Shown here piece by piece: positions 1-53,106 of a DNA stretch of 53,106 nt. Under the pieces are notes generated by a model that was given only the letters and a program-made list of their open reading frames with translations, made no database searches and was not told the DNA's origin. The DNA is taken from assembly GCA_964644555.1 (NCBI GenBank), contig CAZXWI010000001.1, positions 1-53,106 of the forward strand, given 5' to 3'. Numbering within the stretch: the first letter of the stretch is position 1; each line of letters begins with the position of its first letter. The DNA is from an uncultured Lachnospiraceae bacterium. GTDB lineage: Bacteria; Bacillota; Clostridia; Eubacteriales; Anaerofustaceae. The position numbers and the translations under genes were made by a program.

Positions 1-56
1 ATATTATTCGCTTTACTTACATATCTTCAAATCTATATAACGAAAGAATACCTAAA

Positions 57-1196
57 ATGATAAACAAAACCAAGCACGATATTATATGGAGGCTGCTTCG
101 CCCTATAGTTTGCATAATATGCAAACTAAAATTTAATTACACCTATGAAAAATATGAGTCGGACAAACCTATGATTGTGGTATCAAATCATGTAACTAAT
201 TGGGACCCACTGTGGGTAGCATGCAGCTTTCCTAAAAACACACTGTTTTTTGTTGCCAGTGAGCATATATTCCGCTGGGGAATATTATCAAAAATAATCG
301 TATGGCTTCTATCCCCCATTCCGAGGCGAAAAGGCTCAAATGCCATAGACACTGTTATGAACTGCGTTCGCCGAATCAAAAAGGGAAATAGCATATGTAT
401 TTTCGGTGAAGGTGAAGCCACTTGGAACGGAATTTCCAACAAAGTCATTCCGGCAACCGGCAAACTCGCAAAACTCAGCGGTGCGATTTTGGTAACATAT
501 AAAATCGAGGGTGCGTACTTTTCCATGCCACGCTGGGGCAAACATAAAAACCGAGGCAAGATACACGGGAAAATTGTAAATACATACCCTCCCGAAGTTC
601 TCAAAAGCATGACTCCCGAAGAAATAGAAGATATAATCAATTCCGATATTTACGAAAATGCATGGGAAACGCAAAAGATAAAGCAAATTACATACAAAGG
701 TTCAAAGAAAGCAGAGGGGCTTAACACCGCACTTTTCATTTGCCCTGAATGTAAAAAAACAGATACACTATCGGCAAACAAAAATACCATTCAATGCACA
801 TGCGGCTTTGAAACCGAGCTTATGCCCACAGGATTTTTCAAAGAAAATCCTTACTTTGAAACCATAGCCCAGTGGGATAATTGGCAGCTTGAAAAGCTAA
901 AAGACGAAAACTATTTTAGTGATAATGCAATATGCTTTTATAGCGAAAACATAACTCTGAGTGAAATCCAAGTTTCCTCCCATGAACAAAATCTTATCAA
1001 AACAGGAACTCTCACTCAATATAAAGACAGAATATGCCTTGAAGATACTACATTCATGCTTTCGGATATAACGGAAATGTCGATAGTTCGGGTTCATATT
1101 TTACTATTTACCTATAACGACAAATACTACGAACTTCGTTCCGACACCGACACCTGCATGAGAAAATACCTTGCAATGTGGCAAAACAGAAAATAA
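57..1196 (+). CDS. PlsC-family lysophospholipid/glycerol-3-phosphate acyltransferase with Cys-rich C-terminal extension
   Basis: HX4D acyltransferase motif (SNHVTNWDP) and FGEGE block in the N-terminal half. CPECKK...CTCG zinc-ribbon-like Cys pairs in the C-terminal half. The ORF fills the interval. Confidence 0.8.
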   Translation: MINKTKHDIIWRLLRPIVCIICKLKFNYTYEKYESDKPMIVVSNHVTNWDPLWVACSFPKNTLFFVASEHIFRWGILSKIIVWLLSPIPRRKGSNAIDTVMNCVRRIKKGNSICIFGEGEATWNGISNKVIPATGKLAKLSGAILVTYKIEGAYFSMPRWGKHKNRGKIHGKIVNTYPPEVLKSMTPEEIEDIINSDIYENAWETQKIKQITYKGSKKAEGLNTALFICPECKKTDTLSANKNTIQCTCGFETELMPTGFFKENPYFETIAQWDNWQLEKLKDENYFSDNAICFYSENITLSEIQVSSHEQNLIKTGTLTQYKDRICLEDTTFMLSDITEMSIVRVHILLFTYNDKYYELRSDTDTCMRKYLAMWQNRK

Positions 1197-1202
1197 ATAT
1201 TA

Positions 1203-1250
1203 ATAAAAATGCGGAAAGCAACTTCAAAGCCTTCCGCATAAATTTTATTT
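1203..1250. terminator. Bidirectional intrinsic terminator between convergent genes
   Basis: 8-bp stem ATGCGGAA/TTCCGCAT (1209-1239), with an A-run upstream and a T-rich tract downstream. Confidence 0.6.
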
Positions 1251-1253
1251 GAT

Positions 1254-2108
1254 TTACTCTACGCTTAAAATCATATATTCACCACCTGCTTTAACCGTTA
1301 TGATGCTAAAATAAGCACTTATGCCATTTTCAAATGTTACATAAGCATCATAAGCTTCGGCAGCTTCCCATTCTTTTTCGGGAGAGAGAATATCCATCAT
1401 TTCATCAATTTCCGATTGTGTGGCACTTAACATATATTCATATTTGATATCCTTGATATCCATTCCGGCATATCCTGCATAGAATCCGTAATCATACTCT
1501 TGCAAATACGCACTTACGTCGTTATCGAAAAAAGGTAAGAGTATTCCCAAATACGAAGGTTCCATTAATTCCGCAACACCATCGATATCATTTTTGCTTA
1601 AGCATTTAAAATATGCATTCATTACATCTTCCGATGTTTTGTAGGATTTACCGCCAATAAGTGAAATTCCGACTCCTACAGCACCCAAAATCATAACTGC
1701 AACAAGAACTATTGCTACAATTTTACCTACTCCGAATTTTTTTGTGGGAACAACGAATCTTTCCTCAGAAGCTGCATTATTTTGAAGTGTTTCATGAGAG
1801 TGTGAAAGATTATCATTTTTATCATAAACAACCTCAAAATCAGCTTTCGGCTCGTTTTCATCACTTCCAAGCGATTGTGAACTTGCAAAAACATCTTTTT
1901 CTTTTACATCTTCATGTATTCCATTAACCACTTCTTCGGGCAGTTCCAAAACGGGAGAAGCCTCTGCTTTTTCGGATTCTGCAAGTATTTCGTCCACATT
2001 GGTCAATACATTGTCTTTTACCTCGTCATTTTGTTTTTGTGCACTTCCGCAGTTTTCGCAGAATTTGCAATCATCGCCTATTTCGGCACCGCATTTTATA
2101 CAAATCAT
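1254..2108 (-). CDS. Zinc-ribbon, single-pass membrane-anchored protein of unknown function
   Basis: N-terminal CxxC-x11-CxxC (MICIKCGAEIGDDCKFCENCG), an acidic linker, one hydrophobic helix (IVAIVLVAVMILGAVGVGISLI) and a C-terminal globular domain. Confidence 0.7.
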   Translation of the reverse strand: MICIKCGAEIGDDCKFCENCGSAQKQNDEVKDNVLTNVDEILAESEKAEASPVLELPEEVVNGIHEDVKEKDVFASSQSLGSDENEPKADFEVVYDKNDNLSHSHETLQNNAASEERFVVPTKKFGVGKIVAIVLVAVMILGAVGVGISLIGGKSYKTSEDVMNAYFKCLSKNDIDGVAELMEPSYLGILLPFFDNDVSAYLQEYDYGFYAGYAGMDIKDIKYEYMLSATQSEIDEMMDILSPEKEWEAAEAYDAYVTFENGISAYFSIITVKAGGEYMILSVE

Positions 2109-2254
2109 ATTATCCTCCTTAAAATAATACTTAAATACCTTGTGTCAATTATGATTATCTATATTAATTATAGCATATAATTCATAAAAACGACCGCGCA
2201 AAACTCGTTTTTTGCCAAAATAAGGTGTATAATCCGCTATAGGAGAATAACCAA

Positions 2255-3241
2255 ATGAAATATATAAACACAGATTTCGATATACCGTATTACAATTTTG
2301 CTCTTGAAAACTATTTGATTACCAACCCGAAATTTACCGATGATTACTTTTTCTTTTATATTCACAAACCCAGTGTCATAATTGGCAAGCATCAAAATGC
2401 TTACGAAGAAGTAAATACAGAATTTATTAAAAACAACAACATCTATGTGGCAAGGCGGCTTTCGGGAGGAGGGTGTGTCTATCACGATGAAGGCAATTTA
2501 AATTTCAGCTTTATTACCAATAAAGAAAAAAATCAAACCATCGACTTTAAAAGATATACGAAATACATTATTTCAGCCCTCAAAGACTACGGCATAGATG
2601 CGCTTTTGCAAGGAAGAAACGATTTGTGCGTAAACGAAAGGAAATTCGGAGGCAATGCCCAATATATCCAAGGAAACAAAGTGCTGCACCATGGCACAAT
2701 AATGGTTGATGTAAACATAGAAAATATGCTTAATGCACTTAATGTAAGCAATATGAAAATAGAATCCAAAGCCATAAAAAGCGTAAGAAGCAGAGTTATC
2801 AACCTATCGGAATGTGCAGGATATAAAATCGATATTAATACTCTCAAGGAAAACATTCTAAAAGAAATATTTAAAGAAAAAGATGTCGATACTTATGCCT
2901 TAAACGAATATGACATAGCAAAAATCACTCACAATGCCGAAACCGAATTTGCCCCAAAAGAATACAATTGGGGAACAAACTACCCATTCGGCATTATCAA
3001 AAAAAAGAAATACCCTTGCGGCATTATTCAGGCAAATATAAATGTAAAAAACAATTTAATAACGGATTTTACTCTCAGCGGTGATTTTTTCACTAATAAG
3101 GATTTGGCAAAAATCAAAGATTCTTTATTAAATACTCCTTTTGAGCAAGAAAGCGTTACAAATGAGCTTAAAAAAATAGACTTCGATGGCTACATTAATA
3201 ATTTCACCATCGAAGAAATGATTGATTTATTGTTTTATTGA
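2255..3241 (+). CDS. lplA: Lipoate-protein ligase A
   Basis: LplA/LipB-family motifs RRLSGGGCVYHDEGNLNFSF and ERKFGGNAQ. Length 328 aa includes the C-terminal accessory domain. RBS-like AGGAGAA lies upstream. Confidence 0.85.
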   Translation: MKYINTDFDIPYYNFALENYLITNPKFTDDYFFFYIHKPSVIIGKHQNAYEEVNTEFIKNNNIYVARRLSGGGCVYHDEGNLNFSFITNKEKNQTIDFKRYTKYIISALKDYGIDALLQGRNDLCVNERKFGGNAQYIQGNKVLHHGTIMVDVNIENMLNALNVSNMKIESKAIKSVRSRVINLSECAGYKIDINTLKENILKEIFKEKDVDTYALNEYDIAKITHNAETEFAPKEYNWGTNYPFGIIKKKKYPCGIIQANINVKNNLITDFTLSGDFFTNKDLAKIKDSLLNTPFEQESVTNELKKIDFDGYINNFTIEEMIDLLFY

Positions 3242-4140
3242 TTTATTGATTTCGGGCGATAAACACGAATCGCCTTTTCAAACATTTTAATATCGACTGT
3301 GGCGAAATCTTTGATATATTCACCGTCCACAGTCCAAGGAATTGGTCTGTCTATTTCAATTCTCATATTTCCTGTTTTGTAAAGCTTCATAAATTCGCTG
3401 TTATAATCCCTATATGCAAAACTTGCCATAAGATTTCCGAACTCCGTGGCATTGTTCGGTTTTTTTATCAAAAGGACCTCAAACAGCCCATCATCGACTT
3501 CCACTATATTTTTATCAAGCTTTATAATTCCCCCTATGGATACCACATTGGATACAGCACCGAGAATGAAATCATCCTCTATAACTTTATCGTCCAGAGT
3601 TATTTTCATATGATAGGGATCCAATGCATTAAGGCTCTTAACCGCACCCAAAACGTATGCTCCGTAACCGAATATATTTTTAAGCTGCTGAGGTGTATTA
3701 TATGTTGCATCAGTAAAACAGCCGAAAGATATGGTAGTGGCAAAATATATATCATCTATCATGCCCACATCCATACTAAGTGCTTCGGTTTCCAAAGCTG
3801 TTTTAGCAGCCTCTGCCATATTTTGCGGTATATCGAGTGCTTCGGCAAGCAAATTCGATGTACCTGCGGGAATACATATTAATGCAGGTCGTTTTTCTTC
3901 GCTTATTTGCATAAGCCCTGCCAAAACTTCGTTTATAGTGCCGTCACCGCCGCTTGCCATGACAATATCATAATATTCGCCGCGCTGTTTTGCGGTTCGT
4001 GTGGCATCACCTTTTGCCTTAGTGCGATACACATCCACATCATATTTTTGGCTGAGTATCTTTTCTACTTCACGCTCTTTTCTGTGATGAAATATAAGCC
4101 CGGAAACAGGGTTTTCAATTGCAAGTATCCTTTCAGTCAT
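3235..4140 (-). CDS. Diacylglycerol kinase-family lipid kinase (YegS/BmrU type)
   Basis: Catalytic motif ASGGDGTINEV and the PAGTSN block. Length about 300 aa is typical of the family. Confidence 0.85.
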   Translation of the reverse strand: MTERILAIENPVSGLIFHHRKEREVEKILSQKYDVDVYRTKAKGDATRTAKQRGEYYDIVMASGGDGTINEVLAGLMQISEEKRPALICIPAGTSNLLAEALDIPQNMAEAAKTALETEALSMDVGMIDDIYFATTISFGCFTDATYNTPQQLKNIFGYGAYVLGAVKSLNALDPYHMKITLDDKVIEDDFILGAVSNVVSIGGIIKLDKNIVEVDDGLFEVLLIKKPNNATEFGNLMASFAYRDYNSEFMKLYKTGNMRIEIDRPIPWTVDGEYIKDFATVDIKMFEKAIRVYRPKSINQ

Positions 4141-4158
4141 CTTTCCTCTCCTTTGACT

Positions 4159-6348
4159 TTACTTATCTGAAAAAACAATGTCGTAATAATCATTTTCCAA
4201 TATATATTTAGATATCAAAACTTTGTTCCTGACAAGCTTCGATATGTTTTGAATATAATCTTCATCTATTTTCGCATCTTCATTTGCAGGATAAAACACA
4301 CCGCTATCCGCTTCGTATCTTCCTTTATCGGTTATCCACGAATAATCCTGAAAAATAACAAGCTTTTGCGAATCCGACAAAATATCACTGCCCATTAAAA
4401 AGCGTGAATCATATTCAACCCCGAAAAGATTCAGAAGTGTCGGTAAAACATCTATTCCACAGCAATAATCATCCACGATAACATTTTCCTGCATAGCACT
4501 GTTATATATAATAAGCTTGTTGTGATACCTTTCAAAATCAGGATCCAAATCTTTGCCTGCTAGTTCGTTATACGCTTCGTCCGACAAGCCGTAGGGGTAG
4601 TGGTCAGCTGAAAGCACTATTACGGTATCATCCAATACTCCTGCTTCTTCAAGCTGACTCAGTAGGCTTGAGAGAGCGTATTCCAATTCCATATTGCACG
4701 CTTTTATGGCTCTCACCGGCTCACTTGATGAAGTATCACTTATATTATCTTCGTTTTTATATGCCATATTATTTCCGTAGAAATTATATTCTGTGTGTCC
4801 GCTGACAGTAAGATAATATACATGAAACGGAACAAGCGAATCAACAAACAAATCCACCGTAGACTCCATCATTTCAAGATCCGATTCAGGCCATTGGTTG
4901 GTAACATATTCTTCCATTCCGTTACCCATGCCCATGTATACATCGTAGCCTAAGTTCGGGTGTGTAAGCTGTCTGTTATAGTATTCATAATTATGATTAT
5001 GATAAGCGTATGTGGCATATCCCTCCCTTTTTAAGCTATTCGCCAAAGAGTAGTACCAATTATTTTCATCTCCGGCATACATACTTTGCGAACCGTATTT
5101 CGGTATAAGGCTGTTAAAGAGCGTGTATTCACCATCGGATGTGCTTACCATCCACGACGGCTGGTAATAATTCGTAAATACAAAACCGTTATTAGCAAGC
5201 TCATAAAGAGTCGGGGTATCGGTTTCATCGATAATATATGGGGTGAATGCTTCGGCGCATATAAAAATCAAATTTTTGCCCTTGAAATAACCCGTATATT
5301 CGTTTTTCTCACTCGGCATTTGCGATGAAACAAAATCGGTTATTACCTTTACGGTTCCGTCGGGATATTCTTCTTTCAATCTTTCAAAATCTATATCGGC
5401 AACATTCGAGCGATCCATCATATCGTTAAAAGATACAAATGCGGGAATAAATGTTTCGCCACCGACACTCGGCGTTCCGATAAGCGCATATGTGCTGTCA
5501 AGGCAAAATGAGCCGACAAGCCCGAATCTGGTGGTGCTTTTATTTATATCAAAGTGGGTGGTGAAATACTCTTTATCTGTAACCATGCCGCTTGAAATAC
5601 AAAATATCATCATCAAGGCAACTACCATACACAAAGAGCCGCAAGCAAGCCATGCTACTTTATTTTTACCGCTTGAAAATATTTTTTCGCCCCATAATAA
5701 AACGATAACCGCCGGCAATAAATACAATACAATAACAGGGATTCCGTGAATAAGCGTACTGACGATTATATCGGAATAACTGCCCACAACATTTTGTGCG
5801 CTCATCAAGATTACGGCAATGCTCATGTAGTTGCCATACACCTGCTTTAAAAAATACTCTGTCAAAAACATAACCGCAAGAAGAGAAAGTAACACGAATG
5901 CAGTAATTTTTCGAGTTTTTGCTTTTTTGCCGATATTACAAAGTGCATTCATAACACTCGCAAAAAATACCGAAAATAATGCCGTATACAAAAGCCCCAT
6001 ATTAAAAAGGCCGCCTATTTTGCCGTTTATATCCATTTTAATACGCAAAAATATCTCCATTAGGAAAATTACGATACATAAAAAAACAAACGAACAAGAC
6101 GGTTTGATTTTGTCTGAAAAGGAATTTCTCTTTTTACTTATTTCATGCCTATCAGACAAATTTTCATCTGCTCTTTCATTTAGTTCCGAAGACTCATCAA
6201 AACCTTTGTATGCGATTTCACTGAGTGCATCATCGCCTTTTTTCAAAGCATTGGTAATTGCCTCTTTTGCCGATAATACATCGGCGACAACTTCGGATTT
6301 ATTATTTTCGGAATTACTTTTTTCGCTAGGCATTATGTTCTTTTGCAT
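4159..6348 (-). CDS. LTA synthase-family (sulfatase/alkaline-phosphatase superfamily) polytopic membrane protein
   Basis: Cytoplasmic Ser/Glu-rich N-terminus, about 5 TM helices, then a large extracytoplasmic sulfatase-like domain (FICAEAF..., SADHYPYG). Confidence 0.75.
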   Translation of the reverse strand: MQKNIMPSEKSNSENNKSEVVADVLSAKEAITNALKKGDDALSEIAYKGFDESSELNERADENLSDRHEISKKRNSFSDKIKPSCSFVFLCIVIFLMEIFLRIKMDINGKIGGLFNMGLLYTALFSVFFASVMNALCNIGKKAKTRKITAFVLLSLLAVMFLTEYFLKQVYGNYMSIAVILMSAQNVVGSYSDIIVSTLIHGIPVIVLYLLPAVIVLLWGEKIFSSGKNKVAWLACGSLCMVVALMMIFCISSGMVTDKEYFTTHFDINKSTTRFGLVGSFCLDSTYALIGTPSVGGETFIPAFVSFNDMMDRSNVADIDFERLKEEYPDGTVKVITDFVSSQMPSEKNEYTGYFKGKNLIFICAEAFTPYIIDETDTPTLYELANNGFVFTNYYQPSWMVSTSDGEYTLFNSLIPKYGSQSMYAGDENNWYYSLANSLKREGYATYAYHNHNYEYYNRQLTHPNLGYDVYMGMGNGMEEYVTNQWPESDLEMMESTVDLFVDSLVPFHVYYLTVSGHTEYNFYGNNMAYKNEDNISDTSSSEPVRAIKACNMELEYALSSLLSQLEEAGVLDDTVIVLSADHYPYGLSDEAYNELAGKDLDPDFERYHNKLIIYNSAMQENVIVDDYCCGIDVLPTLLNLFGVEYDSRFLMGSDILSDSQKLVIFQDYSWITDKGRYEADSGVFYPANEDAKIDEDYIQNISKLVRNKVLISKYILENDYYDIVFSDK

Positions 6349-6574
6349 TTCGATATCCTCTGATATATTTTATCATATTTGTTATCTTTTGGTAAAAAAA
6401 AGATAAACAGTCTTACTATTTAAGAGAATTTTAATATTTCAAACAATAAAGCCCACCCACTGTATGTTATAATATTCATATTGGCTGAAAAGAAATACAA
6501 GATCAGTCCACTATCATATAACAATGATATTTTAAGCGTATTATAAAAAGCATATTGTAATTAAAGAGGAAAGT

Positions 6575-7717
6575 ATGAGTACAAACTTATGGCAGATAGT
6601 GCCGTTTAAAAAATTCAAAACAAAGTGTGAATCATCTTTCGGAGAAAACTTCCCCGAGCGAATTTTTTTGTATTCACTCATGGCAATGATACTCATCTAT
6701 GCCATGATGTGTTCATCATTTAATTCCTCGGGAAATATTTTTGATATCATCGACAAACTGCGATATGTTGCCGCATTTATGATGCTTATAAAAATATATT
6801 TTCTTTCAGACTATAACATAAAGCAGTTAAGCCTTTTGAGTCTATTATATATTTTTACATTCTTTAACTCCATAAAAGCTTATGACCCTACATTATTCTT
6901 CAGTGCAATAATGATTTTCGGCTCAAAAGATGTGGAATATAAAAAGATATGCAAGTATGTATTTTTTACAATGCTTTTATCGGCATGTTCAATATTTACA
7001 CTGCACATATTCGGTGTTTTGAACGATTTTTTAGTACCAAGGGGAGATACTTTCCGACACTCTTTCGGCTTTTCACACCCCAACACAACAGGGCTGTGGA
7101 TACTGTGCATAATTGCATCGTGCCAACAAGCTTTTTGTGAAAAATTAAAGCTCTGCCACTACGCTTTGTTTGCAATTATAGCACTTATCATGAATATAAG
7201 TGTAAATTCCAGAGCTGCACTCGTTTCGATATTACTAATCAGCATAATAATGCCAATATTAACTAAAGTAAAATTCTCCGAAAAAAAATGCAAATATATC
7301 GCAGTGGGAATCGTTGTTCTCATATACATTGCCGTAATAGTATTTACCCTTTACTACAATGAAAACAATTCGTTTATGCTGATGCTCGATAAACTGTTTT
7401 CATATAGAATCAGCCTATCTCATTTGGCATACGAATATTACAATGTTACTTTATTCGGCAGTTCTCTTCCCGTAACCGATGCGAAATTCGTCCTCGATTG
7501 CATGATTGTAAGAATTCTTCTTACTTATGGAGTGCTAACGCTTATTTTATCGGGAATTTGCCTTTGCAAAATTCAAGTACGAGCCATTAACAACAAATGC
7601 ATATACATTGCCGCTATGAGCTTGATACTTTTGATTTACTCTATTATGGAAACTTTCCCCTATAATGCGGTGTTTAATGTTACATTGCTTATGGTTTGTG
7701 CAAAGCTTGGGGAGTGA
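6575..7717 (+). CDS. Polytopic membrane protein, O-antigen ligase/polymerase-like
   Basis: About 10 predicted hydrophobic helices with one larger loop (RGDTFRHSFGFSHPNTTG), resembling the Wzy_C/O-antigen ligase loop. No stronger motif seen. Confidence 0.55.
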   Translation: MSTNLWQIVPFKKFKTKCESSFGENFPERIFLYSLMAMILIYAMMCSSFNSSGNIFDIIDKLRYVAAFMMLIKIYFLSDYNIKQLSLLSLLYIFTFFNSIKAYDPTLFFSAIMIFGSKDVEYKKICKYVFFTMLLSACSIFTLHIFGVLNDFLVPRGDTFRHSFGFSHPNTTGLWILCIIASCQQAFCEKLKLCHYALFAIIALIMNISVNSRAALVSILLISIIMPILTKVKFSEKKCKYIAVGIVVLIYIAVIVFTLYYNENNSFMLMLDKLFSYRISLSHLAYEYYNVTLFGSSLPVTDAKFVLDCMIVRILLTYGVLTLILSGICLCKIQVRAINNKCIYIAAMSLILLIYSIMETFPYNAVFNVTLLMVCAKLGE

Positions 7718-7739
7718 TAATATGTTTTGTATGATAAAA

Positions 7740-7781
7740 GGGCTGTCGCTTTAGCGAATAAAATTCGTAAAGCAACAGCCC
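7740..7781. terminator. Bidirectional terminator between convergent genes
   Basis: Long imperfect hairpin GGGCTGTCGCTTTAGCGAAT-AAA-ATTCGTAAAGCAACAGCCC, flanked by an A-rich tract on the 5' side and a T-rich tract on the 3' side. Confidence 0.6.
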
Positions 7782-7804
7782 CTAATTTCATTTACATAAA
7801 ATCC

Positions 7805-8566
7805 CTACTCTCCTACCAAATCCTCCATATCATATAGTCCGCTCGGCTTTCCTACGATAAACTTAGCGGCTCTCACAGCACCCGAAGCAAATACTCTTTT
7901 GGACATGGCACTATGATGAACAGTAATTATTTCATCGTCTGAAATATACATTACTTCATGTTCGCCTGCTATTGCACCGCCCCTTATGGCATGAACTCCT
8001 ATTTCATTTGAGCATCTTTTGCATTGACCGTTTCGGCCGTATACCAAATCATAATCGGTTTGGGTGTTTTTTTGTATGGTATCAAGCAGCATCTTCGCCG
8101 TACCACTGGGAGCATCTGCTTTTTTATTGTGATGAGCTTCAATTACTTCAATGTCGAAATCTTCATATAAAAGCCTTGTTGCCAATGCGATGATTTTTTT
8201 CATTACATTGACTCCGTAAGAAAAGTTCGCACTTCTGAAAACGGCTATCTCTTTTGACGCTTCTTTAATAAGATTTTCGCATTCTTCGCTTATTCCAGTT
8301 ACGGCACTAACAAGTGGCTTTTTATTTTTCATACACCACTTTGTAATTTCATCGGTAAGTGAAAAATGTGAAAAATCTATTACAATATCCACATCTTCTT
8401 TTATGTTTTCAAGGCTTTTATATATAGGAAAAGGCTCTGTTTGTTCACTTACCAAAGGCTCAAAACCGCAACTTATCGAAAAAGAATCACTTTCGTTTAT
8501 AAGCGAAGTCACAACCTTCCCCATAGCACCTAAAGCACCACATAATAAAACTTTTATCTCACTCAT
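7805..8566 (-). CDS. dapB: 4-hydroxy-tetrahydrodipicolinate reductase
   Basis: N-terminal Rossmann GALGAMG and the DapB signature EAHHNKKADAPSGTA. Confidence 0.92.
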   Translation of the reverse strand: MSEIKVLLCGALGAMGKVVTSLINESDSFSISCGFEPLVSEQTEPFPIYKSLENIKEDVDIVIDFSHFSLTDEITKWCMKNKKPLVSAVTGISEECENLIKEASKEIAVFRSANFSYGVNVMKKIIALATRLLYEDFDIEVIEAHHNKKADAPSGTAKMLLDTIQKNTQTDYDLVYGRNGQCKRCSNEIGVHAIRGGAIAGEHEVMYISDDEIITVHHSAMSKRVFASGAVRAAKFIVGKPSGLYDMEDLVGE

Positions 8567-8574
8567 AATTTCAC

Positions 8575-9459
8575 CTACATATGAATGTCAAATTCTTCCA
8601 ATACCTTTGCAACTTTCTTTTTCTTCTCTTCGTCAAGCTCCACCAAAGGAAGTCGCATCTTACCAACTCCGAAACCTGCCATATTCATAGCTGTTTTAAC
8701 AGGAATCGGGTTACAATCACAAAACATTGCATCAAACAATTTCAAAAGTTCAAATTGCTTTCTTTTAGCTGTTTCAAAGTCATTTGCAAAGTATGCATCG
8801 GTAATATCAAGGCACATTTTCGGTGCAATATTTGAACATGTGCATATAACACCGCTGCCACCGATAGCCATAACGGGAAGTATCATGTCATCAGAACCTG
8901 AATATACCAAGATATCTTCGGGCTTGCCGGCACATAGCTTAACTATTTGAGATATATCTCCACTTGCTTCTTTAAAGCCCTTAACATTTTCGATTTCGCA
9001 AAGTCTTATCATCAATTCGGCTGACAAGTTTTTTCCGGTTCTTCCCGGCACATTATATACGATTATCGGTTTGTCAACGGCATCACTTATTGCTTTATAA
9101 TGTGCATATATACCGTTATCGCTTGATTTGTTGTAGTATGGGTTATTTATCAAAAATCCGTCCACACCTGCTTTTTGTGCATTTTCGCAAAGTCTTATAC
9201 TTAACGCAGTATCATTTGAGCCGCACCCTGCAATAACAGGAACCCTGCCCTCTGCCGCCTGCACACCGAGCCTTAATATTTCCGATTTTTCTTCCACGCT
9301 TATCGTCGGAGCTTCCCCCGTTGTTCCCAAAAGAACTATTGCGTTTATGCCCTTTTCAATCTGCCAATTGATAAGCTCGCAAAGTTTATCGTAATTTATC
9401 TTATCCTCGCTCATTGGGGTTACCAAAGCCGTAGCCACACCTTTAAACAACATAATCAT
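8575..9459 (-). CDS. dapA: 4-hydroxy-tetrahydrodipicolinate synthase
   Basis: DapA motifs TALVTPM, GTTGE and YNVPGRTG. Lies 8 nt upstream of dapB on the same strand. Confidence 0.92.
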   Translation of the reverse strand: MIMLFKGVATALVTPMSEDKINYDKLCELINWQIEKGINAIVLLGTTGEAPTISVEEKSEILRLGVQAAEGRVPVIAGCGSNDTALSIRLCENAQKAGVDGFLINNPYYNKSSDNGIYAHYKAISDAVDKPIIVYNVPGRTGKNLSAELMIRLCEIENVKGFKEASGDISQIVKLCAGKPEDILVYSGSDDMILPVMAIGGSGVICTCSNIAPKMCLDITDAYFANDFETAKRKQFELLKLFDAMFCDCNPIPVKTAMNMAGFGVGKMRLPLVELDEEKKKKVAKVLEEFDIHM

Positions 9460-9644
9460 TTCTCCCGATACATATTATTGTTATAAACTCGGCAATTTCA
9501 AATTACCTTTATAAAATTATAAATAAATGATGATAATTATGCAAGAGGTTGAAGTGTTATTATGCTTTAAATTTTATCTTTATAATTATTAAAAAGCCTT
9601 GTTTACAAAGCGATTTTAATATATGCTTATGTGTAGTTTAAAAT

Positions 9645-11153
9645 ATGAAAAATATAATTCGAGGGATAAATATGAATACTAATGCTTATCATAAAGTAAG
9701 CAAATATATCGAACTTTTGCAAAACGAAGGAATCGTTAAGGAAATAAGCCCAAATGCACAAAATTTACTTTTCAACAATTTGTGCTACAATTCCAATGAA
9801 ATCACAAAGGACACCCTTTTTATTTGCAAAGGGGCTCGCTTTAAAGAAGAATACATTCTTGGCAAAGAAAACGATGGACTTATTTGCTACATATCGGAAA
9901 AGAAATACAACCTAAAAAGCGAATATATAATCGTTACAGATGAAAAAAAGGCTCTTGCCATCGCAGCTCAGGAATATTTTAACTATGACAGCCAAGCTCC
10001 CGAAATATGCGCACTGGTTGGCACTAAGGGCAAAACGACCACAGTATATTTTCTCAAATCCATATTAAATGCATCCCAGAGAAAATATGCATATTCAACC
10101 ACAGTTGAAATGAACGACGGTGAAAAAACAAAAGCTTCGAATTTAACAACTCCGGAAAGCTTTGATTTGCATGAGCTTATATCAAGAGCAAAAGCTAATA
10201 ATTGCAAAAATATGATTATGGAAGTTTCTTCCATGGCATACAAAATGAAGCGTACCTATAATATGACATTCGCATTCACGGCATTTACCAATATTTCACC
10301 GGATCACATAAGCGCCAACGAACACCCCGATTTTGACGATTACCTCTCATGCAAAATAGGTATTCTGAATCAAGGCAAAACAGCCATAATCAATATTGAC
10401 GATGAACATTCCTCCGAAATATTAAAAAGGATACAGCCAACTACAAAGGTAATAACATATTCGCTGAAAAACACTTCTGCCGATATATACATGAAAGCCT
10501 TAACCCAAACGGAAAACGGCAAGCTCATTACCATCCATACCAATGAAGAAACATTCGATATACTAATGCATCTTCCCGGAGATTACAACATTCTTAACGC
10601 ACTTTGCGCCGTAAGCTGTGCATACGCAATGGGAATCGATATTGCATCAATTCAAAAGGGTTTTGAAGAAGTAAATGTGCCGGGCAGAATGGAAAAGATA
10701 AGCAAAAACGGCTACATAGCCATATGCGACTACGCACACAACAAAGTCAGTATGAATCTTGCAATGGAAGCCCTCAGCAGTGCATACCCGCAAAAGAAGA
10801 TAAAATGCATTTTCGGCTGTTCCTACAAAGTAAAACAAAGAAGAGAAGATATGGCATATGAATCTTCTCGAAAATGCGATTATGTATACATTACAAGCGA
10901 TAACCCCGGATTTGAGAACGCTCAAACAATAGCAGAAGAAATACAAAGCTTTTTAACCGAATACGGTTGCAAAAGCGAAATTGTTTTGGATAGAAAAGAA
11001 GCTATCCGTAAAGCAATAAATGAAATGCAAAAGGACGATATCGTATTTATTGCAGGTAAAGGCCATGAAGCATACCAAATAATAAACGGAGTCTATACCG
11101 AATACGAAGGCGATGCAAAGATAGCAAGAGAAGCAATGGAAATGTATAAATAA
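9645..11153 (+). CDS. murE: Mur ligase, MurE-type UDP-MurNAc-L-Ala-D-Glu:diamino-acid ligase
   Basis: Mur ligase P-loop GTKGKTTT and a three-domain length of about 500 aa. The C-terminal specificity motif reads DNPG (10899-10910). The start could instead be the internal ATG at 9672. Confidence 0.85.
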   Translation: MKNIIRGINMNTNAYHKVSKYIELLQNEGIVKEISPNAQNLLFNNLCYNSNEITKDTLFICKGARFKEEYILGKENDGLICYISEKKYNLKSEYIIVTDEKKALAIAAQEYFNYDSQAPEICALVGTKGKTTTVYFLKSILNASQRKYAYSTTVEMNDGEKTKASNLTTPESFDLHELISRAKANNCKNMIMEVSSMAYKMKRTYNMTFAFTAFTNISPDHISANEHPDFDDYLSCKIGILNQGKTAIINIDDEHSSEILKRIQPTTKVITYSLKNTSADIYMKALTQTENGKLITIHTNEETFDILMHLPGDYNILNALCAVSCAYAMGIDIASIQKGFEEVNVPGRMEKISKNGYIAICDYAHNKVSMNLAMEALSSAYPQKKIKCIFGCSYKVKQRREDMAYESSRKCDYVYITSDNPGFENAQTIAEEIQSFLTEYGCKSEIVLDRKEAIRKAINEMQKDDIVFIAGKGHEAYQIINGVYTEYEGDAKIAREAMEMYK

Positions 11154-11157
11154 CAAA

Positions 11158-11195
11158 CGACCGACCGTGTCATAAGCGGTCGGTTCTTTGTTTTG
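11158..11195 (+). terminator. Intrinsic terminator of murE
   Basis: Stem ACCGACCG/CGGTCGGT (11160-11184) followed by TCTTTGTTTT. Confidence 0.7.
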
Positions 11196-11340
11196 CGAAA
11201 TTACCCAAGAGGAAAATATGTTATAATTAACATAGGTCTATAATAACATAGTATTAATTTATTTCATAGTCATTTAATAAAAAACTTGATAAAATTTGAC
11301 TCTTTTGTTTGAATCCTACGGAAACCGAAAACTTCCTCAC

Positions 11341-11378
11341 TGAAAAATCAGGCGTGTCTTAATAAGACACACCTGATT
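11341..11378 (-). terminator. Intrinsic terminator ending the 11.4-16.3 kb importer operon
   Basis: 14-bp stem ATCAGGCGTGTCTT/AAGACACACCTGAT. On the minus strand it is followed by TTTTTCA, 13 nt after the methyltransferase stop. Confidence 0.7.
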
Positions 11379-11390
11379 TGATTTAACATA

Positions 11391-12275
11391 TTATCTTGTT
11401 CTGAACCATGTTACATCCGAACTTGTAGGAAGAAGGAAATAATAGCCTCCGTCCTTCTCTGTAAGGAATGAGTTAACATTTTTTCTGAACTGCTCTTGAT
11501 TTACCAATTCGGGATAGTCCGTGGCATTAATAAGATCTTCGTAAGCAGCTTCCTTTGTGGGATACCATTTATCCCAGCCTTCATCTACTTTTGTGATATG
11601 CACCTCAATACCCTGTTCTTCCAAAACTTTTTTAAGGCTCGGACCATGCATGGGCAGCTTGTCGCTCATATCTATAGGACCACGACCTCCGAAAAGCTCT
11701 GTTTTTTCACCGGGTTTGGGTTCTGGTCTTTTTCTTTCTCGATCAAAAGGTCTTAAATCGGGGTGAGCCTGCATTGCCTCTTCGGAGTAACAATCTGTGA
11801 AGAGTTTACCTCTCGATTCGGGCAAACAAGGAGCGCCGTCCGACCACATAACGCTTACGGCAAATTGTCTTGCAGCCTTTTGAAGCATTTTAAGCGAGCT
11901 TGGGCCTCCGCCACCTCTTGACTGAATTACAACATCAACTTCCGGTATGGTAGTTCCGATTTCCGTTTCCTGCCAATCGGCATAAACAAATTCAACATTG
12001 GTTATACCTGCGGCTTCGCAGTTTTTTCTGCATTCTTCAAGCATACCCTCGGAGTTATCAAGGCAAATAACTTTTTTTACTCTCTTTGCAGCCTGTATTG
12101 CCACTCGTCCAGGGCCACAGCCGCAGTCCAAAACTACCATGTCTTCCGTAAGAGGCATTGCATCTAATTGCAAATTCGTTCCGTTTACTTCCATCAAAGT
12201 CATAAAGCTGTAGCCTCTTGCAGCTTTATCCCACATACTGGGTTTGACAGGAGTAGCTATTATGGTTTCTGTCAT
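11391..12275 (-). CDS. Class I SAM-dependent methyltransferase with uncharacterised C-terminal domain
   Basis: SAM motif I VLDCGCGPGRVA and post-I acidic residue (CLDNSEGM). The start was moved to the MTETII ATG (12275) because the longer ORF overlaps the upstream gene by 23 nt. Confidence 0.75.
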   Translation of the reverse strand: MTETIIATPVKPSMWDKAARGYSFMTLMEVNGTNLQLDAMPLTEDMVVLDCGCGPGRVAIQAAKRVKKVICLDNSEGMLEECRKNCEAAGITNVEFVYADWQETEIGTTIPEVDVVIQSRGGGGPSSLKMLQKAARQFAVSVMWSDGAPCLPESRGKLFTDCYSEEAMQAHPDLRPFDRERKRPEPKPGEKTELFGGRGPIDMSDKLPMHGPSLKKVLEEQGIEVHITKVDEGWDKWYPTKEAAYEDLINATDYPELVNQEQFRKNVNSFLTEKDGGYYFLLPTSSDVTWFRTR

Positions 12276-12291
12276 TTTTATTTTTCCGTTT

Positions 12292-13116
12292 CTATAATAG
12301 ATTCCAATTACCAACCGATTTTCTCACATCAGTAAATCCGTACTTCACAAAATCGGTATTTAAAAATTCCTTTAAAAATTCTTCGGCAGCTTCCTTATTC
12401 TGTGCATTATCGGGTATTACCGCCGCATGAAATATAGTTGTGCCGAATATTTCGTTTCCGCCGTCAACAACAAAAGACACCTTGTTATACTCTTCTTCGA
12501 AATTTTCATCCCCCAAATTCATAACTTTCGGCAAAAGAGCATAATTAAAATTGTTACCTACTGCGGAACTTCGATAGGATATCTGATATACATTATCTTC
12601 GCACATTGGGGCAAATGCCTTATGCTCAGGCTTTTTATTATCGGGCTTTCTGTTTCTTTCGTACTGCTTTCTGTCTAAGCCCTTATAATTTGGGTTTGAA
12701 AATATTCTTTCGCTCAAACCATCTTCAACCCTATCCGCAAGCTTGATTGCCATAACGGCTCTGTATCCGCTCGGGTCGTCGTAAGGGTTCATATGTTTTA
12801 ATGTTGCCTCATCTGAGGTAAGCTTTTCAGCCCAATTATCATCATTTACATCATTTCCCACAACAACCATCTCATTTCCGCCCCAAATGTAGTATCCGCT
12901 ACAATATTCGGGCATCATCAATTGCTTGATGTTGCTGTCATCGGCAAGGAGCATCAAATCGAATTTTTCGCCTGATAAAAGCTTGTTGATACCGCCTGTA
13001 GAGCCGCCCATAATAAGCTCGCACTCCATATCGGGGTTTTCTTTTTTATAACGCTCTAATGTTTCTTTGGCAATTTTTCCACATACACCTGCGCTGAATA
13101 TTCTAAGCATTTTCAC
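12292..13116 (-). CDS. ModA/WtpA-like periplasmic-binding-protein-fold protein lacking a signal peptide (predicted cytoplasmic)
   Basis: Type-II PBP-like blocks (IMGGSTGGINKLLSGEKFDLMLLADD, DPSGYRA) resemble oxyanion-binding proteins. There is no hydrophobic N-terminus or lipobox. Confidence 0.6.
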   Translation of the reverse strand: MKMLRIFSAGVCGKIAKETLERYKKENPDMECELIMGGSTGGINKLLSGEKFDLMLLADDSNIKQLMMPEYCSGYYIWGGNEMVVVGNDVNDDNWAEKLTSDEATLKHMNPYDDPSGYRAVMAIKLADRVEDGLSERIFSNPNYKGLDRKQYERNRKPDNKKPEHKAFAPMCEDNVYQISYRSSAVGNNFNYALLPKVMNLGDENFEEEYNKVSFVVDGGNEIFGTTIFHAAVIPDNAQNKEAAEEFLKEFLNTDFVKYGFTDVRKSVGNWNLL

Positions 13117-13126
13117 CTCCGTATAA

Positions 13127-13897
13127 CTAACAGACTATGCAAACATTTCGTTTGGCATCTTCGTCATATACAGTTTTAATATCGAGATTATATAATGACG
13201 AAAGCATTTCCTTATTTAGGGTATCAGCCGCATGCCCCACACCCAATACACCGTTTTTGTCAAGTATTGCAACTTTGCCGTCAAGTATAATTGCGTGATC
13301 CGGATTATGTGTAGTCATAATTACGGCATACCCCTCTTTCGCAAGTTCTTTTACCATTTGCACAACACGATATTGATTGCCGTAATCAAGATGTGCCGTT
13401 GGTTCATCAAGCAAAATAAGCTTGGGCTGTTGTGTTAAAGCTCTTGCTATGGTAACTTGCTGACGCTCTCCCCCCGATATTTCGGTATAAGCTTTGTCCT
13501 TAAGATGAAGTATATTCATTCTCTCCAGGGATTCTTCGGCTATCATATAATCCTCTTTTGACGGTTTTGAGAATGTTCCGATATAGGGTGTTCTGCCCAT
13601 AACGGTAAATTCCAATACGGTATATGCATAAGCAGGAGTATGTATCTGCGGCACATATCCTATTATTCTGGCAACATCGTTCATGCTCATTGAACTTGAA
13701 TCTTTACCGTTTAAATATATATGTCCGCTTGCGGGTTTAAACAGATTCGCAATGCAGTTCAGCAAAGTGGACTTGCCAGCACCGTTTGTTCCCAAAATGG
13801 ACAGAACCTCGCCCTCATCAAGCTGAAAACAAACATCATGAAATATAGTTCGGCTGTTATAATATTTGTAGCTTAAATCTTGTACATCAAGTATCAT
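13127..13897 (-). CDS. ABC transporter ATP-binding protein, FepC/BtuD (type II importer) family
   Basis: Walker A GTNGAGKST, signature ISGGERQ, Walker B LILLDEPT. 4-nt overlap with the permease gene. Confidence 0.9.
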   Translation of the reverse strand: MILDVQDLSYKYYNSRTIFHDVCFQLDEGEVLSILGTNGAGKSTLLNCIANLFKPASGHIYLNGKDSSSMSMNDVARIIGYVPQIHTPAYAYTVLEFTVMGRTPYIGTFSKPSKEDYMIAEESLERMNILHLKDKAYTEISGGERQQVTIARALTQQPKLILLDEPTAHLDYGNQYRVVQMVKELAKEGYAVIMTTHNPDHAIILDGKVAILDKNGVLGVGHAADTLNKEMLSSLYNLDIKTVYDEDAKRNVCIVC

Positions 13898-14940
13898 GTC
13901 AAAGTCCTGTTCTGTTTAATTAAAATGAAAATAAAGAAAGGTGCGCCGATTATACCCGTCAATACGCCCAATTTGAGTTCAGCCGTAGATAATGTTCTGC
14001 AAAGCATATCTATTATAAGCATAAAGATTGAACCCAAAAGCATTGCCATAGGAAGCATTTTTTTATTGTCAGAGCCGATAAGCATTCGGGATGTGTGAGG
14101 TATTATCAAACCTACCCAGCCGATACTGCCCGAAACACTTACGCAACTTGCGGTTATCAATGTTGAAAAGAAAATAAACATTCCTCTGGTTTTTTGAAGA
14201 TTGATTCCCAGTGAACGTGCTTCGTTATCTCCCAAAGACAAAACATTGAGTCGATAACGCATTAATATAATCAAAAAGCACGGTATCAACACCATCGGCA
14301 ATATCGACAAAAGTTCCGACATGGTTATTGTGGCAAACGACCCCATTGTCCAATAAGTGATTTCCGCCAATTGAGTATCGGTATCAGCCAAAGCTTTTAT
14401 TACACTCATTACCGATGACATAAGGCTGCTTACCACGACACCGGATAAGATAAGTATCGTAGTGGATTGACTTTTAATCAATTTCGGAATGAGCGTTGTA
14501 ATAAATACCGCCGCAATTCCTCCAATGAATGCCAAAAGCTGAATAAAGAGGCTGTTGAAATTCAATAAAATAGCAACTGCCGCCCCTATGCACGCACCGG
14601 ATGAAACCCCAAGTAAATCGGGGGATGCCATCGGGTTTTTGAATATGCTTTGATAACAAGCACCCGATAAAGCAAGCCCTGCCCCTACGACTACCGATGT
14701 CAATGTTCGGGGTAAACGCAGATTAATTACCACAGCTTCCTCGATATTCGACCATGTTTTTTTAATGCCGAAAATTTTTGATGCCAAAATTTTAATTACA
14801 TCACCCAAATTAATGCTGTATCGCCCAAGTGCAAGTGATGCGGCTACCGTCAGTAACAGAGCCGCAAACACTATGCCGACAACAACCCGATATTTTTTAT
14901 CGGAAAAATTTGTGGATTTATTGTCAATTGATTTTTTCAT
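13894..14940 (-). CDS. FecCD/BtuC-family ABC importer permease
   Basis: About 10 TM helices and conserved FecCD blocks (RLPRTL, GAGLALSG, NPMASPDLLGVSSGA, TGIIGAPFFI). Confidence 0.9.
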   Translation of the reverse strand: MKKSIDNKSTNFSDKKYRVVVGIVFAALLLTVAASLALGRYSINLGDVIKILASKIFGIKKTWSNIEEAVVINLRLPRTLTSVVVGAGLALSGACYQSIFKNPMASPDLLGVSSGACIGAAVAILLNFNSLFIQLLAFIGGIAAVFITTLIPKLIKSQSTTILILSGVVVSSLMSSVMSVIKALADTDTQLAEITYWTMGSFATITMSELLSILPMVLIPCFLIILMRYRLNVLSLGDNEARSLGINLQKTRGMFIFFSTLITASCVSVSGSIGWVGLIIPHTSRMLIGSDNKKMLPMAMLLGSIFMLIIDMLCRTLSTAELKLGVLTGIIGAPFFIFILIKQNRTLT

Positions 14941-14961
14941 TGTTAAGAATTAAAAGTAAAA

Positions 14962-16077
14962 TTAGTTAAGTTCCTGTGTTCCATCAGGAAGCAAACCGTT
15001 TAACATATTGTTAGCCTGATCTTTTGTAAGCTCAGTGCCGTTCATTGTTTTGTAAAAGCTAATGATCTGCTCTGCCATGTAATCTTTTGTTATGCCGTTA
15101 GCTTCTGCGATTTCAGGCTGGATGCACAATAAAGCGTAATCTACCTGCAAGTAGCTTTCAAGTCCGAATCTATCCCAGTTAAAGCATGCATAGGGGTTGT
15201 TGTAAACTCTGCCGTTCTGAACTGCTTTGAGGTCTTTCCAACCGTCTGATGTTGCAATCTGTTCAAGAAGCTTATGCTGATATACGCCACCAACGATGAT
15301 AACATCAGGGTTTGCAGCAAAGATTTCTTCAACTGTGATTTCGTTGCCGGCAAGATTGATAACTGCAGGTAAGTATTTACCTCCGTTTGCTTCAACCCAG
15401 TTCTGAATAATTGTATTCTGACCCATTGTAGCTGTAAGGCTGTCGCTCTGACCGGAAATGTACATAACTACAGGTTTGTCTTCATCTGCCACATTTGCAA
15501 CGAGGTTTTTGTTGTTTTCAATCTTTGTACCGACTTCTGTACACCACCAGGTGAGTTTTTCTTTGTATTCACCGCCCAAGATTTCAGCGAGCATTGTGTA
15601 TGCCTGAATCATTGTATCGTAGTTACTGAAGTTGATGTTGATTGCGGGAATACCAGCATCTCTGATCTGCTGAGCGTATCCGTCTTTAGCTGATGAAGGA
15701 TGCACGATTACCAGGTCCGGTTCGAGTTTAACGAGTTCTTCAACTGCGGGAGTTGTTCCGCCGAGGCCCTGAATTTCAGTACAACCTTCGTAGAAGAATT
15801 TTGTCCAACCGTTCATTGTTGCAGGTGTGTTCATTGCAAGACCGCTTACGAGGTCTCCTGCACCCATGACAAAGAATGAAGATGTACCTGCAGGCCAAAG
15901 GTTAACGATTGTTTTTACTTCGCCCTCGATAGTTACTTCATCACCGCTCATGTCGGTTACTGTGATTGTTCTGTTTGTAAGATCTTCTTCATTGTTTTTG
16001 GAGCTTGTGCAGCCTGCAAAAACGCTTAAAGCAATAAGAACAACTAATAAAACAGAAACTATTTTTTTCGTTTTCAT
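14962..16077 (-). CDS. Lipoprotein substrate-binding protein of BtuF/FhuD (class III PBP) type
   Basis: Signal peptide with lipobox FAGC. Two-lobe PBP blocks (LEPDLVIV, ANPDVIIVGG). Strong RBS AAGGAGAA. Confidence 0.85.
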   Translation of the reverse strand: MKTKKIVSVLLVVLIALSVFAGCTSSKNNEEDLTNRTITVTDMSGDEVTIEGEVKTIVNLWPAGTSSFFVMGAGDLVSGLAMNTPATMNGWTKFFYEGCTEIQGLGGTTPAVEELVKLEPDLVIVHPSSAKDGYAQQIRDAGIPAININFSNYDTMIQAYTMLAEILGGEYKEKLTWWCTEVGTKIENNKNLVANVADEDKPVVMYISGQSDSLTATMGQNTIIQNWVEANGGKYLPAVINLAGNEITVEEIFAANPDVIIVGGVYQHKLLEQIATSDGWKDLKAVQNGRVYNNPYACFNWDRFGLESYLQVDYALLCIQPEIAEANGITKDYMAEQIISFYKTMNGTELTKDQANNMLNGLLPDGTQELN

Positions 16078-16309
16078 ATTGTTTTCTCCTTAGGTTTTAT
16101 ATTTAAATATCATATCGATATTTAGGCAAAATAAAATGGGTTCCCGTAGTATATAAAATTTTACATACTAAAAAGGAACCCACAGTGTGCGTAAATCAAT
16201 AATATTTCACTTGCAGTATTCCTTTCCAAATACGGGAGGCAAACAAATTTCTTAGTTTACCCATCGGTTATTTTCCTTGGTCAAAGCTTTAGGAATAATA
16301 ACTCGGAAT
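16078..16309 (-). promoter_or_regulatory. Long 5' leader with internal intrinsic terminator (candidate riboswitch or attenuator, class unresolved)
   Basis: On the minus strand, GGGTTCC-TTTT-TAGTAT...ATACTA-CG-GGAACCC is followed by ATTTTATTTT, ending about 50 nt before the start codon. Upstream AAAGGAA can pair with the TTCCTTT of the terminator 5' arm. Confidence 0.45.
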
Positions 16310-16315
16310 AATTTC

Positions 16316-16344
16316 ATTATACTTAATATTCCAAAATGTTGCAA
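16316..16344 (-). promoter_or_regulatory. Sigma-70-type promoter of the importer operon
   Basis: TTGCAA (16339-16344), 17-nt spacer, TATAAT (16316-16321) on the minus strand. Confidence 0.55.
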
Positions 16345-16453
16345 TTATCATATGTTAAATTTAACATATTTTTTCATACTAAATTTACATTTTTCGACAA
16401 GAGAAGGCTTGCAAATGCAAACCTTTTTGTATAAGAGAAATAAAATCTTGTTT

Positions 16454-18745
16454 TTAATTTAAGAACATACCAACATAATCGTCGTCATCAAGTTCTTGTT
16501 CTTCTTCACAAACAGACTCTTCTTCTTTTTCGATAGATTCGGTATCTATGTTTTCTTCCTTCTGACAAGGCTGTTCTGTATTCGTTTCTTCTGTGTCGGA
16601 AAGAGCTTGATTATATTCTGCAACAAGCGAATCGTAATCGTTTTCGTAGACTGTTAATTCAGGATTTTCTTTAACAGATTCTTCAACATAATCTTCATTT
16701 ACCAAATCGGATTTTATTTCGTCAATAACTTCATCACTTTCAACTCTCTCCAAAATGCTGTCAAGCAAATCGGGAGTGTCCTCAATGGATATATTTTCTT
16801 CGGATTCTTCGATTTCCGAAACTGCTTTTACATTATCCGCTTCTTCGATATCTTCGCTTTCCACATCCTCTGCACATTCCTGCTTGGCAGCTGAATATTC
16901 TTCAATTAACGAATCATAGTCATTTTCGTAGCTTGTAATAACAGTGTCCCCTTCGGTGATGATTATTTCCTCATTACTATCGTTTTCTGCCGAATCGCCA
17001 TTTTCTTCATCACTAATTGCAGATGTTTCATAATCCAAAGAATCGTAATCACTTTCGTATGAAGTATCTTCATTCGTTTCTTCTACGCACTCTGTAGTAT
17101 CTTTATCACATTCTTCTTTATATACCGAACTTTCGGGCAGAGCATTATCGCAAATTTCTTCGGATTCATTCCTATTTAAAATACCATCAAGTGTATTGAG
17201 TGTTTTATCATATGTTTTTTCAGCCGCTTCACATACTCCCGTCAATACACCGTCTGTTGCATTTACAATATCGGATTTTTCGCCAAATTCCTTATTTACC
17301 GATAAGCCGGCTTGTTCCCTCTCGACTTCTTCGCTGTAGCTTGTCGGGTCTTTGGCATACTTTGATACATTGGTTATTACACTGTTACCCATTTCGGATT
17401 TAATCGTTTTTTCGTAATCAAAATATACATCATCAATACCGTCTATTACGCTCTTATCCGCACGCTTATAATACTGACCGGTATATTTAAGAGTCATTTC
17501 CTCGGTAACACCGTGATTTTTAATCAAATCTTCGTAAAACTCACCACTGTTTTTAACTGTGCGCTTCTGAGTTTCGTAATCAACCTTAACGAGTCCGAAT
17601 CTTGCACTTTCGCCCTCGAGCCATTCGAAATTATCCGTAAAGCTCCAATGATAATAACGCATATAAGGAAGATCAGACTCACTCATTGCCTTTAAATGCT
17701 CATATATAAACTTTATTCTGAAATCATCCGTATTGTCGCATGTTCCGTTTTCCGTAACATATATCGGCATGGGTGCAATATCGTATAATTTTTTTGCACA
17801 AATATTGATTCCTTCCGGGTATATTTCCCAACCCAAGTCATTAACGGGAGCAAATTCTTTTACACCGTCCTCAAAGCCGGTTAAAGTGGATCTGCTGTAA
17901 TAATTGAGTGCAATAAAATCAGCATACAACCCTTTGGGCAAATCGAGTTTTTTTATGGGACGCTCGCATTCTCCGAGAGTCATTGCCTTCACTACGGCAG
18001 TTTGGAAATATTGCTCCGTTTTTCTTACCGCAAATCTTTGGTATGCGCTTTTTTCATCTTTGGGTTCAAACACTCTCATATGGATACTGTAGCTGACCTT
18101 GGTGTTGGTGTAACCCATTTGGTTTCTGATTTCGTGAATGAGATTATATGCTTTAATATGGCACTTTGCCATATTGGTAAGAACCTTGCCCATCAATTTT
18201 AATTTTTGTTTCCCCGGAGGCCAAGAGCCGAAGAAAAATCCGTTTATGGCATATACATTCGGTTCATTTATTGTAATATATTCGCTTACAATATCCCCGA
18301 TGGATTCAATCATCTTTTTAACATAGTGCAAAAATATTTCCACACATTCGTCATTTTCGAATCCACCCATATTTTCAAACCACATCGGGTTGGAAAAATG
18401 ATGCAATGTTACAAGAGGTGTTATGCCTGATGAAATCAAATACGATATAACATCTCGATAATGCTTGATTTCTCCGTTGTTAAATACTCCCTTGGTAGGT
18501 TCTATTCTGCTCCATTCGATGCTCAAACGGTAATGGGTAATACCCATTTTTGCCATAAGGTCGATATCTTCTTTATATAAATGATAATGATCATTGGCTC
18601 TCAGCGGAGATGATGAGTCTTTGATATAACCTTTTTTGTACCAATCATACCAACTGTTTCTTTTGTCCGAGCCTTCAACCTGTGTTGCACTGCTTGCCAC
18701 ACCAAGTTCTAAATCATCTTTCAATCGTAATTCTTCCATAACCAA
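16454..18745 (-). CDS. Glycoside hydrolase family 1 (beta-glucosidase type) fused to an acidic repeat-containing C-terminal tail of about 320 aa
   Basis: GH1 acid/base motif ITINEPN and nucleophile motif YVTENG within aa 1 to about 445. No signal peptide. The remainder is D/E/S-rich. Confidence 0.85.
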   Translation of the reverse strand: MVMEELRLKDDLELGVASSATQVEGSDKRNSWYDWYKKGYIKDSSSPLRANDHYHLYKEDIDLMAKMGITHYRLSIEWSRIEPTKGVFNNGEIKHYRDVISYLISSGITPLVTLHHFSNPMWFENMGGFENDECVEIFLHYVKKMIESIGDIVSEYITINEPNVYAINGFFFGSWPPGKQKLKLMGKVLTNMAKCHIKAYNLIHEIRNQMGYTNTKVSYSIHMRVFEPKDEKSAYQRFAVRKTEQYFQTAVVKAMTLGECERPIKKLDLPKGLYADFIALNYYSRSTLTGFEDGVKEFAPVNDLGWEIYPEGINICAKKLYDIAPMPIYVTENGTCDNTDDFRIKFIYEHLKAMSESDLPYMRYYHWSFTDNFEWLEGESARFGLVKVDYETQKRTVKNSGEFYEDLIKNHGVTEEMTLKYTGQYYKRADKSVIDGIDDVYFDYEKTIKSEMGNSVITNVSKYAKDPTSYSEEVEREQAGLSVNKEFGEKSDIVNATDGVLTGVCEAAEKTYDKTLNTLDGILNRNESEEICDNALPESSVYKEECDKDTTECVEETNEDTSYESDYDSLDYETSAISDEENGDSAENDSNEEIIITEGDTVITSYENDYDSLIEEYSAAKQECAEDVESEDIEEADNVKAVSEIEESEENISIEDTPDLLDSILERVESDEVIDEIKSDLVNEDYVEESVKENPELTVYENDYDSLVAEYNQALSDTEETNTEQPCQKEENIDTESIEKEEESVCEEEQELDDDDYVGMFLN
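16625..17059 (-). repeat. Three in-frame coding repeats (YE[N/S]DYDSL) inside the GH1 tail
   Basis: 24-nt cores at 16625-16648, 16907-16930 and 17036-17059 encode VYENDYDSLVAEY, SYENDYDSLIEEY and SYESDYDSLDYE. Confidence 0.8.
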
Positions 18746-18924
18746 ACCTCTTAATGAGAATATCTTGCTGAATATATATTATACATTAAAAAATACAAAA
18801 CTTAATATACATTTCGGTAATTTAATGGAAGAATTTTTATTTTTCACTTTTAGGTATATTTATATACCCCATTTTAAACAAAATGATATATAATTATTAT
18901 ATTAGCTAGTAAAAGAGGTGCATT

Positions 18925-19233
18925 ATGCAAAGAAATGATGAAGTGATAAACGAAAGCTATGCAAGGCTGTTGGAAATAATCAAATTTTCGAAATTACAAA
19001 TGGAAAAACTCGGTAACTACGAAATATTCAACCGCCATGTAATACAAATACTCCCCGAAATGGCACTTCTCATAGAAAAACTCTGCAATGCGGGAGCAGA
19101 TGAAAATGACTTAAAAGGCATAGTCGAAAAATACAGCGAATATGTATATGGTTCAAAGGACGAAGAGGCTCTCGCAACCTATGAACAGCTTAAAGAAAAA
19201 TATCCCGTATTTGACTCTCTTGCCAAATATTAA
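18925..19233 (+). CDS. Small hypothetical protein (102 aa, predicted helical)
   Basis: RBS AAGAGGTG 6 nt before the ATG and a terminator immediately downstream. No recognisable motif. Confidence 0.55.
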   Translation: MQRNDEVINESYARLLEIIKFSKLQMEKLGNYEIFNRHVIQILPEMALLIEKLCNAGADENDLKGIVEKYSEYVYGSKDEEALATYEQLKEKYPVFDSLAKY

Positions 19234-19250
19234 AATTTTACCCATATAAA

Positions 19251-19281
19251 ATACACTGCCAATAGGCAGTGTATTTTGTTT
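19251..19281. terminator. Bidirectional terminator between convergent genes
   Basis: Perfect 10-bp stem ATACACTGCC/GGCAGTGTAT, loop AATA, followed by TTTGTTT. Confidence 0.75.
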
Positions 19282-19288
19282 AAAGGAA

Positions 19289-20779
19289 TTATTTTTGTTG
19301 ATATGTTTGCAGGAAATCTCCCAAATTATCCATGGATTCTTTCAATATTTCTATTCTCGGCAAATAAACTATTCTGAAATGGTCAGGTTCCGGCCAGTTA
19401 AAGCCGCTGCCTTGAACAACCAAAACTTTCTTTTCTTTCAAGAAATCGAGAGCAAATTTAACATCGTCTGTTATGTTGAACTTTTTAACATCGATTCTTG
19501 GGAAAGCATAGAATGCGGCTTTAGGCTTGACAACGCTTATTCCGGGAATGCTGTTGAGAGCTTCGTATATAAATTCTCTTTGTTCGTAGATTCTTCCGCC
19601 CGGTTTTATATATTCATTTACGCTTTGATAACCTCCGAGTGCTGTCTGAACTATGGACTGAGCGGGAACATTGGAGCATAAACGCATATTGGAAAGCATA
19701 TTAATTCCGCTTATGTAATCTTTGGCAATCTTTTTATTTCCGCTTAAAACCATCCAGCCGATTCTGAAACCTGCTATCATGTGTGATTTAGACAATCCAC
19801 TGAATGTAACGCAGAACAAATCCGGTGCAAGAGATGCTATCGAAACATGCTCTTCGTCGTCCATAACGAGTCTGTCGTATATTTCATCGGAGAATATTAT
19901 CAACTGATTCTGCCTTGCAACCTCTACTATCTGCTCTAATACCTCTTTCGGATATACCGCACCTGTCGGGTTATTGGGGTTAATAATAACAATGGCTTTG
20001 GTTCTTGAATTGACTTTCTTTTTAATATCTTCAATATCAGGATACCAATCCGATTTTTCATCACATAAATAATGCACTACCTTTCCCCCTGAAAGCGTTG
20101 CGGTTGCAGTCCAGAGCGGATAATCCGGAGCCGGAATAAGAATCTCGTCACCTTCGTCCAAAAGAGCCTGCATACACAAGTTGATAAGCTCGCTGACACC
20201 GTTTCCCGTATAGATATCCGAAACATCTACATTTGGTATATTTCTAAGCTGAGCGTATTGCATGATTGCCTTTCTTGCGGCAAACAGACCTTTCGAATCG
20301 GAATATCCCTCGCAGTCGGTAAGCTGACGTTTCATATCGAAGATTACTTCTTCGGGAGTGCGGAATCCAAACGGCGCAGGATTACCGATATTGAGCTTTA
20401 ATATATTCATACCCATTTCTTCCATGCGATTCGCTTCATCAACAACAGGACCTCGCACATCGTAAAGAACATTATTAAGTTTTGTCGATTTTGTAAATTC
20501 TCTCATACCGAATTCCCCTTCTGCCGTACTCGGCTCATTATTTTCATTTTGAATTGTTTCACCTTTAAGCCATGCTAAATCCACCGATAAGGCTTCCGAC
20601 AGCATTCGCATAATTTCGCCTCTGGGAACATTCTTTCCGCTTAGGTATTGACTCAGCTGGCTTTTACTGAGCTTTGTTTCGCTTGTAGGTTCAAGTGCAT
20701 TTACCATTTCTATTACTTCGGATTGTTTGAGTCCTTTTTGGTTCAAAACCATATTCAATCTATCTGAAAATGTGTCCAT
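19289..20779 (-). CDS. XRE-type HTH domain fused to an AlaA-like class I PLP aminotransferase
   Basis: N-terminal approx. 70 aa HTH (LKQSEVIEMVNAL...SKSQLSQYLSGKNVP). The body carries NIGNPAPFGF, INPNNPTGAVY and SGLSKSHMIAGFRIGW (PLP lysine), and closely resembles enterobacterial AlaA as recalled from memory. Start set at the MDTFS ATG (20779), preceded by GGAGG. Confidence 0.85.
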   Translation of the reverse strand: MDTFSDRLNMVLNQKGLKQSEVIEMVNALEPTSETKLSKSQLSQYLSGKNVPRGEIMRMLSEALSVDLAWLKGETIQNENNEPSTAEGEFGMREFTKSTKLNNVLYDVRGPVVDEANRMEEMGMNILKLNIGNPAPFGFRTPEEVIFDMKRQLTDCEGYSDSKGLFAARKAIMQYAQLRNIPNVDVSDIYTGNGVSELINLCMQALLDEGDEILIPAPDYPLWTATATLSGGKVVHYLCDEKSDWYPDIEDIKKKVNSRTKAIVIINPNNPTGAVYPKEVLEQIVEVARQNQLIIFSDEIYDRLVMDDEEHVSIASLAPDLFCVTFSGLSKSHMIAGFRIGWMVLSGNKKIAKDYISGINMLSNMRLCSNVPAQSIVQTALGGYQSVNEYIKPGGRIYEQREFIYEALNSIPGISVVKPKAAFYAFPRIDVKKFNITDDVKFALDFLKEKKVLVVQGSGFNWPEPDHFRIVYLPRIEILKESMDNLGDFLQTYQQK

Positions 20780-20808
20780 ATTGCCTCCGGTATCATTTAT
20801 TTTCACAG

Positions 20809-20837
20809 ATTATATCACGATAAAAAACAAAGCGCAA
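20809..20837 (-). promoter_or_regulatory. Sigma-70-type promoter of the HTH-aminotransferase gene
   Basis: TTGCGC (20832-20837), 17 nt, TATAAT (20809-20814) on the minus strand. Confidence 0.5.
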
Positions 20838-20842
20838 GACTA

Positions 20843-20890
20843 AATTGAACTTATTTTAAATTTAATTGAACTTTGCTGTCTTGAAGTTCA
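20843..20890. repeat. AATTGAACTT direct repeat (x2) plus inverted AAGTTCA; candidate operator and/or terminator hairpin
   Basis: AATTGAACTT occurs at 20843-20852 and 20864-20873. The second copy pairs with AAGTTCA (20884-20890) as a 7-bp stem, 3 nt after the C11 peptidase stop and just upstream of the -35 box. Confidence 0.5.
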
Positions 20891-20892
20891 GT

Positions 20893-22284
20893 TTACGGCA
20901 AAACAAGTTCAATTTTATCATAACTGAAATATTTTTGTTCTGTTTGATAAATAGAATCTTCCTCTTTTAAAATAACCGAATCTACTTTTACCTCCTCTGT
21001 GATATAATTTTTCTTTATTCTATAGCAAACGCTGTAGCCATTATAAGAACCGATACAAACGCTGTAATATTCATTTAAAAGAGCCTTAGAACAACACGCA
21101 CATTCATACACATTTCCATCTACATTAAGATGTGCCGAACTTTGTTTCACTTTGCTCTTATCATTGGTTGATTCGACTAACACCTCTACATACTTTTCAC
21201 AAAAAGCATTTCGGCTGTATAAGTTAAGCTTATTTTCCTCTTTAACATAATAAGGATAGTACACACTTATTCCACATGAACCGAAATTTCCCACGCCGTT
21301 TTTACAATACACCACCGCATTATTAACGCTGTCTATAAGTTCCTGCACTTCTTCGCTTGATTGGTTTTCAAAAATGCTGAGCAAATCCGCCATATCCGAA
21401 TACCCTTCTTCTTTGGATTTACCGCCGAACAAAATGATATGCTCAGTCCCTATTTTCGCATTTTCTACGGCATTATCAAATTTTACGAAAACATCCTTTG
21501 CTTTATTGCAATCAATTACTGAAATACTCAAATAATCAAAGGAATATTCATCGTGGGTGCTCTTAAAATAGAGTTTAGCCAAAAGTTTTGCTTCGTCATG
21601 GGAATTCAAAGCATACCTTTCATTTTTGAAAAAACTTTTGTAATCAAATCCGCAAGCAGGCATACTCTCTTCACTGGCAACGATGTAATCGGCATAATTT
21701 CCCACTGCATAGATAGTTTCCAAATTTGCCATAAGGCATGCATCAAAGGCAATAAAACCGAAACAAATACCGTTTTTATCGTATATCTTCTTAAATGCGA
21801 GCTCAAGTTCATTCGTAATTAAACTGTCGGAAGAATGATTTTCATCTTTTCCGGATCCGCTTAATGCATTGCCGCCATGGTTCCAAAGGATAATGTTATA
21901 TTGGCTCTCCCCCTCTAAGGTATAAACATAATCGACAAAATCAGATAATGTATCAGCTTTGTCCATATTGGCGCTATCAAAACTCTTTATCTTTTTAAGT
22001 GAATTTTCTTTAACTTCAAAGACCTCGTTGTATTTAGGGTTAATACATTCAGTGTGCCACTTTTCGCTGCCACCGGTATAAACATATATTTTAAAATCTT
22101 CTCCCGTTTTGGCAGATACGATTTCTTTTATGTCAATGCTGGCAGATGCAAAATCGCTTTCCAAATCAGAACCGTTCATATATATTAAATACACACGTTT
22201 GCATTTGTTTTCCTTCGTTTGCGAAAAAATAAATATGAAAGAAATTACCGTAAGAAAAATAAAAACAAACACTCTTTTTTTCAT
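20893..22284 (-). CDS. Secreted clostripain-family (C11) cysteine peptidase
   Basis: N-terminal signal/anchor (VFVFIFLTVISFIFIF). Catalytic His block ILWNHGGN and Cys block FDACLMAN, typical of C11. Confidence 0.8.
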   Translation of the reverse strand: MKKRVFVFIFLTVISFIFIFSQTKENKCKRVYLIYMNGSDLESDFASASIDIKEIVSAKTGEDFKIYVYTGGSEKWHTECINPKYNEVFEVKENSLKKIKSFDSANMDKADTLSDFVDYVYTLEGESQYNIILWNHGGNALSGSGKDENHSSDSLITNELELAFKKIYDKNGICFGFIAFDACLMANLETIYAVGNYADYIVASEESMPACGFDYKSFFKNERYALNSHDEAKLLAKLYFKSTHDEYSFDYLSISVIDCNKAKDVFVKFDNAVENAKIGTEHIILFGGKSKEEGYSDMADLLSIFENQSSEEVQELIDSVNNAVVYCKNGVGNFGSCGISVYYPYYVKEENKLNLYSRNAFCEKYVEVLVESTNDKSKVKQSSAHLNVDGNVYECACCSKALLNEYYSVCIGSYNGYSVCYRIKKNYITEEVKVDSVILKEEDSIYQTEQKYFSYDKIELVLP

Positions 22285-22441
22285 ATTATTATTTTGTGCA
22301 AAATGAAAAAGTATTATTTAAGATTCGTAAAAATACATAGCGAATTTAATTTTGAAATTCCTCGTTTATTAAAGATGACAACTTCGCTTATTCTTTTGAT
22401 TTCGCCTTTAAAATCGGTACTTTATGTGATATTATTTCACT

Positions 22442-23128
22442 ATGGATTATTTTGACTGGTTATTTTTGACTTTGGAACTTACAGGAACTATCGCATTTGC
22501 AATATCGGGAGCAATGCTGGCAATAGAAAAGAAATTGGATATCTTCGGAGCTGTGGTATTAGGCACGGTATGCGCAGTGGGTGGAGGACTTCTACGCGAC
22601 TTAATATTAGGCAACACACCTCCTGCAATGTTTCAAAACCCGATATACGCTTTTAGTGCAATAATTACTTGCATAATAACATTTTCTTTGGAATACGCAA
22701 TAAATAAGCACTACAAATTTTCGGAAAAAATAAAGAAAAACTGGTATGACACTAAATTCATGAACCTGTGCGACTCCATTGGGCTTGGTATATTCGTAAT
22801 AGTGGGAATGAATGCCGCAATTAATTCCGGATATTTCGACAATGCGTTTTTATGCATTTTCGTTGCAGTAATAACGGGTATAGGTGGAGGAATGATAGGT
22901 GAAACGCTTGTGGCGATAATCCCGAAAGTATTGAGAAAGCGCATATATGCGGTAGCCGGTATCATTGCGGCAATAGTGTACTACATATTCGAAAAGATTT
23001 CGCTTTATAAGCCAATAGGCATATTTATCGTCATCGCATTGACTGTGTCAATCAGATTTTTGGCAATACATTATAATTGGAACCTGCCTTATATAGATAA
23101 AACAGAAGAAGGGAATAAAACAGAATGA
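22442..23128 (+). CDS. TRIC/UPF0126-family membrane channel protein
   Basis: Two UPF0126 repeats with glycine-rich helices (GTVCAVGGGLLRDLILG, ITGIGGGMIGE) and 7 hydrophobic helices. Confidence 0.8.
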   Translation: MDYFDWLFLTLELTGTIAFAISGAMLAIEKKLDIFGAVVLGTVCAVGGGLLRDLILGNTPPAMFQNPIYAFSAIITCIITFSLEYAINKHYKFSEKIKKNWYDTKFMNLCDSIGLGIFVIVGMNAAINSGYFDNAFLCIFVAVITGIGGGMIGETLVAIIPKVLRKRIYAVAGIIAAIVYYIFEKISLYKPIGIFIVIALTVSIRFLAIHYNWNLPYIDKTEEGNKTE

Positions 23129-23316
23129 TTTCGGTATTTGATATTTACGAACTGCTGCCCCATACCGACTGTGGCAAATGCACAGCGGGAAGCTGCATGA
23201 ATATGGCAAAGAAACTATCACAAAACACAGCCAATATGAACGAATGTAGCGTTATAGCAGCAAACCCGGAAGAATACGGCGAACTGGAAAGTCTTATAAA
23301 AAGTGAAGAACAATAA
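23125..23316 (+). CDS. Small Fe-S-binding domain protein (RnfB N-terminal-like 'putative Fe-S cluster' domain)
   Basis: LPHTDCGKCTAGSCMNMAKKL plus a fourth Cys (NEC). ATGA start/stop overlap with the upstream TRIC gene. Confidence 0.6.
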   Translation: MISVFDIYELLPHTDCGKCTAGSCMNMAKKLSQNTANMNECSVIAANPEEYGELESLIKSEEQ

Positions 23317-23800
23317 AATGAAAACAAATAAATTAACTCTTTATGCGCTTATTATTTCTGTGGCAATGATACTCAGCTATGTGGAATCATTAATTCCCGC
23401 ATTTGTGCCTATACCCGGCATAAAACTGGGGCTTGCCAATATAGCCACAGTATTTGCGCTGTATAAACTTGATACAAAGGCTGCTGTAATAATATCGGTA
23501 ATCAGAATTACATTATCCTCCCTTTTGTTTTCCGGACTCTTCAGCATAATCTACAGCATATCGGGAGCTTTTCTCAGCCTTTTCGCCATGCATATACTTA
23601 TAAAAAGCAAGAAATTCTCCCCCGTAGGAGTGAGTGTAAGCGGTGCTGTCTGCCATAATTTGGGGCAGGTGATAACAGCCGCATTAATTATGCAAACATC
23701 CAAACTTATGTATTACTTTGCAGCACTGCTTTTAAGCGGAATCATCTCGGGAACGGTTATCGGAATCGCCGCAGGACTTATCATTCAAAGAATAAAATAG
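23303..23800 (+). CDS. Gx transporter family (heptaprenyl diphosphate synthase component I-like) membrane protein
   Basis: 165 aa with 5 TM helices and an LGLANIA-type motif. Overlaps the preceding gene by 14 nt. Confidence 0.7.
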   Translation: MKNNKMKTNKLTLYALIISVAMILSYVESLIPAFVPIPGIKLGLANIATVFALYKLDTKAAVIISVIRITLSSLLFSGLFSIIYSISGAFLSLFAMHILIKSKKFSPVGVSVSGAVCHNLGQVITAALIMQTSKLMYYFAALLLSGIISGTVIGIAAGLIIQRIK

Positions 23801-23902
23801 TGGGTAAATTGTATTTTAATAATATATCCCATACATAATTTGTAAATTTATGTTAAACTATGCGTAACATAATTGTAACATATATTTTAATCGGAGAAAA
23901 TT

Positions 23903-25723
23903 ATGCCATTCGGTTTAAAACAAAAGCTCAACGAAACGGAAAAGTTTCAAAAGAAGCTAGATAAATCATTAAAAAGAACAGCGCATAAACAAATGGTTTT
24001 GGACACCCTCCAAACCAAGCGTGCATTAAAAGAAGAAAACAAAAAACTAAAATTATATAAGCAAATTAAGCCGCCGGCTCAAACGCAGGAAGCCCCAAAG
24101 GAAGAACAAAATATCATCTCGGATACGGCCGAAACGATAAATGAGCAGACCTCGACGAAGCAGGGCGAAGTAAATCAAAATAAAATAAATGATTTTTTCG
24201 CAAAAGCACTTATCAACATGGAATATTTCTTTTCCAATTTAAGTCAAAAGATGAGCCGAAACAGAAAAATCATTACACTTACATTGTGTGTTTTGGCAAT
24301 AACGGCAATTTCGATTTCAGCATACAACTACTTCGTGTGCTACGAAATAAACTTGGACGGAAATGATATCGGCATCGTGGCAAGCCATAATAAACTCAAC
24401 AGCGCACTCGACAAACTGCAATCAGACTTGCAAAATGAGTACGAACTGCCCTCACTGTATTTTGAAAGGTCGGTTACATCTAAAAAGGTCATCGTTTTTG
24501 ACAGAGAAAATATCCTTTCTGCAGACGAAATATACGAAAAAGCCAAGAAAGCAAATCTTCCGCTGTTTTGCATCGGAGGAGTTATCAATATAAACGGTGT
24601 GGATACCGTAAAACTTTCATCTAAAGCAAAGGCTCAGGAAGCTCTTGATACTTTTTATGATTATTTCAAGGAATCCCCTGCCGATTGGGTAAAAGTTTTG
24701 AACATCCCCGATATCAAAACCGATGAAAACATCAAAATAGCGGAAAAAGTCATTTCCATAGGCTCCGACTGTACCGTTGACGAAGCTGTGGATTACCTAT
24801 TGGGGCTTAGTGCAAACGCAATTACCTCAAACGATAATGACGGAAGAGTCGTAATTGCAAGCTTACCCCAACAAAGTGCATTGCAAACGGCTCAAACAAC
24901 CATAACTTCCGCATCAGCAAATGAGAAATCCGACGAAATCAGGGACTTTGACGAAAACGAAACCATGATATCGCAAATGTCATACACGATTCCGCAAACG
25001 GCACTCGCATTCAGAGCGGATTTATCATCAAAAGAGGAAGTCGATACATCCCTTAATCTTAATGTCAGAATGACCTCGCAGGTAGAATATTACAGAGATA
25101 TCCCCTATGAAACCGTAGAATACGAAAACTCATCTCTTTATAAGGGTGAGAGAATCGTAACCACAAGCGGTGTTAACGGTAAATCGTATGTTAAGGCAAA
25201 TATAGTCAGCGAAAACGGAATTCTGGTATCGGAGGAGATACTCCATGAAGAAGTCTACGAAGAAGCTGTCAATGAAGCAATTGCCGTAGGCACAAGGCCA
25301 CTTCCCGTGCTTAACGGCGAAAGCCCCTACATAATGCCGACAACAGGCTTGGTATCTTCCACCAATAGGGAGGGTTCTCATTCGGGCTTCAGAGCAGTTG
25401 ACATAGCCAACAGAGAGGGTACCGGCATATATGCCGCAAGAGCCGGATATGTAATATTTGCTACGCAGGATAATTCGGGATATGGTAAATATATAAAAGT
25501 AGACCACGGCGACGGATATGTAACCTGGTATGCACATTTAAGCGAATTTAAGGTTAGTGTAGGAGATTATGTCAATCAAGGCGAACTGATAGGACTTATG
25601 GGAAACACCGGTCGTTCCACAGGCCCACATTTGCACCTCGAAGTGCGATACAATAATGCACGTATGTATATTCCCGCATTCTTTAATATAGAATACGGCG
25701 ATTATGTTTACGCATTCGAATAA
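23903..25723 (+). CDS. Membrane-anchored M23 (LytM) metallopeptidase with G5-like domain
   Basis: One TM helix (ITLTLCVLAITAISISAY), a G5-like segment (TTSGVNGKSYVKANIV...AVGT), and C-terminal M23 motifs HSGFRAVDIA and GPHLHLEV. Confidence 0.85.
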   Translation: MPFGLKQKLNETEKFQKKLDKSLKRTAHKQMVLDTLQTKRALKEENKKLKLYKQIKPPAQTQEAPKEEQNIISDTAETINEQTSTKQGEVNQNKINDFFAKALINMEYFFSNLSQKMSRNRKIITLTLCVLAITAISISAYNYFVCYEINLDGNDIGIVASHNKLNSALDKLQSDLQNEYELPSLYFERSVTSKKVIVFDRENILSADEIYEKAKKANLPLFCIGGVININGVDTVKLSSKAKAQEALDTFYDYFKESPADWVKVLNIPDIKTDENIKIAEKVISIGSDCTVDEAVDYLLGLSANAITSNDNDGRVVIASLPQQSALQTAQTTITSASANEKSDEIRDFDENETMISQMSYTIPQTALAFRADLSSKEEVDTSLNLNVRMTSQVEYYRDIPYETVEYENSSLYKGERIVTTSGVNGKSYVKANIVSENGILVSEEILHEEVYEEAVNEAIAVGTRPLPVLNGESPYIMPTTGLVSSTNREGSHSGFRAVDIANREGTGIYAARAGYVIFATQDNSGYGKYIKVDHGDGYVTWYAHLSEFKVSVGDYVNQGELIGLMGNTGRSTGPHLHLEVRYNNARMYIPAFFNIEYGDYVYAFE

Positions 25724-25745
25724 AAGTTAATATAATTCTTATATG

Positions 25746-25776
25746 CCGACTGTCAGAATGATGGTCGGTTTTTTGT
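25746..25776 (+). terminator. Intrinsic terminator of the M23 peptidase gene
   Basis: Imperfect stem CCGACTGTCA/TGATGGTCGG followed by TTTTTTG. Confidence 0.7.
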
Positions 25777-25980
25777 GGGAAAAGCCTCACATATACATTC
25801 CAAACGAAGTTTCACACAAGAACCAATAAACGGCACTCTCGTGCCGCTTGTCAGAGAAAAGGCAAAAATGAAATTCAAGATTTCACCTCTCGACTCTAAT
25901 CGCAAAGCCGAGGACTAAAACTTCATTGTCAAATCACGAGTATACCATTGATAAGAGATTGTTGCCAGCTCTGCTTTCTG

Positions 25981-26454
25981 CTATAACAACCATTGCCGGG
26001 ATATCATCGTCTTTTTGTAATATTCGCTCGATTGTTGTATGCCCTGTGTTACACTTGCGAATGTAGCGGTAATATTTTCTATATTTACCGTAACCGAATA
26101 TTCCGCAGAAGCCCCTGCCTTATCGGTTGCCTTAAAAGTAAGGTTTATCGGCCCATAATACCATGTTTGGGTATATACGCTGCCTTCCAACTCAGCATAT
26201 GAGGAAGTTCCGGACTTAACCGCAGATGTAAGAGTGTCACCTTCGTCCGAATCCGAGAATCTGCTCGCTAAATAAAACGAATGAGGGCTGTAATAATACG
26301 CTGTATATGTTGTGAATGAGACCTCTACAACCACAGGAGCGTGGGTTTCTCCCTCATCTGCAAATGCAAATGACGTAAGCATAACAAACGCAATCAATAC
26401 AACCAACAGCAAAGCAATCAGCTTTTGTTTTTGGAATTTCGATTTTTTCATCAA
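25981..26454 (-). CDS. Secreted hypothetical protein (157 aa)
   Basis: Signal peptide (LIALLLVVLIAFVMLTSFAFA) and a beta-rich mature part. Starts 2 nt after the upstream trmH-family stop. Confidence 0.55.
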   Translation of the reverse strand: MMKKSKFQKQKLIALLLVVLIAFVMLTSFAFADEGETHAPVVVEVSFTTYTAYYYSPHSFYLASRFSDSDEGDTLTSAVKSGTSSYAELEGSVYTQTWYYGPINLTFKATDKAGASAEYSVTVNIENITATFASVTQGIQQSSEYYKKTMISRQWLL

Positions 26455-26456
26455 AT

Positions 26457-27266
26457 TTATTTATCTATTCCGAATTGGTAAAATGCCACAGCACTTGCCG
26501 CTGCCACATTGAGCGAATCCACACCGTTACTCATGGGAATCTTTACGGTGTAGTCGCATTTGTTAATGGTATCCTCCTCTAAGCCGTACCCCTCCGAACC
26601 TAAAACGACAGCGATTTTATCCGCCTTTATTGAATCTGCATCTCTTAAGCTTATCGAATTATCATTAAGAGCCATGGCTATCAATGTGTACCCCTTATCA
26701 TGCAAAAGCACTGTCCAATCCCCTTCGGGCAAATATGCCCACGGAATTTGAAACACAGTTGCCATACTAACACGAATTGCTCTTCTATACAACGGATCAC
26801 TGCCTTTATCCGTTAAAAGAACAGCCTCCATTCCCAAAGCCGCCGCAGAACGAAAGATTGCGCCTATATTGGTCGGATTCATTACATTTTCCAGTACCGC
26901 TATCTTTTTGTATTTTGACAGCATATCTTCGGCATCGGCAGGTTTCGGGCGTTTCATTGCACAAAGCATACCCCTTGTGAGATAAAATCCTGTAAGAGAA
27001 CAGAGTACATCCGCTTCGGAAACATATATCGGAATATCACCGCACCTACGAAGTAGCAAATCAGCCTTGTCGATATGACGTTTTTCCATAAGCACCGAAA
27101 CAGCCTCGCACCCTGCATCAAGCGCTCGCTCTATGACCATTGGGCTTTCTGCAATAAACAGCCCGTCATCGAATTCTGTGCAACTTATTAATTGCTTTTC
27201 GTTGAGTCTTGCATACACATCTAAATTTTTGTCGTTAAAGTTTTGTATCTCAATTATATTTTTCAT
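26457..27266 (-). CDS. TrmH/SpoU-family RNA 2'-O-methyltransferase
   Basis: SpoU motifs NPTNIGAIFRSAAA, VLGSEGYGL and IPMSNGVDSLNVAAASAV. Confidence 0.85.
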   Translation of the reverse strand: MKNIIEIQNFNDKNLDVYARLNEKQLISCTEFDDGLFIAESPMVIERALDAGCEAVSVLMEKRHIDKADLLLRRCGDIPIYVSEADVLCSLTGFYLTRGMLCAMKRPKPADAEDMLSKYKKIAVLENVMNPTNIGAIFRSAAALGMEAVLLTDKGSDPLYRRAIRVSMATVFQIPWAYLPEGDWTVLLHDKGYTLIAMALNDNSISLRDADSIKADKIAVVLGSEGYGLEEDTINKCDYTVKIPMSNGVDSLNVAAASAVAFYQFGIDK

Positions 27267-27365
27267 CTTGTTTTCCTTTGGATATATGATAAATTATACC
27301 TGCACCCCCCCCAATTTCAACAAAAATAAAATATATGCGAAAGATTTATAACATATAAGTATAAC

Positions 27366-27392
27366 AATAACCACAGATTTTCTGTGGTTATT
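27366..27392 (-). terminator. Possible terminator hairpin after the MATE gene
   Basis: 11-bp stem AATAACCACAG/CTGTGGTTATT, 6 nt past the stop. The T-tract on the minus strand is weak. Confidence 0.35.
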
Positions 27393-27397
27393 ATTGT

Positions 27398-28804
27398 CTA
27401 CATTAGATTTTTCGTATATATGCTTTTCCATTTGCCCGAATTGTATCTTAAAAAGAACAGCCCAAGCCCTACAAGTATTTCCACGGCACACAAAATTATA
27501 ACAGCCTTAAGCTCAAAGCCCAAAACTCTTACAAAAATGACCGAGCCCAAAACACGGAAAGTCCAATTTGTGAATGTGTTGACATAAAAACCGAATCTCG
27601 TATCGCCTGCGCCCCTTAATGCACCGGAGAATACCCACGATATCACTTGAGGCACTTGAATCAGCGCAAATACTCTAAGGCACTCTGCGGCAAGAGCCAC
27701 CACCTGTGTATCGGGTGAGAATATGCCTATAATACCTTCGGCAAAAACGAAAAGACCGCAGCCTGTAAAGAACATGGTTACAGAGCCAATCAATATGGTT
27801 TTACTTACAAATTTTTCCGCAAGAGGTATATTTCCAGCTCCCAGCGCTTGCCCAACCAATGTGGTAACGGCAGTCTGAAATGCAAAAGCCGGCATATACG
27901 AAAGAGATTCCGCCGTATCCACAAGCGATTTTGCGGCAATGCTGACCGTACCCAAATACGCTACGGTACTCGTTATTATTACACTTGCCGTCGAAACCGT
28001 TAAGCGCTCAAAGCAGGCAGGCAAGCTAATGGTAAATATCTGTTTTAACACTCTTTTATTGGGCTTCATATTGTCATGAATCGACACAGCATACTTATTT
28101 GATTTTGAGAATGTAGTCCTAATAGCCAAAACTCCCGCCACCAGCATTCCCAGCGAAGTAGCCACAGCCGCCCCTTTAATACCCATATCGGCACCATACA
28201 CATGGAATGAATATCCGAATAAACTGATTTCTCTTGATGGATATATCAAGAAAAAGTTAAATATCAAATTCACAATATTCATCACTGTGTTGTTTACAAG
28301 GGGTGTTTTGGTATCTCCATAACCTCGAAATACGGAATTGAGTATCAGCGAAGTTATAAGAAAGATTCTTCCCAAAGCGGTTATCAAATTATATTGTGCC
28401 GCATAATAGATTATATCGTTCCCCGCACCCATCCAAAGGGGTATCTTTTCGTATAAAACAATGCATATGATATAGGCAGGTAACCCCACAGCCACAATCA
28501 AAAACAACGCATGGCGCATAAGGTCCTTTACTTTATCATGTTCCCCTGCACCCACCGATTGAGCTACCAATGCGGTGATTCCCACGCACAAAGCAGATAT
28601 GCTTGAATTTATCATATATATAAACGGCGAATTTATCCCTACAGCCGCCGTTGCCCATGCGCCCAAAGAGCCTACCATTGCAGTGTCGGCATAACCAATC
28701 AAAGTCGTTAATATCTGCTCCAGCAAAACAGGCCATGCCAACATCAAAACGGTTTTAGCCGGGCTTTGCGATGAATCGGTCAGATTTATCGTTTTATTTT
28801 TCAT
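27398..28804 (-). CDS. MATE-family efflux transporter
   Basis: 468 aa, 12 TM helices, typical NorM-like N-terminus (VLMLAWPVLLEQILTTLIGYADTAMVG). Confidence 0.9.
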   Translation of the reverse strand: MKNKTINLTDSSQSPAKTVLMLAWPVLLEQILTTLIGYADTAMVGSLGAWATAAVGINSPFIYMINSSISALCVGITALVAQSVGAGEHDKVKDLMRHALFLIVAVGLPAYIICIVLYEKIPLWMGAGNDIIYYAAQYNLITALGRIFLITSLILNSVFRGYGDTKTPLVNNTVMNIVNLIFNFFLIYPSREISLFGYSFHVYGADMGIKGAAVATSLGMLVAGVLAIRTTFSKSNKYAVSIHDNMKPNKRVLKQIFTISLPACFERLTVSTASVIITSTVAYLGTVSIAAKSLVDTAESLSYMPAFAFQTAVTTLVGQALGAGNIPLAEKFVSKTILIGSVTMFFTGCGLFVFAEGIIGIFSPDTQVVALAAECLRVFALIQVPQVISWVFSGALRGAGDTRFGFYVNTFTNWTFRVLGSVIFVRVLGFELKAVIILCAVEILVGLGLFFLRYNSGKWKSIYTKNLM

Positions 28805-28861
28805 TCAGTCCCTCATATATCCTCAAATTTGCAATATAGATTGCATTATACATCTTTTAGG

Positions 28862-30271
28862 CTATGTATTCAATGTTAAAATTTCTTTTAATATTTCGAC
28901 AACCTCTTTTATTTCATTTTCCGAAAGAGAGCCGTACCCTAAAACGAGCGTAGGCTTTCTGTTTTCATTTCGGCATAAGCGTTCATATGACCCGATCCCC
29001 TTTAGCCTAAGCCCTCTTTTTTCAGCCTCGGAGCAAATAAATTCTTCCGATAGTCTACTGTTAAACGAAGCAATAAGGTGTATTCCCGTATGTTCTCCCG
29101 AAATTTGCACATTGTCTTTGCCAAATTTTTCATATAACTCACCAACTAATAAGTCCCGCCTTTTTCGGTATATTACCCTTATTCTGAAAAGGTGTCTGGC
29201 AAAATGCCCACCCTCTATGAACTTCGCAAGCGTGTGCTGTTCCATTCGTGATACAGTTACGGCATACGAAGAAAACATCTTTTTAAACCCAGCCACCATC
29301 GACTCGGGCAAAACCATATAAGCAATTCTTATAGACGGAGCCAAGCACCTTGAAAATGTTCCGAAATATATCACCTTATCGTTGCAATCAAGCCCCTGCA
29401 ATGCGTTTATAGGCTTACGGTCAAAACGAAATTCGCTGTCGTAATCATCTTCTATTATATAATGTTCATCACTCTCTTTTGCCCAGGATAGCAATCTATA
29501 ACGGTTTGCTACAGGCATACTTGCCCCTGTAGGGTATTGGTGAGCAGGGGTTACATATACTATATCGGCAGAGCTTTGTTTTATATCCTCTATCCTAATT
29601 GATGATTCGTCTACACCGGCTAAAGCCACCTCGCACCCATTATTTGAAATAATCTCATATGCTTTTTTATATCCGGGCTCTTCCATAACAAACTTTTTGC
29701 CTCTGAAATAACAAGCTAAAAGCCCCAACAGATATTCCGAACCCGCCCCCACAAATATCTGAGTGGGTGAAGATTTTACCCCACGGTATTCATGCAAATA
29801 ATCGTTTATAGCATTTCTTAGGACATTATCCCCAAAGCCTTCGCCGTAGCCCAGTAAGCTGTCCCCATAACTTAAAACCTCTCTTTGCAGCCGACCCCAT
29901 ATTTTATACGGAAAAAGATTCGCATCGGTGCTGCCGGTTGTGGCATCATATAAATACGCTGTAACTTCGGCCTTTTCTGCATATGACTTTCGGGTGGGCA
30001 TATCTTTATTTCCTAAATATAGATCCTCATCACATACATAAAATCCGCTTTGCGGCTTAGATGAAATATACCCCTCCGATGCCAGCATTTGATATGCACA
30101 GTCCACGGTATTTACGCTCACATCCAAATTTTGCGCAAGCTTTCGCTTTGACGGAAGCTTTTGATTTTTCACAAGGTTTCCGTTTTTTATTTCATCTACG
30201 ATAAAATCGTATATTTGCATATACAGCGGCACTTTAGAGCCATAGTCCAAATCTATTGCCAAATTATACAT
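28862..30271 (-). CDS. MocR/PdxR-type regulator (GntR winged HTH fused to an aminotransferase-like domain)
   Basis: GntR HTH (LPSKRKLAQNLDVSVNTVDCAYQMLASEGYI) followed by a class I aminotransferase fold. Start set at the MYNLAIDL ATG (30271), preceded by GGAGGG. The longer ORF has no RBS. Confidence 0.85.
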   Translation of the reverse strand: MYNLAIDLDYGSKVPLYMQIYDFIVDEIKNGNLVKNQKLPSKRKLAQNLDVSVNTVDCAYQMLASEGYISSKPQSGFYVCDEDLYLGNKDMPTRKSYAEKAEVTAYLYDATTGSTDANLFPYKIWGRLQREVLSYGDSLLGYGEGFGDNVLRNAINDYLHEYRGVKSSPTQIFVGAGSEYLLGLLACYFRGKKFVMEEPGYKKAYEIISNNGCEVALAGVDESSIRIEDIKQSSADIVYVTPAHQYPTGASMPVANRYRLLSWAKESDEHYIIEDDYDSEFRFDRKPINALQGLDCNDKVIYFGTFSRCLAPSIRIAYMVLPESMVAGFKKMFSSYAVTVSRMEQHTLAKFIEGGHFARHLFRIRVIYRKRRDLLVGELYEKFGKDNVQISGEHTGIHLIASFNSRLSEEFICSEAEKRGLRLKGIGSYERLCRNENRKPTLVLGYGSLSENEIKEVVEILKEILTLNT

Positions 30272-30365
30272 ACGCCCTCCAAACTGATACCTAAATAATA
30301 TCATAAACTGAGCATTTAAAGAATACCACTTTTCTGTTATCTTATATAAATCAAAGGAGAATGAT

Positions 30366-30917
30366 ATGAAAAGCACCTCTATTAGAAAAGTAACCATGAT
30401 AGGGCTTATGTCGGCATTGGTTTTTGTGGGGACTCACATAAGAATAAAAATCCCGGTAGGGCTTGACGGAACAATGCTTCATCTGGGCAATGTTTTCTGT
30501 CTTTTATCGGGGATAATTTTCGGGCCTGTTTCAGGGGGGCTTGGTGCAGGACTTGGCAGTGCCATATTTGATTTAAGCAGCGAGTATGCCTCGGAAGTAT
30601 GGATAACATTTATCAATAAATTCGCAATGGGCTTTGTTTCGGGGTTTTTGTCAAAGCATTTACCGAAAAATCTAAACTTTACCCTATCCAAAACCATATC
30701 GGCATTGTGCGGTTCATTGACATATATTATTCTTTATATAGGAAAAACCTACATATATAACCGCTGTATATATTCTCTGCCCATTGAGGGTGTAATGGCT
30801 GTAGTCGGAGTAAAAGCCGCAGTAACTTCGGTAAATTGCTTGATTGCTGTAGTAATAAGTGTGCTATTTGCAAGGGCATTAAAAGAGCCGCTTTCAAAAT
30901 CGGGAATACATTATTAG
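30366..30917 (+). CDS. ECF transporter S (substrate-capture) component
   Basis: 183 aa with 6 hydrophobic helices and a typical S-component N-terminus (KVTMIGLMSALVFVGTHIRIKIP). RBS AAAGGAGAA. Confidence 0.75.
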   Translation: MKSTSIRKVTMIGLMSALVFVGTHIRIKIPVGLDGTMLHLGNVFCLLSGIIFGPVSGGLGAGLGSAIFDLSSEYASEVWITFINKFAMGFVSGFLSKHLPKNLNFTLSKTISALCGSLTYIILYIGKTYIYNRCIYSLPIEGVMAVVGVKAAVTSVNCLIAVVISVLFARALKEPLSKSGIHY

Positions 30918-30920
30918 ATA

Positions 30921-30962
30921 AAAAGACCTTCGTATATTAAATTACAAAGGTCTTATTTTTAT
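30921..30962. terminator. Bidirectional terminator (ECF S gene / hydF-containing operon)
   Basis: Stem AAGACCTT/AAGGTCTT (30923-30954) with a T-run 3' on the plus strand and an A-run 5'. Confidence 0.7.
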
Positions 30963-31042
30963 TTACAAACTTAGCTTTTAAATATAATATAATATTTCCG
31001 ATATTTCGTGCATTATTTTTCCGCTACAGAGAAATCATAACT

Positions 31043-32257
31043 TTACTTATTTTTCTCTTTCAAATAATCTTCGTACAAATCGGGAAGAACTTTGACTCCT
31101 CTTTCCAATATGCCATTCATATACGCAATAGCCAAGCCATAATTCGTCATCGGCACATTTTGGTCAAAAGCACATTTTGTGCGGTATACAAGCTCTCTTG
31201 TGTTGAGCATACAGCCTCCGCAGTGCAAAATAAGCGAATATTTGCTTAAGTCATCCGGAAATCCCGTGCCGCTTGAAAGCTCTATATCAAAATTTGCATT
31301 TGTTCTTTCTTTAAGCCAATGCGGTATCTTGACGCTACCGATGTCATCGCATTGCCTGTGATGAGTGCAGCCCTCCGCTATAAGCACGGTGTCGCCGTCT
31401 TTAAGCCTGTCGATTGCCGTAACCCCCATAACGGCTTCTCTTAAAAAGCCCTTGTGCCTTGCAAGCAATATCGAAAATGATGTAAGAGGAACATCATCGG
31501 GAGTAAGCTTTGAAACAAGCCCAAACACCTGAGAGTCCGTAATTACCATTTTGGGCTTTTTCGATAAAGATTCCAAAGTTTTACTAAGTTCTGTTTCTTT
31601 ACACATAGCAACGATTGCATTCGCATCTAACACATCACGCATCATCATTTGCTGGGGTAGTATCATTCTGCCTTTAGGTGCCGAAGAATCTATGGGAGTA
31701 ACCAAAACCACAATATCCCCATCAGACAACAAATCTTTTACCAAGGGAATCTCTTCATCGTTCGGTTTAAGATAAGCAAGCTTTTCTTTTAATTCGTAAA
31801 TTCCTATATTTTTTTCGGCACTGACATATATTTCATTTTCGCTTGGCTCAGAGTGGTTCGGTTTCATCTCGCATTTGTTATAAGCAATAATATAATTTAT
31901 TTTTTTATCCTCAAACAGCGAAACAAGCTCCCTATCAAGAGAAGTGATTCCCTTTTGTATATCCACCACCAAAACTGCGATATCCGTTTTATTCAGAACC
32001 TGTTTTGTCTTTTTCACTCTCAAAAGACCGAGTTCGCCCTCGTCATCATACCCCGGAGTGTCGATTATCATAACAGGCCCTAACGGCAAAAGCTCCATGG
32101 ATTTGCTCACAGGGTCGGTGGTCGTGCCTTTAGTGTCGGAAACAACCGCCAAATCCTGATTGGTAACCGCATTCACAAGGCTTGATTTTCCTGCGTTTCG
32201 AAGCCCGAAAAAACCTATATGAACCCTCTCTGCCGAGGGTGTATCGTTAAGCCCCAT
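31043..32257 (-). CDS. hydF: HydF-type GTPase ([FeFe]-hydrogenase H-cluster maturation scaffold family)
   Basis: GTPase G1 GLRNAGKSS, G3 DTPG, G4 NKCE. The C-terminal cluster motif EGCTHH...HCGGC matches the HydF CxH...HCxxC signature. Confidence 0.85.
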   Translation of the reverse strand: MGLNDTPSAERVHIGFFGLRNAGKSSLVNAVTNQDLAVVSDTKGTTTDPVSKSMELLPLGPVMIIDTPGYDDEGELGLLRVKKTKQVLNKTDIAVLVVDIQKGITSLDRELVSLFEDKKINYIIAYNKCEMKPNHSEPSENEIYVSAEKNIGIYELKEKLAYLKPNDEEIPLVKDLLSDGDIVVLVTPIDSSAPKGRMILPQQMMMRDVLDANAIVAMCKETELSKTLESLSKKPKMVITDSQVFGLVSKLTPDDVPLTSFSILLARHKGFLREAVMGVTAIDRLKDGDTVLIAEGCTHHRQCDDIGSVKIPHWLKERTNANFDIELSSGTGFPDDLSKYSLILHCGGCMLNTRELVYRTKCAFDQNVPMTNYGLAIAYMNGILERGVKVLPDLYEDYLKEKNK

Positions 32258-32286
32258 AGTATACCTCCCGATATAGTTATTTTAGT

Positions 32287-33390
32287 TTATTTGAATGCAG
32301 CAGCATCTTTGCCCGGTGAGAATATCTTTTGAGCCTGCTCATCGGTAAGGGTAATATCGAATACCGCTTCGTAATAATCTTTTGTTTCCTGAGTTATATC
32401 AATATCGCTGAAAATTTCGGGATAAACGGTTTTTGCAAGCCACATGAGCGTAACAGGAGTATCTACTCCGCAAGTATAACTTCTGTACATACCAAGGGGC
32501 ATTTTGCTTACCTTATTGTTTTCAACTGCGGCAATTCCGCTCCAATCAAAGCTGCCTATAGTATTGTTGTATAAATCATACGGCAATGCCTGGTTAAAGT
32601 TGGTAATAAGTATTCTGTCGGGATTCCATGTGTATACCTGTTCAAGGTTTACCTGAGTTGAATAAGCTGTTTCCATTTCTTCGCCGACATTTTTTGCGCC
32701 AATGGCATCAGCCCACCATTGTCCAAAGAATTTTTTGCCCGATGTGGTTATCATTGTGTCGTTATATTGGAAAAGGAAAAATACTTTTTCTCTCTCTTCG
32801 TTCGAAAGTGATGCCACTCTTTGCTGAACGAAATCATACTTTTCTTCGCTGTATTGTTTAACAAGATCGGCTCTGTCGTTTTCGGGGAATAATTCCGACA
32901 AAAGAGCTATCCAGTTGTTAAGAGTTTCTATTGCATCATAATCCCATTTGCCTGCCGAAATTCCTATAGCCGCAAAGCCCGCATCTTTAAGCTGAGTACC
33001 TATCTGTTCGGATTCGGCACTGTAGAATACAACATCGGGATCAAGTTTGATTATTTCTTCGATATTGATATTAGTTCCGTCAATAAATGCTGTCTGTGCA
33101 TTTAAAATTTCAGGATATAATTCCGATAAGAGGCTGTTCTGTGCGGCACTCATGCTCGGCTGAGCAATACCCACCAATTTTTCCGCAGAATCAAAGAATA
33201 CAGCCAAAACCGACGGAAGCGGATAAATATCGCATACGACTATACGCTCGATATTTTTCGGCACTTCCACCTCATTGTCAGCATGATCGATAATGGTTAT
33301 GGTGTCGGAAGAATTATTTCCGTTCGTTGTGCAACCGAATAACCCAATTACGGTTACTGCTACCAAAAGTAAAGCAACTAATTTTTTCAT
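32287..33390 (-). CDS. Lipoprotein substrate-binding protein of BtuF/FhuD type (paralogue of 14962-16077)
   Basis: Signal peptide plus lipobox FGC. Blocks LDPDVVFY and WNPDRILITN. ATGA overlap with the upstream K-like gene. Confidence 0.85.
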   Translation of the reverse strand: MKKLVALLLVAVTVIGLFGCTTNGNNSSDTITIIDHADNEVEVPKNIERIVVCDIYPLPSVLAVFFDSAEKLVGIAQPSMSAAQNSLLSELYPEILNAQTAFIDGTNINIEEIIKLDPDVVFYSAESEQIGTQLKDAGFAAIGISAGKWDYDAIETLNNWIALLSELFPENDRADLVKQYSEEKYDFVQQRVASLSNEEREKVFFLFQYNDTMITTSGKKFFGQWWADAIGAKNVGEEMETAYSTQVNLEQVYTWNPDRILITNFNQALPYDLYNNTIGSFDWSGIAAVENNKVSKMPLGMYRSYTCGVDTPVTLMWLAKTVYPEIFSDIDITQETKDYYEAVFDITLTDEQAQKIFSPGKDAAAFK

Positions 33391-34529
33391 TCTAAATTTC
33401 TCCTTACAAATTCATTAAAATTTTCTACCAAATTAGGTATTTCTTTTCTGTAAATTCTGCCCGAAAAAGCTTCGTGCGGCAAATTTACGAATTTCGCACC
33501 CGTTGGACAAATGGGTTTATACATCTTATCCGCAATGATGATTTTTGCCTTTTCCAAGTGCGGTATTATTTCATCTTCATCGATAGCCGAAATGCATCCG
33601 TCTCCGATAAAAATGTCATCAATGTCAGTGGCGCAAATTACATTTGCACCGTATCCCGAATGATAATAAAGTGCATTGGCTAACGAAAGCGAAGTAACAC
33701 CTTCTCCGATTATTACCACATCGTCATTCACAAATGTTTTCGGAAGATAGTTTTCTTTAGTTTCAGCCGATAATTTTATCTTATCTATAATATTATCGCT
33801 GAACTCATCACCGTATAAAGCACCTACAACATACGGGATATTAAACCTTTTCTCTAATACTTTTGCGGCTCTCATTGCACAGGACGAAACTACCAAATTT
33901 ACCTTTGCATGTTTTGCTTTAATCATATTCTCGTATGTGTCATTCATTGCCCATACAGAATTGACTTTGATATTGTTTTTCTCAAGTTTTTTTCTTAAAG
34001 ATATATCAGAACCGTTTATCGAAAAATCAAGGGGAGTAACGCCCAAAATGTTTACGCTGAGTTCATCAGATGCCACTTCGTCATCACTGCAAATTCTCTC
34101 GGCAAATTGCTCAAATGCAAGATCTGCTCCTCTGACATACGAATGCATTCCATCGGTTGGAATACCGAATGAAATTATTCCGGTATCTTCTTGTATTTCA
34201 CGGGCTATTGCAGGAATATCCACTCCCGTCATCATCGGTATGGGAGTGCCTGCTATGGCAATGAATTTCGGCTTAAGCACCTCGGCAGCCTTTTTTATAT
34301 CAGATATCAATTTGTCATCATCGCCCAATATTGCTTCGGTTTCGGTTATTGCCGAAATATATACCATGCTGTCCATGTCGTACCATCTCGGTTCGTCATG
34401 GGTGCCGTATGTGGAATTGCACCCTGATGCATCATGCATTATGCACATACCGCCCAATTCGTATAAAGCAGAACATACACCCGATGTATCCGAAGCATAT
34501 GTGGATATTATTTTAGCTGTTTGTTTCAT
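33387..34529 (-). CDS. Nitrogenase component-1-type oxidoreductase subunit, NifK/NifN/BchB-like (380 aa)
   Basis: MHDASGC block resembles the H-G-x-x-G-C motif of the nitrogenase component-1 family. Start set at the ATG forming an ATGA overlap with the upstream stop, with GGAGGG 7 nt upstream. Confidence 0.8.
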   Translation of the reverse strand: MKQTAKIISTYASDTSGVCSALYELGGMCIMHDASGCNSTYGTHDEPRWYDMDSMVYISAITETEAILGDDDKLISDIKKAAEVLKPKFIAIAGTPIPMMTGVDIPAIAREIQEDTGIISFGIPTDGMHSYVRGADLAFEQFAERICSDDEVASDELSVNILGVTPLDFSINGSDISLRKKLEKNNIKVNSVWAMNDTYENMIKAKHAKVNLVVSSCAMRAAKVLEKRFNIPYVVGALYGDEFSDNIIDKIKLSAETKENYLPKTFVNDDVVIIGEGVTSLSLANALYYHSGYGANVICATDIDDIFIGDGCISAIDEDEIIPHLEKAKIIIADKMYKPICPTGAKFVNLPHEAFSGRIYRKEIPNLVENFNEFVRRNLE

Positions 34530-35848
34530 ACACACCCTCCGCAGCCTAAACCCTTTTCGGAAATGAAAGTTTTAACATCTTTTGCATTTTCGTAAGCATC
34601 ACAAAGCATTTCGGCAAATTTGATTATTCCGTCAAAGGCATACAACCCGCCGTCCTCCACGATATTCACAAAATACTCTGTCGATGTAAAATATGCCGCC
34701 TTTTGCCCAATCGCCAAAACTTTTTCTTTTAAGTTGCGGTTTATTCTTCGCATTGATGTATGTATGCTCGGAGCTAAAATCATTTCCGGGGAAATGTTTT
34801 TTAGAATCTCAAAGTCCCTCTTTTCATCTGCAGTAACAGAATCCAGATACACCTTTTTTACATTAAAACCCTTTTTAATTAAAAGTTTAGCTAAACTGAG
34901 TGGTCTAGAAAACGCCGTGTAATCAATAACTATAGGTGTATCGCCTATCAAATCAAGCGCTTTTGCCAAAATTTGGTCGCACTTTGTTATTTCAGGAGAG
35001 TAATCTGGCATACTTACATTAAGAGCATTTGTAAGAACACTTAAATTATCAATAATTTCGTCATAATCAAAGCTAAAGGGCAAATACAAATGGGTCTGTC
35101 CGAATCTTTCGTTTAGGTACTCACCTGCTGTTTTGGCAGCCGGGAATGTGCTTATACATATTGAGCATTCTGCCATTTCAAGGTAATCTTCAAAATTTTT
35201 ATAATCCTGAATCTGCATAAGCTTATATCCGTTGTCGGTTACAAGCTTTGCAAGTTCGCTGTTGTTACTGACGGCAAAATCGCCTCCGACTATGCTAACA
35301 GCTTTTTTATTTATATCTCTTTCTTCGAGCAAGCTATATAGCCGCCTTCTCATAAGTTGATCGGGGGTGAGTCCGCTCTTTCTCATAATGGGGTTCATAT
35401 AGCAGTCGGTAAAACGAACAGTGGGAAACAATCTTCGAAGTTCGGAAAGCACGATATCCAAATCCGTCCCCATAAAATGATGCACACAGCTTGTAAACAA
35501 AAGTACTGCGGGAGGAAGTGTATTAAGCTTATTTAGTATGTCGGTAACACCATCTATTATCAAGCTTTCCATATCACCGTCAAGCACATTTTGTTCTCTT
35601 ACGGCAATGGTGGAAAACCTGTCTGACAGCCCCATTTCAGCCGCAGTTAAAACGACTCCTCTTAGACACCCCTGAGCACACACGAATATTTGGTGAGCCT
35701 CAGGCACAAGCATACCCGTATGCACAATATTCCATGTACCTCTGGCAGGAGCGGAATATTCCAATCCTGTGTCAAATAATTTCGGCAAGCTCGCATCTTT
35801 TATTTTAATATTCGGTTCGTCAATAATTTCGCCGATTTTTTTTAACAT
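34526..35848 (-). CDS. Nitrogenase component-1-type oxidoreductase subunit, NifD/NifE/BchN-like (440 aa)
   Basis: FVCAQGC block aligns by eye with the HGPxGC motif. Further Cys motifs FTSCVHHF, TDCYMNP and ECSICIS; C-terminus ends CGGCV. Start set at the ATG one nt after the NifH-like stop, with GGAG upstream. Confidence 0.8.
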   Translation of the reverse strand: MLKKIGEIIDEPNIKIKDASLPKLFDTGLEYSAPARGTWNIVHTGMLVPEAHQIFVCAQGCLRGVVLTAAEMGLSDRFSTIAVREQNVLDGDMESLIIDGVTDILNKLNTLPPAVLLFTSCVHHFMGTDLDIVLSELRRLFPTVRFTDCYMNPIMRKSGLTPDQLMRRRLYSLLEERDINKKAVSIVGGDFAVSNNSELAKLVTDNGYKLMQIQDYKNFEDYLEMAECSICISTFPAAKTAGEYLNERFGQTHLYLPFSFDYDEIIDNLSVLTNALNVSMPDYSPEITKCDQILAKALDLIGDTPIVIDYTAFSRPLSLAKLLIKKGFNVKKVYLDSVTADEKRDFEILKNISPEMILAPSIHTSMRRINRNLKEKVLAIGQKAAYFTSTEYFVNIVEDGGLYAFDGIIKFAEMLCDAYENAKDVKTFISEKGLGCGGCV

Positions 35849-35849
35849 A

Positions 35850-36605
35850 TCATTCTCCGCATACACTTATTATTTCATTTGCCAAAATTTCATATTGCTT
35901 TGCCATTTCACTTTCGGGGAAGGCTTCTATGACGGTCTTGCCAAGAGATTCGGCTTCCAAAACAATATCACTTCTATCAAGCGAACCTATTATTCTCGAA
36001 TTTATATCCGAAGCAAGCTCTTCGACCTTTTCGGTTTCGTTTTTCACATTTCTTCTGTTTAAAATAAGCCCACCGAAAGAGGAATACCCTCTTTTTTTGA
36101 ACCCTTCTACGGCAACGGCAATGTTAGCCGCCGCATGAAGCGACATATTTTCTCCCGATGTAACCACAAACACATGCTGAGCGTATCCCGGACGCATGGG
36201 CATTGTAAATCCACCGCATACTACATCACCAAGAACATCGTACAATACTATATCCGGCTTATATACTTCGTAAACGCCTTTTTCTTTAAGCTTTTCCAAT
36301 GCAGCGATTATCCCTCGCCCTGCGCAGCCGGTTCCCGGAGTAGGACCTCCTGCTTCCACGCAAATGACACCACCGAAACCAAGCCTTAACATATCATCAA
36401 GCTCAAAATCATTGCCATTTTCTCTTACCAAATCCAGTACCGTAGGTATTTTATTCTCCGAACGAAGAAGTACAGTGGAATCTGCTTTCGGGTCGCAGCC
36501 TATTTGCATTACTTTATATCCTTTTTTAGAAAGTGCAGCCGCCACATTCGAAACCGTAGTGGATTTGCCTATTCCGCCTTTTCCGTAAACAGCGATTCTA
36601 ATCAT
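35850..36605 (-). CDS. NifH/BchL/CfbC-family ATPase (nitrogenase iron-protein-like)
   Basis: P-loop [10 protein letters not shown], switch I CDPKADST, both 4Fe-4S Cys contexts ([13 protein letters not shown]). Confidence 0.9.
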
Positions 36606-37665
36606 TGACTTCTCCTTTTATGTAATCTTTATGATCTCCTCGGTCGCACACTACCTCGTAGCCTATCTGTGCCATTTGCTCTTTTAATATATTTATTCCC
36701 AATTCGGCAGTCAGATCCGTGCCGACCTTGTTATCGTAGAGCATATATTTTTTTCTGACATCACTCGGTGATATGTTCGGCATAACAACATTACATCCAC
36801 ACAACACTCCCAATTTTCGACCGTCGGCATTTGCAGTGCCGAGTGCCGTAGTAGCAGGCAAAAGCACATCGGGCAGCATAATTCGAGTTAAGCTCATTAA
36901 AAATAATGTAAGGCTCACATCTCCGCAAGGTTCTGAGCCAAAGGGGGTATCTTTATGAGAAATGAACGGTCCAATACCCACCATAGCAGGAGAAAATTCC
37001 CCTATAAAGAGCATATCCTTTGCCAAATTCTCAATGCTTTGGTATTTAACCCCCACCATAAATCCACAGCCCACCTGATAGCCTATTTCTTTTAAGTCAT
37101 TTAAGCATCTCATTCTGTTTTCATATTTTTGGTAGGCAGGGTGTATTTTTTCGTATAAATCTTTATCTGCCGCTTCGTGCCTTAAAAGATATCTGTCGGC
37201 ACCCACATTAAAAAGTTTTTCATATGAATTACGGCTGAGTTCACCCACCGACAGAGTAATGGCACAGTCGGGGTATTTCTTTTTTATATCGGATACAATA
37301 TCGCAAAGAATCTCATCTTTGTAATATGTATCCTCACCGCCTTGCAATACGAATGTGCGAAATCCATATTCGTAACCGATATCACAGCACGATAAAATAT
37401 CGTCCTTAGTAAGTCTGTAGCGATTGGCATTTTTATTGGAATGACGAATACCGCAATAGTAGCAATCGTTTTTGCAATAATTGGTAAATTCTATAATGCC
37501 TCGAAAATATATTTTCTTTCCGAATCTATCCACCGATATCTTTTGAGCAAGCTCGGAAGCATAATCAAAGTCCTGCTTGTCGTATGACGATAACAGGTGA
37601 GTCCATTCTTCAAAGCTCAAGCATTTTTCTTCATTCAATTTGTTGATAAGTTGTTTATTATTCAT
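36598..37665 (-). CDS. hydE: Radical SAM enzyme of the HydE/BioB/PylB clade (HydE-like)
   Basis: [13 protein letters not shown]3CX2C motif at about residue 65, GGE block (LQGGED), GCGFMVG block; about 355 aa. Start set at the MNNKQL ATG (37665), which overlaps the ATPase stop. Confidence 0.7.
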
Positions 37666-38749
37666 CGACACCGCACCTTTTTTGAGCAAATGTTGTTTTT
37701 ATGCTCAAATTTCCCAATATACTTAGTCTGTGAGTTAGCACCTCGGCTTCGCTCTTGGGAGAATCCAAGGTAAAGTTAATGATGTACACTCCTGCTTCCC
37801 TATATGGGATACCCATTCTGCCGATAACATATTGGTTATAAGCATGAATTTCCTTGTTGATTTTATCAGCTAATTCATAGTCGCTGAAAATTACGGCAAC
37901 AACGGCTATGACATTTTCCGAGTCATCTATTTGCTTATCTGCCTTTTTATCATCGGAAATTTGTAAAGGCATTATGTTTTTATATATATTTTCTTCCGTT
38001 TCCACTTCTCCGATAACAGCCTTAACTCCGAATACCGATTCGATATTTTCTTCCGTAACTATTTTTGCGGTTTCTCCGAAAACAGCTTCACCGTTTTTCG
38101 GTAGGAGCAATGATTTATCGGCTCGGGAAAGTGCATGAGTCGGATAATGCGTATTGAAAATGCATCCTATATTTTCACTATGAGCTAATTCCGACATGGT
38201 ATTTAACACGATAAGCTGATTTCTGAAATCCAAATTAGATTCGGGCTCGTCCAAAATCAATAGCTTGGGTTCGTTTATCAATGCTCTGGCTATCAACACC
38301 ATTTGAAGCTCGCCGCCGCTTATTTCGTTGCATTTTTTACCCGTTAAATAGGATATGTTGAGCCTTTGCATTAATCTATCGACTTTCTCATAATCTGCCT
38401 TTTTCGGCTGAGAGAACACTCCTATTTTATCGGCAAGACCCAAAAGGATCATATCTTCCGCTTTCATTGACGATGAAGTGCCCTTTGCTTGCGGCACATA
38501 AGAAACATTTTGCCAAAATTTCTTTTGGTTCATTTTGGAAATGTCCTCGCCGTCAAGAGTGCTTAACCCTTTGCTCCATTTCAAAAATCCCATTATGCAC
38601 TTGAGCAATGTAGTTTTACCTGCTCCATTAGGGCCTAAAACTGCAACCAGTTCCCCCGAATTTAGTGTAAAATTTAAATTTTTGATTATATATTTTTCGC
38701 TTTTATATCCGAAAGAAGCGTTTTCTACACATAGCTTCATAATTGCCAC
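37658..38749 (-). CDS. ABC importer ATPase (FepC/BtuD type) with C-terminal TM1266-like domain
   Basis: Walker A GPNGAGKTT, signature ISGGELQ, Walker B LLILDEPE. The last approx. 90 aa (VIAVVAVIF...VIGRMGIPYR...) are homologous to the 87-aa protein at 39743-40006. Confidence 0.85.
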   Translation of the reverse strand: MAIMKLCVENASFGYKSEKYIIKNLNFTLNSGELVAVLGPNGAGKTTLLKCIMGFLKWSKGLSTLDGEDISKMNQKKFWQNVSYVPQAKGTSSSMKAEDMILLGLADKIGVFSQPKKADYEKVDRLMQRLNISYLTGKKCNEISGGELQMVLIARALINEPKLLILDEPESNLDFRNQLIVLNTMSELAHSENIGCIFNTHYPTHALSRADKSLLLPKNGEAVFGETAKIVTEENIESVFGVKAVIGEVETEENIYKNIMPLQISDDKKADKQIDDSENVIAVVAVIFSDYELADKINKEIHAYNQYVIGRMGIPYREAGVYIINFTLDSPKSEAEVLTHRLSILGNLSIKTTFAQKRCGVDE

Positions 38750-39753
38750 CCCTCGGAACGCCTCATTAATGTGATAAAGAATGGAGCTCCGATAATTGCC
38801 GTCAACACCGATATGGGTATTTCCGCAGCCGAAACGCTCCTTGCCAAAGTGTCAACTATAACCAGAAAAGTCCCTCCTAAAATGACCGATGACGGCATTA
38901 ATAACAAGTGGTTATTGCCAAAGAGCATTCTACACATATGCGGTATCAAAAGCCCTACCCAACCGACCTGACCGCACATGGAAACGCATGAAGCGGTAAT
39001 GCCGGTGGAGCACAGAACGCAAACTACCCTGAGTAAATTGATATTAACTCCCGTGGCACGAGCCTCTTCTTCGGAAAGAGGCAAAATATTAAGCCGCCAG
39101 CGCATTAACAAAAGAATAGTTATTCCGATTATTATTATGGGCGAACCCAACAATAGCGATTTATAATTGGCAGCCGATAAATTACCCATAAGCCAATATG
39201 TTATTTCGGGTAGTTCACTTTCCACATCGGCGGTAAATTTCACCAAAGATATCAATGCCGAAAATAGAGAACCTATCATTATTCCTGCCAAAACCACATT
39301 GCTCAAGGCACTTTTTGACTTACTTTTGCCCGAAAGCACGGTAAGCACTACAGCAAGAATGCCGAAAAACAACGATACAAATTGAACTCCAATGAGTTCG
39401 AATCCCAAAAGCAGACCTAAAGCCGCCCCAAATGAAGCCCCCGATGCCACACCCAATGTATCGGGGGTTGCCAAAGGGTTATTAAATAGGCTCTGAAAAG
39501 TGCATCCTGCAGCAGAAAGCCCGGCTCCTGCCAAAAATGCGAGCAATATTCTCGGAAAGCGAATACTCCATAAAACCCGCTCCGTTTGATTTGATAACAC
39601 TTCTCCTCCGAATATGTGAACCTTAATCGATAAAATAACATCCCCTACCGATACATTCATTCGCCCTATGCATAAACAGCACAGTATAGTGAAAACAGGC
39701 AAAATTATCAAAATAATCTTTGATAATAAAGACATTTTGTTACTACTTTTCAT
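38737..39753 (-). CDS. FecCD/BtuC-family ABC importer permease
   Basis: FecCD blocks RFPRIL, GAGLSAAG, NNPLATPDTLGVASGA, TAIIGAPFFI. Start uncertain: 39789, 39753 or 39735. 39753 gives an 11-nt overlap with the upstream gene. Confidence 0.85.
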   Translation of the reverse strand: MKSSNKMSLLSKIILIILPVFTILCCLCIGRMNVSVGDVILSIKVHIFGGEVLSNQTERVLWSIRFPRILLAFLAGAGLSAAGCTFQSLFNNPLATPDTLGVASGASFGAALGLLLGFELIGVQFVSLFFGILAVVLTVLSGKSKSKSALSNVVLAGIMIGSLFSALISLVKFTADVESELPEITYWLMGNLSAANYKSLLLGSPIIIIGITILLLMRWRLNILPLSEEEARATGVNINLLRVVCVLCSTGITASCVSMCGQVGWVGLLIPHMCRMLFGNNHLLLMPSSVILGGTFLVIVDTLARSVSAAEIPISVLTAIIGAPFFITLMRRSEGWQL

Positions 39754-40006
39754 CTTTGTAAACAACTCCCGAATATGCCGTTTTGGCACTTATTCCGTTA
39801 AGGCGACCTATTTTACCGGATATGGCGCTTATTATATCCTGTGGTGCATCAACCGCAACACTCAAAATATTGATTCCTCTCTTTCGATACGGAAGTCCCA
39901 TTCTGCCTATTATATATTCGCCGTATTCGTGAAGTATCCCATTGAGAGATTCCACCGAATCCGTATTTTCTACTATAATTCCTATGACGGCAATTCTTGT
40001 TTCCAT
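39743..40006 (-). CDS. TM1266-family small protein ('iron-only hydrogenase system regulator' family, ACT/NikR-C-like fold)
   Basis: 87 aa, RIAVIGIIVEN...IIGRMGLPYRKRGINILSVAVDAP pattern. RBS AAGGAG 7 nt before the ATG. Confidence 0.7.
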   Translation of the reverse strand: METRIAVIGIIVENTDSVESLNGILHEYGEYIIGRMGLPYRKRGINILSVAVDAPQDIISAISGKIGRLNGISAKTAYSGVVYKDEK

Positions 40007-40145
40007 ATTCGCTCCTTAAAAAATAAACTGCACCCTTAAAGATGCAGTTATCCCTTAGCATTGCTACAACGTTGTAACTCAAAAGAAAAATTATTTCTGC
40101 ATCTTCCATCTCAAAACGAATTTTCAATGTTAGAATACTTATTTA
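40007..40145 (-). promoter_or_regulatory. 5' leader with mutually exclusive terminator and antiterminator hairpins
   Basis: Minus-strand RNA has AACTGCA-tctttaaggg-TGCAGTT followed by TATTTTTT directly before the RBS. Upstream AAGATGCAG (40097-40105) is perfectly complementary to CTGCATCTT (40039-40047). The palindrome TACAACGTTGTA lies between them. Confidence 0.5.
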
Positions 40146-40152
40146 CATATTT

Positions 40153-40182
40153 ATTATACTATGATTTTCACCTTGCCTGCAA
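40153..40182 (-). promoter_or_regulatory. Sigma-70-type promoter of the nitrogenase-like operon
   Basis: TTGCAG (40177-40182), 18 nt, TATAAT (40153-40158) on the minus strand. Confidence 0.5.
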
Positions 40183-40246
40183 TTAATTTTTTTCAACGAG
40201 ATTAATTTAACGCTCAAAAGCATTTACAATTTCCGATAAAATAAAT

Positions 40247-40269
40247 AAAAGGCAGTAAAACTGCCTTTT
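40247..40269. terminator. Terminator ending the sugar ABC operon
   Basis: AAAAGGCAG-TAAAA-CTGCCTTTT, symmetric A/T flanks, about 35 nt past the stop at 40303. Confidence 0.75.
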
Positions 40270-40302
40270 ATTTTAATATATTTAAAATCAGCAAAATGTT
40301 TT

Positions 40303-41361
40303 CTAATTTTCGGATTTGTTATCTGCACTCAAACTTTGCTTAACGAGCTTTTTCTCCGCCATAACCGTGCTGATATGGTTGTATGCCATAACAAGAATAA
40401 GAACAGCACCCCAAATAAGATCACGATAGAAGTTACTGATTTTCGGGAACATATTAAAGCCCGATGAGAGCATTTGCAAAATAAATACAGAAAGCACGAT
40501 TCCCGATACTTTACCTTTCCCGCCGTTGGGGTTAGTGCCACCCATAACGCAAATAATAAGCGCCTGAGTTACATACGAAGTACCGAAATTAGCTCTTACG
40601 GAACTTGATTTACCGCACATCAAAAGACCCGATACTGCGGCAAGCATACCGCTTGTAATATAACTTTTCATGATTACAGATGAATTTTTGATTCCCGCAA
40701 ATTTAGATGCTGTTTGGTTTGAGCCCATCATTTGCAAACGGAAACCGAATACCGTTTTGACAAGCAAAAAGCTTACTGCCAATGCACAAATTATGAACAC
40801 AATCAATGTAACCGGAATAGCACCGAAAATGTTATAGTTTACTATGGAAGTCAATATTTTGGGTATGCCTGTGATAGAACTGCCCTTTGTAATAGCAATT
40901 GCAAGCCCCATGATAAGATCCGAACTTCCCAATGTAGCAAGCATAGCGGGGATCCCCAGTCGACCGATAAGAAAACCGTTGACAACACCGCAAAGAGCAC
41001 CTATCAAAAGAGCTAAAACCACTGCCGCCAAAAGCACACATATCGAAACTGAGGTAGATGCATTCTCCGGCATAACTGCAATCATGAACATACAGCTGAG
41101 TATGCCCGATAAGTTTGCCGTAGCAACAATGCTCAAATCGATTCCACCGCTTATCATGGCAATCATCATGCCAAATGCCAACACACCGTATTCGGGGCAA
41201 AGGTACAACATTGATTTGATATAGCTACCGGTAAGAAAGATAGTCGGTTTTAAAAGGGACATTGTAGCGAATACGATAACAAAAAGAACCATAAGTCTTG
41301 TAATATTCGTATCACTTCTTAATAACTTCATTATATCGAATTTCTTTTGTTTATTTTCCAT
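40303..41361 (-). CDS. CUT2-family (ribose/AraH-type) sugar ABC permease
   Basis: About 10 TM helices with RbsC/AraH-like blocks (GGIDLS, GRLGIPAMLATLG). Start set at the MENKQKK ATG after GGGGGG. Confidence 0.85.
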   Translation of the reverse strand: MENKQKKFDIMKLLRSDTNITRLMVLFVIVFATMSLLKPTIFLTGSYIKSMLYLCPEYGVLAFGMMIAMISGGIDLSIVATANLSGILSCMFMIAVMPENASTSVSICVLLAAVVLALLIGALCGVVNGFLIGRLGIPAMLATLGSSDLIMGLAIAITKGSSITGIPKILTSIVNYNIFGAIPVTLIVFIICALAVSFLLVKTVFGFRLQMMGSNQTASKFAGIKNSSVIMKSYITSGMLAAVSGLLMCGKSSSVRANFGTSYVTQALIICVMGGTNPNGGKGKVSGIVLSVFILQMLSSGFNMFPKISNFYRDLIWGAVLILVMAYNHISTVMAEKKLVKQSLSADNKSEN

Positions 41362-42385
41362 TGCCATCCCCCCCTTCGGGTACATCCAAAATGGACGAAC
41401 TCAATTTATCTTGAGATTTCAATGCCTGATATGCGGAAATACTGATTCCCGCAATGATGAGAATACCTGTTACAAATTTTGACCAATATGTGGGAATACC
41501 GAGAAGAATAAGGTTGTTACTTACCATTACCATAAGAAGAACACCCAACAATGTGCCTTTTACAGTACCTACACCGCCCGAAAGACGAGTGCCGCCCAAA
41601 ACAGCCGCCGCAATACAGGTCATTTCGTACCCGATCATGTTTGTTGGCTGCAAAGTTCCCGTAAGAACTACTTTCGTAATTCCTGCAACGCCCGAAAGCG
41701 CTCCCATAAAGGCAAATACGAATATTTGAGTAAATACTACATTAAAGCCGGCTCTGCTGCTGGATACTCTATCACCACCGAATGCATATATACCTCTGCC
41801 GAGCATGGTGTATCTAAGCATAAATGTAACCAAGACTACAACTCCGACAAGTATGAGAAATACCGACGGAAGAGGGCTTGTCATACCCGTTTGCGGGTTT
41901 GTTGCCACGGCTAAGTAGCTCTTTGACAAATCAGCAACGGGCTGAGCCAAAATGGAATAAACTCTGCATTTTAAAACAGCTTGCAAAATTCCCAAATATA
42001 TGCTTGATGTGCCGAGTGTAATAATAAGGGTAGGCAGTTTAAGCCATGCCGCTAAAATGCCGTTTATAGCACCAAGCACTATACCAATGGCGATTGCAAT
42101 AACATACAGCCAGAATATAGAACCATCATATCCTTTTTCGGTAGCCGTGCTTATAACTACATACGAAATAAGCATTGTCATCGAAGGGAACGATACATCA
42201 ACGCTTCCGGCAATGAGCTGTATCATAATACCCAAAGAAAGTATCCCCGGCAGTATGCAGGCACGCAGTAAGTCGAAACAGTTTGTTATGGTAAAAAACT
42301 GTCCGCTTTTTGCCTGAACGAGCATACTGAGAATGATTATAAGAACCGATACATAAAATTCGTTTCGTTTTAATAACTTTTTCAT
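41351..42385 (-). CDS. CUT2-family sugar ABC permease
   Basis: Paralogue of the downstream permease (GSVDVSFPS, WLKLPTLIITLG). Confidence 0.85.
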   Translation of the reverse strand: MKKLLKRNEFYVSVLIIILSMLVQAKSGQFFTITNCFDLLRACILPGILSLGIMIQLIAGSVDVSFPSMTMLISYVVISTATEKGYDGSIFWLYVIAIAIGIVLGAINGILAAWLKLPTLIITLGTSSIYLGILQAVLKCRVYSILAQPVADLSKSYLAVATNPQTGMTSPLPSVFLILVGVVVLVTFMLRYTMLGRGIYAFGGDRVSSSRAGFNVVFTQIFVFAFMGALSGVAGITKVVLTGTLQPTNMIGYEMTCIAAAVLGGTRLSGGVGTVKGTLLGVLLMVMVSNNLILLGIPTYWSKFVTGILIIAGISISAYQALKSQDKLSSSILDVPEGGDGNGK

Positions 42386-42394
42386 ATGTCCTCC

Positions 42395-43894
42395 TTAAGC
42401 CTGCTCCGTAACAAGATTCAGCAGTTTAGTTGGAGTGTAGTCTGTATTGACTACTTCATCGCATATTCTGCCGCGCTTCATTATCAAAATGCGGTTGCAG
42501 TTTTGCAAAACTTCTTCGATATCATCGGAAATGATGATTACCGCCATATCGCCGTCTTTGACAATATTTCTGATATATTCGTGCAAATCATACTTTGCGC
42601 CTATATCTACACCAACAGTAGGTCCGTTTAAGATAAGTACATCGGGGTTGGTTTCAAGCCATTTTGCCAAAACCACTTTCTGCTGGTTACCACCGGAAAG
42701 AGTCTGAATTTCATCTTCGGCACTTCCCATAACCACGGAAAGTTCTTCTCTCCATTTTTTCATATCCTCATCAATCAATTCGCTGTCGATGGTTTTATTG
42801 GATTTGAGCATATTCTTGATATTGGAAATTACAAGGTTTTTCTTGGTCGGCTGTAAAAGGAATAAGCCTTCGGTAAGTCTGTCTTCGGGAACATATGCAA
42901 TTTTGTTTTTTATTGCGTCCTGAGCCGAACGAACAGAAATTTCTTTGCCTTTTATATATATATGCCCGTCCGTTGCAGGGTAAAGACCGAACAACGACTT
43001 GGCAAGCTCGGTTCTACCCGAACCCAAAAGCCCTGTGATACCCAATACTTCGCCTTTTCTTACTTCAAACGAAACATTCTCAAAGCCGTTTTTTAAAGAT
43101 AAGTTTTCCACCTTAAACAAAGGCTCTGAATCTTTATCCACAGTGGGTGTAAAGTAATCGACATCAAATTTTCGGCCCGTCATGTAGTAAACGAGTTTTT
43201 CGTGGTCTACATTTTTCGTATCGTCCGTAATAACTTTTTTGCCGTTACGCAAAACGGTAAATTTGCTGGCTATTTCGAATACTTCATCAAGCTTATGGCT
43301 TACAAATAAAACGGCAACACCTTTTGCTTGCAAATTTCTGATGATTTCGAAAAGCTTATTTATCTCTTTTCGAGTTAATGCCGTTGTCGGTTCGTCCATA
43401 ATAATAAGCTTAGCATCATAAAGAATAGCTCTGGCAATGGCAATTAGCTGTTTGTCGGCAACGGAAAGATTTTCGACCAATTCATTAAGAGGCAGATTTA
43501 CCCCGATTTTTTCCATAGCCGTTGTGGCAAGAGCCTTTATTTGCTTCCAGTTTACCAATTTTTTATTATTCGACAAATTGTAGTTAATGGCAATATTTTC
43601 GGCTACAGTCAAATTTGGGAAGATTGACATATCCTGGTAAATTACCTGAATACCAGCGTTGATAGATATGATGGTGTTGAGTTTTGCATACTCTTTGCCA
43701 TCTATCTCAACTACTCCCGAATCAGGCTTATAAAATCCGGAAATGATTTTTATAAGAGTTGACTTTCCCGAACCGTTTCCGCCTACCAAACAATGTATCT
43801 CGCCTTTTTCTATGCAAAGATCCACATTATCCAAAGCGTAGGTTCCGCCGAATGTTTTTGTTATGCCCGTAACCTTTAAAATAGGATTTGACAT
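42395..43894 (-). CDS. Sugar ABC transporter ATP-binding protein with duplicated ABC domains (RbsA/MglA type)
   Basis: Two Walker A motifs (GGNGSGKST, GLLGSGRTE), two signature motifs (LSVADKQ, LSGGNQQ) and two Walker B motifs. Confidence 0.9.
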   Translation of the reverse strand: MSNPILKVTGITKTFGGTYALDNVDLCIEKGEIHCLVGGNGSGKSTLIKIISGFYKPDSGVVEIDGKEYAKLNTIISINAGIQVIYQDMSIFPNLTVAENIAINYNLSNNKKLVNWKQIKALATTAMEKIGVNLPLNELVENLSVADKQLIAIARAILYDAKLIIMDEPTTALTRKEINKLFEIIRNLQAKGVAVLFVSHKLDEVFEIASKFTVLRNGKKVITDDTKNVDHEKLVYYMTGRKFDVDYFTPTVDKDSEPLFKVENLSLKNGFENVSFEVRKGEVLGITGLLGSGRTELAKSLFGLYPATDGHIYIKGKEISVRSAQDAIKNKIAYVPEDRLTEGLFLLQPTKKNLVISNIKNMLKSNKTIDSELIDEDMKKWREELSVVMGSAEDEIQTLSGGNQQKVVLAKWLETNPDVLILNGPTVGVDIGAKYDLHEYIRNIVKDGDMAVIIISDDIEEVLQNCNRILIMKRGRICDEVVNTDYTPTKLLNLVTEQA

Positions 43895-44002
43895 ATCGTT
43901 ATTCCTGCTTTCATTAGTATGAATATATATGTTATATCGAAAAATCGATTTGTATTCGTGCTTAATAGTTTTAAATAAAAATTAACCCACAAAATGTTTT
44001 TT

Positions 44003-44031
44003 TACTCAGGCTGATATTATCAGCCTGAGTA
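44003..44031 (-). promoter_or_regulatory. Intercistronic 14-bp perfect stem-loop between the SBP and ATPase genes
   Basis: TACTCAGGCTGATA-T-TATCAGCCTGAGTA. On the coding (minus) strand it is followed by an A-run, so it is not a canonical terminator. Likely an mRNA-stabilising or processing hairpin. Confidence 0.5.
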
Positions 44032-44041
44032 TGTATAAAAT

Positions 44042-45046
44042 TTAGAATTGATATTCTGACATATTGTCTTTTGTAATAACGATCCAGCCCTGACCGTTGA
44101 TCTGGTTGCCGTCAACTGTGAGGTTATCGAATCCTTCGATACCGAGATCAAGACCTGTAACGATTTCAGCTTCTTTGCCTTCGAGAATCATCTGTGCAAG
44201 AACATTCATTGCGTATCCAGCATCTGCCGGATCCCAGCATGTAACTGCTGCGCATGAACCATCTGTGAGCTGAGCTTCAGCACATGATGTAACTGATGTT
44301 CCTACTGCAAAGCTCTTGCCGATAAGACCGAGTTCTGCGATTGCTTTACCAGCACCCGGAGCGTCAAAGCTTGATGTGCCGAGGAAGCCTTTGAGGTTAG
44401 GATATTTTTTGAAAAGTTCTTTTGCTCGTTCGTAAGCAACTTCCATATTATCTTCTGTTTCAACTCTGTCTTCTTCGATAAGAGTCATGTTCGGATACAT
44501 TTCTTTCTGTCTTGCGATAGCTGCATCTGCCCATTCGTTGTGTGAAGCATTTGTGAGGTAGCTTACCATGCAAACATATTCGCCTTCTTCGCCCATTGCT
44601 TTTGCAAGTTCGTCCATCATGTAAGCGCCATAACCGATGTTATCGAATGCTTCGATGTTGTAATCGGTGTTTACTGTTGTTGATCCTTCGTGAGTAATAA
44701 CAATGATACCTTTATCTCTTGCTTCCTGAAGAACCTCTTCACAAGCACCCGGATCAATGGGAACTACGCACAATGCATCAATGTCTTGAGCAATGAGTTC
44801 TTTGAGCAACTGTACCTGTAAAGCAGCGTCGCATGATGCAGGACCTTTCTGGAATGCTTCGATTCCCGTATCGTCCGCAAATTTATTTACGCCTTCTTCC
44901 ATTCTGATGAACCATGGGTCTGAGCTGTCTTTAACAACTGTAGCGATTTTCCATGTTTCTTCTTGATTTCCGCCGCCGTTATTAGCGCAAGCAGCGAAAG
45001 AAACTACGAGTGCAAGTACCAAAAGTACTGCTAAAACTTTTTTCAT
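44042..45046 (-). CDS. Lipoprotein sugar-binding protein (class I PBP, RbsB/LsrB-like)
   Basis: Signal peptide plus lipobox FAAC. Periplasmic-binding-protein type 1 blocks (IATVVKDSSDPWF, DALCVVPID). Confidence 0.85.
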   Translation of the reverse strand: MKKVLAVLLVLALVVSFAACANNGGGNQEETWKIATVVKDSSDPWFIRMEEGVNKFADDTGIEAFQKGPASCDAALQVQLLKELIAQDIDALCVVPIDPGACEEVLQEARDKGIIVITHEGSTTVNTDYNIEAFDNIGYGAYMMDELAKAMGEEGEYVCMVSYLTNASHNEWADAAIARQKEMYPNMTLIEEDRVETEDNMEVAYERAKELFKKYPNLKGFLGTSSFDAPGAGKAIAELGLIGKSFAVGTSVTSCAEAQLTDGSCAAVTCWDPADAGYAMNVLAQMILEGKEAEIVTGLDLGIEGFDNLTVDGNQINGQGWIVITKDNMSEYQF

Positions 45047-45077
45047 TAAAGTTTCCTCCTCAAAATTTTTATCTTCA

Positions 45078-46748
45078 TCAGGAATTTTCCTGCTGAATTC
45101 TGTTAAGTTCGTGCATTATTTCCGACTGTGTGCCAAAATAATCATGCACCTTGCAATATATTTCGTATAATTTGTCATACAAAACCACATTTTCTTCAAT
45201 CGGTTTGTATTTAATTATATTACCTCTTACCAAAGCCTTTTGAGCATCTTCAAAGCTGTCGAAACCACCGTTTTCACTCCCCAAAGCCACTGCCGCACAT
45301 ACGCAAGCACCGAGGGATGCGGAATTTTCTATTTGAGGAACGATTATTTCCTTATTTAGGATATCGGCATACACCTGCATTATGAAACTGCTTTTTAAAG
45401 GCAGCCCCCCGGCTCCGTAGACTTCGGATATATGTACTCCCGCATTTTCATGAGAATCGAATATTCTTCGTGCGTTAAAAGCCGTAGCCTCCACAAATGC
45501 TCGATAGACTTCTTCGCACTTGGTTTGTAAATTCATTCCCACAACCATTCCGCTTAAATCATAATCCATAAGCACACTTCGATTGCCGTTTAACCAATCG
45601 AGAGCAACAAGACCGCTTTGCCCTACTTTGAGTTTTTGCGCCTTGTCATTTAACAGGCTGAGCAGACTGATATTCTTCTCTTCAGCTTCTTTTTTATATT
45701 CGTATGAAGCCAAATTTTCGGCAAACCATGCAAACACATCGCCCACTGCCGGCTGACCCGTTTCATAAGCATAAAATCCGGGGATCATTCCGTCTTTAAC
45801 AACGGCACAAAGTCCGTCAAACACTTTTTTTTCATGGTAGAGCATTTGATAGCATGTGGAAGTACCCATTGCCATTATCATACTGCCCGATTTATGTACT
45901 CCCAGTCCACAAGAGGCAACTTCGGAGTCACCATGACCTACGCTGACAACTGTGTCGGAAGATAATCCCAAATAATGCGCCATGTCCTGAGTAAGATGCC
46001 CTGCTGCTGTTCCAACGGATTTTATCTCTCCTCTGAGCTTACCCCTAAGAGCCGTACCGAATCCGGGGCAAAGTTTATTAAAGAATTCTTCACTCGGGAA
46101 GCCTCTTTCTTCGCTGTAGAAAGCATTAACTCCCAATATGGCGGAAGAACGCACGATATTGCCCGTTAAAGCATACACCATGTAATCGGTGGCATCCATA
46201 TACACATCGGTTGCTGAAAAAATTTCTTCATCTTCGCAGTACACCTGCATAAGTTTAGGGAAAAACCATTCGGAAGAAACATTTCTGCCGTATTCCAAAA
46301 ACCACTCCACATTCTCACGAAGCATATATTCTTCAATAAGAGAAGCGTATTTCTGAGCGGCATGATGTTTCCACAGTTTCACCCAACTATGCGGATTACT
46401 GCGGTATTTCTCGTTTTCAGACATAGGGCTACCCGATTTATCAACGGCAACCACCGTGCAATTGGTAAAGTCTATCCCAAGAGCTAAAATATCCTTTGAG
46501 GTAATATCGGTTGATGAAAACATATCTTCAATAAGTTTACGGCACACGAACAGATAGTCGCTTGCATCTTGCAAAAACCAATTATCGGACATGAGCTTTT
46601 TACCGCATGGCAACTCACCGCTTATTACACCCGACGGATAATCGCATGATTTTGTATATGCTACATTTCCGCTTATCAAATCTGCGGCAATGATACGGCA
46701 CGAGAGTGTACCGTAATCGAATCCGAGGACGTACTTGCTTTTACTCAT
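45078..46748 (-). CDS. FGGY-family carbohydrate kinase, ribulokinase (AraB)-like
   Basis: GFDYGTLSCR N-terminus, SSEWFFPKLMQV and ALDWLNGNRS blocks that resemble E. coli AraB as recalled from memory. Start set at the MSKSKY ATG (46748). Confidence 0.8.
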   Translation of the reverse strand: MSKSKYVLGFDYGTLSCRIIAADLISGNVAYTKSCDYPSGVISGELPCGKKLMSDNWFLQDASDYLFVCRKLIEDMFSSTDITSKDILALGIDFTNCTVVAVDKSGSPMSENEKYRSNPHSWVKLWKHHAAQKYASLIEEYMLRENVEWFLEYGRNVSSEWFFPKLMQVYCEDEEIFSATDVYMDATDYMVYALTGNIVRSSAILGVNAFYSEERGFPSEEFFNKLCPGFGTALRGKLRGEIKSVGTAAGHLTQDMAHYLGLSSDTVVSVGHGDSEVASCGLGVHKSGSMIMAMGTSTCYQMLYHEKKVFDGLCAVVKDGMIPGFYAYETGQPAVGDVFAWFAENLASYEYKKEAEEKNISLLSLLNDKAQKLKVGQSGLVALDWLNGNRSVLMDYDLSGMVVGMNLQTKCEEVYRAFVEATAFNARRIFDSHENAGVHISEVYGAGGLPLKSSFIMQVYADILNKEIIVPQIENSASLGACVCAAVALGSENGGFDSFEDAQKALVRGNIIKYKPIEENVVLYDKLYEIYCKVHDYFGTQSEIMHELNRIQQENS

Positions 46749-46770
46749 ATATATTAGTTCGCTTTGTATT

Positions 46771-47583
46771 TTACAGTTTTTCTCTGAAGTTTTTAACAAC
46801 ATCCATAAATTCAACTACTCTGTCTTTGTCTACAGGGTTTTCGAATATACCGTCTTTTTTGAATGTTGTTCCTACAACAGCACCGTCTGCCGTTGATAAT
46901 TGTTTTTCGATATTGTTGAGTCTGCAACCTGTATTTGCAAATACAACGGTTGACGGAACAATCTCTTTTACCTGCTGAAGAATCTGTGTATCTGCTTCAA
47001 CACCCGCAGTAAGACCTGACACACAGAGAGCATCTGCTTTGCAGTTGAATACTGTTGATTTTGCGATATCTTTGATGTCGCGGTCTGCCAAATATCTTGC
47101 AGCTTCGGGAACAATGTTAAACAAAAGTTTTACATCGTGAGCACCGACAGCTTCTTTATGACGAGCTACTTCGCCGAAGTTTGTATTCCACAAACCGAAG
47201 TCCGATGCGTAAACGCCTGTGAATATTTCACGAACGAATTTTGCTCCTGTGGCAACAGCCAAATCTATTGAAGCGGCACCGTCCCAAAGGCAGTTAACAC
47301 CGAATGGTATTTTGATTTCGCTCATCAATTCACCGATGATACGAGCCATAGCGGCAACGGTTTCTTTTCTTACATCTGTAAGATACGGAAGACTGAATTC
47401 ATTTGAAAACATTACTGCATCAACGCCGCCTTCCTGAAGAGCCATGAAGTCCTTTGCAGCCATATCGACTACATAATTCATTCCTTTGTTTTTATCGTAT
47501 TGCGGATCTCCCGGAAGAGGCTGCAAATGGCACATTGCAACGATTGCTTTTTCAGTGCCGATAACTTCTTTTAACCAAGTCAT
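46771..47583 (-). CDS. BtpA/SgcQ-family TIM-barrel protein
   Basis: N-terminus MTWLKEVIG...AMCHLQPLPGDP is typical of the BtpA/SgcQ family. Start set at the ATG (47583), preceded by AAGGAG. Confidence 0.7.
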   Translation of the reverse strand: MTWLKEVIGTEKAIVAMCHLQPLPGDPQYDKNKGMNYVVDMAAKDFMALQEGGVDAVMFSNEFSLPYLTDVRKETVAAMARIIGELMSEIKIPFGVNCLWDGAASIDLAVATGAKFVREIFTGVYASDFGLWNTNFGEVARHKEAVGAHDVKLLFNIVPEAARYLADRDIKDIAKSTVFNCKADALCVSGLTAGVEADTQILQQVKEIVPSTVVFANTGCRLNNIEKQLSTADGAVVGTTFKKDGIFENPVDKDRVVEFMDVVKNFREKL

Positions 47584-47740
47584 TTTAATTCTCCTTGAAA
47601 ATTTATTATTAATCATTTATTAAGCATATTTTAACATTATTTTACACTCAATTCAATAATGTGAACGAGGAATAACGCAAAGAAAGACAAATAATACAAA
47701 ATTTAATTACATCCGTGTATATATCGGTTTACTGCCCAAC

Positions 47741-47759
47741 AATGCCTTTCCAAGGCATT
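47741..47759. promoter_or_regulatory. Inverted repeat upstream of the sugar operon (possible operator)
   Basis: AATGCCTT-TCC-AAGGCATT, about 160 nt upstream of the BtpA/SgcQ start codon. Confidence 0.3.
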
Positions 47760-47826
47760 ATGCGACATTTAACGCATTGACAATGTATTGTGCTTTCGGC
47801 AGATAAAATGTTTTAAATACCAACTA

Positions 47827-47874
47827 AAATAAAAAAATCTTCGTATATTCGAAATAGCCATTATATACGAAGAT
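47827..47874 (-). terminator. Intrinsic terminator
   Basis: 12-bp stem ATCTTCGTATAT/ATATACGAAGAT. On the minus strand it is followed by TTTTTTTATTTT. Confidence 0.8.
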
Positions 47875-47956
47875 GCTATATTTATGAATTGATATTCGGA
47901 AGTTTCATTTCAACTTCATCATCAAAATTAACGGGAAAAGTTACCGTAATTCGGGT

Positions 47957-48710
47957 TTACAATTTAATCTGCTCGCCGTCTATTGGTTTTATCCAATCAT
48001 TTTCATTTAAAATACCTGCAATGCCGTAAAATATCTCTTTTATATCGCTTGCATAAACAATAAATCGTGCATCACCCTCGGGGTAATAATCACCTATTCT
48101 CAGTTCGGTATCTATTTGAATATTCGTCGTATGCGGCAGTTCATCGCAGAAGGCTTCATAAATCGGCTGTCCGTCGATAATACCGTTTAATCTGTAATAT
48201 ACTCCGTTACATAATCCTCCCCTGCATAAATTTCGGCTTCTTTTATATCAAACAGCTCCTTACCCTCCGAAAAGAAAAGATATTCCACAACTCTTTCAAT
48301 TCTGCTGTCTGTGATTACTCTTTCGGTATAAGCACCGTTTTCCGGAATATATAAACACACTCCGATTTCCTCGATTTTAAGATAATACGGCTCTTTTATT
48401 TCTTTGTAAGATTTGCCGTCTACATCTTTGCTGTAGTTAAGATAAATGTTTTCGAATTTTGTGATTTTATTTACTTTATCCGTTTTTATATCAAGGGTTG
48501 CCAAGAGATATAATTTTCCTCATATGCAAGCAGCGAATAGGCATCTCCCACAAACCGTGAGAAACTCAATCTGACACTGCACTGCACATTTTCAGCTTCG
48601 TTAAACTCCTCACTTATCCATGTTTTTACCGCTTTTTTAGCCTGCATTGATTCCCATATGGTAACGACATCTTTATGGCAAATACCGATAAGACAAATAA
48701 TTATAAACAC
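47957..48710 (-). pseudogene. Hypothetical gene split over three reading frames (two -1/+2 shifts)
   Basis: Three consecutive minus-strand ORFs: 48486-48710 (GTG start), 48187-48504 (TTG start), and an ATG-less open frame 47957-48184 (GIIDGQPIYEAF...GEQIKL*). They abut or overlap and use the three frames in succession. Confidence 0.5.
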
Positions 48711-48768
48711 AACTCCGATTCTAATAGGAAATTAATATTGCTTGGATAGATTGCCGGTAAAAACCTCC

Positions 48769-48806
48769 AAATAAAAACGGCCTACCACCGCTTACACGAT
48801 GATAGG
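48769..48806 (-). terminator. Intrinsic terminator after the KH-domain gene
   Basis: Minus strand: CCTATCATCG-TGTAAG-CGGTGGTAGG (two G-U pairs) followed by CCGTTTTTATTT. Confidence 0.65.
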
Positions 48807-48817
48807 TCATCAAATTA

Positions 48818-49051
48818 CTAATCGCTTACGATATCCAAAACCACATGAATATCATTTTTAATTGCATAAGCTTTCAACACATTTCTGATAGCTTTTGCTA
48901 TTCTGCCCTGTTTGCCGATAACTTTACCCATGTCACTCGGAGCAACATGAAGCGCCAATACGGTGAGTTTGTCTTTTTTATGTTCCGTAACGGTTACTTC
49001 TTCGGGGTGGTCTACCAATGCCTGGGCAATCCCTTTAATTAGTTCTTTCAT
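48818..49051 (-). CDS. KH-domain RNA-binding protein (YlqC/UPF0109 family)
   Basis: 77 aa with the GKVIGKQGRIAKAIR GXXG KH motif. Conserved position after rpsP. Confidence 0.85.
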   Translation of the reverse strand: MKELIKGIAQALVDHPEEVTVTEHKKDKLTVLALHVAPSDMGKVIGKQGRIAKAIRNVLKAYAIKNDIHVVLDIVSD

Positions 49052-49066
49052 AGGATATCTCCTAAA

Positions 49067-49306
49067 TTACATAATTCCGTTCTTTTTGAATAATGCCTTT
49101 ACTGTATCTGTGGGCTGTGCACCGTAACCAAGCCATTTTTTAGCGAGTTCTGCATCGATTTTCACTTCTTTTTCGCCCATAGGATTGTATGAACCGATTT
49201 CTTCGATTGCGATACCATCACGCTTTGTGTTATCGTCTGCTACAACGATTCTGTAATAAGGTTTCTTTTTAGCACCCATTCTTTTGAGTCTGATTTTTAC
49301 TGCCAT
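49067..49306 (-). CDS. rpsP: 30S ribosomal protein S16
   Basis: [23 protein letters not shown]-terminus. Start moved to this ATG (49306). Confidence 0.93.
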
Positions 49307-49370
49307 TGTAAATATCCTTTCCGATTGTGATTTAATAATATGTTTTATAGCAAATGTCAATTACATTGCA

Positions 49371-50690
49371 TTACATAAAAGGAAAATTCATTTTCGAATA
49401 TTTCCTCTTATTACCTGTTGTGAAACGCTTCATCATTTTCTTTGCTTGATTAAAGCCGTTTAAGAGTTTGTTGACTTCCGTAACCGATGTGCCACTGCCC
49501 GAAGCAATTCTCTTTCTACGGGAAGCATTGATGATTTGCGGATTTTTTCTTTCCTTTACTGTCATCGACTGAATTATCGCCTTGGTATGCAAAAGCTGTT
49601 TTTCGTCAACATTTATTTTACCTAACTTATTGCCTCCGGGAAGAGCTGACATAAGCTCGTTTATGCCGCCCATTTGCTGCATTTGCTCCAGCTGAGTAAG
49701 ATAATCTTCCAAAGTAAGCTCGTTTTTGGTGATTTTTTTAGCAAGCTTTTGCTGTTCTTCCAAATCAGCAAGTTGTTCTGTTTTCTCAATGAGAGAGAGC
49801 ATATCACCCATTCCAAGAATACGCCCTGCCATTCTGTCGGGATGAAATACTTCGAATGCACCTACTTTTTCACCCGTACCTGCAAATTTGATTGGTTTCT
49901 GGGTGATATAGCTTACTGAAAGTGCCGCACCGCCTCTTGCATCGGAATCTGCTTTTGACAAGATAAATCCGGTTATGGAGAGCCTCTCATCAAATGCACT
50001 GGCCGCATCTACTGCGACTTGACCCATCATACAGTCGACCACGAACAATACTTCGCAGGGGTTAACGGCTTCATTTATTGATGTTATTTCGTCCATCAAT
50101 TCATCGTTGACATGCTGACGACCTGCCGTATCGACAATGAGTATTTCATATCCACCCTGTTTGGCTTCTTGTAAAGCCTCTTTTGCCACATCTACGGCAT
50201 TGCCGCTTGATGTAAACACATTAACTCCTATTTCTTCACCCAATATTTTGAGCTGAGAAACAGCCGCTGCCCTTTGCATATCGCAAGCGGCAAGCAAAAC
50301 TTTTTTACCTTTGCCCTTTAAAAAGTTGGCAAGTTTTGCAGCTGAGGTCGTTTTACCGGAACCTTGCACACCTGCAAGAAGAATTACCGCAGGCATTTTG
50401 CCGTCGATTCTCAGATCGACTGTTTTGCCTCCCAAGAGTTTACATAATTGCCTGTTTACTATTTTGATAACCTGCTGAGCCGGGGTCAAGCTTTTGAGTA
50501 CATCTTCTTCCAAAGCCTGCTGTTTAACATCGGCAAGAAATCTTTTTACTACTTTAAAGTTGACATCGCCCTCCAAAAGAGCCATGCGGATCTCTCTTAG
50601 TGCTTCGTCTATATCTTTTTCACTGAGTTTGCCCTTAGAACCCAATTTCTTAAAGGTTGCCTGCAGGCGATCTCCCAAAGAATCAAACAT
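49371..50690 (-). CDS. ffh: Signal recognition particle protein Ffh
   Basis: N domain, SRP54 GTPase (GVQGSGKTT, DTAGR) and a Met-rich M domain. Confidence 0.95.
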   Translation of the reverse strand: MFDSLGDRLQATFKKLGSKGKLSEKDIDEALREIRMALLEGDVNFKVVKRFLADVKQQALEEDVLKSLTPAQQVIKIVNRQLCKLLGGKTVDLRIDGKMPAVILLAGVQGSGKTTSAAKLANFLKGKGKKVLLAACDMQRAAAVSQLKILGEEIGVNVFTSSGNAVDVAKEALQEAKQGGYEILIVDTAGRQHVNDELMDEITSINEAVNPCEVLFVVDCMMGQVAVDAASAFDERLSITGFILSKADSDARGGAALSVSYITQKPIKFAGTGEKVGAFEVFHPDRMAGRILGMGDMLSLIEKTEQLADLEEQQKLAKKITKNELTLEDYLTQLEQMQQMGGINELMSALPGGNKLGKINVDEKQLLHTKAIIQSMTVKERKNPQIINASRRKRIASGSGTSVTEVNKLLNGFNQAKKMMKRFTTGNKRKYSKMNFPFM

Positions 50691-50702
50691 GGATATCTCC
50701 CA

Positions 50703-51020
50703 TTATATATTTTCTGTAAGTTTATCTACGAGCTGTTGTATACGCAAATTGCCTTCCGACAGCACTTTTATTTCTTCAAGCATTCTTTTGTTTTCGAGAT
50801 ATCGATCAAACAGGTTAAGCTTTTCATCATAATTCAAAAGCAAATTTTCGCTGCGTTTTACCAAGTCAAAAGCAGCCTGTCGGGATATATCTTCAACCTT
50901 TGCTATCTCGCTAAACGACATATCTTCGTTTAGGTACATATTAAGGATATCCTGCTGTTTTTGGGTGAGCAATCCACCGTATATATCAGCCAAATATGTT
51001 AATTTAAATCGCTTGTCCAT
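50703..51020 (-). CDS. ylxM: YlxM/UPF0122 putative DNA-binding protein
   Basis: 105 aa with a sigma-70 region-4-like HTH (MSFSEIAKVEDISRQAAFDLVKR). Conserved position upstream of ffh. Confidence 0.85.
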   Translation of the reverse strand: MDKRFKLTYLADIYGGLLTQKQQDILNMYLNEDMSFSEIAKVEDISRQAAFDLVKRSENLLLNYDEKLNLFDRYLENKRMLEEIKVLSEGNLRIQQLVDKLTENI

Positions 51021-51080
51021 ACAGCTTCTCCGTTATAGCTTGTGTATTTTATCATACTTACAAGGCATTGTCAAGTAATT

Positions 51081-52106
51081 TTACTTAACAATACCGAATA
51101 TTTTTGCCAGAACATTTGCATATGAGCTGCACTCGTTAAAGCATATATTTTTTATTTGATTTTCCTTTAAAAATGCGGCTTTTGCGTAGAATGTTCTGCA
51201 GTCCTCAAAGAGCAAACTATGCACAAAATTATCCTTGGTATAACGCATCCAACAAAGCTGCGAATCATCATCAAAATTTATTTTGTCTATATTATACGCA
51301 TCCGTAATTTTCTTGACATCTGCCATATTTAAATACGATATCTCGTTAGTCGCCTTATTTATATCCACAAACCGAGGGGTATAGAATACCCCCAACCTAT
51401 CGTTACCCATTAGCCAAATCAAATCCGAAACCTTTTGAACAAAACTGTCAAAATCTATGATATTCTTTTCCGTCATATAATAAACCAAATCAAAACCACT
51501 TAAATAATCACAATTTTTCATTAGGTTATATTCCATTGCCGCAAACACACCGAATCCATCGTCTTTAAGCACATTTTTGAGTTTTTTCGCTGACTCTAGT
51601 TCATCTTTTTTCTTAACGATAATAAGTACATTTTTGTACTCCTTAAACGATAAATCATTAAGAAGCATATTGATTATAAAGTCGCTTTCGTACTTTACAA
51701 TGTCGCACAGAACGAATGACGGCACTATGTTATTTACACTACACGCATTTATCGATGGATAATCATACGGTAGATTCAGTTCGTTTCTCTCATTATCCAC
51801 ATCATATCCGTCGATAAATACCTGTTTACAATCCCTTGCCCAATTATCGATAGGCACAAATGACTCATTAAGCGACTCCACCTTATTTATCATCGATAGA
51901 TTAAGCCCCTCAAATTCGAAGTAGGGACAAAGCTCGATTTCTTTCGTGATTTCGTTAAAACCGACAACTCCGCCCGAATCCACCCAAAGAGATGCATTTT
52001 CGCAAAAGGAATTGTCGACATTGTAATTCAGAATTTTCTCTATGCTCACATCATATATAAGGGAAATATCCTCAATTGTTTCGTTCTCTCTTATTATATG
52101 TATCAA
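51081..52106 (-). CDS. Hypothetical protein with LysM-like N-terminus; possible degenerate GH18-like body
   Basis: N-terminal IIRENETIEDISLIYDVSIEKILNYN resembles LysM. DGYDVDNE matches the GH18 DxxDxDxE pattern but sits unusually early, so the assignment is weak. Confidence 0.4.
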   Translation of the reverse strand: MIHIIRENETIEDISLIYDVSIEKILNYNVDNSFCENASLWVDSGGVVGFNEITKEIELCPYFEFEGLNLSMINKVESLNESFVPIDNWARDCKQVFIDGYDVDNERNELNLPYDYPSINACSVNNIVPSFVLCDIVKYESDFIINMLLNDLSFKEYKNVLIIVKKKDELESAKKLKNVLKDDGFGVFAAMEYNLMKNCDYLSGFDLVYYMTEKNIIDFDSFVQKVSDLIWLMGNDRLGVFYTPRFVDINKATNEISYLNMADVKKITDAYNIDKINFDDDSQLCWMRYTKDNFVHSLLFEDCRTFYAKAAFLKENQIKNICFNECSSYANVLAKIFGIVK

Positions 52107-52211
52107 TCTTGCTACCGCCTTTCAAAACATCTGATACAATAATATATGCAAAAAAATTTTATTTAGAAAAGTATTCTTTTTTTTGCCGATACATAGTATA
52201 ATAACAGTGTT

Positions 52212-52298
52212 GCGAATATGGCGGAATAGGCAGACGCGCATGGTTCAGGTCCATGTGGAGGCGACTCCATGCAGGTTCAACTCCTGTTATTCGCACCA
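52212..52298 (+). tRNA. tRNA-Leu (anticodon CAG), type II with long variable arm, CCA encoded
   Basis: Acceptor GCGAATA/TATTCGC, anticodon stem CATGG/CCATG with loop TTCAGGT, variable arm GGAG-GCGA-CTCC, T-loop TTCAACT, 3' ACCA. Confidence 0.9.
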
Positions 52299-52547
52299 TT
52301 TTCATTTTGGATATCTTAATTAGGAAAGCTTCTTATCAAGCTTTTCTTTTTTTAACCGTTGAACCTGCGGTTCTTCGCAGAAACTTCGTTTCCGCTCATC
52401 GGATTTATAATTGCGACTTCGCCGCATACATTATTGTGAAACTCCTGTTATTCGCACCATTTTCATTTTGGATATCTTAATTAGGAAAGCTTCTTATCAA
52501 GCTTTTCTTTTTTTAACCGTTGAACCTGCGGTTCTTCGCAGAAACTT
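52279..52547 (+). repeat. 108-bp perfect tandem direct repeat (52279-52386 and 52440-52547) covering the last 20 nt of tRNA-Leu plus its terminator
   Basis: Both copies read AACTCCTGTTATTCGCACCATTTTCATTTTGGATATCTTAATTAGGAAAGCTTCTTATCAAGCTTTTCTTTTTTTAACCGTTGAACCTGCGGTTCTTCGCAGAAACTT. They are separated by 53 unique nt. Confidence 0.9.
52324..52353 (+). terminator. Intrinsic terminator after tRNA-Leu (duplicated at 52485-52514)
   Basis: AAAGCTT-CTTATC-AAGCTTT followed by TCTTTTTTT. Confidence 0.7.
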
Positions 52548-52715
52548 TTACACTAATTCTTTACAATGGCTTTACTTTTATAATGTATAGACAAGTATTT
52601 TGTTAAGACTTCTTTCAAATCGGCAATATATTTAACACATATGTAATATTTTGATTAAATAAATGGATTTCTTATCTTCACTGTGGTATAATACACTTAA
52701 CAAAAGGAGAACATT

Positions 52716-52940
52716 ATGAAAGTACTTAAAACTGCACTGAAAACCCCCAAAGGATTTATGGGTTCATTATTAATGATAGTAGGGCTTATCTTAACATTTA
52801 TCTTGCCGAGATTCATCACATCAACCAATGTGGCAACTACGGTTGGGATTTTTACCGGACTTACATCTGTTTTGGGAGGTCATGAACTGACTCAGGCGAT
52901 AGCCATTGCCAACTACGAATGTGAAAACGATAACGAATAA
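52716..52940 (+). CDS. Small two-TM membrane protein (74 aa), function unknown
   Basis: RBS AAAGGAGAA 5 nt upstream. Two hydrophobic helices. Terminator downstream. Confidence 0.55.
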   Translation: MKVLKTALKTPKGFMGSLLMIVGLILTFILPRFITSTNVATTVGIFTGLTSVLGGHELTQAIAIANYECENDNE

Positions 52941-53007
52941 CATTATAATTTTAAGCTTTATATTGATTTATTATAATTACAATACAGCCTATATTAATAT
53001 TATGCAT

Positions 53008-53040
53008 AAAAAAACAGGTCTTGCGACCTGTTTTTGTTTT
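53008..53040. terminator. Bidirectional terminator
   Basis: AACAGGTC-TTGC-GACCTGTT flanked by AAAAA and TTTTTGTTTT. Confidence 0.75.
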
Positions 53041-53051
53041 ACGAAAGTATA

Positions 53052-53106
53052 TTACTTAACGAGTTCCTTAGCCTTAACTCCTGCTGCACCTGCATCAAGT
53101 GCGTAG
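53052..53106 (-). CDS. 3' end of an unidentified gene running off the window
   Basis: Open minus-strand frame ...YALDAGAAGVKAKELVK* with stop at 53052-53054, followed by the terminator. Too short to name. Confidence 0.4.
   Translation of the reverse strand, partial: YALDAGAAGVKAKELVK

Follow-up and report, generated by a model that had tools for sequence, protein, structure and literature searches.

Small ligand-binding domains recur at the ends of importer ATPases. MetNI and ModBC are the closest described cases: the ATPase carries the C2/NIL domain in MetN, which has a ferredoxin/ACT-like fold, and a C-terminal molybdate-binding domain in ModC. Both importers are trans-inhibited: when the transported ligand, or a product, is bound, the C-terminal domains of the two subunits come together and ATPase activity is inhibited. 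The molbindin domain occurs both free, as Mop/ModG, and fused to ModC and to ModE. In Firmicutes, PyrR, TRAP and HutP are ligand-activated RNA-binding attenuation proteins, whereas PII/NifI are sensors that act on proteins and share a ferredoxin-like topology with TM1266. The crystal structure of TM1266 from Thermotoga maritima (2nzc) was released in 2006, and its label so far has been "putative regulator". Here, we describe a nine-gene operon within a window of 53,106 nucleotides from an uncultured Lachnospiraceae bacterium (contig CAZXWI010000001.1) that encodes two TM1266-type sensor domains, one free and one, as in MetNI and ModBC, at the C-terminus of an importer ATPase.

A type II importer operon with two TM1266 domains

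The operon runs on the minus strand from ~40150 to 30923 (Table 1). The permease start codon overlaps the stop of the TM1266 gene, and the start of hydE overlaps the stop of the ATPase gene. Permease, binding protein and an ATPase with intact motifs together specify a type II (BtuCD/FecCDE/MolBC-like) importer; the Walker A, Q-loop, signature, Walker B/Glu and H-loop columns are invariant across the ATPase family. The best solved relative of the ATPase is HI1470 (MolC, 2nq2; E = 1e-47, 36% identity), which its fold matches with a TM-score of 0.91 on the target, and the substrate-binding protein has 4ovk (E = 2e-45) and, second best, HI_1472/MolA (E = 1e-20) as solved relatives. Profile searches found hydE and hydF but no hydG in the operon. 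In a tree, its HydE belongs to a monophyletic subclade nested within the HydE proteins of canonical operons. None of the nitrogenase-like proteins passed an equivalog cut-off for nitrogenase proper or for the F430/chlorophyll reductases (NifH/D/K/E/N, CfbC/D and BchL/N/B models): the NifH-like protein scored 324.9 bits against 394 for nifH and 316 against 402 for CfbC, and both large subunits fell far under every equivalog cut-off, one of them having no NCBIfam match at all.

Table 1 Features of the operon and its leader, in order of transcription
Feature	Coordinates	Strand	Evidence or remark
Candidate -10 box TATAAT	40153..40158	-	Read off the sequence; tentative operon promoter
Conserved leader hairpin (core 40134-40102)	40088..40142	-	Covariance model, 51.9 bits, E = 5e-10
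Antiterminator strand AAGAUGCAG	40097..40105	-	Read off the sequence
Intrinsic leader terminator (stem-loop 40049-40026 and U tract)	40016..40049	-	Terminator scan and RNA fold
Free TM1266-family protein, 87 aa, gene 1	39743..40006	-	TIGR03959, 112.8 bits; PF21699, 109.3 bits
FecCD/BtuC-type permease, type II ABC importer	38737..39747	-	PF01032, 277.9 bits
ABC ATPase, 360 aa	37658..38740	-	PF00005, residues 20-166; PF21699, residues 278-349
Nucleotide-binding domain, residues 1-259	37964..38740	-	PF00005, 117.8 bits
Polar linker, residues 260-276, poorly conserved	37913..37963	-	pLDDT falls to ~65
C-terminal TM1266 domain, residues 277-353, with short tail and stop	37658..37912	-	PF21699, TIGR03959
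HydE radical SAM maturase	36598..37665	-	TIGR03956, 534 bits (cut-off 254.6)
Nitrogenase-like triad	33387..36605	-	NifH-like ATPase and two Oxidored_nitro subunits
NifH-like ATPase	36605-35850	-	PF00142, 294 bits
Two Oxidored_nitro subunits	35866-34526, 34535-33387	-	PF00148, 45 and 107 bits
Lipoprotein substrate-binding protein of the importer, Peripla_BP_2	32287..33390	-	PF01497, 52.4 bits
HydF GTPase, final gene	31043..32257	-	TIGR03918, 547 bits (cut-off 325.6)
Terminator ending the nine-gene operon	30923..30954	-	Terminator scan

The initial annotation had proposed that one domain occurs twice, as the first gene and fused to the ATPase, and both copies indeed pass the curated TM1266 models (cut-offs: TIGR03959, an equivalog model, 60.8 bits; PF21699, 27 bits). 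The free protein covers the full model length in both searches and matches 2nzc (E = 1e-10). For the ATPase tail, PF21699 gave 55.6 bits in the full protein and 58.7 bits for the last 100 residues alone; with TIGR03959 these 100 residues scored 64.2 bits, a small margin over the cut-off, as against 112.8 bits for the free copy. The whole-length similarity of the two copies likewise held: they align without gaps over 78 residues with 32% identity and 63% positives (pairwise E = 4e-19), and both contain the core IGRMG[LI]PYR. An AlphaFold2 model of the tail (pLDDT 96.4) has β-α-β-β-α-β topology and superposes on 2nzc with a TM-score of 0.91 (rmsd 1.3 Å), followed by NikR C-domains (0.84–0.88) and then by ACT domains, in agreement with the ACT/NikR-C-like fold, lacking a DNA-binding domain, that the initial annotation gave for the family. 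The full-length ATPase model superposes on MetN chains (3tui, 6cvl) across both domains, and a profile search for NIL or TOBE domains found neither in the ATPase. Between the two domains, the linker is 15–30 residues long (median 18, n = 64 homologues). Profile searches of the operon proteins gave no PII-family match, and the T-loop is absent; the free protein also matched no known RNA-binding family. Its net charge is +0.6 compared with +1.4 for the tail, such that the free copy is not the more basic of the two.

The fusion is genuine and old

We next consider the fusion itself. A missed stop or frameshift is excluded, because at least 10 contigs, drawn from several independent sequencing runs, carry the exact 360-aa protein and because 120 of the 120 best homologues (53–97% identity) combine PF00005 with PF21699. 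With the pairwise E value counted as well, there is practically no chance that an assembly error or accidental resemblance explains the fusion or the similarity. The curated cut-offs passed and the confidently predicted fold also speak against an artefact, and nothing was found in its favour; unfused ATPases occur in a few related operons. Fused ATPases make up more than 120 clusters. In two otherwise similar operons (L018 and L134) the ATPase is untailed, so that some lineages can do without the tail.

Phylogenetic analysis gathered the fused tails into a single monophyletic clade that excludes all 114 free copies, which indicates a single old fusion and two distinct jobs. The free copies of transporter operons formed no clade of their own. 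The fused-ATPase operon was present at ~25 non-redundant loci, each with a free copy as its first gene. N21, H25, Y27, G33-R34-M35-G36, P38, Y39, D52 and K74 are invariant in both paralogue clades, suggesting the same binding site in both; judged by these sequences, the pattern is consistent with one signal being sensed by the two copies. R3 and an SGKxG motif, with both glycines at 100%, are kept only in the free copies. The conserved columns include a single His and lack the Cys/His clusters typical of metal carriers.

A conserved leader hairpin travels with the free copy

The initial annotation had also mentioned a structured leader RNA, and we found a covarying hairpin with a terminator and an antiterminator at the 5′ end of the operon. 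The hairpin begins ~15–20 nt 3′ of the -10 box, near the predicted transcript 5′ end. A consensus scan gave no full two-hexamer promoter at the box, so its assignment is tentative; related loci have TATAAT-like boxes at a comparable distance 5′ of the motif. The hairpin consists of P1 (UCU/AGA), a 2×2 purine loop, P2 (CAUU/GAUG), a 2×2 GA/GA loop and a P3 A/U hairpin, and the minimum-free-energy fold of the window's leader recovers it. In a structure test of 22 sequences, 92.9% of cells were paired versus at most 50% in slid controls, covariation was 0.50 versus 0.198 (0/500 shuffles), and six of the nine pairs showed compensatory changes. The antiterminator strand includes nucleotides from the 3′ side of P1 and can pair without a mismatch with the terminator 5′ arm CUGCAUCUU (40047-40039), a design also seen in related leaders; the leader terminator lies directly 5′ of the ribosome-binding site of gene 1. 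Searched against Rfam 15, neither the window nor any of seven related loci gave a match at gathering score, relaxed thresholds yielding chance-level matches only, and the PyrR-site match in the leader was weak and not significant (E = 4.6). As a cis-regulatory RNA, the hairpin had not been catalogued before; among Clostridia of the gut and rumen it is widespread.

A model scan of 1.35 Mb linked this RNA to the free gene: all 30 hits were on the gene strand, and all 30 adjoined a free TM1266 gene, either directly 5′ of it or in the gap that separates it from the following gene. A second, independent scan of metagenomes placed a TM1266 gene 35–294 nt downstream of 36 of 39 interpretable genuine hits. 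Two genuine leaders have no adjoining TM1266 gene: L091, which leads straight into HydE, and L089, which leads into a lipoprotein gene. One locus (L008) has switches on both sides of TM1266, and another (L017) has one switch, only after it. The motif was detectable by the model at only ~35% of sampled TM1266 genes, with divergent look-alikes seen by eye.

The cargo behind this cassette comprised HydE/G/F, nitrogenase-like genes, a FecCD-type importer, an NMT1-type importer or a 181-aa membrane protein, and a constant pair of RNA and TM1266 before varied cargo looks like a regulator with its own target. The family was said to owe its name to its linkage to hyd genes, and ~30 sampled operons do read TM1266-HydE-HydG-HydF. 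The label "hydrogenase regulator" is nevertheless too narrow, since TM1266 also heads nitrogenase-like genes and two kinds of ABC importer; some TM1266-headed operons carry no hyd genes, and free copies are far commoner without any transporter than with one. HydG and nitrogenase-like genes occurred together in 0 of 72 TM1266-headed operons. Rare TM1266-HydE fusions exist as singletons whose nearest relatives are unfused.

Discussion

In the explanation that we prefer, one ligand acts twice: through the tethered copy it throttles import, and through the free copy and the leader it regulates the operon. Taken as a whole, the chance of this explanation falls slightly short of even. The fused copy would hang on a flexible tether of 15–30 residues below the ATPase of a MolBC/BtuCD-type importer. 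When ligand-bound, it would most likely pair with the twin tail of the second ATPase subunit, and the paired tails would prevent the nucleotide-binding domains from coming together, which would throttle uptake, as in the trans-inhibition of MetNI and ModBC. Architecture and analogy make trans-inhibition the most likely role of the fused tail. The tether is long and variable, and the tail may therefore lack a rigid position beneath the two ATPase subunits. To our knowledge, trans-inhibition has not been described for type II importers, and the mechanism, if true, would extend it to them.

The free copy, perhaps acting at the leader RNA, would regulate the operon for the same ligand and would form a portable cassette with its 5′ hairpin. 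Ligand-bound TM1266 would most likely bind the hairpin directly, as PyrR, TRAP and HutP bind their targets, and stabilise P1; the antiterminator strand would then be withheld, the leader terminator would form and the operon would be turned off. As the initial annotation proposed, a single signal probably controls both import and transcription; the covarying hairpin, its absence from Rfam and its linkage to the free gene lend indirect support to an action of the free copy on the leader. We counted several observations against this explanation: the free copy is not the more basic of the two copies and has no match among known RNA-binding families, L091 and L089 lack an adjoining TM1266 gene, motif detection is low, and the ATPases of L018 and L134 have no tail.

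Alternatively, the leader may be a true metabolite riboswitch, and free TM1266 a PII/NifI-like transducer at the protein level that, once loaded with ligand, binds and switches HydE/HydF, the nitrogenase-like enzyme or the transporter and never touches RNA. The riboswitch-like off-switch logic of the hairpin would fit, as would the two leaders that lack an adjoining TM1266 gene and the near-neutral charge of the free protein. ACT-like domains, moreover, normally regulate proteins, and ACT domains are among the fold neighbours; the known TM1266-HydE fusions point the same way, but they are the singletons with unfused nearest relatives described above. Riboswitch regulons usually vary the first gene along with the cargo, whereas here TM1266 is constant and the cargo varies, and an aptamer of ~33 nt with nine base pairs and two purine loops would be very small. 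We regard this account as doubtful, albeit one to be taken seriously.

Two further proposals concern what the free protein does for the transporter. The free protein might be a stoichiometric partner of the transporter, two free and two tethered copies assembling into a NikR-C-like tetramer under the ATPase dimer; the free copy would then gate transport directly, much as EIIA-Glc acts on MalK and GlnK on AmtB, an arrangement compatible with our preferred explanation. A free copy accompanies every tailed ATPase examined, the tetrameric NikR C-domains are the closest fold neighbours after TM1266, the TM1266 crystal entry contains four chains, and the residues invariant in both clades could form an interface. 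Yet the predominance of free copies without a transporter means that this co-occurrence may be mere inheritance from an ancestral operon, and the lack of a clade of transporter-operon free copies gives no sign of co-adaptation; we think such a complex distinctly improbable. The domain might also carry cargo rather than sense it, the tail taking substrate at the cytoplasmic exit and passing it via free TM1266 to HydE/HydF or a nitrogenase-like scaffold. A hand-off would suit the flexible tether, molbindins too exist as free proteins and as part of an ABC ATPase, and components of the MolBC-A oxyanion importer are among the closest solved relatives of the transporter. This proposal leaves the tight pairing with the leader RNA unexplained, however, and free copies also head operons with no transporter or obvious imported cargo; with metal-carrier Cys/His clusters absent and only one His conserved, it is very improbable.

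Pressed furthest, our preferred explanation would make TM1266 a new class of ligand-gated RNA-binding attenuator with an ACT/NikR-C fold, a portable off-switch with its own 5′ hairpin whose sensor was also captured by an importer ATPase, so that one metabolite stops transcription and uptake, with a MolBC-like importer and the nitrogenase-like reductase replacing HydG, which this operon lacks, in feeding HydE/HydF. We rate this whole as unlikely. If the replacement of HydG were true, the precursor of the [FeFe]-hydrogenase cofactor, or else a related organometallic cofactor, would be reached by an alternative route. Previous work (PMC11216029) asked how [FeFe]-hydrogenases mature when an organism has only part of HydEFG, and the strict exclusivity of HydG and the nitrogenase-like triad behind the same cassette bears on this question. 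The RNA switch and the transporter-tethered paralogue offer two direct and cheap experimental handles on TM1266 function, both of which would reveal the ligand.

Compared with MetNI and ModBC, which are type I importers, the locus has PF21699 as its C-terminal domain, a type II importer with a FecCD/BtuC permease and Peripla_BP_2, a long variable tether and a free paralogue in the operon, and its inhibition is putative. The best solved relative of the ATPase comes from HI1470/71/72 (MolBC-A), a type II oxyanion importer of Haemophilus influenzae; MolC lacks a C-terminal domain, and at moderate identity the MolBC-A substrate is not transferable to the present importer. The tail shares its fold with TM1266 of T. 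maritima and with the C-terminal nickel-binding domain of NikR. Judged by topology, the conserved H25 of helix 1 and the strand with GRMGxPY appear to be placed where NikR holds its metal ligands, although the His/Cys nickel ligands and the ribbon-helix-helix DNA-binding domain of NikR are missing. PII/NifI resemble TM1266 as small β-α-β-β-α-β sensors that are encoded in nitrogenase-type operons and have no DNA-binding domain; they differ in the T-loop and family match, both absent here, and the fold neighbours are ACT and NikR, not PII. As in the molbindin system, one ligand-binding domain would be found free, on an importer ATPase and in the regulator of the pathway, but the folds are unrelated and the putative regulator here has no DNA-binding domain. 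PyrR, TRAP and HutP have no sequence or fold kinship with TM1266, whose RNA binding is hypothetical. The layouts are nonetheless alike: as with pyrR and hutP, a small oligomeric sensor protein is encoded by gene 1, the target hairpin overlaps an antiterminator 5′ of a terminator, as it does for PyrR, TRAP and HutP, and in some operons here the target stands on both sides of the regulator gene (L008) or only after it (L017), which recalls pyrR and hutP.

A TM1266 domain occurs as a free protein and as the tail of an importer ATPase

The TM1266 operon of the window consists of nine close-set minus-strand genes bounded by terminators identified in a terminator scan, and eight of the nine overlap or abut a neighbouring gene. 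Across 33387-40006 (-), seven successive gene junctions overlap by 4-17 bases (stop/start, for example, 39747/39743, 38740/38737, 37665/37658, and 36605/36598), which suggests that the genes from TM1266 through the binding protein are all translationally coupled; hydF is the sole operon gene set off by a gap (29 bases). Neither hydG nor hydrogenase genes were found among the subset of window ORFs scanned with profiles.

Features of the TM1266 operon, its leader, and the second importer in the window
Feature	Coordinates	Strand	Profile match
Bounding terminator	40273-40243	-	
Leader hairpin core	40134-40102	-	
Hairpin 3′ flank, AAGAUGCAG	40105-40097	-	
Leader terminator stem-loop (plus U tract)	40049-40026	-	
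87-aa TM1266-family protein (free copy)	40006-39743	-	TIGR03959 112.8 bits, PF21699 109.3 bits
FecCD permease	39747-38737	-	PF01032 277.9 bits
360-aa ABC ATPase with TM1266 tail	38740-37658	-	PF00005 117.8 bits, PF21699 55.6 bits
HydE	37665-36598	-	TIGR03956 534 bits
NifH-like ATPase	36605-35850	-	PF00142 294 bits
Two Oxidored_nitro subunits	35866-34526 and 34535-33387	-	PF00148 45 and 107 bits
Peripla_BP_2 lipoprotein	33390-32287	-	PF01497 52.4 bits
HydF	32257-31043	-	TIGR03918 547 bits
Bounding terminator	30954-30923	-	
Moco/tungsten-cofactor riboswitch	16203-16320	-	74 bits
Second FecCD-type ABC importer and the genes that follow it, region	11391-16077	-	
Second importer, binding protein	14962-16077	-	
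Second importer, permease	13894-14940	-	
Second importer, untailed 256-aa ATPase	13127-13897	-	

The initial annotation had recognized the TM1266 domain twice, in the first gene of the operon and at the C-terminus of the ABC ATPase, and profile matches to TIGR03959 and PF21699 confirmed both. The free protein covers the full length of the two models and matches the TM1266 structure (PDB 2nzc, E = 1e-10). In the ATPase, PF00005 lies at residues 20-166 and PF21699 at 278-349, and the last 100 residues by themselves scored 64.2 bits against TIGR03959 (cut-off 60.8). The two copies align without gaps over 78 residues (32% identity, E = 4e-19) and have IGRMG[LI]PYR in common. The identical 360-aa ATPase recurred, each time in the same operon, on at least 10 contigs assembled from separate sequencing runs. 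The 120 best-matching relatives in the database, which come from many sources and measure 351-419 aa at 53-97% identity, all combined PF00005 with PF21699; one of them carries the NCBI name ‘TM1266 family ... regulator’. The catalytic motifs showed no variation across 64 homologues, and nucleotide-binding domain and tail are joined by a polar, non-conserved linker of 15-30 residues. The fusion, which joins TM1266 through a flexible tether to a type II importer ATPase with its catalytic motifs intact, is real, old, and widespread.

A homologue search with the tail alone returned 12 short proteins; fusion counts were taken instead from full-length and exhaustive profile searches. With clustering at 50% identity, the latter yielded 1515 representatives of the TM1266 type; almost every one is a free protein of 80-160 aa, and the fused form is therefore a minority architecture of the family.

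A few related operons encode an untailed ATPase, with a separate TM1266 gene after it in locus L018 and with none in L134. Locus L018 (2292-5598 and 5931-8618) has genes for a binding protein, a permease, a 266-aa ATPase closed by a stop codon, and a separate free-type TM1266, but none of the hyd or nitrogenase-like kind. After 330 nt, the same strand continues with a gene for a long protein that by eye resembles an aminomethyltransferase plus serine hydroxymethyltransferase. Two stand-alone database proteins of 84-85 aa on very short contigs (P0001 and P0002) resemble the free clade in their N-terminal half and the fused-tail clade in their C-terminal half (GGVYIINFTLDAP...THKLS), which lacks SGKxG. 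These proteins may represent tails that were released, recombinants, or fragments left by gene calling. Other architectures were rare and each a singleton: GNAT-TM1266 (P0175), TM1266-HydE (P0196/P0283/P0286), and TM1266 joined to half a FecCD permease (P0213). Since near-identical relatives of the TM1266-HydE proteins are unfused, these are probably read-through or frameshift products, and we rejected the idea that these three singleton clusters act as a ‘Rosetta stone’ pointing to a target at the protein level.

The fused tails form a single lineage with an ACT/NikR-C-like fold

An AlphaFold2 model of the whole ATPase (pLDDT 89.7) was confident except in the linker. Its nucleotide-binding domain is nearest to HI1470/MolC (2nq2), and MetN chains superpose on the model over both domains. 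Modelled alone, the tail adopts a beta-alpha-beta-beta-alpha-beta fold (pLDDT 96.4) whose closest neighbours are TM1266 (TM-score 0.91), followed by the NikR nickel-binding domain (0.84-0.88) and then ACT domains. These matches bear out the earlier description of an ACT/NikR-C-like fold with no DNA-binding domain.

In a tree of 136 domains, every fused tail fell into one clade, and the free copies from transporter operons were dispersed among those of canonical hyd operons. The tail is therefore no recent copy of its neighbour gene: the tree rules out a recent tandem duplication and indicates a single old fusion. Residues N21, H25, Y27, G33-R34-M35-G36, P38, Y39, D52, and K74 are invariant in both clades. 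Peculiar to the free clade are R3, a basic side chain at position 42, and the motif SGKxG with both glycines invariant; T. maritima TM1266 has SGKxG as well. This pattern fits one common binding site or interface together with an additional function in the free protein.

Free TM1266 heads operons with changing cargo

A search for the motif [ILV][IV]GRMG[MI]PY in a single genome from each species identified at least 80 loci, mainly in Clostridia (Oscillospiraceae, Lachnospiraceae, and Ruminococcaceae); among the matches listed, other hosts were Spirochaetia, Lentisphaeria, Alistipes, Pyramidobacter, and Phascolarctobacterium. Genome-scan and metagenome loci together revealed several operon types headed by the free gene: (a) TM1266-HydE-HydG-HydF, with HydG confirmed in Anaerotruncus colihominis (926 bits); (b) importer, HydE, and nitrogenase-like triad, frequently also HydF, arranged as in the window; (c) nitrogenase-like genes, in some cases accompanied by HydE/HydF; (d) the FecCD-type importer only (L095); and (e) further types, among them operons with an NMT1-type ABC importer or with a 181-aa membrane protein. 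A free copy heads the operon of every tailed ATPase examined, and HydE of type (b) forms a monophyletic subclade inside ordinary HydE.

A free TM1266 gene, in many cases accompanied by the leader motif, heads operons for NMT1/phosphonate-binding-type ABC importers (L078, L098, L137, L030, L042, and L068) and for a polytopic 181-aa membrane protein with no Pfam match (L050 and L083), and it also adjoins an Rnf subunit gene (L039) or a Fur-family gene (L046). Because of these contexts, the name ‘hydrogenase regulator’ is too narrow.

Across the window operon (30923-40150) and loci L001-L138, HydG and nitrogenase-like genes (NifH-like plus two Oxidored_nitro subunits) never coincided behind a free TM1266 gene. 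Of the 72 loci in which downstream sequence extended for 5 kb or more, 30 had HydG, 20 had nitrogenase-like genes, and none had both (Fisher p = 2e-6, without phylogenetic correction). HydE and HydF were found alongside either. The nitrogenase-like triad, often with an importer, seems to take the place of HydG in the operon. This exclusivity suggests that the importer and nitrogenase-like enzyme either substitute for HydG or act for another cofactor for which HydE/HydF are likewise required. Maturation of [FeFe]-hydrogenases by other routes is an acknowledged open question (PMC11216029).

The nearest solved relatives of the transporter are parts of the oxyanion importer MolBC-A. Elsewhere in the window, a Moco/tungsten-cofactor riboswitch precedes a second FecCD-type importer, which shares 42% (permease), 38% (ATPase), and 25% (binding protein) identity with that of the TM1266 operon and is followed by a ModA-like SBP_bac_11 protein and then a methyltransferase. 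A paralogous transporter behind such a riboswitch hints that this lineage carries oxyanions.

A conserved attenuator-like leader RNA accompanies the free gene

The leader that the initial annotation had called structured comprises a conserved, covarying hairpin with terminator and antiterminator. The 3′ flank of the hairpin is fully complementary to the 5′ arm of the intrinsic terminator, and formation of P1 is predicted to keep the antiterminator strand sequestered (sequence, terminator scan, and RNA fold). Across 22 sequences drawn from the two operon types, pairing reached 92.9% of cells versus ≤50% in slid controls, covariation was 0.50 versus 0.198 (0/500 shuffles), and double changes occurred in 6/9 pairs, all with a structure derived from the same 22 sequences. 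No Rfam 15 family matched the leader; the PyrR site, sraA, and BcKCsr2 were rejected as its identity, their weak matches being at chance level.

A covariance model gave 30 significant matches in 1.35 Mb, all 30 on the gene strand, each either immediately preceding a free TM1266 gene or separating it from the gene that follows; a second round yielded no additional loci. In L008, complete switches flank the TM1266 gene on both sides (7647-7701 and 8021-8077). In L017 (8004-8058) and L122, the sole switch stands after TM1266 and ahead of the permease gene, a layout that would place TM1266 itself outside the attenuated unit. These placements recall the pyrR and hutP operons.

An independent exact-pattern scan of metagenome contigs returned 52 stretches. 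A TM1266 gene followed 35-294 nt downstream in 36; single stretches lay right after a TM1266 gene, led directly into HydE-NifH, or led into a lipoprotein gene; and four were too near a contig end. A further nine were 38-nt false positives, copies of one unrelated soil protein-coding gene whose end, including the stop codon, matches the pattern exactly (including L087, L112, L123-L125, L130, L131, and L136). The primary-sequence pattern by itself is thus non-specific for the leader motif.

Proposed regulation and alternatives

A structured off-switch leader accompanies the free gene ahead of changing cargo. Because the RNA and TM1266 stay paired while the cargo varies, we favour a protein-RNA partnership in which the free protein would regulate this cassette and may itself bind the leader hairpin by a PyrR-, TRAP-, or HutP-like mechanism. 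Against such a partnership, the surplus positive charge that might hint at RNA binding was looked for on the free copy and not found, and two motif instances have no adjoining TM1266 gene. The main rival explanation divides the roles between a small riboswitch and a PII/NifI-like regulator acting at the protein level. Assembly of two tails with two free subunits into a hetero-tetramer would be compatible with either view. The initial annotation had proposed that one signal gates import through the fused domain and controls expression through the free domain, possibly via the leader; its two copies, fold, and structured leader stand, the hydrogenase-regulator label is too narrow, and its interpretation is supported in part.

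We found no account of TM1266 function in the open-access literature, nor any description there of a TM1266-ABC ATPase fusion, of a hyd leader RNA, or of HydE/HydF beside nitrogenase-like genes. The uncatalogued leader RNA and the exclusivity of HydG and nitrogenase-like genes raise the value of the fusion finding. In MetNI and ModBC, a ligand-sensing tail restrains the ATPase dimer, and by analogy the TM1266 tail would sense a ligand and restrain its own ATPase dimer. A regulatory domain on an ABC ATPase is a known design, of which this TM1266 fusion is a new form.
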